Made by a program: the position numbers and the translations under genes. The notes under the pieces are model-generated. The model was not told where the DNA came from. It did no database searches and was given only the letters and a program-made list of their open reading frames with translations. From an uncultured archaeon (GTDB lineage Archaea > Aenigmatarchaeota > Aenigmatarchaeia > CG10238-14 > SCSR01): a stretch of 42,330 nucleotides of DNA. Positions 1 through 42,330 of the stretch are shown piece after piece; the first letter of the stretch is position 1, and every line of letters starts with the position of its first letter. The stretch covers positions 1-42,330 of the forward strand of contig CAYUFF010000001.1 in NCBI GenBank assembly GCA_964444075.1, read 5' to 3'.

Positions 1-17
1 ATTCGGAAGGAAACCTT

Positions 18-221
18 TTGGTAATAGTTTCCAACGACGGAAAGATGAAGGTGAGCGGCTTCAAAGCTTACGTGGACAACAAGGAGGTCGCGATATTGAA
101 CGAGGTGAAGGAGTTGGATTCTGGCGAAACAGTAGCACTCCAGCTCGATTGGAAGGAGGATTTCTCGAAAGTAGAGGTCGAGACCTCCGAAGGCGCTAAG
201 GACGTCTTCAGAACGATCTAG
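18..221 (+). CDS. Hypothetical protein. Possibly the 3' end of a longer gene truncated by the window start. TTG is the first listed start and the frame is open back to nt 3.
   Basis: ORF track entry. No in-frame stop between nt 3 and 18. The product looks like the C-terminal beta-rich tail of a secreted protein. No recognizable family. Confidence 0.25.
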   Translation: MVIVSNDGKMKVSGFKAYVDNKEVAILNEVKELDSGETVALQLDWKEDFSKVEVETSEGAKDVFRTI

Positions 222-454
222 AGGTATTTTCGGTGACGGTTGAGTAATGTTCCAAGGTAATAGGGTTATCGGGTGTGAAAAAGACGTTCCGTGTGTTGCT
301 CTGGTGTTTGATGTTTAACTGTCCTTTTTTCTGGAGCCTATTAGGGGAAATCGAAAAGGATTAAAGTGTATTCTCGGAGGGTTGTTGGATATGCTGTTGG
401 GTAGAAGGAGTGAGTGAACGTTGTGTAGACTTTGGCTAACGATGAGGAAAATGT

Positions 455-480
455 TGTCTCTGTTAAAAATTTTTAGGGAA
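455..480 (+). promoter_or_regulatory. Candidate archaeal TATA/BRE promoter for the 501..4655 gene
   Basis: A/T-rich 'tgttaaaaatttttaggg' lies about 25-40 nt upstream of the ATG at 501. It is preceded by a ~280-nt GT-rich non-coding region (222..500). Confidence 0.35.
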
Positions 481-500
481 AAACCAAATTTTTTCTCAAG

Positions 501-3500
501 ATGACGCGAGCTTCGGAGGAATTCCAGCGGATGAAGAACCTCTTTCCATTCTTATTCCTAGCTTTATTCCTCCTTTCATTCTTCTTTTACTTGACTCTTG
601 CAGAAAACTTTGAAGCAAGCGTCACGCAAAATTCACCCTCGCCTTGCATTAGCTGCCTAGAGCCTGGTATCGAAAACTTCATAAAAATTTCGATTAACAA
701 CACCGACGCTTCCCTCAACATCACTCAAGTGAACATAACGCTTCCTTCTGGGTTTGGATTCGTTAAGAATAGCAACGGGACTACAGCAAACGAAAGTTCT
801 TCATTCTCCTGTATCGAGCCCAACCTAACTTGGTCCAACATTTCTAAAGTAGGATTCATCAAAAACGGTACCGAGGAGTTTTTCTGGTTCAACGTAACAG
901 TTCCTCAGCTCGTGAACGGGACGCAACTCAACCTGACCGTGACTGTAAAGTTTACCGATGGAAGCGTCAACTCCACCAACCTGACTTTTACCATCTACGA
1001 TACGATTCCTCCAAACTATGAGCATCTCGGCTCCAACCTTACTACAACCCCACATAGGGGTGAAACTTTCTTGTTCTACGCGAACTGGAGCGACAATTCA
1101 GGTGCTGTTGGTTTAGGGAACGCTACGTTAGAAACCAACGTTAGCGGAAGCTGGAAAGTTGAATCTACGAAGGATTTGAACGAATCTTGTACATGGTCGA
1201 ACTTTACCTGGATGATACCCACTAGCGTTAACGTCGGTACCGTGGTAGCGGTGAGGATTAGGGCTAACGACACTGCCAACAACACCAACGTTACCGCTAG
1301 CTTTACTTTTACCGTATGGGGTTATTCTAAGAGTCTAGTCTTCTTGAAGGAAAACGCTACCCACATCAACGTTTCCTGCCGAGTAATCGATGCTACAAAT
1401 TCTTCACCTATTGCGAACTATCCCGTAAAGATCTACAACATAACTCCCTACGGAGAAACTCTCTTAGCCGAAGGTTTGTCAGATAGCGACGGTTGGTTCA
1501 ACTATACGTGGAAAAAAGTGGTTGGGAAGTACAACCTCGTGAAGTTCTCTTGCTCAATCTCCGACAACTCTTCCTTGTTCTACAACGTAACTGAGGTTGC
1601 TAATCAAACCGTGAGGATTTTCCTTACCGCTAACACAACCTTCGGAAATTACACCATTACAAACCTTCTTGAAGCTCACGCTACCCTTCCACACAGGTAC
1701 TTCGTCAACGCCAGCTCGGTAGAGAATTCTACTTTCATCTGGGTGAATTTAACATGGAACAACTGCTCCAAGGACCTAGACTTATTCTTACTCAACTCTT
1801 CGGGAGGATTAATTGAGTTTTCGGTTTCGAAGGAAGGATGCTCAGAAAGTTTGTTAGTTAGGGTGAGCGATGAGGTTTTAGAAATTAGGGTCTACGGAAA
1901 CGTTTCCACGAGCGAGCATTACACTTTAGAGCTTCAGCTTTCAACCATAAACTTTACCAACACTAGCACAAACGAATTCATAGACATCGTGGATTTTGGT
2001 AAAGTTTACCTGGGTAACATTTCTAGGACTAACTTTACCGTGAAAAACGTTGGAAACCTCAACTTCACAATAAGAAAGTTCCAAACTTCTTCTCTCCCTA
2101 ACTCTCCGCACTTAACTAACCTCGGTTTTTACAGGGAGTATGTTTTTAACGGGGTTGAAAGCAAGAACTATACCTTCCTGTTTCCAGAGGCTTCGATCGG
2201 AGTTATCGCGTTGTTAACTTGGGATTCAAACGATAGCTACGAGCTAAGGTTATATTCTCCTAGCGATGTTTTAGTGACGAAGTCTTCTTCCCAGGAAAAA
2301 GCTAGCTACTTTTCGCTCGCTAACGTGTCGAAAAACATGACTTTCTTAAGGTATTCAACTCCTCCTTCTCACGAAGCTGGAGTATGGAAGGTTGAAGTAA
2401 GGAACTTGACTAGATTGGCTACTGGTAACAAGTACGAGTTGGAAATCCTCGTTTTCTACCCAGAGGATAATTTGGTGGCGACTAACTTCACTTCAGCAAG
2501 CCTCAACGAGACTTCAAGCTCATGCGTGGTTTCGCTCAACCTTTCCTCCAACCTCACGAGCGGAAGGTTTTACTACGCTTTCACTCTTGCAGAAAGCAAC
2601 GAAAACGTTCCCGTAGCTTTCTTACTCTTTACTTCGAACACGAGCTCGGCCGAGTTTGTGGTCATGAACCGTCTTGAAAGAAAAACTTTGGAAATGAGCG
2701 AGGACATAGGGTTTAACAGGACCATTCGCTTAGAGATACCGATAAACAACACTGGCAACGCTCCATTAGAAATCAAAGAAATCTCTTGCCCCAAGTTCTT
2801 GAACCATTCGAGCGATACCAAAGCTTACGTAGGAATTAGTTGCTCGCAACTATCGCTTCCCTACGAGCTTCCCGCTAATGGAGGAGTTACTCTGGAAGTA
2901 AACCTTACGTTCAACAAAAGTTCTACCAATGGGTTCAAGGAAGGTATATACTCTGGGGTTTTCAACTTTTCTGTAAACTCTTCTGCGATTTCTGCAACCT
3001 TCAACCTTACTGTAAAGGTGAACCTCACCAGCCGATTGCTCGTGAAGATTCTTTTCATCCAGCCTGAAGTCATTACCGGTGACCAGGAAAAGAACGTTAG
3101 CCTCACGCTCGATATAAGGTTTGCGAACTCTTCAATCATTTCTCCAACGCTCGTGTTGCAGAACTTCACTGATCCTTACATGAAAGCTAGAGACGTTCCT
3201 TCCTACGTAGTAAACCCCACAATCTCTAGCGTTCATACAAGCGGAAGCTTATACAAAGTTAACGTTACCATTTCTCCGTCCCCAGGAAACAACTATACTA
3301 TTTGCATAGGAGTTAACTACAAGGTAACTAACTCCTCCATCATCCTCAGCGGCAGCGATTGCTATCGTTACCTAACAATCTCCAACCCAGCCTTACTCAT
3401 CTACGATATTTCCAAGCCGAGTACCATGTACAACTCAAGCTCTTCCACGGTAAGAGTTTACATTAAGAGTTACGGAAACCGCGACACTCCCGACCCAGCA

Positions 3501-4655
3501 CAAATAAGGTTGCAAGAAACCACTGGCCTTTTGAAAAACATCACCAAGGGCGACACTACTTGTAGCGCAACGTTTGACGAAAGCACCGATACATGGAAAA
3601 TATACTACAAGGCTGGAAACACAACAACCTGCTACGTTTCGTGGAAGATAGAGAGCGGCAAGTCTACAGGAACCGCCTCGCTTAAGCTTTCTTATCCATC
3701 TCATTCACACTGGTGGTTCAACAAATCTATACCATCATTTTCGATTACGATAGAGGCTCCCTCCGAGGAAGAGGAAGAAGAATTTCCGCCACCTGAAGAA
3801 GAGGAGGAGCAACCTACTTACGTGGTCGAGCTTGAGTTTGTAGAAGCTCCTTCGTTAGTCTTGGTAGTCCAAAACGCTACTAACACCACTACCGTCGTGG
3901 TGAAAAACGCTGGAAACAAGACCGTAACGGTATACTTCACCATCGAGAACATAACCTCCGATTGGTTCGCGCTCAACGATTCTTCCGAAGAGCTTTCCCC
4001 AGGAGAGAAAGCAGCATTCAAAATTTTGTTCAACGTAGGAAACGCTGAAATAGGGGATTACGAAGGTAAGTACAAAGCTTCCTGCTCTGAGAAAGTCGTT
4101 AGGAAGAGCTTCACCCTAAGAGTTTTACCGAGCGAGAAGAAAAAGGAGGAGATAAATTCGACGATCGCCGTCTTCAAACAAAACTACTCTTCCCTCGTGA
4201 ACGAAACCAGTGAGCTGGAAAGTCTTGGTTACGACGTCAGCAAGGTGAAAGATTTGCTGAATAAGTTGGAGAAGAAGATAGAAAATGCTGAAAGTTTCGT
4301 GAAGGCGGGGGATTACATCTCCGCTTACCAGCTCTTCGATTCCATCAAATCACTCATAGGCCAAATTCACGTCGAACTTCAAAAAGTCAAGAAGGCAGAA
4401 GAAAGAAAGCCAGAAGAAGAGAAAAAAGCGAAGGGCTTTCCGTGGGGAATAGTTATTCCAGCGCTCTGCGGAATATTCGCCGCGATAATCCTGGCTTATC
4501 TCTTCTGGCCATCTGAAGAAGGATTCCAACCACAGAAAAAGAGATACGTACCTCCGAAGCGAAGAAAGTTTTCGTTTAAAAGACTTTTTTCGGGAGGAGA
4601 GCTCGAAGAAAAGTGGAAAAAGCTCTACCAAAAGTATTCCAAGAGCAGGAAATAA
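501..4655 (+). CDS. Large cell-surface (S-layer-like) glycoprotein, 1384 aa. It has an N-terminal signal/TM segment, dozens of N-x-S/T sequons, a poly-Glu/Pro linker, a coiled coil, a C-terminal TM helix and a basic cytoplasmic tail.
   Basis: Hydrophobic N-terminus 'LFPFLFLALFLLSFFFYLTLA'. Very dense N-x-S/T sequons throughout. Acidic stretch 'SEEEEEEFPPPEEEEEQ'. C-terminal 'GFPWGIVIPALCGIFAAIILAYLFW' TM followed by K/R-rich tail 'KKRYVPPKRRKFSFKRLF'. Single long ORF with no competing frame. Confidence 0.85.
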   Translation: MTRASEEFQRMKNLFPFLFLALFLLSFFFYLTLAENFEASVTQNSPSPCISCLEPGIENFIKISINNTDASLNITQVNITLPSGFGFVKNSNGTTANESSSFSCIEPNLTWSNISKVGFIKNGTEEFFWFNVTVPQLVNGTQLNLTVTVKFTDGSVNSTNLTFTIYDTIPPNYEHLGSNLTTTPHRGETFLFYANWSDNSGAVGLGNATLETNVSGSWKVESTKDLNESCTWSNFTWMIPTSVNVGTVVAVRIRANDTANNTNVTASFTFTVWGYSKSLVFLKENATHINVSCRVIDATNSSPIANYPVKIYNITPYGETLLAEGLSDSDGWFNYTWKKVVGKYNLVKFSCSISDNSSLFYNVTEVANQTVRIFLTANTTFGNYTITNLLEAHATLPHRYFVNASSVENSTFIWVNLTWNNCSKDLDLFLLNSSGGLIEFSVSKEGCSESLLVRVSDEVLEIRVYGNVSTSEHYTLELQLSTINFTNTSTNEFIDIVDFGKVYLGNISRTNFTVKNVGNLNFTIRKFQTSSLPNSPHLTNLGFYREYVFNGVESKNYTFLFPEASIGVIALLTWDSNDSYELRLYSPSDVLVTKSSSQEKASYFSLANVSKNMTFLRYSTPPSHEAGVWKVEVRNLTRLATGNKYELEILVFYPEDNLVATNFTSASLNETSSSCVVSLNLSSNLTSGRFYYAFTLAESNENVPVAFLLFTSNTSSAEFVVMNRLERKTLEMSEDIGFNRTIRLEIPINNTGNAPLEIKEISCPKFLNHSSDTKAYVGISCSQLSLPYELPANGGVTLEVNLTFNKSSTNGFKEGIYSGVFNFSVNSSAISATFNLTVKVNLTSRLLVKILFIQPEVITGDQEKNVSLTLDIRFANSSIISPTLVLQNFTDPYMKARDVPSYVVNPTISSVHTSGSLYKVNVTISPSPGNNYTICIGVNYKVTNSSIILSGSDCYRYLTISNPALLIYDISKPSTMYNSSSSTVRVYIKSYGNRDTPDPAQIRLQETTGLLKNITKGDTTCSATFDESTDTWKIYYKAGNTTTCYVSWKIESGKSTGTASLKLSYPSHSHWWFNKSIPSFSITIEAPSEEEEEEFPPPEEEEEQPTYVVELEFVEAPSLVLVVQNATNTTTVVVKNAGNKTVTVYFTIENITSDWFALNDSSEELSPGEKAAFKILFNVGNAEIGDYEGKYKASCSEKVVRKSFTLRVLPSEKKKEEINSTIAVFKQNYSSLVNETSELESLGYDVSKVKDLLNKLEKKIENAESFVKAGDYISAYQLFDSIKSLIGQIHVELQKVKKAEERKPEEEKKAKGFPWGIVIPALCGIFAAIILAYLFWPSEEGFQPQKKRYVPPKRRKFSFKRLFSGGELEEKWKKLYQKYSKSRK
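3764..3812 (+). other. Low-complexity acidic (Glu/Pro) linker inside the 1384-aa surface protein
   Basis: DNA 'gaggaagaggaagaagaatttccgccacctgaagaagaggaggagcaa' encodes EEEEEEFPPPEEEEEQ. Confidence 0.6.
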
Positions 4656-4662
4656 AGATTGC

Positions 4663-5175
4663 TCAAAGGTTCGTCAGCGATTTCTTCTTCAACAGCTCCA
4701 CGATCTTTAGCGTAACTTCTTTCCTTACAACGCCTTCCATACCCTCTAGCTCCTTGAAATCCTTGGAATGGAGAATTCTCTCTAAAATTTCCTTGCAACG
4801 GTTCGTGAGTCGTTGAACCATCAATTGCTCTGTTGCACCGAAGCTTTCGTTCACGCAACCTATGAGCTCGTCGAGAAAAAACATGATGACAGCTTTGTAA
4901 CCATCAAAGAATTTCCCAGCACTTCTCTCCCCAAGCAATTCCCTTTTGACGCTCACCAGCTCTTCGTTCTTGAATTCCCCCAGCCTGAGCAGGAGGTTGT
5001 CGCAAAAGTTTTTCCTGAACCGCTTTGAATCGAGGATTTCTTCTAACACAAGCGAGATCGCTAAGGGTTTGAGCTCTTTGAGCAGCAGCCCCATAATTAA
5101 TACTAGGTTGGAGGAACCTTTTTTGAATTTTTCCTTCAAGGGTTCCTCAGCCTTATGTTCACGAACTTCTTGCAT
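4663..5175 (-). CDS. Hypothetical alpha-helical protein downstream of nrdG. The start is uncertain. The ORF extends to a GTG at 5250. ATG candidates are at 5175 and 5094.
   Basis: ORF 4663..5250. A start at 5250 would overlap nrdG by 115 nt. The ATG at 5175 gives a 40-nt overlap. The ATG at 5094 leaves a gap. No family recognized. Confidence 0.45.
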   Translation of the reverse strand: MQEVREHKAEEPLKEKFKKGSSNLVLIMGLLLKELKPLAISLVLEEILDSKRFRKNFCDNLLLRLGEFKNEELVSVKRELLGERSAGKFFDGYKAVIMFFLDELIGCVNESFGATEQLMVQRLTNRCKEILERILHSKDFKELEGMEGVVRKEVTLKIVELLKKKSLTNL

Positions 5176-5846
5176 TCCTCGATGATTTCCTCTATCTCCT
5201 CCTTCTCGTATGGCGTCAGCCTTTTCCCTCCGACGACCTCTCCATACCACCTGAAATTCTGGAGATAATAAACCCTCGCCCCTCGAATTCGCTTGCAGAT
5301 TTCTACTATATCGTCCTTCGAGATTATCTCTTTAGCTATGGTCGTCCTGAAATCGTACTCTATTTTCGAGTTCATCAGCAACTCTATCGAGCGCTGAACG
5401 TTCTCGAACATCTCTTCGGTAAGCACACCTCCAACCATCTCTCTGTACTTCCCGAACTCCAGCCTCGTCTTTATGTCCATCCCAACGTAATCGACCAAGC
5501 CCTCGTCGATCAACCTTTCTAGAACCTTCGAGTTCGTTCCGTTCGTCTCCAACCCAACCAAGAAACCCATGGATTTTATCCTTTCGACGAACTCGACCAA
5601 ATCCGGTTGGATGGTAGGTTCTCCTCCCGTAATTACGACGGCGTCGACCAACCCCCTGTTCTTCTCCAAGTACGAGAATATTTCTTCCTCAGGAAAATCT
5701 CCTATGCTCTCCATCCTTTCGGGCAACACGAGCTGCGGCACGTAGCAGAACTTGCACCTGAAGTTGCAACCCTTAGTGAAGACTATCGCCGAGACTTTAC
5801 CTGGGTAATCGACTAGGCTTAGCTTTTGGAAACCGCCTATCCTCAT
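5136..5846 (-). CDS. nrdG: Anaerobic ribonucleoside-triphosphate reductase activating protein (radical SAM, NrdG family)
   Basis: CxxxCxxC radical-SAM motif 'GCNFRCKFC' about 25 aa after the internal Met (ORF-track residue 48). 'ITGGEPT' SAM-binding glycine-rich motif. The ATG at 5846 overlaps the nrdD stop (ATGA). The track's longer N-extension would overlap nrdD by about 145 nt. Confidence 0.8.
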   Translation of the reverse strand: MRIGGFQKLSLVDYPGKVSAIVFTKGCNFRCKFCYVPQLVLPERMESIGDFPEEEIFSYLEKNRGLVDAVVITGGEPTIQPDLVEFVERIKSMGFLVGLETNGTNSKVLERLIDEGLVDYVGMDIKTRLEFGKYREMVGGVLTEEMFENVQRSIELLMNSKIEYDFRTTIAKEIISKDDIVEICKRIRGARVYYLQNFRWYGEVVGGKRLTPYEKEEIEEIIEECKKFVNIRLRNP

Positions 5847-8800
5847 CCCGCCTTCCCCCGAATACTCTCGTCGAACTTCTTCCTCTGCTTGAACTCCTCC
5901 TGCTTGCCTGGATTCCACTGGTCTATCGGCCTCAGGTATCCAACTATTCTCGAATAAACCTCTGCCTCCGCGTTGCACTTGGGACATCTCGGAAACTCTC
6001 CAGGAAGATAGCCGTGAGAAGGACAGATGCTGAAGGTTGGAGTTAGCGTAAAATAGGGAATCCTGAAGTTCTCACAAACCTTCCTAACCAGCGCTACCAC
6101 GCTTTCTACAGGAGGGTTCGCCTCCCCCAGCCAAACGTGCACCACCGTTCCTCCGGTATACTTGAGTTGGAGTGGCTCTTGCAACCTCAGCATTTCCCAG
6201 AGGTCGTCAGTGTAATAAACAGGAAGCTGGGTAGAATTCGTGTAGTAAGGCTCTGCCCCCTTTCTAACGTCTTCCTCGTTCGCGACTATTATGTTCGGGA
6301 ACTTGCTTTTGTCTATCCTCGCCAGCCTGTAGCTGCACCCCTCTGCGGGCGTCGCTTCCAAGTTATAGATGTTTCCCGTTTCCTCCTGGAAATCCTTGAT
6401 CCTTTCGAGCATGAAATCCAGAACTTTCAGCGCGAAGTCTATGCCCTCTTTCTCTCCTATGCTGCAGCCTAGGAAGTTCAAGCAAGCCTCGTTCATCCCT
6501 ATGAGCCCTATGGTTGAGAAGTGATTCTTCCAGTAAGCCCCGGTCTCTTTCTTGATGTTCCTCAGGTAAAACCTAGAGTAGGGGTAGAGACCGAGCTCGG
6601 TGAATTTTTCTAGCCACTCCCTTTTTATCTCGAGCGATTGCTTAGCAAGCTCCATGAGCTCGGAAAGCCTCTCGAAAAAATCGCTCTCATCCTTGGCGAG
6701 ATAGCCTATCCTCGCCATGTTGATGGTTACTACTCCTATACTGCCCGTTAAAGGATAGGCAGCGAACAAACCACCTCCTCTCTTCTTGAGTTCTCTTTTG
6801 TCGAGCCTCAAGTGGCAACAGTTGTGAGTGATGATTCCGAGGGAATGGACGAACAGATGGTTTTTCTCCAGTTCGATGTCGAAAAACTCCTGCTTTTCGT
6901 TCAGCTTTATCAGCTCACAACTCTCTACCCTAACCAACGCGACGTCTCCTCCGGCTATCAATCTGCTAAACCACGTGTGTGCCTCGTACTTATCCAAGGT
7001 TCTTATACCCACCATCCTGGATTTTTTCAAGCCAGGCACTAAGTAAGTAGACTTTGCCATCCAACCCGGCACTCTTTCGTAGAGAGTAGGCTGCTTGGAT
7101 TTCGAGTGCTGGACATAAATCCTTTGACTTTTTTTCTTCTCTCTGTAACAAACCGGTATACCGATCAGCGAGGCCATGATCGCCAAGTCCCTCGCCAACT
7201 CCTTGTCGTTGATGTGCAACTCTTTATTCCTTTCGTATCCATCACCCAGGAAGAAAGATTCGAAGAACGCTTTCATTACGCTAGCGGGGGAGTCGAAGAG
7301 TATCTGCGGTAGCCTCCCGTATTTTCTGAATCCAGCATCATAGAGAGTCCTAGCGATCTCGACGGAGTAAACGTAAAGGTAGTAAGTGTTGTATCTCGGG
7401 TCTTTCCTGCCCTTGGGAGAGTAACCGAAAACCTCCTCTATCAGGGAACGGACTTTCTCGATCAACTCTTTATCTTTATCTTTGCTGTTGAACGTGAACT
7501 GAAGTCCTTTCGGTAACCCGTACGTCCTCACGTTCTTCCTCGTCTCGAATATGTAGTTTCCATCGGCCGTGAAGAAACCGAGCAAGCTGGCTAATTTCTC
7601 GTCGAGAGTAAACTTACCGACCTTTTTGTAACGCCTGCTCAGGCTTCGTCTCGCAGACCTGAGGGTTAGCAACAAATCTCCCTTCCTCACATCCTTGGCG
7701 AGCTTCAGCACGATACCTTGAGGAGTAACCACCGGTATCACGTGGTTGGTAGAAAACCTCACCGACTTCCCGTCGCTAGTGGTTATCCTCACCATCTTAT
7801 CGTCACTCACCCTCAAAAACCTCACGACTTTAACCCACTCCAGCTCGAAGGTTTGTGGGTTGAGGGATAAAACTTCCAACCGCCTTTTCGGAACCTCCCA
7901 ACCATCGCCGTCGAAATCAGCATACTCCTTAGCGATTTCACCCATGGTTTTCCTCTTTATTTCTCCGTCGTTCCTGACCAAAACCTCTTCCTCTGGATGC
8001 AAGCACATGCTCCTAACATCTTCTGGCTTCATGTCGGAGTTTATGAAGTTCGCAAAATAGGGTATCCCGTACTTCGCCGAGGTTTCGAAAATTTTCAAAG
8101 TCCCTTCGCTACCCCAGTCGAAATCCTTCGTTATGTTTATCGTCGGTATCGGAAAGGTAAAGACCCTTCCTACTCCATCACCCTCCAGCATCACTTCCGC
8201 CAGAGCCTTGTTGAAGGTATTCATCTCCTCCTGAAAATCTCCGTAGGTTTCTTCCATGAGTTTTCCTCCTATGATCACAGGCTCATCCTTCATAAAATCA
8301 GGAACTTTTAAGTCGAGAGTTATATTGGTAAAAGGTGTTTGAAATCCGACCCTTGTAGGAACGTTCATGTTGAAGATAAACTCTTGGAGAGCCTGCTTGA
8401 CCTGCTTGAAGTTGAGGTTGTCGTACCTTATGAATGGAGCGAGATAAGTATCAAAGTTCGAAAGAGCCTGGGCTCCCGCTGCCTCTCCTTGAAGGGTGAA
8501 GAGAAAGTTTACCACCTGCCCTAGAGCTGACCTGAAATGCTTCGCGGGCTTGCAGGTAATCTTTCCCCTCACTCCCCTGAAGCCCGTGAGCAAGAGATCT
8601 CTTAGATCCCAACCAACGCAGTAAGCTCCCAACATTCCTAAGTCGTGGATGTGGAAGTCCCCGTTGATGTGAGCCTCCGCTATCTTCCTGTTCCTCTTCA
8701 GATAAATCTTGTGCAGCCAGTACTGGGAGATTACCTGCGAAGATATGTGAAAGTTCAGGGCTTGCAGGGAAAATGTCGTGTTCGCGTTCTCCCTTACAAG

Positions 8801-9151
8801 CCAGGTCTGCTTCTTCAAGTACCCGTCAACGAGCTCCCTTATCTGGTTGTGGAGGGCTCGATAGAGGATGTACGCCTTGGCGGTTTTGTAATGACCGTGT
8901 TCCACCAAAACCTTTTCCACGGCATCTTGAACCTGCTCAACATGAGGAATCTCCCCTGGCTTCAGCTGCTTTTCGAGGAGTTCGACAACCCTATCCGCTA
9001 ACCATTCAGCACGTTTCTTATCCTTACCTCCCACGGCCTGTGCAGCCTTCCAAATAGCCTCGACGATCCTGTTTTTGTCGAACTTTACTATCCTTCCGTC
9101 CCTTTTCCTTATCTTCTCGATTACCATGCTACCAAAACTTTCTTTTTTCAC
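5843..9151 (-). CDS. nrdD: Anaerobic (class III) ribonucleoside-triphosphate reductase NrdD, intein-containing precursor (1102 aa)
   Basis: N-terminal ATP-cone 'VIEKIRKRDGRIVKFDKNRIVEAI'. C-terminal zinc-ribbon/glycyl-radical region 'CPSHGY...CPKCN...SRIVGYLRP'. 'SMCC' active-site neighbourhood interrupted by the intein. Followed by a radical-SAM activase. Confidence 0.9.
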   Translation of the reverse strand: MKKESFGSMVIEKIRKRDGRIVKFDKNRIVEAIWKAAQAVGGKDKKRAEWLADRVVELLEKQLKPGEIPHVEQVQDAVEKVLVEHGHYKTAKAYILYRALHNQIRELVDGYLKKQTWLVRENANTTFSLQALNFHISSQVISQYWLHKIYLKRNRKIAEAHINGDFHIHDLGMLGAYCVGWDLRDLLLTGFRGVRGKITCKPAKHFRSALGQVVNFLFTLQGEAAGAQALSNFDTYLAPFIRYDNLNFKQVKQALQEFIFNMNVPTRVGFQTPFTNITLDLKVPDFMKDEPVIIGGKLMEETYGDFQEEMNTFNKALAEVMLEGDGVGRVFTFPIPTINITKDFDWGSEGTLKIFETSAKYGIPYFANFINSDMKPEDVRSMCLHPEEEVLVRNDGEIKRKTMGEIAKEYADFDGDGWEVPKRRLEVLSLNPQTFELEWVKVVRFLRVSDDKMVRITTSDGKSVRFSTNHVIPVVTPQGIVLKLAKDVRKGDLLLTLRSARRSLSRRYKKVGKFTLDEKLASLLGFFTADGNYIFETRKNVRTYGLPKGLQFTFNSKDKDKELIEKVRSLIEEVFGYSPKGRKDPRYNTYYLYVYSVEIARTLYDAGFRKYGRLPQILFDSPASVMKAFFESFFLGDGYERNKELHINDKELARDLAIMASLIGIPVCYREKKKSQRIYVQHSKSKQPTLYERVPGWMAKSTYLVPGLKKSRMVGIRTLDKYEAHTWFSRLIAGGDVALVRVESCELIKLNEKQEFFDIELEKNHLFVHSLGIITHNCCHLRLDKRELKKRGGGLFAAYPLTGSIGVVTINMARIGYLAKDESDFFERLSELMELAKQSLEIKREWLEKFTELGLYPYSRFYLRNIKKETGAYWKNHFSTIGLIGMNEACLNFLGCSIGEKEGIDFALKVLDFMLERIKDFQEETGNIYNLEATPAEGCSYRLARIDKSKFPNIIVANEEDVRKGAEPYYTNSTQLPVYYTDDLWEMLRLQEPLQLKYTGGTVVHVWLGEANPPVESVVALVRKVCENFRIPYFTLTPTFSICPSHGYLPGEFPRCPKCNAEAEVYSRIVGYLRPIDQWNPGKQEEFKQRKKFDESIRGKAG
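6821..8005 (-). mobile_element. Intein (395 aa) with a LAGLIDADG homing-endonuclease domain inserted in NrdD between 'DVRSM' and 'CCHLRLD'
   Basis: Starts with Cys (codon 8005..8003, 'CLHPEEEVLV'). Block B 'FSTNHVIP'. Two LAGLIDADG motifs 'LASLLGFFTADGNY' and 'AFFESFFLGDGYE'. Terminal 'VHSLGIITHN' followed by Cys +1 (codon 6820..6818). Boundaries verified codon-by-codon on the sequence. Confidence 0.8.
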
Positions 9152-9204
9152 GAAAAATCTTTATTTAGAATTTTCTCTCCGACAATCCAACCTTTCCACT
9201 AATC

Positions 9205-9735
9205 TCACTTGCTCTCAAATTCTTCGATTTCGTACTTGAACTCCCTGTCCGATTTTATCGCTCCCCTTTCCTTCAGGATTTCTCTAGCGAGCAACCAGAA
9301 AACAGTTGCTATCGCCTTTTTACCGACGTTGTTGCAGGGTATCACCAGGTCTACATTCTTTGTCTCGTTGAAGGTGTCACACAACGCTACCACGGGAATC
9401 CTCGCCTTGACGGCTTCTTCCAGGGCTCTGTAGTCTACTAGCGGGTCCGTTATGAGTAGAACGTCCGGCTCGACGTAATGCTTCAAGCTCGGGTTGGTGA
9501 GCATTCCTGGCATGAATCTCCCAGTCACAGCTTTGCAACCCACGATTTCCGCGAACTTTTTAACGGCTTTAAAAGCAATCTGCTTTCGCGTCGCCACGAG
9601 GATTTCTTTCTGCCTCGCTAAAAACTTCGCGGCTATTCTTATTCTTTCGTCTACTTTCTTCAAATCAAAGACCGCAAGACCAGTAGGCCTTACGTGGTAG
9701 ATGAATTCCCTCATGTCCTCAGTCTTCTGCTTCAT
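9205..9735 (-). CDS. rps2: 30S ribosomal protein S2 (uS2, Sa/p40 family)
   Basis: 'ITDPLVDYRALEEAVKARIPVVALCDTFNETKNVDLVIPCNNVGKKAIATVFWLLAREIL' matches the conserved uS2 core ('LVVTDPRADHQ...IPCNNKG...WLLAREVL'). Confidence 0.85.
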   Translation of the reverse strand: MKQKTEDMREFIYHVRPTGLAVFDLKKVDERIRIAAKFLARQKEILVATRKQIAFKAVKKFAEIVGCKAVTGRFMPGMLTNPSLKHYVEPDVLLITDPLVDYRALEEAVKARIPVVALCDTFNETKNVDLVIPCNNVGKKAIATVFWLLAREILKERGAIKSDREFKYEIEEFESK

Positions 9736-9821
9736 CCCTATGTGGATTCCCGATGCAAGGTACTTTGCTTTCGGTATCAGAAACCTTACCGGAATTTTTC
9801 CACCCCCTAAAAATTAAGCCC

Positions 9822-10607
9822 TCAACCTATATAAGTTAGTTCCTCCTTCTTCGTAGCCTCCCTGGCCACTTGGGCTAGCGCTCTCTTCTGCGTCTCTTCT
9901 ACCTTCTTGATGAAGTCCTCCATCTCCTTTACCCTCTTCTCAAGCTTCGTTAAGTCGACATCGAGGTTCAAAACCTTCATCAAAACTTTCAGCACCGCCT
10001 CCGCGCTCTTAGGGTCCGGAATTATCGGAAATCCGGTCGTTTCCCCTAGGAGACACACGCCCTTTATTCCGTAGTACTTACCCAAACCAAGCATCAATCC
10101 AGCCGCACCTACTATCGTTCCCGCCCTCACGCCGGCAGCAAACTCTACGCCGGCTTCTTCATACTTCTTCACCAGGCTGAGGTCGTTGGTAGCACCCACC
10201 ACCTTTGGTCTCGCCACCACTTCACCGACGTTAAGACCTCCGAGCGTTATGATTTCTTTGACTTTGAGCTTCTTGAGGTACTTCAACACCTCCTCCGCGA
10301 TCTCGTAATGACCTTCGGAATCGACGCTTTGCATGTCGCCGGTAAGGATGATTAAATCCCTCTGACCCTTTTTCTTGGCCTTCCAAAAGAAAAACTCGTA
10401 CTTTAGCAAGTGGGTTTCGCTTGTCTCGTGGAGCAGAACGAACGGCATGAAGTGCGAGGAGATGAGCTCGGCAAACTTCTTAGCCCCAAGCTCCTCCGCG
10501 AGGTAACCGGCCGCTATCCTTCCTACGTTCCCTATTCCCGGCAGACCTTGAATGAAGATAGGATTTTTCAACCTTGGCCTGCTAAGCTCGATTATCCTCG
10601 TGGTCAT
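9822..10607 (-). CDS. PAC2-family protein (proteasome-assembly-chaperone-like, COG1938)
   Basis: 'IFIQGLPGIGNVGRIAAGYL' matches the GxPGxGxVG signature of the PAC2 family. Its position directly downstream of nop10/eIF2-alpha matches the conserved archaeal gene cluster. Confidence 0.55.
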   Translation of the reverse strand: MTTRIIELSRPRLKNPIFIQGLPGIGNVGRIAAGYLAEELGAKKFAELISSHFMPFVLLHETSETHLLKYEFFFWKAKKKGQRDLIILTGDMQSVDSEGHYEIAEEVLKYLKKLKVKEIITLGGLNVGEVVARPKVVGATNDLSLVKKYEEAGVEFAAGVRAGTIVGAAGLMLGLGKYYGIKGVCLLGETTGFPIIPDPKSAEAVLKVLMKVLNLDVDLTKLEKRVKEMEDFIKKVEETQKRALAQVAREATKKEELTYIG

Positions 10608-10608
10608 A

Positions 10609-10773
10609 TTATTTATTTCCCGCGGTTTCCCTTATAAGCTTTCTCCTCCACTTCCCGAACTTATCCTCTGGAGAATACCTAGGCGGATGTGGCGATACCG
10701 TCGCTCTCCCGCACTTCGGACAAGTATCCTTTAGCGTGTACAAGCCGCAACTCTTGCACTTCCTCAGCCTCAC
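10609..10773 (-). CDS. nop10: H/ACA ribonucleoprotein subunit Nop10 (54 aa, GTG start). Not in the ORF track because it is shorter than 60 aa.
   Basis: Manual translation of the minus strand gives 'MRLRKCKSCGLYTLKDTCPKCGRATVSPHPPRYSPEDKFGKWRRKLIRETAGNK'. It has the Nop10 zinc ribbon CxxC...CxxC and 'HPPRYSPEDK...RR'. Stop TAA at 10611..10609, 1 nt before the ATG of the PAC2-like gene. It sits between aIF2-alpha and PAC2 as in other archaea. Confidence 0.8.
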   Translation of the reverse strand: MRLRKCKSCGLYTLKDTCPKCGRATVSPHPPRYSPEDKFGKWRRKLIRETAGNK

Positions 10774-10784
10774 CCTCTCACTCG

Positions 10785-11564
10785 TTACTCCTCCAAGATT
10801 TCGTAGCTTGCTTCACCGCCTAAACTCCTTCCCATCTCCACGGCTTCCTCCAGCCAAGTTCTTAGTTTCTTCTCGTCTTCCTTCGGAGACGTCGTTCGCA
10901 TCCTCACCAAATACCTCGGAGCCGAGATGTAGGTAATGTCTATCCTCTCGTCCTTCTCCTCCAGGGACTTCAAAACCTTTTTGACTCTCTCTATCCCATC
11001 GCCGGAATAAAACTTGAGTTTTAGCTCCCCCCTCAGCCAAACTTCCCTTTCCTCGAAACTCTTCTCTATGGCTTCTAAGAGAGCCTTCCTCCACCTCGCC
11101 GGAATTCCGAGCTCATCCAGAAACTGCGGCCTCTTCCTTATTTTTTCGAACGCGGAAAAGAGGGAATCGAAATTCTCCTGCAGGAGAAAACCAACTTCTT
11201 CATAAGCTTCTTCCAAACTCTTTCCAACCTTGCTAGCGGCCTGTTCGAGAATTTTCTCCGCCCTGTTCTCCTTCTTGAACTCGTTCATCTTCCTCTCCTT
11301 TTCCTTCTGCGAAACCCTCTTCAGGCTAAGCTCCACGACCTTCTTTTCTCTATCGACCCTCATCACCTTCGTCACGTATTGCTTGTCCTTCTTCACGTAC
11401 CTCCTTATGTCGTGCACGTGCCTTCCAGCCACTTCGCTGACGTGGATCATCCCTTGCAGCCCAGGGTATTCGAGGAGCTCGCACCATGCTGCGAAGGGGG
11501 TTATCCTATCGACCCTACAAACTACGAGCTCCTTAGGTTCCGGAAATCCTTTCTTCCTCACCAT
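10785..11564 (-). CDS. eif2a: Translation initiation factor 2 subunit alpha (aIF2-alpha)
   Basis: S1-domain 'GMIHVSEVAGRHVHDIRRYVKKDKQYVTKVMRVDREKKVVELSLKRV' and C-terminal 'ISAPRYLVRMRTTSPKE' match the e/aIF2-alpha family. The ATG at 11564 is preferred over the TTG at 11570. Confidence 0.85.
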   Translation of the reverse strand: MVRKKGFPEPKELVVCRVDRITPFAAWCELLEYPGLQGMIHVSEVAGRHVHDIRRYVKKDKQYVTKVMRVDREKKVVELSLKRVSQKEKERKMNEFKKENRAEKILEQAASKVGKSLEEAYEEVGFLLQENFDSLFSAFEKIRKRPQFLDELGIPARWRKALLEAIEKSFEEREVWLRGELKLKFYSGDGIERVKKVLKSLEEKDERIDITYISAPRYLVRMRTTSPKEDEKKLRTWLEEAVEMGRSLGGEASYEILEE

Positions 11565-11575
11565 ACACAAAAAAC

Positions 11576-12172
11576 TTAGAAAGCGCTTTCAAATACTTTT
11601 AAGTTTATCTCGTAGACTTTGGGTTTGAGTGCCCTCTTCACGCTTTCCATCACACTCTCCTTTTTCAGGGGAAGGTAGCCTTCTGCGATGCTCTTTCCTA
11701 AGAGGTAAACGTTAGCGCACACGCTGCTCCCGCTAATCTCCACGGCCTTCTCGCTGGCGTTGACGAAGATCGCTTCTTTGCAAAACCTTCTCGATAGTCT
11801 TTCCATCTTCGCGAGCGAGGGATAATCCTTACCAAGAATGTAAACGCTCACCGGCTTTATAGGCTTGGAGTCGGAGAGAAGAGTAGTCCTTTCCCTGCTA
11901 CCGTAGAAGACGTTCCTCAACCCTTCCAAGGGCTCCAGCGCCAGGATTAGGTCAGCCTTCGCGACCGGTACGAGGGGTGAATACACCCTCTTCCCGAACC
12001 TTACGTGGCAGACCACCGAGCCGTAACGCTGGGATAGCCCGTGAACCTCTGCCATCTTCACGTCGTAACCTTCTTCCATCGCAGCCTTGGAAATCGTATA
12101 GGCCAGGGTGAGCACTCCCTGACCTCCGACTCCTGCGATAATAATATTGAACTCCTCAACCCTTCCCCTCAT
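11576..12172 (-). CDS. iorB: Indolepyruvate:ferredoxin oxidoreductase subunit beta (2-oxoacid:Fd oxidoreductase gamma-type)
   Basis: 'IIIAGVGGQGVLTLA' N-terminal signature of IorB/POR-gamma. 17-nt overlap with upstream iorA. Confidence 0.75.
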   Translation of the reverse strand: MRGRVEEFNIIIAGVGGQGVLTLAYTISKAAMEEGYDVKMAEVHGLSQRYGSVVCHVRFGKRVYSPLVPVAKADLILALEPLEGLRNVFYGSRERTTLLSDSKPIKPVSVYILGKDYPSLAKMERLSRRFCKEAIFVNASEKAVEISGSSVCANVYLLGKSIAEGYLPLKKESVMESVKRALKPKVYEINLKVFESAF

Positions 12173-14054
12173 CCCTCACCACCTCGATAGCCCTTTGCGG
12201 GCAGGCTTGGACACAAACTCCGCAGCCGTTGCAAACTTGCTCGTCTATCCTGTAATTCCCCTCCTCATCCTCGTAAATCGCTGGGCATGCGAACTCCCTC
12301 ACGCAAACTCCGCACTTGTTACACTTCTCCTGGTTAACCCTGAACTTCGGAATCGCAATCCCTTGCTTCTTAGCCCTCCTTACGAACTTGAGCCTGCATT
12401 CTCTCCTAGCGACGATGACGGAAAGCTTTCCCGAGGTTAAAAACTCTTTCACAGTCTTCCTCACTTCCTCGATGTTGTAAGGGTCGATAACCTTAACGTT
12501 TTCTATTCCCAAGGAGGAAACAAGCCTCTCTATGCTTACCTTCTTCGTCTCCTCCCCCATCGCAGTCATTCCCACGCCGGGATGAGTCTGGTGGCCAGTC
12601 ATCGCGGTAGTCTCGTTATCAAGGATCATCACCAACGGCGAGCTTTTGTTGAAGACCATGTTTATAAGCGCTGGAATGCCAGCGTGGAAGAACGTGGAAT
12701 CGCCTACGAAGGCTATGGTCTTCTGTTTCGAAGACTTGCTTATCCCGTGGGCTATCCCTTCTCCGGCTCCCATGCAAAGGATTACGTCCTCGACCTCGTA
12801 GGGAGGAAACACGCCAAGCATATAGCAACCTATGTCGCCGCAAAAAGCGACATCTTCTCCGAGCTCTTCGCAAGCCTTTTTTACCGCGAAGAAGAGCGGC
12901 CTGTAAGGGCAACCGGGACACATGACCGGAAACCTTGCGGGCAAGTTTTTCCTCACCCTCTCGAAGCTCTTCAGGTGAGCTTCGTAGCTGAACCTAGGCT
13001 TCCTCCTCGAAAACTTAGCCACGGCTTCGCAAACCTTTTCCGGAGTCAGCTCCCCCACCTCTGGTACCAAATCCTTTCCCCTGATCTTAGTCTTTAGTCC
13101 GTTTTCCTGGGCTATCCTCTTTACCTCGCTTTCCAGCACAGGGTCGAGTTCCTCCACCACTAGCACTTCTTTGAAATTTTTCAGGAACCTGACGATAAGC
13201 TTGCTCGGAAGCGGATGGGTAGTCGTGAGCTTCAGCACCCTGGCGGAGAGGTTAAGTTCCCTCACGGCTTCCATCACGTAGTTGAAGGAAGTTCCGCTCG
13301 TGATTATCCCAATTGTAGGACGCTTTCCAGCGAAGCTTTCTACGAAGTTGAGCCTCGACCTTTCAAACTCTCCCTTCACCCTCTCGAGCTTCTGGAGTAT
13401 CCTTTCGTGAAGCCTCAACACGTTGGGAGGTAGCGTGTTATATCTTTCATCCTTGACGAACTTCGCCTCCCCTTTCTTCCTTTTCCTGAGCGGTGCGAAC
13501 TCGACTATACCCCTGCTGTGGCTCACCCTAGTAGTTGTTCTGAGTATCACAGGAATTTCGTACTTTTTCGAGATCCTGAAAGCTTCGACGACGCAGTCCT
13601 TGCATTCTTGAGGAGTTGAAGGCTCTAGCGTCGGTATCTTTCCCATCCTCGGGTAATGCCTGGAATCCTGCTCGGACTGGGCGGAGCTCCAGCCTTGGGG
13701 GTCGTCGGCTATGATTACGACCATCCCTCCCCTCGTTCCCACGTAAGCGATCGGTAGCAAGGAGTCTGAAGCTACGTTAGCGCCGAAGTGCTTCATCGAA
13801 GCCATGGAAGCGAGTCCGCAAAAGCTCGCTGCTCCAGCGGTTTCTACAGCAACCTTTTCGTTGACGCTCCACTCGAAGTAGATTCCAACTTCTTTAGCTA
13901 GAATCGAGAGTATGTTTCCTATCTCGCTCGCGGGAGTGCCGGGATAGCTGGCCGCGAACTCTACACCAGCCTCGATGGCACCCCTTACTATGGCTTCGTT
14001 TCCGAGGAGGAATTCTTTGATGGGTTTTTCGGTGAGAAGGATTTGGTAGGTCAT
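12156..14054 (-). CDS. iorA: Indolepyruvate:ferredoxin oxidoreductase subunit alpha (TPP-binding, two 4Fe-4S ferredoxin motifs)
   Basis: N-terminal 'GNEAIVRGAIEAGVEFAASYPGTPASEI'. TPP-binding 'GDIGCY'. C-terminal 'CNKCGVCVREFACPAI...CNGCGVCVQACPQRAI' double CxxCxxCxxxCP. Confidence 0.85.
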   Translation of the reverse strand: MTYQILLTEKPIKEFLLGNEAIVRGAIEAGVEFAASYPGTPASEIGNILSILAKEVGIYFEWSVNEKVAVETAGAASFCGLASMASMKHFGANVASDSLLPIAYVGTRGGMVVIIADDPQGWSSAQSEQDSRHYPRMGKIPTLEPSTPQECKDCVVEAFRISKKYEIPVILRTTTRVSHSRGIVEFAPLRKRKKGEAKFVKDERYNTLPPNVLRLHERILQKLERVKGEFERSRLNFVESFAGKRPTIGIITSGTSFNYVMEAVRELNLSARVLKLTTTHPLPSKLIVRFLKNFKEVLVVEELDPVLESEVKRIAQENGLKTKIRGKDLVPEVGELTPEKVCEAVAKFSRRKPRFSYEAHLKSFERVRKNLPARFPVMCPGCPYRPLFFAVKKACEELGEDVAFCGDIGCYMLGVFPPYEVEDVILCMGAGEGIAHGISKSSKQKTIAFVGDSTFFHAGIPALINMVFNKSSPLVMILDNETTAMTGHQTHPGVGMTAMGEETKKVSIERLVSSLGIENVKVIDPYNIEEVRKTVKEFLTSGKLSVIVARRECRLKFVRRAKKQGIAIPKFRVNQEKCNKCGVCVREFACPAIYEDEEGNYRIDEQVCNGCGVCVQACPQRAIEVVRDEGKG

Positions 14055-14116
14055 TAAAGATATTTTTGACTCTTTCGCACTTTAAATTTTAAACCTCACA
14101 ATTCCCAAATTGTGTT

Positions 14117-15298
14117 ATGAAAATATGCTTTCTTTGTGATAGCTTTTACCCTTATCTTGGGGGTTCAGAAACCTATCTTAAAGAACTAGGAATTGGTCTT
14201 TCTAAGTACAAAGATATTGAGGAAATAATTTATTTAACAGCTCTTCTACCACGAACGAATAAAGTTGTTGAGAAAAATGTTTTCGACAGCAAAAAAATAA
14301 AAATTATAAGAATTCCTTTCCCAACAAGTTCGTTCTCGGTTTTTTTATCTCGTTGTCTTTTTTCTCTAGGTAATGTTCTTCTTAAAAAAATTGTAGAGGA
14401 CGTCGACATTTATCATGTTATAACCTATCTTCCTTCTTTCACAGGATGGATTTTTCGTTACATGACCGGCAAACCGGTAGTACTTTTTTGTCACGAATTT
14501 TTTAGAGAAAAATGGAAATTTTTACGAGTACCTCCAGGTTCCTGTTTCTTCTTTAAAAAAATGGAGGAAATTATCTCCCATTTTCCTTACACATGGTTTA
14601 TTTGCCCTTCACAATACACAAAAAATTCTCTTGTCGAGGCTGGCGTTCCTCCACACAAGATTTCTGTGATTTATCATGGTGTTAGTGAAATTTTTTCTCC
14701 CATAGGGGGAAACTTAAGAAAAGTATTCAACTTAAAAGACTCACCAATTGTAGGGTGGATTGGAAGAATGCAAGAATGGGGTCAAAAGGGGATTCCCTTT
14801 CTGTTGAAAACAATAAAATACGTGAAAAATCAAATCCCCACTGTGAAATTTTTAATTGGGGGCCCGTATTTTAACAGAATAAAACCATTGATTGATAAAT
14901 TAGGTGTAAGAAAAAATGTTATTTACGTTGGAAGAGTTCCTTATCATAAATTACCCTTTTTTTACAGAACTTGCGATGTATTTCTTTCTACCTCTATTAG
15001 CGAGGGTTTTGGGTTTACTTGTGCTGAGGCTCAGAAATGTGGTATACCTGTTGTTGGTTTTCGCACAGGCGCACTCCCTGAAATTGTAAAAAATTATAAA
15101 ACGGGTCTCTTGATCGAACCTTTCGATGTAAAAGAATTATCGGAGAGTATTTGTGAAATCCTTCAAAATAGAGAGTGGAGGGAAAAAATGAGAAAAAACT
15201 GTGTAAGGATTTTTTCTAGAAAATTTAAATGGGAAACTTCAATAAAACATCACTATACCATTTATACCAAACTTTTACACGAATGTGAAAGAATTTGA
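14117..15298 (+). CDS. Glycosyltransferase family 4 (GT-B, RfaG/GT1-like)
   Basis: C-terminal 'STSISEGFGFTCAEAQKCGIPVVGFRTGALPEIV' has the E-x7-E GT4 motif. The gene is markedly AT-rich ('aaaaataaaaattataag') compared with its neighbours. Confidence 0.8.
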   Translation: MKICFLCDSFYPYLGGSETYLKELGIGLSKYKDIEEIIYLTALLPRTNKVVEKNVFDSKKIKIIRIPFPTSSFSVFLSRCLFSLGNVLLKKIVEDVDIYHVITYLPSFTGWIFRYMTGKPVVLFCHEFFREKWKFLRVPPGSCFFFKKMEEIISHFPYTWFICPSQYTKNSLVEAGVPPHKISVIYHGVSEIFSPIGGNLRKVFNLKDSPIVGWIGRMQEWGQKGIPFLLKTIKYVKNQIPTVKFLIGGPYFNRIKPLIDKLGVRKNVIYVGRVPYHKLPFFYRTCDVFLSTSISEGFGFTCAEAQKCGIPVVGFRTGALPEIVKNYKTGLLIEPFDVKELSESICEILQNREWREKMRKNCVRIFSRKFKWETSIKHHYTIYTKLLHECERI

Positions 15299-15471
15299 TT
15301 ATGTTTTTTAACTAAAACTATATCAAAAGTAAAGAAACGAACAAAAAAGCAAAGCTTTATAACCCCTTTTAAATTAACTGTGTAATTATGAAAAAATACA
15401 AACCTCTCTTGTTAGCGTGGTACATTCTCTTAATATGGATTTTAAGGAAGTTTCGACAAAAGTGATTAAGT

Positions 15472-17631
15472 ATGATGCCCTCGATCGACGTAAGCGCTCT
15501 CGCGAGAAAATGCTTTTACCCAAGCTTGCTTATCGTTTTGCTCGGAGGCATAGTTTATCTCTCGGTGTGGGTGAGGCTCTCCACAATCTCCACTCCTACT
15601 GTCTTGGACTACGACCCGTGGTGGTTCTACAGGCATGCGAAGATGATTTTGGAAAACGGATTTAAGATGCCCGCCTGGGATTATCTGAGCTTCTACCCTC
15701 CTGGAAGACCCGTCGAACCTTTCCAAGGATGGTCGTACACGATAGCGTTACTTTACCTGCTACTGAAAAACCTATCACCTTCCATCACGCTAACGAAGGC
15801 CGCGATAATCTCTCCGCTCGTGATGGTAGCGCTTACTCCTATTCCAGCTTTCTTCCTCGGCAGGATACTAACGCGAAACGACGTGGGGGCTTTGGCTACC
15901 GCCCTCTTCTCAACCTTAACGCCAGCTTTCATAGGAGTCAGCATGGCCGGTTATTGCGATACCGACGCTCCCGTGGTCTTTTACTCCTTCCTTTCCGTAT
16001 TGAGCGTAATCCTAGCCATTCAAAGAAAATCGATATCCCTATGCGTTATCGCCGCCCTCGTGAACTTCTTGTTCATCTTCAACTGGGGAGGAGGTTGGAT
16101 CACTCTCATGCTTTTCACCGCGTTCATCCCGGCGATCCTAGCCTTCAGGGTCCTCGAATCGTTCTTGCATACTGGAAGGTTGACGCTCACCACAGAATGC
16201 CTGCGAGAGTTGAAATCTCTCTTGCTTCCCTTGGTAATAATCCTCTCGATCACCAACGTGCTGGCAATCGTGTTCGGGTTCCACAACATCCTCCAATCTT
16301 TCAGGGGAAGCTTAGCCTTCACCGGCATAGCTGGTCAGCCCTTGATCGTGAACATCTCAGTAGCCGAGCTCCAACCCATCAACATTTTTACCAGGGACGG
16401 ATTTCTACAGGTCGCCGGTAGAGTGGGTGTCCTTCCTCTGGTCCTTTCTCTCTTCGGAATCCCTGCTCTCGCGATTTTCAAGCTTTGGAGGAGGGAAAGG
16501 ATTTCTTGGGTCGAGGTCTTCCTCTTCCTCTGGGCACTCGTCGCTTTCTACCTCATCTCAAGGGGTGTAAGGTTCTCGTTACTATTTTCGATCGCAGCCA
16601 CGGTCTCGAGCGGCTACGTGGTAGGAAACCTGTGGAACTACCTGAAAGGGAGGAGAGATGTCGTTTCCTTCACAGTTTTCGCCCTCCTGGCTTTCTTCTC
16701 GTTCCTCTTCGTTTCCCACGCAATAAAGATGGGAATCGCCAGCAAGGGAATGCTCATCAGCAAGAATTGGTATGAAATGCTAGATTGGCTTAAGGAAAAC
16801 GCTGATAAGGATGCTTTGGTAGCTACCTGGTGGGACCCTGGACATATACTCGCTGGTTACACGGGGTTGAAGGTTCATGCAGACGGAGCTCACTGCCCTC
16901 CTGCTCACTGCGTTCCCTACAACCACAACATAAGGATTCAGGACATGGGTAAAATCATGACTACAAGCGATGAGGAGGAGGCGATAAGGATAATAAAGAA
17001 GTACACGAACCTCACGAAGGAGCAGTGCGAGCAGGCCAAGGAGTGGCATAAGGGGAAGATGCCAGAAGATGCGTGCAAGCCCGTTAGCGAGGTTTACTTG
17101 ATAGCCAGCAACGACTTGATAGGCAAGTACTACTGGATGAGCTGCTTCGCAACCTTCGACTGGGACCTATGGACGAAGACCAACGGGAAGAAGTGGAGGT
17201 GTGATGGCAGGAGCTTCTTACAAGCGTTCTTCAAGAAGATGGACCAAGCCCGCGGGATAATAACTTATTGCCCTGGAAGCTGCGATACTTACAAGATTGA
17301 GCTCGTGACCAAGGAAGATAAGCTCGTTCCCGTGCTAACGGTTCCTGGGCAAGGAATAGTCAACGCGGTCGTGAAGGAAATAGTCTACTACCAAGACGGT
17401 AGGGAGGTCTCGCAGGTCTACGAGAAAGCCAAGGTAGATGGCTTGGTATGGGTTGACCCAAGCTTTTCTCTCGTTATCTACATGGACCCGAAAGTTAGGG
17501 ACTCTTTGTTCACAACTCTCTTTTTCTGGGACGGGGATAGTAGCAAGGCTTTCCCTGAGGGGAAGAAGCTCGAACACTTTAAACTAGTGCTCAAGAATCC
17601 AGAGATAAGGCTCTACAAGGTTGTTTTCTAG
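15472..17631 (+). CDS. aglB: Archaeal oligosaccharyltransferase AglB (STT3 homolog), 719 aa polytopic membrane protein
   Basis: Multi-TM N-terminal half with 'DYDPWWFYRHAKMILENGF' (first-loop DxD region). Soluble C-terminal domain carrying the STT3 signature 'WWDPGH' (WWDYG variant). Confidence 0.8.
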   Translation: MMPSIDVSALARKCFYPSLLIVLLGGIVYLSVWVRLSTISTPTVLDYDPWWFYRHAKMILENGFKMPAWDYLSFYPPGRPVEPFQGWSYTIALLYLLLKNLSPSITLTKAAIISPLVMVALTPIPAFFLGRILTRNDVGALATALFSTLTPAFIGVSMAGYCDTDAPVVFYSFLSVLSVILAIQRKSISLCVIAALVNFLFIFNWGGGWITLMLFTAFIPAILAFRVLESFLHTGRLTLTTECLRELKSLLLPLVIILSITNVLAIVFGFHNILQSFRGSLAFTGIAGQPLIVNISVAELQPINIFTRDGFLQVAGRVGVLPLVLSLFGIPALAIFKLWRRERISWVEVFLFLWALVAFYLISRGVRFSLLFSIAATVSSGYVVGNLWNYLKGRRDVVSFTVFALLAFFSFLFVSHAIKMGIASKGMLISKNWYEMLDWLKENADKDALVATWWDPGHILAGYTGLKVHADGAHCPPAHCVPYNHNIRIQDMGKIMTTSDEEEAIRIIKKYTNLTKEQCEQAKEWHKGKMPEDACKPVSEVYLIASNDLIGKYYWMSCFATFDWDLWTKTNGKKWRCDGRSFLQAFFKKMDQARGIITYCPGSCDTYKIELVTKEDKLVPVLTVPGQGIVNAVVKEIVYYQDGREVSQVYEKAKVDGLVWVDPSFSLVIYMDPKVRDSLFTTLFFWDGDSSKAFPEGKKLEHFKLVLKNPEIRLYKVVF

Positions 17632-18324
17632 CTAGAAGTACTTTTCCTTCGAGGAAATAACTATTCCTCGCTCGGTAATCTCGAAAGGATGAACCTGCAT
17701 GCTGTGCTTCGTCCTCCTCATCTTCACTATCTGCAAAGCACGCATGGGAGTTTCCAACGGCAAAACTTTCAGCACGATCACGCTATCGGCTATGAATTCC
17801 TCGAAGCCAAGCCTCCCGAGGGATTGCTGGCCCGATGGTATCTCGGTTATCACCACGCTTGTCATCCTGAGCCTTTTCAAAGTTTTTATCAGGTTGAAAA
17901 CCTTCGTCCTTATCTTGAAAGCTTCTTCCGGCCTTTCCTTCCAGCCCATCGCAGCAAGGGTTAAGCTATCCAGCACGAACCTTTTCACACTTCCCAACCT
18001 CGTGGCTTCTGTGTGGATGAAAGTTTTTAACTCTTCAACATCGCCGGGAGTGAAGTTTACTATCTTACAGAGCCCCTTTTCTATGTAGCTCTTGAAGTTC
18101 CAGCCGTACCTTTCCATGTCCTTCATTATTTCCTCCGGCTCTTGCTCCAGACTTACATATAGCCCTTTCTCTCCTGACTGCAAGCCCTTCCAGATGAATT
18201 GGCAGCCGAAAGTCGTCTTGCAAGTCCCTGTGGCACCAGCCACTAGGTTGACGGAATTCTCCACGAAGCCTCCCTCCATCAACTCATCGAGCCCAGGTAT
18301 TCCCGTCGGAACTCTTCCTGCCAT
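17632..18324 (-). CDS. KaiC-like single-domain RecA-superfamily ATPase (COG0467)
   Basis: 'TGIPGLDELMEGGF', Walker A 'GATGTCKTTF', C-terminal 'KMRRTKHSMQVHPFEITERGIVI'. Convergent with aglB; the stop codons abut ('tagcta'). Confidence 0.8.
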   Translation of the reverse strand: MAGRVPTGIPGLDELMEGGFVENSVNLVAGATGTCKTTFGCQFIWKGLQSGEKGLYVSLEQEPEEIMKDMERYGWNFKSYIEKGLCKIVNFTPGDVEELKTFIHTEATRLGSVKRFVLDSLTLAAMGWKERPEEAFKIRTKVFNLIKTLKRLRMTSVVITEIPSGQQSLGRLGFEEFIADSVIVLKVLPLETPMRALQIVKMRRTKHSMQVHPFEITERGIVISSKEKYF

Positions 18325-18365
18325 GGTTTCTGAATTTAATTTTTCCTGAGAAAAAATAATAAATT

Positions 18366-21300
18366 ATGCGCGAGTCCTTGCTGAAAGAGTTGTTCATCGC
18401 GATCACCTTCCTCACGCTTACCGTCGCTACTCTTGCTAAACTTTCTGTGGCGGCGTCACCATGGCCGAAGATACTCTTGGTCAAGGATGCCCATTGGTTC
18501 AAGGGAGAGTTAGTCGGAGTAGCCGAAGAGATTCACAAGTACTACGTTCGAATCTTTAACGGACTTAAAGATGAATATGGTATCGAGTACGAAAACTGTA
18601 CGATTCCGTGCACCGAGCAACCTTGTTCCGTTAACGGTCCCTGCTACAACTCAACCTATCCTTCCGGCTGCAAAAGTGGTTGTAAGGAAGGGGAGGACAT
18701 TTATCTCCAGGATTATGACGTGGTGATATGGGTTACCGGAGAAGATTCTGCAGGAGAAACGTTGGTTGAAGGTGATCAAGAGTCTTTAAAAGAATTCCTC
18801 GATAACGGGGGTATGCTCTTCCTTACAGGTCAGGACATTGGTTACGATATAGGCACCACGAGTTTTTACCAGGATTACTTACACGCCTATTATTGTAAGA
18901 ATGACATCGACGACTGGGACTTGGAAGGTAGGGAAAACGATCCGATAGGACATTACCTCAACCCTTACATTTCTGGAGGCGATGGGGCTGACAATCAGGA
19001 TTCTCCTTCAGTAATCTATTATTACCTTCCTCTCTTAGATGCGGTAGATAGTTCTAGGAGCTCGTTTTACTACGGGGATACTTCCGATAAAATAATCTTA
19101 GACTGTTTTAAGTGGGTGAAGTGGTTAGGTATATACTATGTCTGCCAAGAAGGAGAATGTAGGTGTGGGGAGAACTTAATTTGCAACTGGACAGACAAAG
19201 ATGACCCCTGCCACTCATTCTGTGACAGATATGAGGGCGATCCCTGCGTATACTGTGACGCTACTGAAGAGGTCGTCCTCACCTCAAAAATTCCCTCATC
19301 CGTTCGGGTAAACACCGGGGGACCTTTGGGTTATAAAGTGGTGTATTTCGCGTTCGGCTTCGAAGCCATCAACAATACGGATGATAGAAAGAGGGTGATG
19401 GGTAGAGTTTTAGCTTACCTTTTCCCGCCAAGGGTAAAAGAATCTCACATGTACGTTAACGCAAGTTCAATTTCTGGAGAAGATTGGGTCGAGGGCAACC
19501 TTACCTGCGACCCTAGCGATGAGTACTGTCATCGAGGTTATCCCAAGATAAACGCTACCTGCCGAAATTATCAGCTTTTCGGTAAAGTTAGCGGAGCTGA
19601 GTACTACATCGATGATCCGGTGCTACCAGAGAGGTTCGCTGGTAATGGTATTAATCTCCAAGCTAAGGATGGTAGCTTCAACGACGACTCTACCGAAGTC
19701 GTTGAAGGGGTGATTATTTTTCCAGAGAACCTACAACTGCCTAACACGATAGGTACGCACTACCTCTACGTCCATTGCAACGACACGGACGGTTACTGGG
19801 GAAAGTATGATAAACTCGTCTTTACAATCGATAGATACCATCCCCTCAATGTCATCTTTACATCCGACAACTCTCACTACACTAACAAAACCCTTCCAAA
19901 CTTTTTTGTGGAGTACGCTGACACGGACGAGTTTTACCATTATTCAAGGTTTTCGTGTAATGGAACTAGTTGGACTCCTTGGGAAAAAATAACTGGTAGT
20001 AACCAAGCTGGGACCTTCACTTTTTCGAGCGCTTTCAACGTTACAGTCTCGGAGTTCGGTTGTCCTACCGATGATGGTAACAGAACTATTTACGTCCAAA
20101 TAAGGGATTCCGCAGGGAATTGGCACGAGTCTGAATCTACAGCTTCATTCTGGGTTTTCTTGGACAGAAAGGCTCCGAGGATAATTTCCGTTTCTCCTCA
20201 AAACAAGTCTCACCCTTACCCTCACCTAAAGTCTTCCGACAACATCACGGTAACTTTCTACGACCCATCTCCAGCATCCGGTGTTGAGAGTAGCTACTGG
20301 GCGAACGAATCTCAAGGAGTTAAGCACGAGTTGTTCAATAACACTCCTTTTAACCCAGGGTGGAAGAACGAGGGAACCAACTACCTTTACACGTGGATAA
20401 TCGATAAGGCTGGGAACGTTAACAAAAGCGTTTTCACTTTCGTTGTAGACGACACACCTCCTTACGTTAGCATAATCTTTCCTGAAGATGGTGAACACTA
20501 CAACACCACAAGCTTAAACCTGAACTTTACTGCCTACGACGTTCTGAGCGGAGTGGATTCTTGCTGGTACTCTTTAGACGGTGGAGATAATCAAACGATT
20601 CCTTCCTGTCAGAACATCACCATGACAAACCTTACAGAAGGTGTTCATGAGCTCAAGCTTTTCGTCAACGATTCCCTAGCGACGAGGGGGAACGAGAATT
20701 CCACGAGCATCGAGTTCACGATAGACTTAACAAAACCTTTCGTCTACTTGCTTTCCCCCACTAACGGTTCTTGGCTGGCTACCCAGTATCCAGAGTTTTC
20801 TTTCAAGGTCGTGGACAACCTCGCGAAGGTTATGAAGTGCAAGCTTTACGTCGACGGGAGCCTTAGGAAAGAGTTTCCGAGCGTTCATAACAATACCACT
20901 ACCTCTTGGGAAATCGACGTGGCCCTCGATGAAGGTCTCCACAACTGGACTGTAGCGTGCGTGGATAAAGCCGGCAACAGCAACGTTAGCGAGACTCGGT
21001 GGTTCTATGTCGACGTCAGCACACCAGAGGTAAAGTTGATCTCTCCAGTAGATAACGAGTGGGTAAACACCACGAGACCGAAGTTTTACTTCAACGCTAC
21101 CGACAATCTTTCCCCAACGTTAACGTGCAAGCTCTACATCGGTAGTTCTCCCGATAACTCTACCGAGGTGCAGAGCGGTGAGATAACTTACATCCTTGCC
21201 AACAACAGCGTTGGCGAAGGTAGACACGAGTACTGGGTAGAATGCTTCGATATGGCTAACAACGGATACGGGGCCTCCTCAGTATTTAGAGTCGACGTTA

Positions 21301-24300
21301 CTCCACCACGAATCTCCGACCTGAAGCCTAGTAACGAGACGTGGACGAGCAATGACACCATAATCTTCGAGTTTAACGCTACCGACAACCTTTCTCCATC
21401 GATCTACTGCAGCCTTTTGGTAAACTCCTCTATCAAGAAAACTTTGGAAACTCCAGGTAATGTGGTCGAAAAGGTTGAGCTGATTTTCTCTTCTGACGGG
21501 GTATTTTCTTGGAAGGTTAACTGTAGCGATGAAGCAGGCAACGAGAACGAAACCCTCGCTCGCTTACTCTTCGTAGACTTCACGCCACCATCCACTAGCG
21601 ATAATGCCTCTTCCTCCTGGACGAAGGAGAATCAAACTATTCTTCTAACTTGCGTGGATAATCTCTCTGGTTGTAACAAGACTCTCTACTGCACCTACGA
21701 TGAAGGAGCGACTCCTTGCGAGCCTTCCCAACAGCCTCAGAACGTTTCGAAGAAAGGTGAAAGGGAAGTCAACTACACCTTGGAGGTAGATTGTCCTGAA
21801 GGGAGCACCTGCAAGAAGTACTTGAGGTACTTCAGCAACGACACTCTCTCTAACGAGGAAAACGTTAAAGAAACTCTCATTCTCATAGACAAGCAAGCAC
21901 CGTCGATAACGATCCTTTCCCCGCAGGAAGGAAAGACCTATAGCGGTGTTGTAGAGCTTAAGGCTAAGGTTGTCGACATTGGGGTTGGCGTCGATAAGGT
22001 ATGGTTCGAAATCAGGAACTCCACCAACATTCCGCAAGTCTTCGCGAGCGGCATGATGGAAAGATGTGACGATGACACGTGGTGCTCCTCATGGGATAGT
22101 TCTTCGATAACCAACGGAACGTTCGTGTTTAACGTTTCAGCAAACGACACGTTTGGGTACTTGAAGCAAAACGTTAACGTAACTTTCCACATCGCTAACA
22201 CTTATCCTTCCGTAAAGATTTATTATCCTTCGCGAGTTTTCGTGAACGACAGCTTCAACCTCAACTTAACAGTGGAATCGCCTGCCACACCTGATGTAAA
22301 CATTTCCTTCGCTTACTACAACATCTCCAACGAAACTCGCCACATGGTAAAGCATAACGAAAGCGGAATAGTGAACCAATCCTCCTACGTTTTCAGCGAG
22401 CTTTTCAACATCTCTTCTTCTTGCAATAACGCTGCTTGCAGCGAGGGTAACTACACGATATTCTTCTGGGCGAACAATACTCAAGGCAAGATTTCCAACG
22501 TAACTTCTTGGTTCGTGATAGACATTACTAGACCATCAATCAGGTTGAACTCACCCGCTGACGATACTTGGTTTTCTTTGAGAGTCATTGACGTAAGCTT
22601 CACACCTATCGATAACCTTTCGCCTACGCTCTTTTGCGAGCTTTTGGTTAACGACGTGGTTAACGCGAGTGACGAGGTTGACAACTCTACTCAAATCATC
22701 TTTTCAACGAGCGAGTTAGAGGAAGGGCATCATTCTTGGAAGATAAGGTGTAAGGACAAAGCCGGCAACAGCAACGTTAGCGAGACTCGGTGGTTCTACG
22801 TTGACGTTAGCAAGCCCAAGATCGAGTTGATTTCTCCTGGAGATGGGGAATGGTTGAACGACACGACACTTACCTTAAAATTCAAGGCAATCGATAACCT
22901 TTCACCGAATTTGACTTGCGATATTTTCGTAGACGGTTCGAAAGACGGTAGCAAATCTGTTAGTAACGCGGAAGAAGCTGCCTACGAAGTTTCGATAAGT
23001 GAGGGTGAGCATTCCTGGAAGGTGAACTGCAGCGACCTTGCAAAAAACTCCAACGAATCTTACCCACGAGAGTTCTACGTTGACGTTACACCACCAGAAG
23101 TTACACTCATCTCTCCCGATAATGACACTTGGACCAACAATCCTTATCCAACCTTTGAATTCAAGGGTTACGACAACCTTGCTAGCAGACTGAACTGCAG
23201 CCTCGTAATCGACGGAATAATTCTCGCTTCGAAAATAGTTTACAACGGTAGCGAGGAATCGATCACTCCCTCAACAGCTCTGGGAAGCGGGGAGAGGAAA
23301 TGGAAAATAGTTTGTAAAGATTTTGCAGGCAATACCAAAGAGAGTGAAGAAAGGGTTATAAACGTCGATACCCTTGCTCCAAACACCAGCGATAACGTCA
23401 GCAGCGAGTGGAAGAACGTTGACCAAAGCATCCTGCTAACTTGTAAGGACCTTCCTTCCGATAACCCTTCTGGCTGTAATGTAACCCTAGTAAGTACTTG
23501 CGACGCTTATACTTCAGAATGCTCGCCTTTCTCTCAGCCTCAGAACGTTTCGAAGAAAGGTGAAGCTGAGGTCAACTATTCCCTAACTTTAACCTGCGAT
23601 GAAGGAAAGGTTTGCGAGTACTATTTGAAGTACTATTCCAACGATACCCTCGGTAACTTGGAGAATGTAAAGTCTTCTGGAAGGGTAAAAATAGACAAGT
23701 TCGTTCCTAGGGTTTCGATCCTTTCTCCGAAGGATAATGAATTTGTCAGCGGAATCTTGCAAATAAAAGTTAAGATCGTAGAAAATGGCTCTGGAATCAA
23801 GGAGGTAAGATTCCTAATCAAAAATTCCACTTTCAACGTTTCGGGAGAGTTGAGCGAGAGTGACGAAGGAATTTGGGTATCTACGTTCGACACCACCTCG
23901 TTGAAAGACGGTACTTACGAGCTTTGGATAAACGCTAGTGATAACGCTACTAACGTCAACTGCACTGAGCACGTTTCCTTTAAGGTCGATAATACACCAC
24001 CAAGTCTCATAAGCAATGTGACGAGCTTATCCTTGGATAAAAGCTACGGAGATTATAGATTGCTGTACGGGGAACAATTCACTTTCTCGGCCGAGCTGGA
24101 GGATTTCGTCGGTGTCGATTCAGCTTTCCTAAGGATAAAACTGTCCAACGGAGAGAATTGGCTCGGTTATCCACTCTCCTTAGCTGAAGGTAACGAGAAC
24201 TTTGGGAATTGGAGCACTACAGTCTCGATCCAGGAAGAAAGTTTTCCGCTGGGAGCGCACACCATTCACTCTCTAGTGGTCGCTGATAAGTTGGGTAATA

Positions 24301-27300
24301 CCAAGGTGTATCAGGTGGACATTCCGTTCAGGGTAGTGAACCTAACCTTAGAGCTGAAGGTCTGCAATACAACCTACATAGACGCAGGAAGGAAATGCAA
24401 GCTCAACCTCACAATAGATTTCAACAAGACGGTTCCCAACCCTAGCATCGCCTTGGAGATTCCGAAAGAGCTTCAAAACCAAACCGCTTACGCTTGTTCG
24501 CTCGACGATAGCAAAGCTTGCAACGTTGAGAACGTTGAGCTCGAAGGTTCTTATGCCGTTTATCTGGAGGCTCGTGGTTTAGAGGATTCTTCGAGGATGA
24601 ACCTTACTTCATTACTCAAGGCTGTAACTCCGCTAGAAGATAGAAAACTTACTTGGAACTTCACTTTCATGGGAAAGACTTACAAGCTTCACACCTTGCT
24701 CAGGACGCCATACCTTAACATCACCAACGTGACTTGCGATTCCTCTTCCGCCTGCGAAGTGGAGCAGAAGAAAAAGTTTAACTTCACCGTGTTTGTCGAG
24801 AACGTGAACCAACCATCGCTCCACACGGGAAGTGCTTACGAGGTCTTCGCTAACTACACGAGCGAAATCTCTGCCGGTATAGCGAAGAAAGTTTCTGAAT
24901 TGTTAGAAAGTGGTGAGGAAGCCTTCGCAACCTGGGAACTAAACCTTACCAAAGCAGGGGAACACATCTTCAAGGTCTTCGCGTGGGAATTCACGCGAGT
25001 CTACAACGCTACCTTCGAGAAGAAGGTTAAGGTACTCGACGTGGAGAAGCCTCAGCTAATCGACGTTTACTGGAAGGATGACGATAACGTTTTCAACAGG
25101 AATGAAACCATCGAGTACTTCGTGAAAGCGAGGGACAACGTTGGAATTAGAAGCGTTTGGGTTGAGGTCAACAACTCTGAGAAAAACTTCCTGAGAAACC
25201 TCTCGCTAGCTTTAGAGTATGCTTTCGAAGATTACGAGCTGTGGAAGCTCGAGTACAAGAACGATTCAGCAGGAATTTATAACATAACGAGAATCTTCGT
25301 CAACGACACTTCCGGAAACCTCGAAGTATTCGTTCCCACTGGCAAGGAAGCTTTGTTCGAAATAAGGAAGCTTTCCGTCAACGCTTCAGTCGCCTCACCT
25401 TCGCTCAAGGTGGGGAATTATCAGAACATTACCGCTAGCATTTCTGGAAACGCTTCGCTGGTAACGAAGGTCGTAGCAAAGATAACCAAGCCATACGGAG
25501 AAACCGAAACGATTACCTTAACCGACTCCGGAAACTTTACTTACGTGGGTAGCCTTTTCGTGGACGAATCCGGAAACTACAGCATAAACGTTTCCGTCAC
25601 CCTCGCTTCAGGAATTGAGAGGTTTAACCTAACCAACTTCTCCTCACCCTACGGAACTCCAAGGATAGAAACTAGGAATCTTACTTTACTCAACGGAAGT
25701 TCTTACGAGTTTTCGTATTACTTGTACCCTCAAGGAGGAGACCTCATCGGCGTAAACGCTAGCTTAATCATCGATAACGAAAGCGTGATAATTTCGGAGG
25801 AGGGTTCTAGCAAAACTCTGGGAGATATTCTTTGGAAGGAGTGGAAGGATGAAGGTTTCAGGTCTACTTGGAAGTTGCTGGCCAAGAATGTTGGCGAGAC
25901 CAACGTTACGCTACTCGTAAACTCCAGTAAAGGAGGTAATTCCCAAAGAACTTTCTTCGTAAGGGTCGTTGGAAGCGATGAAAAACCACCCTCGCTTAAG
26001 GAGTACTCCCACGAGTATCCAAGGTTAAATCTGATGGAAGAAAACCCGATAAAGGTTATAGCCTACGACAACGAAACTGAAATCAAGAACGTTACCATAC
26101 TCGTAACTTTCCCGAGCGGTGTCACGAAAAGCTACGAGGCTACCGAATACGAACCCTTCAGCTACGTGCTACTCTTCAACGAGACGGAAGAAGTCGGTAA
26201 TTATACCTACGAGGTAAAGGTTTTCGACCTCGCCGGTAACGTCAACGTAAGCTCTGAGAAAGGGAGCTTCGAGGTCGTCGATACTTTCTTGGTCAGCGTA
26301 ACACACTCTCCTTACAACAAGGGTGATTTGATAACGTTCAAAGTCAACGTTACCGACGCTAGGGGCTTGCCGGTAAAAGGTTTCAACCTCACCCTGGTTC
26401 TACAGAAGAACGAGACGGGCAACCAAACTCTTGCGAACAACACGATAACAGAAGAGGTTTCCTACAGGGTCATGCCTACCGACCCTCCCGAAAGCAGTAG
26501 GGAAAAATCTTTGGCCTCGACCTACGTGGTTTACGCTACGGTTACTAAAAACGGAAACAAAGGTGTTTACAAGGGAGAGTTTGAGGTTAGCGAAGAACTT
26601 AAAACTACCATAATCTATCCTTCCGCTGGAGCTTACTTCTCGCCGGGTGGTAAGATTCCTCTGAAAGTGGAAGTTAAAAACGTTAGGGGAGAGATTGTAG
26701 ATGATGCCGTCGTGGTAGCTTATTGTCCGGATTGTTCCTGGAACTACAGGCTCGTTCCTTGGAACAGCAGCTTACAAGCTTATTATTCTCCAGAAGCTTT
26801 CATAGCACCGAATAAAGAAAGCTTCTCGATTTTCGTCTACTCGGTAGACCACTGGAAGAACATGGGAATGTACGGAGAAGTGCTAACCACGGTAAAGCCA
26901 CCAGAGTATCCTACCATTCCTCCAGGAGGCGGAGGGGCTGAAGAAGGCTTTCCTGGGATAACTTGCAACTGTACTCCTTGGATTGAGATAGGTTGCGGTA
27001 TGGGTACTTGCAAGGACGATGAGATGTACATGGTAAGGACCTGCAACCCTCCGGGGTGCGCTGCAGAAACGAAGTGTGAAAAAGTGCCCGCATGCATAAA
27101 GGGAAAGTTCAGCTTGGAGTTTCCAGATGCGGCAGAAGTCATGCAGGGAAAGGACTCCGTTTTGATAGGAAGCGTGAGAAACAACGAGAAAATAGGGATT
27201 AAAGTCGTGTTCTCTTGGGTAGAGAAACCGAAGGTCCCGATTTCGCTAACCCTTCCTGGAGCAATTTCTCTCGGTGCTGGAGAATCGAAAGATTTTGAAG

Positions 27301-28187
27301 TAAGGATTCACGTCCCGCTCAACGTGAGCGTAGGTGAGTATCCGGCTTCGTTTTCTGCGAAGAGCAAGAATTATACCTTCGCGAAGACTTTCAAGATAAT
27401 CGTAAAACCGAACCCGCTGATAGAGAAATATGTGAGTTTGCAAGAGTCGTTGAAGGAATTCAAGAAAACGCTGGAAGCTTACAGAAAAGTTGGAGTCGAC
27501 GTTAGGGAGATAGAAGACCTCGTTAAAACTTTAGAGAAGAGACTTGAGAAAGCGAGAGCCTCGTTGAAAAAGGATGAGTTGAAAGTATTCGAAGCGGAGA
27601 TAAAGTCTGCCGAAAAGGTTGTGAACGCTGTGAAGCTAAAAATATTCCAGCTGAAGCTCTGGAAGTTCTTGTTGGAAAACAAGTGGAATTTCATAATCAT
27701 CGCCCTAGCAGCGCTCTTCTCGAACTATTTCGCTACGCAAGTAGCGATCCCTTACTACAAGCTTACGAAGAAGTTGAGGAAGCTTAAAGACGAAGAACAA
27801 TCGCTGATAGCGGCGAGAGTCGAGGTTCAGAAGCAGTACTTCACGAGGAAGATAGACGAAAGAACTTTCTTCGCCTTAATGGCGGAGAAACAGGGAAAAA
27901 TCCTTAGAGTAAGGGCTGACGTGAGAAGACTAGAGCTAGCGAGGAGGAAGTTACTGATATCCAAACTACATCCAAAAGAAATGTTAAAGTGGATGAAAGA
28001 AAGTTTTGCAAACCTACCGAAAAGTTTGAGAAAGTTGAGAGGTGTTCCTTCAAAGAAGAGGAAGGTGGAAAGGAAGCCGCCCTCTTTGATGGTTCCTGAG
28101 ATAAAGATCAGTATGGAAGTGAAATACAGGATTTGGAAGATAAAGCACAAGCTGAAAAAACTATTTAGGAGTGTTTTCAAAACTTAA
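18366..28187 (+). CDS. Giant cell-surface glycoprotein (3273 aa). It has a signal peptide and Cys-rich N-terminal modules. It has tandem ~95-aa Ig-like repeats and a ~600-aa segmental duplication. It has a Cys-rich juxtamembrane knot, a beta-domain, a coiled coil and a TM helix. It has a ~150-aa basic coiled-coil cytoplasmic tail.
   Basis: 'MRESLLKELFIAITFLTLTVATLAKLSVAAS' signal. Extremely dense N-x-S/T sequons. Repeat consensus 'P.V.LISP.D..W.N...P.F.F...DNLSP.L.C.L.VDG...W.V.C.D.AGN.N'. TM 'NFIIIALAALFSNYFATQVAI'. Tail 'KKLRKLKDEEQ...KKRKVERKPPSL'. Uninterrupted 9.8-kb ORF. Confidence 0.85.
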   Translation: MRESLLKELFIAITFLTLTVATLAKLSVAASPWPKILLVKDAHWFKGELVGVAEEIHKYYVRIFNGLKDEYGIEYENCTIPCTEQPCSVNGPCYNSTYPSGCKSGCKEGEDIYLQDYDVVIWVTGEDSAGETLVEGDQESLKEFLDNGGMLFLTGQDIGYDIGTTSFYQDYLHAYYCKNDIDDWDLEGRENDPIGHYLNPYISGGDGADNQDSPSVIYYYLPLLDAVDSSRSSFYYGDTSDKIILDCFKWVKWLGIYYVCQEGECRCGENLICNWTDKDDPCHSFCDRYEGDPCVYCDATEEVVLTSKIPSSVRVNTGGPLGYKVVYFAFGFEAINNTDDRKRVMGRVLAYLFPPRVKESHMYVNASSISGEDWVEGNLTCDPSDEYCHRGYPKINATCRNYQLFGKVSGAEYYIDDPVLPERFAGNGINLQAKDGSFNDDSTEVVEGVIIFPENLQLPNTIGTHYLYVHCNDTDGYWGKYDKLVFTIDRYHPLNVIFTSDNSHYTNKTLPNFFVEYADTDEFYHYSRFSCNGTSWTPWEKITGSNQAGTFTFSSAFNVTVSEFGCPTDDGNRTIYVQIRDSAGNWHESESTASFWVFLDRKAPRIISVSPQNKSHPYPHLKSSDNITVTFYDPSPASGVESSYWANESQGVKHELFNNTPFNPGWKNEGTNYLYTWIIDKAGNVNKSVFTFVVDDTPPYVSIIFPEDGEHYNTTSLNLNFTAYDVLSGVDSCWYSLDGGDNQTIPSCQNITMTNLTEGVHELKLFVNDSLATRGNENSTSIEFTIDLTKPFVYLLSPTNGSWLATQYPEFSFKVVDNLAKVMKCKLYVDGSLRKEFPSVHNNTTTSWEIDVALDEGLHNWTVACVDKAGNSNVSETRWFYVDVSTPEVKLISPVDNEWVNTTRPKFYFNATDNLSPTLTCKLYIGSSPDNSTEVQSGEITYILANNSVGEGRHEYWVECFDMANNGYGASSVFRVDVTPPRISDLKPSNETWTSNDTIIFEFNATDNLSPSIYCSLLVNSSIKKTLETPGNVVEKVELIFSSDGVFSWKVNCSDEAGNENETLARLLFVDFTPPSTSDNASSSWTKENQTILLTCVDNLSGCNKTLYCTYDEGATPCEPSQQPQNVSKKGEREVNYTLEVDCPEGSTCKKYLRYFSNDTLSNEENVKETLILIDKQAPSITILSPQEGKTYSGVVELKAKVVDIGVGVDKVWFEIRNSTNIPQVFASGMMERCDDDTWCSSWDSSSITNGTFVFNVSANDTFGYLKQNVNVTFHIANTYPSVKIYYPSRVFVNDSFNLNLTVESPATPDVNISFAYYNISNETRHMVKHNESGIVNQSSYVFSELFNISSSCNNAACSEGNYTIFFWANNTQGKISNVTSWFVIDITRPSIRLNSPADDTWFSLRVIDVSFTPIDNLSPTLFCELLVNDVVNASDEVDNSTQIIFSTSELEEGHHSWKIRCKDKAGNSNVSETRWFYVDVSKPKIELISPGDGEWLNDTTLTLKFKAIDNLSPNLTCDIFVDGSKDGSKSVSNAEEAAYEVSISEGEHSWKVNCSDLAKNSNESYPREFYVDVTPPEVTLISPDNDTWTNNPYPTFEFKGYDNLASRLNCSLVIDGIILASKIVYNGSEESITPSTALGSGERKWKIVCKDFAGNTKESEERVINVDTLAPNTSDNVSSEWKNVDQSILLTCKDLPSDNPSGCNVTLVSTCDAYTSECSPFSQPQNVSKKGEAEVNYSLTLTCDEGKVCEYYLKYYSNDTLGNLENVKSSGRVKIDKFVPRVSILSPKDNEFVSGILQIKVKIVENGSGIKEVRFLIKNSTFNVSGELSESDEGIWVSTFDTTSLKDGTYELWINASDNATNVNCTEHVSFKVDNTPPSLISNVTSLSLDKSYGDYRLLYGEQFTFSAELEDFVGVDSAFLRIKLSNGENWLGYPLSLAEGNENFGNWSTTVSIQEESFPLGAHTIHSLVVADKLGNTKVYQVDIPFRVVNLTLELKVCNTTYIDAGRKCKLNLTIDFNKTVPNPSIALEIPKELQNQTAYACSLDDSKACNVENVELEGSYAVYLEARGLEDSSRMNLTSLLKAVTPLEDRKLTWNFTFMGKTYKLHTLLRTPYLNITNVTCDSSSACEVEQKKKFNFTVFVENVNQPSLHTGSAYEVFANYTSEISAGIAKKVSELLESGEEAFATWELNLTKAGEHIFKVFAWEFTRVYNATFEKKVKVLDVEKPQLIDVYWKDDDNVFNRNETIEYFVKARDNVGIRSVWVEVNNSEKNFLRNLSLALEYAFEDYELWKLEYKNDSAGIYNITRIFVNDTSGNLEVFVPTGKEALFEIRKLSVNASVASPSLKVGNYQNITASISGNASLVTKVVAKITKPYGETETITLTDSGNFTYVGSLFVDESGNYSINVSVTLASGIERFNLTNFSSPYGTPRIETRNLTLLNGSSYEFSYYLYPQGGDLIGVNASLIIDNESVIISEEGSSKTLGDILWKEWKDEGFRSTWKLLAKNVGETNVTLLVNSSKGGNSQRTFFVRVVGSDEKPPSLKEYSHEYPRLNLMEENPIKVIAYDNETEIKNVTILVTFPSGVTKSYEATEYEPFSYVLLFNETEEVGNYTYEVKVFDLAGNVNVSSEKGSFEVVDTFLVSVTHSPYNKGDLITFKVNVTDARGLPVKGFNLTLVLQKNETGNQTLANNTITEEVSYRVMPTDPPESSREKSLASTYVVYATVTKNGNKGVYKGEFEVSEELKTTIIYPSAGAYFSPGGKIPLKVEVKNVRGEIVDDAVVVAYCPDCSWNYRLVPWNSSLQAYYSPEAFIAPNKESFSIFVYSVDHWKNMGMYGEVLTTVKPPEYPTIPPGGGGAEEGFPGITCNCTPWIEIGCGMGTCKDDEMYMVRTCNPPGCAAETKCEKVPACIKGKFSLEFPDAAEVMQGKDSVLIGSVRNNEKIGIKVVFSWVEKPKVPISLTLPGAISLGAGESKDFEVRIHVPLNVSVGEYPASFSAKSKNYTFAKTFKIIVKPNPLIEKYVSLQESLKEFKKTLEAYRKVGVDVREIEDLVKTLEKRLEKARASLKKDELKVFEAEIKSAEKVVNAVKLKIFQLKLWKFLLENKWNFIIIALAALFSNYFATQVAIPYYKLTKKLRKLKDEEQSLIAARVEVQKQYFTRKIDERTFFALMAEKQGKILRVRADVRRLELARRKLLISKLHPKEMLKWMKESFANLPKSLRKLRGVPSKKRKVERKPPSLMVPEIKISMEVKYRIWKIKHKLKKLFRSVFKT
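20967..21007 (+). repeat. 41-nt perfect intragenic repeat, copy 1 (encodes '..KAGNSNVSETRWFY..')
   Basis: 'aaagccggcaacagcaacgttagcgagactcggtggttcta' is identical to 22758..22798. In-frame offset 1791 nt. Confidence 0.85.
22758..22798 (+). repeat. 41-nt perfect intragenic repeat, copy 2
   Basis: Identical to 20967..21007. Flanking sequence is also about 70-80% identical over several hundred nt (for example 21732.. vs 23535.., 'cagcctcagaacgtttcgaagaaaggtgaa'). Confidence 0.85.
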
Positions 28188-28195
28188 AATTTAGT

Positions 28196-28972
28196 ATGGA
28201 GTTCGAAAACTCTGAGGAAAGGGGAATTGTAGAAAGAGTTTCTACCGGAGTGATCGGTCTAGACGAGCTTATTCAGGGCGGCTTCGTCAAAGGCTCTGTA
28301 GTACTAGTTACGGGAAAGACTGGGACAGGAAAGACAGCTTTCGCCGCGAGCTACCTTTACGAAGGTGCTAAGAGGGATGAGCCGGGTGTGTACGTTACGA
28401 CAGAAGAGAGGGAGGAAGATATAAAGGATGATATAATGGCCATGTTCGGTTGGGATTTAAGAGCCTTGGAGGAGAAAAAACTGGTTAAATTCTTGTCGGT
28501 AAAGCCAGTGATACCGACTTCAGCTATACGAGCATTTTCTTCGATGGAGGAGGAGATAGGGAGCATAATAAAGCTCTACATAATCGACCTGTCTAAGAAG
28601 ATCGAGGAAGCCGTTAAGGAGATAAACGCCAAGCGCGTCGTGATAGACTCGATATCGATCATCGAGATGTTCATCAAAGATGAATATATGAGGAGGGTAG
28701 CCTTAATCCAGCTCGTAAACAACCTGAAGGAGCTCGGAGTTACCACCCTCCTCACCGGAACCATCGAGGAAGGTTCCGAAGCCTTGAGCCTTTCTGGAAT
28801 AATAGAGTTCATCGTGGACGGCGTGATAAAGCTGGACTTCGTCCCCGTAGCGGAGGAGTTCAAGAGGACCTTAACAGTCAGGAAGATGAGGAGAACCGAG
28901 CACTCGATCTATATTCATCCCTTCGAGATAACCAAGGAAGGCCTCAAGATCGTAGAAATATCTTCCATCTGA
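28196..28972 (+). CDS. KaiC-like single-domain RecA-superfamily ATPase, paralog of 17632..18324
   Basis: 'TGVIGLDELIQGGF', Walker A 'GKTGTGKTAF', C-terminal 'KMRRTEHSIYIHPFEITKEGLKIV'. Starts 8 nt after the giant protein's stop, so it is likely co-transcribed. Confidence 0.8.
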   Translation: MEFENSEERGIVERVSTGVIGLDELIQGGFVKGSVVLVTGKTGTGKTAFAASYLYEGAKRDEPGVYVTTEEREEDIKDDIMAMFGWDLRALEEKKLVKFLSVKPVIPTSAIRAFSSMEEEIGSIIKLYIIDLSKKIEEAVKEINAKRVVIDSISIIEMFIKDEYMRRVALIQLVNNLKELGVTTLLTGTIEEGSEALSLSGIIEFIVDGVIKLDFVPVAEEFKRTLTVRKMRRTEHSIYIHPFEITKEGLKIVEISSI

Positions 28973-28974
28973 AT

Positions 28975-29685
28975 CTACAGAAATCTCTGTAGTCCAGGTT
29001 TCAAAGTGGAAGTATCTATTAGCACTATCTCCTTGTTTACAGGAAGTGCTACGTTGTATACCGGAACTCTCCCGACCCACGCGAACCTCTTTCCTTTGTG
29101 AGAATGTCCGTGTACCACCAAGCTCGGCTCTCTTTTCCACAGAACCTCTTCCATTTTCCTGCTGCCCAAGAAGGGGTAGGTCCTCCTCGGCTCTCCTTCC
29201 AGCGTCCTGTAAGTCGGTGAGTAGTGGATGAGGAGTATCCTGAAGCTCGCGTTAGAAATTTTTTCGAGGAGCCCGTCGACCTTCGAGATCCTTTCCCTGT
29301 ATATTTCCCTTATGTTTGGTATGTTCCTAACCTGCCAGCTCGTCGGAGAATCCAGGCTTCCAGTACTTCCCACTATCCCTACGTCCTCTCCCCTAATTTT
29401 AAGCACGACGTAGCTATCGTCGAGGAAAATTATTTCCCTGAACCTCCTCTTCATCTCCTCCCTTATTTCCTGGTACTCGTTGTTCCCGAAGCACGCCACC
29501 ACCGGGCAGTCTACCTTTCCGAAAAGGGCGTTCACCACCTTCTCCATTTCCAAGACGCTACCGTTGTCCACCATGTCGCCGGCGAGCAAGAAAAGGTCCG
29601 GCTTCTTTTCCATCCTTTCCAAAGCACTCAAGAACTCCTGGTAGTACTGGGGGCTATGAATGTCTGCCGTCGAGGCAATAATCAT
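28975..29685 (-). CDS. Calcineurin-like metallophosphoesterase
   Basis: Motifs 'ADIHSP' (DxH), 'AGDMVDNG' (GDxxD), 'FGNNEY' (GNHE-like), 'VVHGHSHKG'. Confidence 0.75.
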   Translation of the reverse strand: MIIASTADIHSPQYYQEFLSALERMEKKPDLFLLAGDMVDNGSVLEMEKVVNALFGKVDCPVVACFGNNEYQEIREEMKRRFREIIFLDDSYVVLKIRGEDVGIVGSTGSLDSPTSWQVRNIPNIREIYRERISKVDGLLEKISNASFRILLIHYSPTYRTLEGEPRRTYPFLGSRKMEEVLWKREPSLVVHGHSHKGKRFAWVGRVPVYNVALPVNKEIVLIDTSTLKPGLQRFL

Positions 29686-29736
29686 ACTTAGAATGCCTCC
29701 TCAACAAACATTTAAATTTCCCTCCAAAATTTAATT

Positions 29737-30678
29737 GTGAGTCCGAGGAACGGGGTCGCCTCACGGCTTTTCGTCGGAATAGTAGGCTTCGCGGCGTTCC
29801 TGCTACTCTTGAAAATTTTCCTCCCGGGACTTTTCACCCTAATCCTTCGAGCGCTCCCTTTCCTTGCCCTGGCTTCCGTAGCCTTCTTCGGCTTTTACAA
29901 GGTCTTCATCGTAAACTACGGCGAGACGGAAAGGGGAATAATCTACAGGTTCGGAAAGTTTAATAGGGTAGCTGGCCCAGGATGGGCGATCGTTATACCG
30001 TTCTTCGAGCAGGAGTTTAAGAGGGTTGACATAAGGACTAGGAGCGTGACGCTCAACAACATAACGGCGGTAACCAGGGATGACATTCCTCTGACCTTGG
30101 ATGCCGTCTTCTTCTACTCGATAGCCGACCCCAAGAAAGCCGTACTCCAAGTTACCGTACTCGAGGATGCTCTAAACAACTTCGTTTACGGGGTAATAAG
30201 GGATAGCGTTGGCGGCTTCGTGATGAGGGAAGCCTTCTACAACATCGAAGGTATTAACGAGGAGTGCAAGAAAAGGTTGGTGTTCGCCCTCGAAGAATGG
30301 GGTGCCGACGTGAAGGATGTGGAGATCCTCAGGGTCAAGATTCCGGACGATGTGTTCAAGGCGTTGATAGCACCGGTAACCGAAGAGCAGAAGGCTATAG
30401 CGGCGAGGTTCCAAGCGGAGGCTAAGAGGGTCGCTGTAGAGGTCTTGGGAGACGCTGCAGAAAGGCTGAACCCGCAGGCTTTGACCTACCTTTACCTCAA
30501 GGCGCTAGAAAAGATAGCATCTTCCAAGGGCTCGAAGATAGTGCTGCCGGCTTCCTTTCCAAAGATTACCGAAGACTTGATGAAAGGCGTTGGAATAGGA
30601 GCTGGGTTGGAGGCCATAAACGCCGAGGAGGCGATCAAGAAAATAGCGGAAAAACTACAGCAGAAACCTGGGGGTTAA
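29737..30678 (+). CDS. SPFH/band-7 (stomatin/prohibitin-like) membrane protein
   Basis: N-terminal TM followed by 'GIIYRFGKFNRVAGPGWAIVIPFFEQEFKRVDIRTRSVTL..TRDDIPLTLDAVFFYSIADP', typical of the SPFH domain. Ala/Glu-rich coiled-coil C-terminus. GTG start. Confidence 0.8.
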   Translation: MSPRNGVASRLFVGIVGFAAFLLLLKIFLPGLFTLILRALPFLALASVAFFGFYKVFIVNYGETERGIIYRFGKFNRVAGPGWAIVIPFFEQEFKRVDIRTRSVTLNNITAVTRDDIPLTLDAVFFYSIADPKKAVLQVTVLEDALNNFVYGVIRDSVGGFVMREAFYNIEGINEECKKRLVFALEEWGADVKDVEILRVKIPDDVFKALIAPVTEEQKAIAARFQAEAKRVAVEVLGDAAERLNPQALTYLYLKALEKIASSKGSKIVLPASFPKITEDLMKGVGIGAGLEAINAEEAIKKIAEKLQQKPGG

Positions 30679-31227
30679 CAGGGTCGTCAAGGATATAGCA
30701 AACGCGACAGCCCAGGCCTTCTTGCTCCACCAGAAAACCTTGCTCCCGTCCAAAGGAGGAATCGGAAGCAGGTTGAAGAGCGCTAGCCACGCGTTGATGA
30801 AGACTAATGTCCTTACGAAGCTCGGCGTCGAAGAGAACGGCAGGAAAATCGCAGAAATCATAATGTTCGCCAGCGGTCCTGCCAAGGCTACTATCCCCAT
30901 CTCTTCTTTAATCCTCCACGGCGGCTTGAAATAAGTGGAGAATGCCGGTAGGATGACGACGGCTCCGGGCAGCACTACTATTATGCCTAGGAAGGAAAAG
31001 ACCAACCCGAGCATCAGCCCTTCGAGCGAGGCTTTGAAAAACGCGACGTAGCCGAATTTTTTCGCAACCTGCCTGTGGGCAAGCTCGTGCACGAAGAAGC
31101 TGAGGACCACGAGAAGGAAGTAGGATAAAAGCAGCCTAGGGTCGAAGACCCCGTTAGCAATCCAAAAGATTAGGCTAAGTAATAGTATCGCGAGAGCTAT
31201 ATCGGTGACCTCTTCTCTGTAAAACAC
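30655..31227 (-). CDS. Site-2-protease family (M50) intramembrane zinc metalloprotease, minimal form
   Basis: 'FFVHELAHRQVAKKFG' HExxH within a TM helix, plus 'LFNLLPIPPLDGS' (NxxPxxxLDG) M50 signature. About 6 TM segments. Confidence 0.7.
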   Translation of the reverse strand: MFYREEVTDIALAILLLSLIFWIANGVFDPRLLLSYFLLVVLSFFVHELAHRQVAKKFGYVAFFKASLEGLMLGLVFSFLGIIVVLPGAVVILPAFSTYFKPPWRIKEEMGIVALAGPLANIMISAIFLPFSSTPSFVRTLVFINAWLALFNLLPIPPLDGSKVFWWSKKAWAVAFAISLTTLLTPRFLL

Positions 31228-31228
31228 G

Positions 31229-32050
31229 CTACTCCTCCGCGAAGTACTTCAACGCTTCCTCCACGTTGCTGACTTCTTTAACTTCTATTCCGCATTCCTT
31301 CCCGATGTTGACCTCTTTCAGCTCGTAGGTAGAAGTGCAAACCTTCTGGTAGAAACCTGGCGCTCTGTATTCCTTACACTTTACCTCTGGAACGTATTCT
31401 TTGTAGACTCCTTGACCTTCCGGTACTAAGAAAAGTGTTGCTCCACTCTCTTTGGCCGCTTTGCACTTCTCTATTACTCCGCCGACTTTTCCTATCGAGC
31501 CGTCTTCTTGTATCGTGCCTGTAATGACCACATCCTCACGCAGGGTAATGTTTTTTAACGCGGCTATCGTCGCTATCGTCAGTGCAGCGCCAGCCGATTC
31601 TCCTTCCACCAACGATGCCTCAGTTTCTACGGAGTAGATTAAATCTATTCTGGAAGTATCCACGTTAGTATAGGCTTCCGCGACCTTTTTCGCCACCCTG
31701 ATGGAGTGCTGCGTGTCTATCCAGAAGGAAAGTTGTTTGATGTTCACCAGAACCCTACCCTCACCAGGGCGAGCTTGAACCTTGAGCGTGGTAATCACTC
31801 CGTTACCCTCGTTGTCCACCGCAGGAACCTTCAGGCTCACTGTGTAATTTTCCAGCGTTACGTTAGGGATAAAAGTCGGAATTATTCTCATACTTTCTTG
31901 AGAACCTCTTTCAACAGGTAAAAAGCTCGGCGTAGCAACGGTTGGTTGTAAAGGATAGAGTTGCGTTACCAAGAAGATTCCCAGCGCTATTCCTCCTACC
32001 ACGCTGAGCAAAAGGCCCACCCAAAAACTCCTCATAAATTCAAAAAACAT
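31229..32050 (-). CDS. Membrane-anchored Lon-like (S16) serine protease domain protein without an AAA+ module
   Basis: N-terminal TM 'FWVGLLLSVVGGIALGIFLV'. Lon proteolytic-domain motifs 'EGESAGAALTIATIAAL' (catalytic Ser) and 'ITGTIQEDGSIGKVGGVIEKCKAA' (catalytic Lys). 1-nt gap to the downstream M50 gene. Confidence 0.7.
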   Translation of the reverse strand: MFFEFMRSFWVGLLLSVVGGIALGIFLVTQLYPLQPTVATPSFLPVERGSQESMRIIPTFIPNVTLENYTVSLKVPAVDNEGNGVITTLKVQARPGEGRVLVNIKQLSFWIDTQHSIRVAKKVAEAYTNVDTSRIDLIYSVETEASLVEGESAGAALTIATIAALKNITLREDVVITGTIQEDGSIGKVGGVIEKCKAAKESGATLFLVPEGQGVYKEYVPEVKCKEYRAPGFYQKVCTSTYELKEVNIGKECGIEVKEVSNVEEALKYFAEE

Positions 32051-32079
32051 TTTCTTCCTAATAAACTTAACTTAAGTTC

Positions 32080-32979
32080 ATGAGGGAAGGCAAGTTTTTT
32101 TCCTTCGCGACCTACGACGAGAAGTCGGCGAACGCGTTCATCCTAGGAATAAAAGTAGGTAAACACTCGAAGAAGGTACTCGAAACCTACAGGAAAGCAA
32201 GCTGGTTCGTAGAGTTTTTCGACGTGGATAGGAAGGAAAATCTTCTCGAAGGATTGAGGTTCTGCGACGTAGGCGACGTTTCCATCAGCAGCTACAGGGA
32301 TTGGCGGAAAGTCGAAGAGTTGGTCGAGGGCATCCTTTCTTTGAAAAGGTTCGTCGTAACCTTTTCGCGAGCCCACCTTACCAGTTACTTTACGTTCAAG
32401 GGTGCTTCGCGTTTCGTCGACAAGTTCGTAGTTTTCGACGCGCACGCGGACTTGAAATCTTCCTACGTGGACAGTAAGGTAAGGGAGATGGACTGGATGT
32501 CGAAGGAAAGGGTGAGAAAAGCTCTCAACGACGCTACCTGGCTGAGGAGGTTCAAGGAGGAGTATCCACAAAAGAAGGTCCTGCTCCTAGGCCTGAGGTC
32601 TTGCGACGAGGAGGAATACGGCATCCTCTCCGAGGCTGGTGACGGAATCAAGTTTGCGACATCCTTGCAAATCGAGGAAAGCTTTGGTAAGGTAAGGAAG
32701 TTGGTTAAAAGTTTCTCCAAGAGGGGGGAGAACGTTTACTTATCCGTAGACATCGATTGCTTCGACCCCTCTTTCACACCAGCGGTCGACTACCCAGAAG
32801 CTTCTGGAATCAGCTTCAGAACCTTTCAGAAGTGTGTGCAAGCGATCAACGGAAAGATCGTGGGAGCGGATTTTGCTTGTATAAATAGCATCGAAAGCAA
32901 TATGGTCACCGAGTTCTTGGTCATGAGAGCTTTCAACGAGGTTTGTAAGAAGGTCAAAACCACTATCCCTCAGACTTGA
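32080..32979 (+). CDS. Arginase/agmatinase-family ureohydrolase (agmatinase-like)
   Basis: Mn-binding motifs 'VFDAHADL' and 'SVDIDCFDP'. Confidence 0.7.
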   Translation: MREGKFFSFATYDEKSANAFILGIKVGKHSKKVLETYRKASWFVEFFDVDRKENLLEGLRFCDVGDVSISSYRDWRKVEELVEGILSLKRFVVTFSRAHLTSYFTFKGASRFVDKFVVFDAHADLKSSYVDSKVREMDWMSKERVRKALNDATWLRRFKEEYPQKKVLLLGLRSCDEEEYGILSEAGDGIKFATSLQIEESFGKVRKLVKSFSKRGENVYLSVDIDCFDPSFTPAVDYPEASGISFRTFQKCVQAINGKIVGADFACINSIESNMVTEFLVMRAFNEVCKKVKTTIPQT

Positions 32980-33013
32980 AAAACTTTAAGTTTTACTAAA
33001 ACAAAAGTTTTTT

Positions 33014-33205
33014 ATGGCAAAGAAAAAAGCAAAGGGAAAGAAAAAGAAAGCCAAGGGTAAGCCGTTCGGCGGTTACGTCGTCTGCTTCAAGGGCGTTAAG
33101 GATTCTCTGGAACAGGTCTTCGGTAAGAAGCCCATCGCCCCGAGCGCGATGACGAAGGTCCTCTGGGCTTACATCAAGAAAAAGAAACTCTTGTACAAAA
33201 AATAG
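33014..33205 (+). CDS. Small Lys-rich basic protein (63 aa) with a SWIB/MDM2-like motif
   Basis: 'KPIAPSAMTKVLWAYIKKKKL' resembles the SWIB helix 'P.SR.EVVKKLWEYIKENNLQ'. N-terminal 'AKKKAKGKKKKAKGK' tail. T-rich terminator immediately downstream. Confidence 0.45.
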   Translation: MAKKKAKGKKKKAKGKPFGGYVVCFKGVKDSLEQVFGKKPIAPSAMTKVLWAYIKKKKLLYKK

Positions 33206-33236
33206 CTTTCCTGGTTTTTTGTTTTTCTCCCGTTTT
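33206..33236. terminator. T-rich intergenic tract between convergent genes, a likely bidirectional archaeal terminator
   Basis: 'ctttcctggttttttgtttttctcccgtttttcat'. Archaeal termination uses oligo-T tracts. It sits between the stops at 33205 (+) and 33237 (-). Confidence 0.45.
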
Positions 33237-34013
33237 TCATTCTTCGCTCACTCTGGGTGCTAGCACGAAAGCTAGGGAAAGCTTGTCCTCTACGGTGAAC
33301 TCCAGCCTTATCGGGTAGTCGTTTCCCCACGAGAGCTTAACCCTGTCCGAAACTTTGCTGGCTTTCACCATCTTCCTGAGGTAATCCAGCGGGTACCTCG
33401 CCTTCGTCTCCTCCTTCGCGTCGAGGCTGAACAAGCCGGGAGAGCCCCTCTCCAGCTCGAGCTCCGTCCTGCTCACGTCCCCCTCCGCGACCATCACGAA
33501 TTTTTCTGGGGTCGCTATTATCAGCACGGAATCTGCGACCACGCTCGCGTCCTCCAGCCCGTCCTTGAAGACCGAGGAATCTACCTCGGCGCTGCAGGAG
33601 AATTCCAACTGTTCTATCTGCGGTAGTTCTTCTTCCTTCAAATCGAGGAGCGGGAGCGTGAACTTCCTCCTCGAGGAGTTGTGGATCACGACGTCGAGCC
33701 TGCTCGAATCCTTCAACCGAAGGGTCAGCATTTCCCTGGCCTTCACTCTCTTCAACACCGAAATCAGGTTGACGATGTTAACCCCAAGGTTTACACTTTC
33801 CTCGAGCTCGAACGTGTCGAAAGCCGTGGAGAGTATCTTGAAATCTATCGCCGCGACCATGGCCCTGTCGGCCGCCTTCAGCCTGATGCCGTCCTTGTCG
33901 ACCTTGAAGATCCCCTCGTCTATCAGCTCGCCTATGGAAACGACAGCGTCGGCCAACATTTTCGGGTCAGAGAGCGTCGCCGTGAACACGGTCCCACCAC
34001 CACGGGAACTCAC
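33237..34013 (-). CDS. pcn: DNA polymerase sliding clamp PCNA
   Basis: 'FTATLSDPKMLADAVVSIGELIDEGIFKVDKDGIRLKAADRAMVAAIDFKI' and the overall ~250-aa layout match archaeal PCNA. GTG start overlapping the upstream stop (GTGA). Confidence 0.85.
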   Translation of the reverse strand: MSSRGGGTVFTATLSDPKMLADAVVSIGELIDEGIFKVDKDGIRLKAADRAMVAAIDFKILSTAFDTFELEESVNLGVNIVNLISVLKRVKAREMLTLRLKDSSRLDVVIHNSSRRKFTLPLLDLKEEELPQIEQLEFSCSAEVDSSVFKDGLEDASVVADSVLIIATPEKFVMVAEGDVSRTELELERGSPGLFSLDAKEETKARYPLDYLRKMVKASKVSDRVKLSWGNDYPIRLEFTVEDKLSLAFVLAPRVSEE

Positions 34014-34333
34014 ACGTTCGCACGCTCGTAGAGCTTATTAACTTTTTCCCACATTTCCATATTAAAGTTTTCCAACACCTGGAAAAAGTCGACGAGCAAC
34101 CTTCCCTCCACCACAGTGCAGAAGACCCTCACGACCTTCCTTTCCTTCAACCCGTCCACGAACCCTATTTCCACCTCGCCGGAACCGTCTTCGAACACTA
34201 TGCTGTTTTCCCTAACCTCCTTTACCCTCCCTACCAGCACTACCCTCTTGTCCTTCTCGTAGTCCACCTCGGCGACTCTCCTGGGTACGTAATGCTTCTC
34301 TTCGAGCATGCTACTTCTTACTTTCTCCCCCAC
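34010..34333 (-). CDS. Hypothetical stand-alone OB-fold-like protein (107 aa), translationally coupled to PCNA
   Basis: 'VVLVGRVKEVRENSIVFEDGSGEVEIGFVDG...VVRVFCTVVEGRLLVDFFQVL' has an OB-fold-like alternating beta pattern. 4-nt overlap with the pcn start. Confidence 0.5.
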   Translation of the reverse strand: MGEKVRSSMLEEKHYVPRRVAEVDYEKDKRVVLVGRVKEVRENSIVFEDGSGEVEIGFVDGLKERKVVRVFCTVVEGRLLVDFFQVLENFNMEMWEKVNKLYERANV

Positions 34334-34335
34334 GC

Positions 34336-34686
34336 TTAAATAAGTTCCAGGACGTAGTCTACCCTGCTCACCCTAAGGTCCGCGTCCTTCAGCCTCAACA
34401 ACTCCTGCACGAAGTTCGGATGGTAGAGACCTTCGCACTTCACCCTCACCCTTTCCCTTCCGCCGCCCATCACGACCTCGAACGTGACGTCCTTGTGCAT
34501 ACTCGTCGTGTAAGGTGTATGGTAGTTCCCCTTCCACCTCGTCACCATCTTCAGAAGTTCTCTCACGAGTTGTAGGTAGCCGTTCTTTTCCAGAGTCCTA
34601 TAAAATTCCTCGAGGGGAAAGGTAATCACCCATCTTCCCCACCGAAAAAATTTTAGAGGAAAGGTTTTAAAAAACTTTCTACGCAA
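34336..34686 (-). CDS. Hypothetical protein. The start is uncertain. An alternative Met is at 34548.
   Basis: ORF-track entry. Overlaps the 3' end of the upstream HDAC-family gene by 34 nt. No family recognized. Confidence 0.35.
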   Translation of the reverse strand: MRRKFFKTFPLKFFRWGRWVITFPLEEFYRTLEKNGYLQLVRELLKMVTRWKGNYHTPYTTSMHKDVTFEVVMGGGRERVRVKCEGLYHPNFVQELLRLKDADLRVSRVDYVLELI

Positions 34687-35522
34687 GCTGGCAGAGCTTT
34701 CGTATGGTAACCGCCCTCCATGATAACGAAGACGGGTAGGCCGAGTCCCTTTAGCTCAGCGCCTATCATTTCGAAATCCTCCTCCCTCAGGCTGAGCCCG
34801 CCTACCGGGTCGTAGATGTAGGTATCGAAGCCCATGGAAACCCCGAGAGCTTCGGGAGAAAATTCCTCAACCTCCTTGAGCGCCCTTTCCAGCACCTCGA
34901 AATATTCTCGCGGGCTAACGTCCAAGGGTAACGGATGGTTCCTGCAGTTCTCTTCGCTGTACTTGCCGGTACCGGGGTACGCTGGGTAAGCGTGGAGGGA
35001 GACGTAGAGAACATCTCGCCTTCCGAGGAATATCTCCTGCGTGCCGTTGCCGTGATGATAATCTAGGTCCACGATCGCCACTTTACTGACGAGTCCCTCC
35101 CTTATCGCTTTTTCCGTCGCGATCGCTACGTTGTTGAAGTAGCAAAATCCCATGGTGCTTACGTTAAGAGCCCTTCCCTCCCTTCCGGCATGATGCCCTG
35201 GAGGTCTCATGAGAGAGAAGGCAAACCCCTTTTTCAAGGAAATTTTCATCGCCTCGATTGCAGCTCCTGCGGAGAGTAACGCGTACTCGTAGATGTTTTT
35301 CAAAGCAGGCGTATCAGGGTCGTAGAAATCTCCCCTCTCTATCTTCTCCGCGTAAGAAGTCGTATGCACCAACTCGATGTCCTCCCTCTTTGCTGCCTTT
35401 GGCTCGGTAAATCTAAACTCTTTCTCCTTCAGATAATCTACGATCACCTTAATCCTCTCGGGAGACTCAGGATGACCATGCGCCTTGTACTCCAAAGCTT
35501 TTCGCGAGAAAAGTATCTCCAT
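34653..35522 (-). CDS. Histone deacetylase-superfamily amidohydrolase (AcuC/acetylpolyamine amidohydrolase-like)
   Basis: 'VAIVDLDYHHGNGTQEIF' (DxDxHHGNG) and 'GGYH' zinc-dependent HDAC-family motifs. Confidence 0.75.
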   Translation of the reverse strand: MEILFSRKALEYKAHGHPESPERIKVIVDYLKEKEFRFTEPKAAKREDIELVHTTSYAEKIERGDFYDPDTPALKNIYEYALLSAGAAIEAMKISLKKGFAFSLMRPPGHHAGREGRALNVSTMGFCYFNNVAIATEKAIREGLVSKVAIVDLDYHHGNGTQEIFLGRRDVLYVSLHAYPAYPGTGKYSEENCRNHPLPLDVSPREYFEVLERALKEVEEFSPEALGVSMGFDTYIYDPVGGLSLREEDFEMIGAELKGLGLPVFVIMEGGYHTKALPACVESFLKPFL

Positions 35523-35574
35523 GATAACTTTTTTAGAGTCATGAAACTTAATTAAGATGTTCTACAGGAAAATT

Positions 35575-35600
35575 TTACTGTAAAATTTTAATAAGTTTGA
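35575..35600 (+). promoter_or_regulatory. Candidate TATA box/promoter for rps8-rpl6
   Basis: 'ctgtaaaattttaataagtttg' lies about 40 nt upstream of the rps8 ATG (35634) in a 111-nt AT-rich spacer. Confidence 0.3.
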
Positions 35601-35633
35601 AGTCTACAGTAAATCTGCACGGGACGTGGGAGC

Positions 35634-36020
35634 ATGCAGCACGACCTGCTCTCAGATGCTCTCTCTGCGATAAAGAATGCGGAAAGGGTTGGAAAGAAGG
35701 AATGTTTAGTGAAGGCTTCGAAGCTCGTGAGGAACGTGTTGAGAGTCATGCAGGAGCATGGGTACATAGGCAAGGTCGAGTACGTTTACGACGGTAGGGG
35801 TGGTAAGTACAGGGTCGAGCTCAGGGGAAGGGTCGTGGACTGCAACGCCATACGGCCGAGGTTTTCGGTCAAGGTGGATGAATTCGAGAAGTGGGAGAAG
35901 AGGAAGCTTCCGGCGAGGGACGTCGGGATACTGATCCTAACCACCTCCAAGGGCGTCATGGACCACAAGAAGGCCAAGGAGTTGCGCGTGGGGGGTAAGT
36001 TGATCGCTTATTGCTATTGA
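35634..36020 (+). CDS. rps8: 30S ribosomal protein S8 (uS8)
   Basis: '[26 protein letters not shown]...[12 protein letters not shown]' with C-terminal 'GGKLIAYCY'. Typical uS8 length and motifs. Immediately followed by rpl6. Confidence 0.85.
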
Positions 36021-36031
36021 GGTCGTGACCC

Positions 36032-36559
36032 ATGTTCGTGAAGGAGGTGAAGATTCCCGAAGGAGTCAGCGTTTCGTTGGAAGGTAGGTCCACGGTCAAG
36101 GTGGAGGGCCCAAAGGGTGCGCTACGCAGGTCCTTCAACCTTCTGCCCTCGGTGAGGATAGAAGTCTCCGACGGGAAGGTAAGGGTCCTCTCGGACGTCG
36201 AGAGGAGAAAGGTGAAGGCGCTCGTCGGGACCGTAGCAGCGCACGTGAGGAACATGATAAAGGGCGTCACTGAGGGCCACACCTACAGGCTGAAGGTTTG
36301 CTTCGCCCACTTCCCGATGAGGGTGGAGGTCAAGGGCGATAGGGTGCTAATCCATAATTTCCTCGGAGAAAAAACGCCGAGGGTTGCGAAGGTCGTCGAG
36401 GGTGTGGAGGTCAAGGTGGAGGGGCAGGACGTGGTGGTCAGCGGGGTCGACGTGGAAGCCGTCGGCACCACCGCTAGCAACATAGAGCAGGCCTGCAGGG
36501 TCGTGGGGTACGACAGGAGGAGGTTCCCGGACGGCATCTACATTTACAAGAAGGAGTAA
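36032..36559 (+). CDS. rpl6: 50S ribosomal protein L6 (uL6)
   Basis: Two-domain uL6 pattern 'VKIPEGVSVSLEGRSTVKVEGPKG...' and 'GHTYRLKVCFAHFPMRVEVKGDRVLIHNFLGEK'. Position after S8. Confidence 0.85.
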   Translation: MFVKEVKIPEGVSVSLEGRSTVKVEGPKGALRRSFNLLPSVRIEVSDGKVRVLSDVERRKVKALVGTVAAHVRNMIKGVTEGHTYRLKVCFAHFPMRVEVKGDRVLIHNFLGEKTPRVAKVVEGVEVKVEGQDVVVSGVDVEAVGTTASNIEQACRVVGYDRRRFPDGIYIYKKE

Positions 36560-36569
36560 GGTCTGTCCG

Positions 36570-37403
36570 ATGAGAAGGGAACCGAAAAGGGTGGTGGCGT
36601 TCCTTCTCCTCTCCCAGCTGCTTTCCGTACTTTTCACGCTCAAGCTCCTCTCGTTGAACCTAATCCCAGAACCCTACCAGCCGTTCGGGAACCGCGACGT
36701 CGCGCAAGCCTCCGCGAACTCCTTGGCCTTCCTCTCAATGGTTCTGGTAGCGACGTTCGTTTTCCTCATCTTCCTCACGAAGCTGAAGTTCCTCCTGAAG
36801 CATTTCGTCTCCCTCGTCTCGGTATCCGCGTTCTTCCTCCTCAACTCCCTCTACCTTCCCGCAACCCTCGGTCTTTCGAACGGCATTGTCCTAACAACCG
36901 CCCTTACCCTCCTCCTTGGCTACGCGCTAGTAAAGTCGATTACTCCGGTAGTCGTCTTCTCCGCGCTCCTGGTTTCCGCCGAGGTCGGCAGCTACCTCTC
37001 CTTGGCGCTGCGCCCGCCGACGCTTGTGGTATTCCCTGCCGTGTTCGCGCTCTACGACGCAGTGTCCGTCTTCAGGGGTCCGCTCGGGAAGTTGATCAAA
37101 CTCCTCAGGCCGCGCGGCAGAGCGAGGGGGGTGGCGAAGCCGTCGCCGGCCCTGGGAATTTTCCTCGTCCCCCTCGGCGGCTTCTCCGTCGGAACCGGAG
37201 ACTTGGTTTTTTCCTCTTTTTTCGCCTCGGCCGCCGCAGTCGTCGGCGGGTTGCCCTGCCTATTCCTCACCCTCTTGGCGACGAACGCAGGTTTTTTCCT
37301 TACGCTGAGGCTCGTGGAGAAGTACAAGAGGCCGTTGCCGGCCCTTCCGCTACCAACCCTTTTCTGGCTACTAGTCGTTGCTGCGTTCTACTCCTTCCGC
37401 TGA
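36570..37403 (+). CDS. Presenilin/signal-peptide-peptidase-like GxGD intramembrane aspartyl protease (archaeal PSH/SPP homolog)
   Basis: Polytopic membrane protein with 'FALYDAVSVF' (YD), 'LGGFSVGTGDLVFSS' (GxGD) and C-terminal 'KRPLPALPLP' (PAL). These are the three hallmark motifs, in the canonical order and spacing. Confidence 0.65.
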   Translation: MRREPKRVVAFLLLSQLLSVLFTLKLLSLNLIPEPYQPFGNRDVAQASANSLAFLSMVLVATFVFLIFLTKLKFLLKHFVSLVSVSAFFLLNSLYLPATLGLSNGIVLTTALTLLLGYALVKSITPVVVFSALLVSAEVGSYLSLALRPPTLVVFPAVFALYDAVSVFRGPLGKLIKLLRPRGRARGVAKPSPALGIFLVPLGGFSVGTGDLVFSSFFASAAAVVGGLPCLFLTLLATNAGFFLTLRLVEKYKRPLPALPLPTLFWLLVVAAFYSFR

Positions 37404-37512
37404 AGCGTACTAGCACGTTTTCCCGGTGTTGCCTTACACAAAGGATGAAAGCCGAAACCGCGGCTTCCCTCGAAACGAAATTTTTAAGTTTTTTACTTCC
37501 CTCCTTACCCAT

Positions 37513-38223
37513 ATGGAAACGAAACTCACGTTCAAGGTCATAGAGGAAGGTGAGGACGATAAGATCTTTCAAAAAGAAATAGTGGGTAAAGCTGATTTAA
37601 TCGTCGAAGGTGGGGCTGGAAACAACCTTGGTCCGTGTATCTGGCTGAGGCGTGCCGGCTACCGCGGACCATACGTCCGAGTCGACCCTGCGTATCCGCC
37701 CCGATTGACGGAACTCGAACTCGAGGAAGGTGTAAGGTATTGTAATCAGGGTGGAGATTGTTTTGACCTGGGGTTGGTCGAAAGCTTAATCGAAAAATTC
37801 GACTCGGAGACACCGTGTTTCTTGACGCACAAAGCCCTTTCGAACGTGCTGCTGAGAAAGTGCGAGAGGGAGGGAATTCGTCGGGTAACGAAAATCTTGA
37901 CAGAGCTTTACGAGATGCAGCTCCACATTCTACCGGCGGGTTTCGGGATAATCACCCACAAGCGCCACTACGATGAAATTTTTCGCAAGGAAAAACCAGA
38001 AGACAGGCCGCCATACGTTGAGCTTTATCCTACCGAAGATGAGAGTTGGGTCGTTGCCGTGGATGTTTTTGGCGTCGGAAACCTGGGGGAGCATCAAAAC
38101 GTTAAGACCTTTAAGGCGTTCGTCGAAGAAAGCTACAAACTGGGCTGGGATTTTTGCGTACCAAAGTACACGGGCGAATTGATGTTGATGTTGAGAAGGG
38201 ACGCGACAGAGTTGGGAAGGTAG
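37513..38223 (+). CDS. Hypothetical protein (236 aa from the ATG at 37513; the ORF is open from 37426)
   Basis: An A/T-rich 'aaatttttaagtttttt' lies upstream of the ATG at 37513. No recognizable family ('GGAGNNLGPCIWLRRAGYRGPYVRVD'). Confidence 0.45.
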   Translation: METKLTFKVIEEGEDDKIFQKEIVGKADLIVEGGAGNNLGPCIWLRRAGYRGPYVRVDPAYPPRLTELELEEGVRYCNQGGDCFDLGLVESLIEKFDSETPCFLTHKALSNVLLRKCEREGIRRVTKILTELYEMQLHILPAGFGIITHKRHYDEIFRKEKPEDRPPYVELYPTEDESWVVAVDVFGVGNLGEHQNVKTFKAFVEESYKLGWDFCVPKYTGELMLMLRRDATELGR

Positions 38224-38315
38224 GAGGAATGGAAAAAGGTTTTATTAAGACTCGCGTACTTAGGATAAATTAACTCCAGCCGCGCCGGCCGTCCTGTGGG
38301 GTTGAGGGTGGGCGC

Positions 38316-38789
38316 GTGGGCGTACAGTACGTTCCCGTGAAGTGTAAGGAATGCACGTACCTTCTCTACGACCCCTCGGAGGAGAGGGTACTCTGCCTCA
38401 AGGGGGAGAAGCCGGAGGGCTGCAGCCTCGGCCGGAAGGTAGACGACTTCCTGGGAAGCCTGCTCTCCTCCCTCGGGGTCGACGCGGACAGCACGCTCGT
38501 GAAGGGCGTGTACCCCACGCGGGAGGGTATGGGAAACTTCCTGGAGCTCCTCGCCCGCGGGAGCGCGGAAGACTACAGGAGCATGACGGAGGGCGAGCGT
38601 GAGGTTGTGGAAGTCGAAGGAACCTTCCGTCCCGCGCAGCGAGAGGACCTTCCGTTGGAGAAAAAGTACGAGGAGGTTGTGCAGGGGTTCTACGAAAGCT
38701 TCCTCAGGAGTCTGACGCCGGAGAAGGTCGAGGACGCTCAGGAAGTTAGAGTAAATCCACGACGGCCCTCAACAAGTCCGTCTTGGTGA
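38316..38789 (+). CDS. Hypothetical protein with an N-terminal Cys4 zinc-ribbon-like segment (GTG start)
   Basis: 'VKCKECTYLLYDPSEERVLCLKGEKPEGCS'. GC-rich. The 3' end overlaps a convergent CBS gene by 44 nt, so the end or even the coding status is uncertain. Confidence 0.35.
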   Translation: MGVQYVPVKCKECTYLLYDPSEERVLCLKGEKPEGCSLGRKVDDFLGSLLSSLGVDADSTLVKGVYPTREGMGNFLELLARGSAEDYRSMTEGEREVVEVEGTFRPAQREDLPLEKKYEEVVQGFYESFLRSLTPEKVEDAQEVRVNPRRPSTSPSW

Positions 38790-39540
38790 CGATCCCGACG
38801 AGCTTACCGCCCTCGTCGACCACCGGGAGCCCGCTCACCCCCTTCTCGAGCATCGTCTCGACGGCATCGCCCAGCGAGGCGGTCTTCCGGATGGTTATGA
38901 CGTCCTTGCTCATAACATCCTCGACCAAGATTTTCTTCATCCTTTCTTCCCAGTGCCTCCCCTCGACAACCTTCCTGAAAGTTCCGAGGGCCCTCGCCAC
39001 GTCCTTTTCCGTGAGCATCCCGACTATCCTTCCGTCGAGCAGGACAGGAATCCTCTTTATTTTGTTCTCGAGCATCAGCCTCCTCGCGTGGAGAAGGGTA
39101 GAGCCCACGGGGAGCGTTACGACGCCCACCTTCATCCAACCCTCTACCTTCTCTTCCCTCCCCCTCAACGCCTTGACCACGTCGGTCTTCGTTACGATCC
39201 CGACCACCCTTCCGCTTTCGTCGCGAACGACCAGGCTGCTTATACCGTTCTCGAGCATGGTCCTAGCGGCTTCCTTGACGCTTTCCTCCTGCCCGATGCA
39301 CTTGAGCCCCCTCGTGTACGCCGAGCTCACGAATATCCTCGCGTCGGAAATCCTCCTTTCCTTCCAGCTGCCCAGCCTTTTCGCCACGTCGTACTCGGTG
39401 ATTATCCCGACTATCTCTCCGCCCTTCGTTACGAGGAGTCTGGAGACTCCCTCCTCCTCCATCTTCCTCATCGCATCCCTCAAGCTCCTGTCGGCTTCTA
39501 TGGTCACGAGCTCCTCGCTCATCAACTCCTTGACCTTCAC
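38746..39540 (-). CDS. CBS-domain protein (four CBS repeats)
   Basis: Four repeats of the '..VM....v.ti....sl.dA...M.e.gis.lPVvd..g.lvGIvT..D' pattern. Confidence 0.8.
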   Translation of the reverse strand: MKVKELMSEELVTIEADRSLRDAMRKMEEEGVSRLLVTKGGEIVGIITEYDVAKRLGSWKERRISDARIFVSSAYTRGLKCIGQEESVKEAARTMLENGISSLVVRDESGRVVGIVTKTDVVKALRGREEKVEGWMKVGVVTLPVGSTLLHARRLMLENKIKRIPVLLDGRIVGMLTEKDVARALGTFRKVVEGRHWEERMKKILVEDVMSKDVITIRKTASLGDAVETMLEKGVSGLPVVDEGGKLVGIVTKTDLLRAVVDLL

Positions 39541-40358
39541 CCTACCACCGTCCTCAAGAGGTCGACATCCCTAACTATACCGCCGTCCTCTACCGCGACG
39601 CAGAACCTCCTCTCCCTCGCGAGCATGGAGGCAACCTCCCTCACCGTGGCGTCGCGCCTCACCTTGAACTCCTCGGCGACGTCTCCGACCCTGACCAGCG
39701 GGAGCGTGTGTCGGTGCTCTTCCCCAGAAAGCAGCCGTCGCTCAAGCCTCTTGCCCAACCACTTCCTCTCCTCTCCCCTCAGCGTCTCGAAGTCCGTCTC
39801 GAACCTTTTTAGAAGAAAGTCCTCGACGAATATGAGGAAGTAGAGTTCTTCGGGGAGGTAAGCGGAAAAGGGTTTTCCGTCCTTCCTTACTAGCAGGGGC
39901 TTTCCCTCCCTCACGAGGTCTACGAGCTCTTTCAGGTCGGCGTCGGCGTCCACCTCGACGTAATCGGCGGTCACGAAACCTTCCACACTCTCCTCCTCGC
40001 CGACCAGGGCGAGCAACATCCTCCTCGTGGTGTAGCCGGCGAAGGTACCCTCCTTCTCGAAGCAGAAGATTAGCCTGCCGCTCTCGACGAGCCTCCTCAC
40101 TACCTCTTCCTCGGGAGTCGCTACGTCGCCTTTCTGGACGTCCTCCTCCATCACGTGGGCCGCTGTCAAGGCCTCGGGGTCGCAGCGGTGCCTGGAGAGT
40201 ACCTCGACCACTCCCTTAGCGGTAACCGTACCGACGACCCTTCCCTCGCTGACGACGGGTAACTCAAAAAGGTGTGAGGCGTTCATCACATTCTTCACCG
40301 CCGGCAGTGGGTCGTTCTTCTCTAGGAACGGCTCCACCCTGATAAGCCTCTCGTCCAC
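39537..40358 (-). CDS. CBS-domain protein. The start is uncertain. The ORF is open to 40550 but would run through the rpl19e promoter. A GTG at 40358 or the ATG at 40286 is more likely.
   Basis: CBS repeats 'VKNVMNASHLFELPVVSEGRVVGTVT', 'AAHVMEEDVQ', 'VRVGDVAEEFKVRRDATVREVASMLARERRFCVAVEDGGIVRDVD'. ATGA overlap with the downstream CBS gene. Confidence 0.6.
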   Translation of the reverse strand: MDERLIRVEPFLEKNDPLPAVKNVMNASHLFELPVVSEGRVVGTVTAKGVVEVLSRHRCDPEALTAAHVMEEDVQKGDVATPEEEVVRRLVESGRLIFCFEKEGTFAGYTTRRMLLALVGEEESVEGFVTADYVEVDADADLKELVDLVREGKPLLVRKDGKPFSAYLPEELYFLIFVEDFLLKRFETDFETLRGEERKWLGKRLERRLLSGEEHRHTLPLVRVGDVAEEFKVRRDATVREVASMLARERRFCVAVEDGGIVRDVDLLRTVVG

Positions 40359-40413
40359 GGGCGCCCACCCCGCATCGTTTTTAAAGTTAACTTTACCTAT
40401 AATTATTGATATT

Positions 40414-40845
40414 ATGGGCGCAAATACTTTAAGGAGGCTCGCGGCGCGGGTCCTAGGAGTGGGAGAGAGTAGGGTCTGGTTCGACCCGAGCAAGAAGGAG
40501 GAGATCGAGAAAGCCGTCACCAAGGCGGACGTGAGGAGGTTGGTCCTCAAGGGCTACGTAAGAGCGCTCCCGGAAAGGAGGAGGGTGAGGGAAAGGGAAA
40601 GAAGGAGGAGGGGACCCGGCAAGAAAAAGGGTTCGAAGTACGTCAGGGTTTCGAGGAAAGAGAGGTGGATCAACACCGTGAGGCCCCTGAGGGAGATGTT
40701 GAGGGAGCTCAAGGAGGAAGGGATGCTGGACGGCAGGACTTACAGGAAGCTCTACAGGCTCGTGAAGGGCGGTATGTTCAGGAGCAGGGCGCACCTGAGG
40801 ATTTATCTCGAGCAGCACAACCTTTTGAAGGGTGAGCGAGCATGA
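40414..40845 (+). CDS. rpl19e: 50S ribosomal protein L19e (eL19)
   Basis: 'MGANTLRRLAARVLGVGESRVWFDP...' followed by an Arg/Lys-rich tail, typical of eL19. AT-rich promoter-like spacer upstream. Confidence 0.85.
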   Translation: MGANTLRRLAARVLGVGESRVWFDPSKKEEIEKAVTKADVRRLVLKGYVRALPERRRVRERERRRRGPGKKKGSKYVRVSRKERWINTVRPLREMLRELKEEGMLDGRTYRKLYRLVKGGMFRSRAHLRIYLEQHNLLKGERA

Positions 40846-41381
40846 AGCTTTCCCCCACTTTCGTGATGCCGTTCAGGAGGAGGAGGGAAGGTAAGACGAA
40901 CTACGCGAAGAGGCTGAAGCTGCTCAAGTCCGGGAAGCCTAGGCTCGTCGTGAGGAAGAGTTTGAAGTACGTGAGGGCTCAAATAATAGACTACGCTCCC
41001 GGCGGCGACAGGACCCTGGTTTCCGCCATTTCCAAGGAGTTGAGGGGGTTCGGGTGGAAGTACGCTTGCGACAACATGCCCGCGAGCTACTTGGTGGGTC
41101 TGCTGGTTGGAAAGAGGGCCCTCAAGAGGGGGATAAGGGAAGTCGTGCTCGACCTGGGTGTTTACCCTTCCACGCGAGGCTCCAGGTTGTACGCGGTAGC
41201 GAAGGGTGCGGCAGACGCGGGCCTCGGAATCCCCGTGGGAGAGGGAATGTTCCCGTCGGAAGAGAGGATAAGGGGTGAGCACATAGCTTCTTACTCAGAA
41301 AAGTTCAAGGACATGCCCGAAGTTTTTGAGACCGTCAAGAGTAGAATCTTGGGTGGTGAAAATGGTGGAGGAAAGGGCTGA
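40842..41381 (+). CDS. rpl18: 50S ribosomal protein L18 (uL18, 5S rRNA-binding)
   Basis: 'FRRRREGKTNYAKRLKLLKSGKPRLVVRKSLKYVRAQIIDY' is the canonical uL18 N-terminus. ATGA overlap with the rpl19e stop. Confidence 0.85.
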   Translation: MKLSPTFVMPFRRRREGKTNYAKRLKLLKSGKPRLVVRKSLKYVRAQIIDYAPGGDRTLVSAISKELRGFGWKYACDNMPASYLVGLLVGKRALKRGIREVVLDLGVYPSTRGSRLYAVAKGAADAGLGIPVGEGMFPSEERIRGEHIASYSEKFKDMPEVFETVKSRILGGENGGGKG

Positions 41382-42138
41382 GGAGAGCGTGGAAGAAGGA
41401 AAGGGTGAGGAGGTAGAGGAAGGTACGCAGGAGGTTGAAGAGGAAGGGGAGGCGGAGGAAATCGAAGCCGAGGAGGAAATTCCCGCTTTACCGCCTTCCC
41501 TGGAAGGGTGGACGCCAAAGACCTCTTTGGGTAGGAAGGTCGTCAGGGGTGAGATAAAGAGCATCGACGAAATCTTGGAAAACGGTCACAAGATCTTGGA
41601 GCCCGAGATCGTGGACGTTTTACTCCCAGACCTCAAGAGCGAGGTCATACTAATAGGCGGTAGGACCGGGAAGGGTGGCGGCATCCAGAGGATTCCGATA
41701 AAGATCACGGCGAAGATGACGAAGTCGGGTAGGAGGTTCAGGATGAGCGCCTTCGTCGTCGTGGGCAACGAGGACGGGGTCGTCGGAATAGGTAGCGGGA
41801 AGGCTAGGGATGCTAGGAGTGCTATCCTGAAGGCGGTGAGGAAGGCCAAGATGAACCTCATCAAGGTGAAGAGGGGCTGCGGTAGCTGGGAGTGCGGGTG
41901 CGGTACGGAGCATAGCATTCCCTACAAGACGGAGGGTAAGTGTGGGAGCGTTCGCGTGGTCCTGTACCCGGCTCCGAAGGGCGTCGGGCTCGTCGCGAAC
42001 GACGAGGCGAAGAAGCTCTTTAGGTTGGCTGGAATAAAGGACGTGTGGATGAAGGCTTTCGGCGATACCTCGACGAGGAGGAACTTGATCACGGCGGTCT
42101 ACAACGCCCTGAAAAACCTTTACGTTTACGATAGGTAG
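41362..42138 (+). CDS. rps5: 30S ribosomal protein S5 (uS5) with an unusual ~45-aa acidic N-terminal extension
   Basis: Core 'GRTGKGGGIQRIPIKITAKMTKSGRRFRMSAFVVVGNEDGVVGIGSGKARDARSAILKA...KDVWMKAFGDTSTRRNLITAVYNAL'. The ATG at 41362 is preferred over the ORF-track start at 41326. Confidence 0.85.
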   Translation: MVEERAEESVEEGKGEEVEEGTQEVEEEGEAEEIEAEEEIPALPPSLEGWTPKTSLGRKVVRGEIKSIDEILENGHKILEPEIVDVLLPDLKSEVILIGGRTGKGGGIQRIPIKITAKMTKSGRRFRMSAFVVVGNEDGVVGIGSGKARDARSAILKAVRKAKMNLIKVKRGCGSWECGCGTEHSIPYKTEGKCGSVRVVLYPAPKGVGLVANDEAKKLFRLAGIKDVWMKAFGDTSTRRNLITAVYNALKNLYVYDR

Positions 42139-42330
42139 CGTTTTAGCTCGAGTTCGCTATTTGCACGTTCTGCCGGGCAGCCTTCCGTGTTGGAAAAAAG
42201 TATAAAAATCTACGGTTCTATACCAAGCGTAGGCGGACGACGAGAAGAAGTTTCCTTGAAGGGCCGTTGTACACGGCTTCGGCCTTCGTAGGAATCGGAG
42301 AGTATACGAACCTGCCACGGCGTGGCGAAA

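Follow-up and report, generated by a model that had tools for sequence, protein, structure and literature searches.

Comparison of gene order across the Aenigmatarchaeota (DPANN) shows that the conserved functional unit at this locus is a putative two-gene operon, in which a module-bearing surface glycoprotein is followed by KaiC2, a KaiC-like ATPase. We found no description of this surface-protein/KaiC pair in the literature that could be searched. The window (the whole 42,330-nucleotide stretch of DNA that was analysed) carries the pair at the end of a run of five genes, and the preliminary description had proposed all five as one envelope module. The five open reading frames lie where it placed them, and Pfam profile searches bear out its family calls (GT4, STT3/AglB and two KaiC-like proteins). 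The features are as follows.

14117..15298, + strand: GT4 glycosyltransferase (Pfam Glycos_transf_1, 1.2e-37)
15472..17631, + strand: AglB oligosaccharyltransferase (Pfam STT3, 2.2e-26; WWDPGH at aa 453)
17632..18324, - strand: KaiC1, divergent KaiC-like protein (Pfam KaiC PF06745, 9e-60)
18325..18365, no strand: AT-rich KaiC1/giant intergenic spacer of 41 nt, read off the sequence
18366..28187, + strand: giant type I surface glycoprotein, 3273 aa (ORF)
18471..19427, + strand: N-terminal head domain of the giant, aa ~36-354, a ThuA / class I glutamine-amidotransferase-like alpha/beta fold
27384..27680, + strand: extracellular three-helix stalk, aa 3007-3105 (gapless alignment A1 of 14 sequences; AlphaFold)
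27681..27749, + strand: transmembrane helix, aa 3106-3128 (Kyte-Doolittle; AlphaFold)
27750..27965, + strand: conserved cytoplasmic helical hairpin, aa 3129-3200 (motif PYYKLxKEI...EKQYFxRKIDExTF...Q..IL..R)
27966..28184, + strand: distal basic tail, aa 3201-3273, K/R-rich and poorly conserved (alignment)
28196..28972, + strand: KaiC2, single-domain KaiC-like ATPase (Pfam KaiC PF06745, 8e-66)

The gene junctions also read as first described: the stop codons of the AglB and KaiC1 genes abut (tag/cta, 17629-17634), and KaiC2 starts 8 nt past the giant gene's stop. The divergent start codons of KaiC1 and the giant are 41 nt apart, and the AT-rich spacer between them is a candidate compact bidirectional promoter. 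KaiC2 may, in the window, have its own internal promoter upstream.

The proposed link between the giant and a downstream KaiC-like gene recurs among relatives. Of 19 evaluable loci, 13 have a KaiC2 orthologue directly 3' of the module gene; these orthologues are 56-82% identical to KaiC2 and 32-39% to KaiC1. The spacing of the two genes is widest in L008 (~160 nt); elsewhere they lie no more than ~60 nt apart or overlap. Stop and start codons overlap in four loci (L005, L021, L022, L028). Around the pair the flanks change, with at least six differing contexts, for instance ribosomal genes and GlnRS (L005), GatD/GatB and AdoMet decarboxylase (L023-26), NosD (L027) or T2SSE (L007). A reciprocal test took four KaiC2 orthologues on long contigs, picked by KaiC similarity alone and blind to their neighbours. 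Immediately 5' of all four was a module-bearing gene, encoding sequon-rich proteins of 892-2183 aa (module HMM E 1e-57 to 1e-63). Six of the 19 loci have no adjacent KaiC2 despite an intact cytoplasmic motif (L003, L004, L006, L010, L012, L014); in L003 the orthologue lies 7 kb off on the opposite strand. The loci are not independent in phylogeny, several being close relatives, and all come from uncultured MAGs compared by their genomes. Judged by gene order, the link is not chance: an often stop/start-overlapping pair is found across distant relatives with varied flanks.

The giant itself is, as the preliminary description had it, a type I membrane protein rich in sequons, its cytoplasmic tail basic and helical. 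Its parts run in the order signal peptide, ThuA-like head, Ig-like repeat array, stalk, transmembrane helix and cytoplasmic tail, and its Pfam matches are to Big_13 (seven) and Big_7 (four). The head is probably non-catalytic, since no conserved Cys nucleophile was found in it. The protein carries 137 N-x-S/T sequons, where 500 shuffles gave 37.2 +/- 5.3 (~19 SD over expectation); 136 of the 137 are N-terminal to the membrane helix, a single one falls beyond aa 3000 and the tail has none. A signal-like hydrophobic segment (aa 5-23), a single C-terminal transmembrane segment (aa 3109-3127 by Kyte-Doolittle window, score 1.73) and a 146-aa tail with 44 K/R against 14 D/E complete the topology. 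Signal peptide, sequon placement and basic tail all put the tail in the cytoplasm, not outside the cell. Sixteen homologues (P0002-P0016, P0018) align end-to-end or over long collinear stretches, with 23-42% identity in the aligned blocks. A second, unlinked surface protein in the window (501-4655) is equally rich in sequons (3.4x); saturation therefore marks this organism's surface proteins in general and is not peculiar to the giant.

What is constant in the family, which spans at least 149 clusters, is a 220-aa C-terminal module and not giant size: ectodomains range from ~890 to 6,221 aa, so the great length that the preliminary description took as a hallmark is not conserved. The module, which is family-specific, consists of the three-helix stalk (helices at module positions 11-36, 41-62 and 66-98 in the AlphaFold model), the transmembrane helix and the cytoplasmic hairpin (short motif PYYKL…EKQYFxRKIDExTF), and has no Pfam match. 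Identity between modules is 22-45%. By region, mean pairwise identity is 43% in the hairpin, 26% in stalk plus membrane helix and 20% in the distal tail, and all invariant columns of the 14-sequence alignment (P123, F153, R155, F162) fall in the hairpin. This is as expected of a conserved intracellular binding surface, and we propose the hairpin (aa 3129-3200) as the docking site of KaiC2. In the AlphaFold model the membrane and cytoplasmic segments form one continuous helix, and the tail, modelled up to aa 3226, is all-helical (pLDDT 88); Foldseek matched it to no known KaiC-binding or informative fold (best E 0.2). At the position of the distal tail other family members carry CBS, exosortase-like or OB-like extensions, and in one of them cytoplasmic CBS domains are fused to the tail (4.7e-39). 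No KaiC fusion was found among 144 representative members.

KaiC2 is, by its motifs, a catalytically canonical single-domain ATPase of the KaiC CI-like kind. Its best PDB match is to KaiC (E 3.6e-60), the best stretch falling in CI residues 7-246, with PH0186 also matched (7.9e-47). KaiC2 has Walker A, the catalytic EE pair and the R-finger region; the motifs GKTGTGKT, TTEE, VVIDS and RKMRRTxHS are kept in 14 orthologues, which also share a subfamily-specific insertion. ArlH was considered as an identity for KaiC2 and rejected, the score being 46.8 bits against an NCBIfam cutoff of 215.

The second KaiC is a different matter. KaiC1 and KaiC2 had been described as two paralogues bracketing the giant, and this holds in the window and in two closely related lineages, L001/L002 and L005, where KaiC1 orthologues (57-72% identity) stand divergently upstream. 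It does not hold elsewhere; the one further relative (48%, with GTTGTLKT and VEQE) lies 1.3 kb 3' of KaiC2 in L027. Nor are the two proteins each other's best match. They are 37% identical and belong to separate subfamilies, one of them canonical, the other deviant in its P-loop. KaiC2 aligns better to PH0186 (163 bits) than to KaiC1 (132 bits, phmmer). In KaiC1 the Walker A is aberrant (GATGTCKT) and the catalytic Glu pair carries an E-to-Q substitution; hydrolysis by this protein is probably impaired. Restricted to some lineages, KaiC1 may serve as an accessory, perhaps as a modulator or as a partner in heteromers.

AglB and GT4 turn out to be mere neighbours and not, as once suggested, part of the module. 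Neither has an equivalent in 27 other loci (24 distinct; direct check or gene tables), the closest relative included. For AglB there was no tblastn match in 21 other loci and no STT3 in the gene tables of L023-L028; GT4 matches occur in L014 only, weak (28-32% identity) and at non-equivalent positions. With a GC content of 33.8% against 46-52% in its neighbours, the GT4 gene looks recently acquired. The known role of AglB makes the giant a probable target of its glycosylation, like any other secreted protein that carries sequons.

How might the pair work? Gene 1 encodes a type I surface protein that is exported by Sec, can be heavily N-glycosylated, varies in its ectodomain (ThuA-like head plus Ig-like repeats) and always ends in the 220-aa module. 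Gene 2, KaiC2, would be translated off the shared transcript, the stop and start codons often overlapping. KaiC2 presumably forms a hexameric ring, as other proteins of the KaiC/RecA type do, and could dock onto the conserved hairpins of clustered surface proteins and act there as an ATP-dependent switch or anchor. Through its ATP-bound or hydrolysis state it would connect the cytoplasm with the state of the surface protein, be that ligand or host contact or oligomerisation, either outside-in or inside-out. We hold this docking and coupling tentatively, as a good possibility rather than a likelihood, because of the conserved pairing, the most-conserved hairpin, the topology, the intact KaiC2 motifs and the FlaH-FlaX precedent. 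FlaH binds the C-terminus of FlaX and makes a ring inside the FlaX ring (PMC5019145), and ATPases of the KaiC family recur as predicted regulators of surface structures in archaea, their partners mostly unidentified (PMC4858521). We count against it the lack of KaiC fusions (0/144), the lack of a KaiC-binding fold match and the six loci without an adjacent KaiC2. If true, it would mean a surface-cytoplasm link of an undescribed kind in tiny symbiotic-type archaea.

The ring might instead be a cytoplasmic anchor or organiser with no part in signalling, clustering or spacing stalks, templating a lattice or spike, or aiding insertion and assembly. Translational coupling suggests stoichiometric co-production, FlaH-FlaX in the archaellum basal body is itself a structural precedent (PMC5019145), and the signal peptide, stalk, C-terminal anchor and dense sequons are S-layer-like. 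We nevertheless think this rather unlikely: known S-layer families show no homology, six loci lack the adjacent KaiC2, and the conserved catalytic residues suggest that ATP turnover matters, favouring a switch over a passive anchor. It is quite unlikely that KaiC2 acts on expression, controlling how the surface protein or other factors are transcribed or how stable they are, as GvpD does for gas vesicles or CirA for motility, with the genes co-located for co-regulation. Characterised archaeal KaiC-like proteins do include such regulators (PMC4858521, PMC10983859), CirA regulating motility (PMC10983859), and KaiC2 has a weak GvpD_P-loop match in Pfam (3.2e-5). Such a role leaves unexplained both the hairpin's top conservation within the module and the tight, overlapping operon coupling, and no conserved DNA-binding or protease partner is found in the neighbourhood.

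A pair simply kept by descent in a narrow clade, functionally unlinked, is what one might suspect when a single phylum supplies all the loci and several are closely related. It is very improbable given the divergence (identity of 22-45% in the C-terminal module, 23-42% in the rest), ectodomain lengths that differ several-fold, fully reshuffled flanks around a pair that stays adjacent, co-oriented and minimally or negatively spaced, and the four out of four in the blind test. We attach equally little probability to a unit of five genes in which GT4, AglB, both KaiCs and the giant together serve glycosylation, anchoring and signalling. Their adjacency in the window and AglB's expected action on the giant speak for it; the synteny survey contradicts it, the GT4 gene looks foreign, KaiC1 adjacency is confined to three lineages, and an unlinked surface protein is just as sequon-rich.

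Among known systems, the best sequence matches to KaiC2 are cyanobacterial KaiC (CI) and Pyrococcus PH0186/PH0284. Cyanobacterial KaiC is a CI-CII tandem, whereas KaiC2 has a single domain and its subfamily-specific insertion; its residues at the CII phosphosites (S431/T432) are not Ser/Thr in a by-eye alignment, and the window holds no KaiA or KaiB. C-terminally anchored glycoproteins such as Staphylothermus tetrabrachion and the haloarchaeal S-layer glycoprotein have a signal peptide, a membrane-proximal helical stalk, a single C-terminal TM anchor and dense sequons. The giant has the same traits, but is much larger and has no sequence similarity to known S-layer families. To our knowledge such glycoproteins, unlike the giant, have neither a conserved cytoplasmic domain nor a dedicated ATPase partner. 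Very large surface proteins are also found in other reduced-genome, host-associated lineages, as the SPEARE proteins of Nanohaloarchaeota and other DPANN/CPR giants, and are thought to mediate cell-cell contact in these episymbionts (PMC9563170, PMC10266531). No KaiC partner or conserved cytoplasmic tail is reported for SPEARE-type giants in those papers, and by Pfam the giant here has no protease or endonuclease domains.

Archaeal KaiC-like ATPases have reportedly been called 'signal-transduction hubs' by Makarova, Galperin and Koonin (mBio, 2017). Like KaiC2, these and the T4P-associated KaiC families are stand-alone KaiC-domain ATPases in operons with diverse membrane and surface-structure genes, predicted to work via a second, mostly unidentified partner (PMC4858521). 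T4P genes occur in just one surveyed locus (L007), and the putative partner here is identifiable as the conserved cytoplasmic hairpin of a type I surface glycoprotein. The proposed arrangement has a parallel in the archaellum motor of crenarchaea: FlaH/ArlH, a single-domain KaiC/RecA-like ATPase, binds the helical C-terminal region that FlaX (ArlX), a single-pass membrane protein, has in the cytoplasm, and forms a ring with it, nucleotide binding governing the interactions (PMC5019145). There are no arlI, arlJ or archaellin genes near KaiC2, and its partner is a protein with a huge glycosylated ectodomain and its own family-specific tail. FlaH showed no ATP hydrolysis in vitro; KaiC2 keeps all its catalytic residues.

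The gene of the giant surface protein and that of the KaiC-like ATPase behind it, KaiC2, form a conserved operon, co-oriented and often translationally coupled, that recurs among uncultured archaea. The ORF map reproduces every coordinate of the preliminary description, and a Pfam check confirms its family calls (GT4, STT3/AglB and two KaiC proteins). The junctions are also as claimed, with the stop codons of AglB and KaiC1 abutting and KaiC2 starting 8 nt past the stop of the giant gene.

Features of the window discussed in the text (coordinates, strand, assignment)
501-4655, plus strand: second type I surface protein, 1384 aa, with a signal peptide and a HYDIN/VesB-like Ig domain
14117-15298, plus strand: GT4 enzyme (Glycos_transf_1 1.2e-37; Glyco_transf_4 1.1e-15)
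15472-17631, plus strand: AglB, STT3 oligosaccharyltransferase (Pfam 2.2e-26; WWDPGH at aa 453)
17632-18324, minus strand: KaiC1, 230 aa, KaiC domain (Pfam 9e-60)
18366-28187, plus strand: giant surface protein, 3273 aa (ORF map, Pfam)
18471-19427, plus strand: N-terminal head of the giant protein (aa ~36-354), ThuA/GATase1-like, conserved in alignment A3
28196-28972, plus strand: KaiC2, 258 aa, KaiC domain (Pfam 8e-66)

The giant protein opens with a signal-peptide-like N-terminus, carries seven Big_13 and four Big_7 Ig-like domains (Pfam) and has a single transmembrane (TM) helix at residues ~3106-3128. A database search brought out the identical protein on a 54-kb NCBI contig, and with it 16 long collinear relatives (P0002-P0016, P0018), 23-42% identical over the aligned blocks. 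It is as dense in N-x-S/T sequons as the preliminary description had it, with 137 against the 37.2 +/- 5.3 expected from composition-preserving shuffles, all but one of them N-terminal of residue 3000. The 146-residue tail beyond the helix has no sequons and is strongly basic (44 K/R, 14 D/E), and one member of the wider family has three CBS domains fused after the tail (4.7e-39). Taken together, the signal peptide, the distribution of sequons, the positive-inside charge and the CBS-bearing relative show that the protein has a type I topology and that its conserved hairpin is cytoplasmic, so the tail is not extracellular. At the other end of the molecule, alignment A3 of the head contains no conserved Cys or His, which makes this domain probably one for binding or oligomerisation and not an enzyme. 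Only a subset of the homologues has the Cys-rich insertion of the head (CQEGECRCGENLICNW...CHSFC...CVYC). The head domain is found again in many large secreted proteins, bacterial and archaeal, at times in multiple copies in those of the S8/C25-peptidase type from both groups.

Over its C-terminal 220 residues, the giant protein aligns without a gap with its long collinear relatives (alignment A1). An AlphaFold model of this module (pLDDT 88) has three extracellular helices followed by a long helix that passes through the membrane into the cytoplasm, where a return helix completes a hairpin. The hairpin, with the motif PYYKLxKEI...EKQYFxRKIDExTF...Q..IL..R, is the best conserved part of the module: mean pairwise identity is 43%, against 26% in the stalk and TM helix and 20% in the distal tail, and all four invariant columns of the alignment fall inside it. 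Neither the module nor the tail alone matches a Pfam family, and a SHOCT-like motif that we suspected by eye in the tail found no support. Foldseek comparison of the model with the PDB gave generic helical matches alone (E >= 0.2), none of them structurally informative. The giant protein reaches 255 bits with the module profile. When 1.84 billion representative proteins were searched exhaustively with HMMER, 350 contained the module at E<=1e-3, and 149 at the stricter E<=1e-30. All matches in genome collections belong to Aenigmatarchaeota or to unclassified DPANN MAGs. Members reach 6,221 aa; the shortest full-length protein that we verified, from locus L027, has 892 (the shortest entries in the search are mostly contig fragments). 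Because the length of the ectodomain varies, this shows that the module, and not gigantism, is the constant feature of the family. The module defines a new protein family or domain, without a Pfam entry and comprising at least 149 clusters.

In most members the module ends the protein; about 25 of 144 representatives continue for a further 90-434 aa. Extended cytoplasmic tails are found in P0307, P0348 and the group of P0003, P0243 and P0331. One family member carries a multi-TM Exosortase_EpsH-like domain on its tail (1.4e-8), and one clade, the members of which are without an adjacent KaiC2, has a weak OB-fold-like tail domain (E 0.002, below the cutoff).

Our neighbourhood survey took in 28 loci, 24 of them distinct, with four contributed by a metagenome scan; the search for module relatives among loci used a 4-sequence alignment. 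A KaiC2 orthologue lies directly downstream of the module gene, on the same strand, in 13 of the 19 loci with a visible downstream region (the window, L001/L002 counted once, L005, L007, L008, L011, L015, L016, L017 and L019-L022). Identity of the orthologues is 56-82% with KaiC2 and just 32-39% with KaiC1. The spacing between the two genes runs from an overlap of stop and start (L005, L021, L022, L028) to about 160 nt in L008; at the other loci it does not exceed about 60 nt, while the flanks of the pair are wholly different from lineage to lineage. Starting instead from four KaiC2 orthologues (P0228, P0239, P0127, P0216), chosen solely for their long contigs, we found a module-bearing gene immediately upstream in every case; the encoded proteins are sequon-rich, 892-2183 aa long, and are matched by the module HMM with E values of 1e-57 to 1e-63. 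It is the adjacency at 13 of 19 loci, joined to this reciprocal look-up, that makes the pair a conserved operon. The preliminary description had asked whether long, sequon-rich ORFs recur beside KaiC genes; the pairing does recur, but giant size is not constant.

Six loci (L003, L004, L006, L010, L012, L014) are without an adjacent KaiC2, and all six retain the cytoplasmic motif. L003, L010 and L012 are the clade with the additional OB-like tail extension, and L014 may be frameshifted. L003 has its KaiC2 orthologue 7 kb upstream of the module gene, beside three more KaiC-like genes. The stretch of L003 from 2257 to 8073, in which one KaiC-like gene includes a fused GTPase domain of the Ras/Arf/Roc type and has a Roadblock/LC7 gene after it, is a predicted dense cluster of KaiC and small-GTPase signalling genes; a Peptidase_M73 gene is there too. 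The locus closest to the window, and the one that places the window in an Aenigmatarchaeota genome, is L008, from an Aenigmatarchaeota MAG, with 46% identity in the module, 76% in KaiC2, 61% in a phosphoesterase and 74% in a Band_7 protein. The last two follow KaiC2 in the window (28975-30678; Metallophos phosphoesterase on the minus strand, SPFH/Band_7 protein on the plus strand), an arrangement whose conservation is limited to the nearest relatives, L001/L002 and L008 (57-80% identity), and hence lineage synteny outside the core pair. At L022 (3137-7254, minus strand) and L028 (1-6592, minus strand), the genes that run divergently from the module gene encode large secreted proteins, between one and three of them (CARDB, NosD/Laminin_G, cohesin), and a further KaiC-like gene of canonical type comes after these. 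The module HMM does not match these divergent surface proteins, and the two loci may hold a second arrangement of surface protein and KaiC with a different type of surface protein.

The operon, known to us through comparative genomics, is apparently undescribed. A literature search returned no description of the pair, and a prior mention in the supplementary table of a 2017 KaiC survey is possible.

Both ATPases cover the 231 positions of the PF06745 profile almost fully (KaiC1 1-230, 202 bits; KaiC2 1-229, 222 bits; cutoff 26.6). The preliminary description had called them paralogous and had the giant gene bracketed by the two. Both are indeed KaiC-domain proteins, but they are only 37% identical, and KaiC2 scores higher with Pyrococcus PH0186 (163 bits) than with KaiC1 (132 bits, phmmer); its score with the CI domain of KaiC is likewise higher than that with KaiC1. 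On these comparisons, they belong to different KaiC-like subfamilies and are not recent paralogues. As for the bracketing, it holds in the window, but only its KaiC2 side is widely conserved: KaiC1 orthologues (57-72% identity) are divergently upstream in L001/L002 and L005 only. KaiC1 is lineage-restricted; L027 has a 48% relative, located 1.3 kb past KaiC2 on the downstream side. The start codons of KaiC1 and the giant gene in the window are 41 AT-rich nt apart.

KaiC2 and 13 orthologues keep Walker A (GKTGTGKT), the Glu pair (TTEE), Walker B (VVIDS) and the arginine-finger region RKMRRTxHS, motifs that mark KaiC2 at this level as catalytically competent. An insertion of about 20 aa is kept in the KaiC2 orthologues and missing from other KaiC-like genes of the same loci. 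The best PDB alignments of KaiC2 are with the CI (N-terminal) half of KaiC, and the positions that align by eye with the CII phosphosites are not Ser/Thr; for these two reasons, KaiC2 would seem to be an ATPase switch of the CI type and not an autokinase. The KaiC1-type proteins (window 17632-18324, minus strand; L001 8799-9506; L005 9225-9938; L027 6033-6713) have in common a deviant P-loop, GxxGT[C/L]KT in place of GxxGxGKT, and three of the four have an E-to-Q change in the Glu pair (LEQ/VEQ), with LEE retained in L005. Loop and substitution suggest nucleotide binding with impaired hydrolysis. The KaiC1 type is a conserved KaiC-like subfamily, probably impaired in hydrolysis, with a tendency to lie close to the KaiC2 operon.

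AglB and the GT4 enzyme had been grouped with both KaiC proteins and the giant protein as one envelope module, with the giant protein as the apparent substrate of AglB and the GT4 enzyme. The family assignments themselves hold. AglB scores 93.8 bits against PF02516 (cutoff 24.5) and has a D-Y-D in its first loop, found by eye, with 75.6 against NCBIfam archaeo_STT3, below the cutoff of 450. The GT4 domains are above their cutoffs (Glyco_transf_4 58.5 bits, Glycos_transf_1 129.5 bits), and no NCBIfam equivalog was reached. The GT4 gene also has a weak, sub-threshold Pfam match to 'GT4-conflict' (5.7e-5) and no match in PADLOC. Its GC content of 33.8%, against 46-52% in neighbouring genes, suggests recent horizontal acquisition. 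A five-gene module is highly improbable, as AglB and GT4 are not part of the conserved link: tblastn found neither in 21 other loci, giving just weak GT4-family matches at non-equivalent positions in L014, and both families are absent from the gene tables of L023-L028. In L001, the closest fully annotated relative, it is an AF1548-like protein and not AglB that lies beyond KaiC1.

The 1384-aa surface protein at 501-4655 is a natural internal control for the giant protein. It is equally enriched in sequons (80 against 23.5 expected), and so saturation with sequons is general among this organism's exported proteins and does not argue for a module dedicated to AglB and its substrate. In the 1384-aa protein, the stalk ahead of the TM helix gives a weak match to the module HMM (positions 14-91); the short basic tail after the TM helix has no QYFxRKIDE motif, and there is no adjacent KaiC gene. 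Downstream of this gene, the one for the anaerobic ribonucleotide reductase NrdD (5843-9151, minus strand) is split by an intein that includes a LAGLIDADG homing-endonuclease domain. As listed, the ORF of the radical-SAM activase (5136-5987) runs about 145 nt into the NrdD 3' end; translation of the activase therefore probably begins at a later start codon. The left half of the window has 44-50% GC, and at 36000-42330 the figure is 55-59%.

How might the two proteins of the operon work together? The reading we prefer, tentatively, and at a little short of an even call, is a direct switch between tail and KaiC2, with coupling in either direction. KaiC2, as a ring, would dock on the hairpins of the surface protein and serve as an ATP-dependent switch or anchor, coupling the surface protein to the cytoplasm. 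The hairpin's conservation and the shared operon sit well with such contact. Three results count against it: the six loci without an adjacent KaiC2, the lack of any tail-KaiC fusion among the 144 representatives, and the lack of a recognisable binding fold in the tail by Foldseek against the PDB. Regulation by KaiC2 without contact with the tail we think unlikely, given where conservation in the module is concentrated. A mainly structural or assembly role for KaiC2 would suit a ring held at the membrane as an anchor, and the intact catalytic motifs suit a switch; we regard such a role as somewhat improbable. Synteny without meaning is scarcely credible beside 13 adjacent pairs in unlike surroundings.

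The direct switch can be taken a step further, to a previously unknown archaeal transmembrane signalling device with KaiC1 as modulator, which we consider doubtful. The giant glycosylated adhesin would be the receptor, its hairpin directly gating the KaiC-type ATPase ring; contact with a host cell or surface would be turned into an ATP-dependent cytoplasmic signal, which the P-loop-deviant KaiC1 would modulate. If true, this device could be the main host-contact sensor in DPANN archaea, from which classical two-component systems are, to our knowledge, largely absent.

Aenigmatarchaeota, a poorly understood phylum of DPANN archaea without cultured members, probably rely on other cells and on contact with them, and their largest surface proteins are prime candidates for making that contact. 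Were KaiC2 to dock on the tail, it would give a first molecular handle on coupling between surface and cytoplasm in DPANN archaea, and a simple two-protein system, tail peptide and ATPase, for a non-circadian KaiC function. Few predicted regulators are as abundant in archaea as the KaiC-like ATPases, most of which have no known partner (PMC4858521). The locus offers a concrete, testable candidate in the conserved cytoplasmic hairpin, ~70 aa long, of the surface glycoprotein whose gene shares the operon.

The giant protein shares with C-terminally anchored S-layer glycoproteins a signal peptide, a C-terminal TM anchor and dense N-glycosylation sites, predicted from its sequons. It is like such S-layer and stalk glycoproteins in layout but unlike them in sequence, no S-layer Pfam family match having been found for it, and it has a conserved cytoplasmic domain that they lack. 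Circadian KaiC is a CI-CII tandem, whereas KaiC1 and KaiC2 are single-domain proteins; neither reaches the threshold of the NCBIfam KaiC equivalog (173 against a cutoff of 408), and no KaiA or KaiB family was found among the window ORFs scanned. Against the model for ArlH, the KaiC-like protein of the archaellum, KaiC2 scores 46.8 bits and KaiC1 33.8 (cutoff 215), and the window has no T2SSE or ArlJ genes. Association with type IV pili (Makarova 2016) was rejected because a T2SSE ATPase is adjacent in L007 only and in none of the other annotated loci; a defence system was rejected as well, PADLOC giving weak P-loop-level matches alone. Since the defining features of the archaellum, type IV pili and circadian systems were each looked for and not found, the pair lies outside all three. 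Its nearest mechanistic precedent, and one that it would resemble in operation, is FlaH-FlaX, in which the KaiC-like FlaH/ArlH attaches to the cytoplasmic C-terminus of the FlaX ring, itself anchored in the membrane, and does so depending on nucleotide (PMC5019145). More broadly, KaiC-family ATPases have been noted time and again as predicted regulators of archaeal surface structures that come without a known partner (PMC4858521), with CirA as a characterised example (PMC10983859). The module protein and KaiC2 fit this general concept of archaeal KaiC-like hubs, to which they bring a newly identified class of partner for the KaiC-like ATPase module and, with it, a new protein family.

Follow-up and report, generated by a model that had tools for sequence, protein, structure and literature searches.

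Two divergent KaiC-like ATPase genes flank a giant surface-protein gene in an uncultured DPANN archaeon

The window analyzed here, a 42,330-nt stretch of DNA from an uncultured archaeon (GCA_964444075.1, CAYUFF010000001.1:1-42330), contains two genes for KaiC-like ATPases, here called A and B, on either side of a single very long open reading frame (ORF). The genes of this locus and their immediate neighbors are:

14117-15298, plus strand: GT4 glycosyltransferase (Pfam Glycos_transf_1), context only
15472-17631, plus strand: STT3/AglB-type oligosaccharyltransferase (Pfam STT3), context only
17632..18324, minus strand: A gene, 230 aa, single-domain KaiC-like (RecA-superfamily) ATPase, from ORF and Pfam PF06745
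18325..18365, no strand: AT-rich spacer of 41 nt separating A from the giant gene, whose start codons face away from each other
18366..28187, plus strand: giant surface protein gene, 3273 aa, a single ORF between A and B
28196..28972, plus strand: B gene, 258 aa, single-domain KaiC-like ATPase with canonical catalytic motifs, from ORF and Pfam PF06745

A first-pass annotation of this DNA had described two KaiC-like ORFs of roughly 230-260 aa flanking one gene, and both points hold: the proteins have 230 and 258 residues, the 3273-aa ORF lies 41 nt from A, and B starts 8 nt past the stop codon of the giant gene. The N-terminal signature 'TG(I/V)(P/I)GLDEL..GGF' that it reported is likewise present in both proteins. 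The 41-nt spacer is a possible promoter region shared by A and the giant gene. The genes around the trio are housekeeping genes, and the host lineage is of a tiny, symbiotic type (DPANN, ultra-small, probably host-dependent). A scan of the window ORFs found no arl or pilus genes, with neither arlI/arlJ nor an archaellin gene; no gvp genes lie in the window, and a Pfam scan of 26 window ORFs turned up neither kaiB nor kaiA.

Both ATPases are covered end to end by the KaiC family PF06745 (gathering score 26.6 bits), A with 202.3 bits (profile positions 1-230 of 231) and B with 222.2 bits. Narrower assignments failed, and A fell below every cut-off of the NCBIfam equivalog models. The nearest named models are TIGR03880 (KaiC_arch_3; A 161.6 and B 160.5 bits, trusted cut-off 249.45), TIGR03877 (thermo_KaiC_1; 141.7 and 157.3 bits, trusted cut-off 307.25) and TIGR03881 (KaiC_arch_4; 100.2 and 129.9 bits, trusted cut-off 247.8), yet both proteins are sub-threshold in all three and membership was rejected. 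Circadian KaiC (NF006799/TIGR02655) was rejected as A and B are single-domain proteins without tandem KaiC domains; on the two circadian models (cut-offs 408 and 546, in that order) A scored 144 and 103 bits, and B 173 and 114. ArlH/FlaH (NF052589, NF004723) was rejected at 33.8 bits for A and 46.8 for B against 215, with no arl operon in the window. GvpD (PF07088) was also rejected: B reached just 24.4 bits against a cut-off of 24, A gave no match, and there is no gvp context. One database source labels a B orthologue 'GvpD', most likely by transfer from this weak PF07088 match.

The RadA/RadB/Sms recombinases were rejected at ~20-36 bits against equivalog cut-offs of 172-403, and a Pfam scan detected no DNA-binding domain in A or B. 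Both results, together with the adjacency of B to a surface-protein module described below (62% of loci, in two phyla, far above chance in genomes of ~1000 genes), speak against the view that A and B are RadA-paralogue-type (aRadC-like) DNA repair or housekeeping KaiC-like ATPases whose position is coincidental. That view draws on the presence of SSO2452, described as a RadA paralogue, among the PDB matches, on the weak RadA and RadB model matches, and on the housekeeping nature of the neighboring genes. We consider it very improbable.

A and B had been described as close paralogs. A BLASTP alignment gives 37% identity over 243 aa, and each protein has many nearer relatives, more than 100 for A at 45-72% identity and more than 100 for B at 62-81%. 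In the database A has 438 relatives, the best 120 listed at 44-72% identity and the named ones labeled Aenigmatarchaeota, and B has 802, the best 120 at 62-81%. In phmmer searches from B, A scored 132.5 bits, below both PH0186 (162.8 bits) and PH0284 (145.1 bits) of Pyrococcus horikoshii, a member of the Thermococcales; from A, B scored 135.2 bits and PH0284 135.1 bits. A neighbor-joining (NJ) tree with 200 bootstraps recovered the B clade in 98.5% of replicates, A+B in just 30% and B+PH0186/PH0284 in 10%. Close paralogy is thus contradicted by the alignment, and the tree lends a sister grouping of A and B little weight. The two proteins diverged long ago, their mutual distance being about that to the Thermococcales homologs. 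A is a member of a fast-evolving 'A-like' partner family and B of a slowly evolving orthologous group.

A C-terminal block common to both proteins had been taken as a distinctive mark of the pair.

17656..17724, minus strand: C-terminal block of A, KMRRTKHSMQVHPFEITERGIVI, carrying K-x-R, the equivalent of KaiC K224/R226
28883..28951, plus strand: C-terminal block of B, KMRRTEHSIYIHPFEITKEGLKI, carrying the K-x-R element

The block of A agrees with that of B at 15/23 positions, against 14/23 with PH0284 and 14/23 with PH0186, and the K-M-R of A and B aligns with the KaiC motifs K-L-R (LKLRGTSH) and K-M-R. We also surveyed more distant single-domain KaiC-like proteins. Leaving aside 3 ORFs that lacked a K-x-R match, a recognizable version of the block is present in 56/56; position +6 is His in 50/56 of them, position +19 is Gly in 55/56, and K-M-R is followed by Arg in 19/56. 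The block of A and B is, on these comparisons, a generic C-terminal element of the KaiC-like family and not a private signature, and the idea of a distinctive motif falls away. In KaiC, K224 and R226 hold the phosphates of the ATP bound by the neighboring subunit (PMC2777353); the Lys and Arg of the K-x-R in A and B would similarly reach ATP on the adjacent ring subunit, with the last beta-hairpin coming next. Since the block is generic and its K-x-R would act in trans, it would mark ring-forming KaiC-type ATPases broadly, not the A/B pair.

The two proteins differ at their catalytic motifs.

18214..18237, minus strand: Walker A of A, GATGTCKT, non-canonical, with Cys for the Gly preceding Lys
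28313..28336, plus strand: Walker A of B, GKTGTGKT, canonical

The annotation had read an intact Walker A in both proteins, which is true of B (GKTGTGKT, canonical pattern GxxxxGK[ST]) but not of A, where Cys replaces Gly while the Lys and Thr are retained. This position is Cys in 44/120 A-family database matches (best 120 of 438), whereas it is Gly in all 120 listed B-family matches (best 120 of 802) and in 5/5 references. The Walker B Asp aligns in both (VLDS in A, VIDS in B). KaiC E77/E78 form a catalytic Glu pair whose second member coordinates Mg (PMC2777353); this pair is complete in B (TTEE), while A (SLEQ, within SLEQE) keeps the first Glu and has Gln in place of the second (KaiC E78). 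These degenerate residues are confined to A's own subclade, and A-like partners adjacent to B are mostly canonical (EE in 35/37, Gly of GK in 35/37). With its Cys-containing P-loop and Gln, and the trans-acting K-x-R kept, A fits a putative regulatory or slow-hydrolyzing subunit.

The gene between A and B encodes a giant protein whose N-terminal part includes a signal-like hydrophobic segment. Ig-like repeats (Pfam Big_13, Big_7 and Big_3_3) make up its ectodomain, and it has one transmembrane (TM) helix and a basic cytoplasmic tail.

26955..28184, plus strand: C-terminal anchor module, the last 410 aa, comprising a Cys-rich knot, an Ig-like beta-sandwich, a helical stalk, the TM helix and cytoplasmic helices
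27693..27749, plus strand: TM helix, aa 3110-3128, from a hydropathy scan
27816..27914, plus strand: juxtamembrane helix-turn-helix, 'R..E.QYF.RKIDE.TF...M...Q..IL..R', cytoplasmic and conserved

The N-glycosylation sequons of the protein number 137, where its composition would predict 37, and every one of them lies in the ectodomain. The adjacent GT4 and STT3/AglB-type enzymes could conceivably glycosylate it, a weak link because this neighborhood is not kept in other loci. The ectodomain is hypervariable between loci while the C-terminal anchor is conserved; in most loci, jackhmmer located the anchor module at the C-terminal end of the protein encoded upstream of B. Among 1.84 billion proteins, 256 cluster representatives carry it. 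The proteins bearing it range from 123 to 6221 aa, the shortest likely being fragments, and nearly all of those listed carry it near the C-terminal end. An AF2 model of the module (mean pLDDT 78) places the TM segment inside a continuous predicted helix (module residues 243-296), and the only structural matches to the beta domain of this model are generic Ig/PapD-like folds. The cytoplasmic tail is 145 aa long, basic and helical, and no Pfam family matches either it or the module. In a 44-sequence alignment of module C-termini from Aenigmatarchaeota and Nanohaloarchaeota, the juxtamembrane helix-turn-helix is the most conserved stretch, and many of the columns that are invariant in alignment A3 fall within it; in a protein that is otherwise hypervariable, conservation is highest in the cytoplasmic tail. 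We propose the helix-turn-helix as a candidate site at which the KaiC-like ATPase(s) would dock. The window offers an internal control in a second surface protein rich in sequons (501-4655): its likeness to the module is limited to the Ig-like and stalk regions, and it lacks both the conserved tail and a KaiC neighbor.

Across loci, B is directly preceded by a same-strand module gene in 50/81 cases (62%), typically with gaps of a few to ~60 nt or with short overlaps. An A-like KaiC gene abuts B in 30/78 loci and lies within 10 kb in 37/84; both neighbors occur at 24/75 loci, and neither occurs at 23/75 within the flanking sequence, even at 60-69% identity to B. The linkage of B with module and A-like genes is therefore not obligatory. 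The window has the full triad of module surface protein gene upstream of B on the same strand and A nearby, a grouping that we defined in this analysis and that is not a curated family. Its A(-)/giant(+)/B(+) layout is kept in close relatives (72-81% identity), including one at 72% (L001) in which A and the giant gene are separated by a small nucleotidyltransferase gene; the metallophosphoesterase, Band 7 and STT3 neighbors are conserved in close relatives only. When species-representative genomes were scanned, the B family proved to be confined, by contig label, to Aenigmatarchaeota and Nanohaloarchaeota-type DPANN metagenome-assembled genomes (MAGs), with exceptions: three contigs labeled 'Nanobdellati' only, many labeled 'uncultured archaeon' only, and two named for other phyla, which we take to be mis-binned. 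The linkage of ATPase and surface-protein genes recurs in two archaeal phyla and, in a limited literature check, appears to be undescribed. The earlier suggestion of a dedicated pair, rather than two random KaiC-like family members, thus survives in part: the conserved layout and synteny favor it, while the B loci with neither neighbor and the occurrence of A-clade genes elsewhere count against it.

These patterns bear on the strict form of the hetero-oligomer model put forward in the first-pass annotation, in which an obligate hetero-hexamer of A and B (A3B3, for example) would serve the giant protein as its one client. Neither protein has lost Walker B or the trans-acting K-x-R, so both can sit in a ring, the modified P-loop and Gln of A beside the canonical B in the window's subclade recall rings of catalytic and regulatory subunits, and an A-like gene often abuts B, with the layout kept in close relatives. 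Yet about half of B loci lack an A-like gene within 10 kb, A-like genes occur away from B as several paralogs of one genome, and the partners encoded next to B mostly have canonical catalytic residues. B and its A-like neighbor are usually convergent, on opposite strands, and therefore do not form one transcript or operon. PH0284 and PH0186 crystallized as hexamers, each solved alone (PMC5019145), which by analogy suggests ring formation by A and B and also counts against the hetero-hexamer. An obligate hetero-hexamer thus seems unlikely.

It is also possible that only B is tied to the surface protein and that A is an independent KaiC-like regulator, for instance of type IV pili, brought here by rearrangement. 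Within the window's A subclade (A1), four loci (L007, L101, L102, L107) have no B despite ~9-10 kb of flanking sequence, as does L176, which was not placed in the subclade tree. In L101 the A-like gene belongs to a type IV pilus-like cluster, where two tandem KaiC-like genes directly follow a cluster with a pilin gene. In Nanohaloarchaeota, Xie et al. 2022 noted pilus-type clusters that contain 'two copies of kaiC' (PMC9563170), and Makarova et al. 2016 linked KaiC-family ATPases to type IV pili (PMC4858521). Set against these observations are the lack of pilus genes in the window, the 41-nt divergent spacer common to A and the giant gene, the retention of the layout at 72% identity, and two further A1 loci (L009, L011) whose A-like genes stand beside B. 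We regard an independent A as rather doubtful.

We favor, at a little below even odds (about 0.45), the hypothesis that the cytoplasmic tail of the surface protein has B, and possibly A as well, as a nucleotide-dependent partner. B, normally encoded directly behind the surface-protein gene and probably co-transcribed with it, would form an ATP-dependent ring, alone or with A, and this ring would dock on the conserved tail. Switched by nucleotide, the docked ring could then control how the surface protein is assembled, anchored or engaged, or report on these states, comparable to KaiC-like ArlH on the membrane-anchored ArlX scaffold of the archaellum motor. A more speculative extension, which we think improbable as a whole, is an undescribed envelope device of Aenigmatarchaeota and Nanohaloarchaeota in which a giant glycosylated surface protein is helix-coupled to a KaiC-like ring of B and A-like subunits. 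If so, the giant protein would be a host-contact adhesin or S-layer-like stalk, and the ring would send contact signals inward or spend ATP on controlling adhesin deployment, an 'integrin-like' link between surface and cytoplasm in ultra-small, probably host-dependent archaea.

Among the nearest known proteins, PH0186 (PDB 2zts) and PH0284 (PDB 2dr3) resemble A and B in having one domain of ~240-250 aa with TGIPG.DE...GG, Walker A/B and the Glu pair, and in sharing the same C-terminal block (in one of them KMRETRHSMKKYPFEIGPNGIVV; phmmer 134-163 bits). They differ in belonging to the Thermococcales and in the residue that follows K-M-R, which is Gly or Glu instead of Arg; their function is uncharacterized, and we know of no conserved link between them and a giant surface-protein gene. 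Cyanobacterial KaiC aligns with A and B at Walker A/B, the catalytic Glu and the trans-acting K224/R226, but has two tandem domains and the partners KaiA and KaiB. Over its full length KaiC outscores the other PDB entries, since each of its two domains contributes a match; taken by itself, the CI domain reaches ~121-136 bits, about the same as or below PH0186/PH0284. At the CII phosphosite positions S431/T432, A has ADS and B has VDG.

The thermo_KaiC_1/2 families TIGR03877 and TIGR03878 are described as occurring as a gene pair. These and the nanohaloarchaeal kaiC copies are, like A and B, two single-domain genes at one locus; A and B score below the cut-offs of both TIGR03877 and TIGR03878, and the conserved third component here is a surface protein with a conserved cytoplasmic tail in place of a pilus ATPase/TadC set. 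The SPEARE proteins of Nanohaloarchaeota are very large, rich in adhesion domains and mostly extracytoplasmic, with a TM segment near the C-terminus and a conserved cytoplasmic part (PMC6642349). That part carries type III restriction-enzyme-like domains, in contrast to the 145-aa basic helical tail of the giant protein, and the words KaiC, RecA and ATPase are absent from the SPEARE paper. The mechanistic analogy that we propose for B and the tail comes from the archaellum motor. FlaX/ArlX, anchored in the membrane by a single pass and containing a coiled coil, exposes a cytoplasmic C-terminal domain to which the single-domain KaiC-like ATP-binding protein FlaH/ArlH docks, and nucleotide binding controls the contact (PMC5019145). 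There the membrane partner is a motor scaffold, while at the present locus it would be a protein with a giant glycosylated ectodomain.

The two single-domain KaiC-like ATPases A and B lie on either side of a giant surface-protein gene, and comparative genomics points to a lineage-specific module at this locus that is worth an experiment. All of the strings quoted in the first-pass annotation were found in the sequence. The three genes, along with three further features of the window, are as follows:

501-4655, + strand: another large surface protein of 1384 aa; it carries 80 N-glycosylation sequons, or 5.8 per 100 aa
5136-5987: radical-SAM activase gene, near NrdD
5843-9151, - strand: anaerobic ribonucleotide reductase NrdD (ATP-cone and NRDD domains), split by an intein that contains a LAGLIDADG homing-endonuclease domain
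17632-18324, - strand: A, KaiC-like ATPase ORF, 230 aa
18366-28187, + strand: giant gene, a single ORF of 3273 aa
28196-28972, + strand: B, KaiC-like ATPase ORF, 258 aa

A and the giant gene are divergent and separated by a 41-nt AT-rich spacer, and 8 nt lie between the giant gene's stop codon and the start of B. Elsewhere the window carries housekeeping genes (ribosomal proteins, PCNA, aIF2-alpha, pyruvate:ferredoxin oxidoreductase subunits and NrdD). Searches for tRNAs and Rfam families gave no match within the window, and no type IV pilus context was found among the window ORFs at this locus. Near the locus, at 30655-32050 (- strand) and 36570-37403 (+ strand), we also observed an M50 site-2 protease fragment, a Lon_C-domain protein and a presenilin-like intramembrane protease with a weak Pfam match. 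GC content is 0.56-0.58 at 36001-42000 versus 0.44-0.50 across most of the window, and several long ORFs overlap on both strands at about 38.7-39.8 kb. Genes for a GT4 glycosyltransferase and an STT3/AglB oligosaccharyltransferase (14117-17631, + strand) directly adjoin the sequon-rich giant gene; this adjacency is not kept in other loci, and the GT4 gene sits inside a low-GC patch (0.38 versus 0.44-0.58 elsewhere in the window).

At the domain level both ATPases belong to the KaiC family, matching the whole Pfam KaiC profile (PF06745) with 202 bits for A and 222 bits for B against a gathering score of 26.6. Both fall below every cut-off among the NCBIfam curated models, the nearest being TIGR03880, TIGR03877 and the KaiC equivalog NF006799. 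These cut-offs, together with gene context, rule out membership in circadian KaiC, ArlH, GvpD and RadA/RadB, as well as in the TIGR archaeal KaiC subfamilies.

The first-pass annotation had described A and B as close paralogs, which their sequences contradict: a pairwise BLASTP alignment gives only 37% identity over 243 aa. Each protein has more than 100 cluster representatives of its own (at about 45-72% identity for A and 62-81% for B), indicating separate orthologous groups and an old split; where the source gives a name, these relatives are Aenigmatarchaeota MAGs. With phmmer, the B query scored A at 132.5 bits and the Pyrococcus horikoshii KaiC-like proteins PH0186 and PH0284 at 162.8 and 145.1, and the A query scored B, PH0284 and PH0186 at 135.2, 135.1 and 134.3 bits, respectively. 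We also built a neighbour-joining tree that included KaiC CI and CII, both Pyrococcus proteins and several haloarchaeal, Thermococcus and bacterial homologues. The B clade appeared in 98.5% of 200 bootstraps, A and B were sisters in only 30%, and B joined the Pyrococcus proteins in 10%. The divergence of A and B is old, and a recent duplication is ruled out by the 37% identity and the separate orthologous groups.

The shared C-terminal motif, said to be distinctive of the pair, proved generic to the family. We surveyed more distant single-domain KaiC-like proteins from metagenome loci: K-x-R was matched in 56 (three further ORFs gave no match), and a recognisable form of the 23-residue C-terminal block is present in all 56. 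A PDB search retrieved the blocks of PH0186, which reads KMRETRHSMKKYPFEIGPNGIVV, and of PH0284; with the survey, these sequences rule out a motif private to A and B. Of A's 23 block positions, 15 are common to B, 14 to PH0284 and 14 to PH0186. The sole residue that separates A and B from the PDB references is the Arg after K-M-R, and this residue is near-fixed in the A family (111/120 by alignment, best 120 of 438) and in the B family (120/120, best 120 of 802) and found in 19 of the 56 distant homologues. When aligned to Synechococcus elongatus KaiC, the block's K-x-R falls on K224/R226 of CI and K457/R459 of CII, residues that reach from the adjacent subunit to hold the ATP phosphates (PMC2777353). 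In its original wording the finding is for the most part ordinary, a family-wide motif seen in two proteins of a large family; read as a motif exclusive to a pair of recent duplicates it fails, and would be of little interest alone.

Both Walker A motifs had been called intact. In the canonical sense this holds for B, with GKTGTGKT, and not for A, where GATGTCKT carries a Cys in place of the Gly of GxxxxGK[ST]. By alignment, the catalytic Glu pair is canonical in B (TTEE), and the second Glu of A is replaced by Gln (SLEQE). In KaiC CI the lytic water is activated by E77 and Mg2+ is coordinated by E78 (PMC2777353). Among A's nearest relatives (best 120 of 438) the Walker A Cys occurs in 44/120 and the E-Q pair in 89/120, and among the A-like genes that lie beside B in other genomes 35/37 have Gly and 35/37 have E-E, so both changes are rare there. 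The first-pass annotation suggested a hetero-oligomer acting on one client. A and B may form a hetero-hexamer, in that the trans-acting K-x-R is kept in both proteins and the cis-acting catalytic residues of A are modified in the window's lineage; however, the partners are canonical in most genomes.

The A(-)/giant(+)/B(+) layout is kept in relatives at 72-81% identity. For a broader view we scanned one genome per GTDB species with the B-family alignment, which yielded 80 loci, and classified the locus ORFs with HMMs of the A and B families and a profile built from the C-terminal 480 aa of the giant protein. Nearly all loci with a lineage name come from Aenigmatarchaeota or Nanohaloarchaeota-type MAGs; of the remaining labels, three give "Nanobdellati" and nothing more, many give just "uncultured archaeon", and two name other phyla. 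In 50/81 loci with upstream sequence, a homologue of the giant protein's C-terminal anchor module, encoded on the strand of B, ends just upstream of B. The immediate neighbour of B is an A-like gene in 30/78 loci, mostly convergent and sometimes in tandem, and an A-like gene lies within 10 kb of B in 37/84. Both neighbours are present in 24/75 loci and neither in 23/75. B shows strong, though incomplete, synteny with the module gene and an A-like gene. Metallophosphoesterase, Band 7, STT3 and GT4 genes were rejected as conserved partners because they are kept in the closest relatives only. The claim of a linkage stands in part: comparative genomics gives genuine if partial support to a link of the two genes with each other and with the intervening gene. 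For the hetero-hexamer, the partial co-location of A and B counts against it, as do the opposite strands of the A-like and B genes and the solved relatives, which crystallised as hexamers and were each solved on their own.

Two further features were seen in these loci. In the closest relatives (L001 9534-9863, L003 2396-2725, L004 1-5), a small nucleotidyltransferase gene of the NTP_transf_2/Polbeta type (a toxin-antitoxin-type MNT), absent from the window, lies between A and the giant gene. Further, B orthologue ORFs of Nanohaloarchaeota carry an N-terminal extension of about 180-560 aa, in which a small beta-rich domain that is conserved ("LYEFVKMYVG.LYVGLEYMHLEPGE") precedes a long linker of acidic, low-complexity sequence:

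L054 3238-5478: N-terminally extended B orthologue ORF
L059 9434-10714: N-terminally extended B orthologue ORF
L062 9191-10726: N-terminally extended B orthologue ORF
L072 8330-10735: N-terminally extended B orthologue ORF

When the A family was used as seed for a metagenome scan, the picture proved less orderly than on the B side. A-like proteins form a diverse family with a higher rate of evolution than B, and the partners adjacent to B share only 33-48% identity with the window's A. The subclade that contains the window's A and genes near B (loci L001, L009 and L011) also includes loci L007, L101, L102 and L107, which have no B or module gene within their roughly 9-10 kb of flank, and neither of the two A-like paralogues on one 791-kb contig lies near B. 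In L101 (3943-10684), a type IV pilus-like cluster, whose products are a ParA/MinD-like ATPase, a protein of 506 aa, two membrane proteins and a pilin that has a class III signal peptide, is immediately followed by a tandem pair of KaiC-like genes, one of which belongs to the subclade of the window's A. This arrangement echoes the "two copies of kaiC" recorded in nanohaloarchaeal clusters (PMC9563170) and the KaiC-pilus association described by Makarova et al. 2016 (PMC4858521). In two A-clade loci without B (L096 3-1322, L007 7465-8799), the gene upstream of A or close to it encodes a surface protein that bears sequons and has a C-terminal TM segment and short basic tail, a hint that surface proteins anchored in the membrane may have A-like ATPases as companions too.

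The giant protein belongs to a family defined by its C-terminus, the N-terminal ectodomains ranging within the loci from a few hundred to over 3000 aa. An exhaustive HMMER search of 1.84 billion representatives found 256 proteins with the module, which is near the C-terminal end in nearly all of the proteins listed, with sizes up to 6221 aa; a word-indexed homologue search returned only three matches, all annotated "hypothetical", and no Pfam family matches the module. In an AF2 model (mean pLDDT 78), a small Cys-rich unit, an Ig-like sandwich and a helical stalk lead into a long helix that contains the TM segment and extends into the cytoplasm; a helix-turn-helix, a basic stretch predicted as disordered and a terminal helix come next. 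A fold search gave generic Ig/PapD-like matches only, to the beta domain, with TM-scores near 0.2. The cytoplasmic tail is conserved: across 44 aligned module C-termini, conservation is highest in the juxtamembrane stretch "R..EKQYF.RKIDE.TF...M...Q..IL..R". The ectodomain has 137 N-glycosylation sequons versus 37 expected from composition, and the tail has none and carries 44 Lys/Arg versus 14 Asp/Glu, which fits an outside-in topology. The 1384-aa protein at 501-4655 serves as an internal control, since it has only the Ig-like and stalk part in common with the module, has its own TM segment and basic tail, and lacks both the conserved cytoplasmic helix and a KaiC-like neighbour.

Few archaeal regulators are as widespread, or as poorly understood, as the KaiC-like ATPases, and to our knowledge most of these have no known partner. 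DPANN archaea rely on cell-surface contact with their hosts, and we know of no account of how their giant surface proteins are controlled. The conserved linkage of a KaiC-like gene to the tail of a hypervariable surface protein offers a concrete testable pair, the tail peptide and B, with or without A, for which the nanohaloarchaeal co-cultures in cultivation are a possible setting. We hypothesize that B, possibly together with A, would form an ATP-dependent ring, that this ring may dock on the surface protein's cytoplasmic tail, and that the docked ring would act as its nucleotide-dependent switch. Our literature search, which did not extend to the main review (Makarova et al. 2017), found no paper that couples a KaiC-like gene to this surface-protein module.

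Among known systems, SPEARE proteins resemble the giant protein in topology, but their cytoplasmic restriction-enzyme-like domains are absent from its tail, and for this reason we ruled out that it is a SPEARE protein. For the proposed docking of a ring on a tail, the nearest mechanistic precedent is ArlH/FlaH: within a motor complex under nucleotide control, this KaiC-like protein binds FlaX, which is anchored in the membrane, at its C-terminal cytoplasmic domain (PMC5019145). In their predicted mode of working, A and B are most like ArlH and the uncharacterised single-domain hexamers of Pyrococcus.
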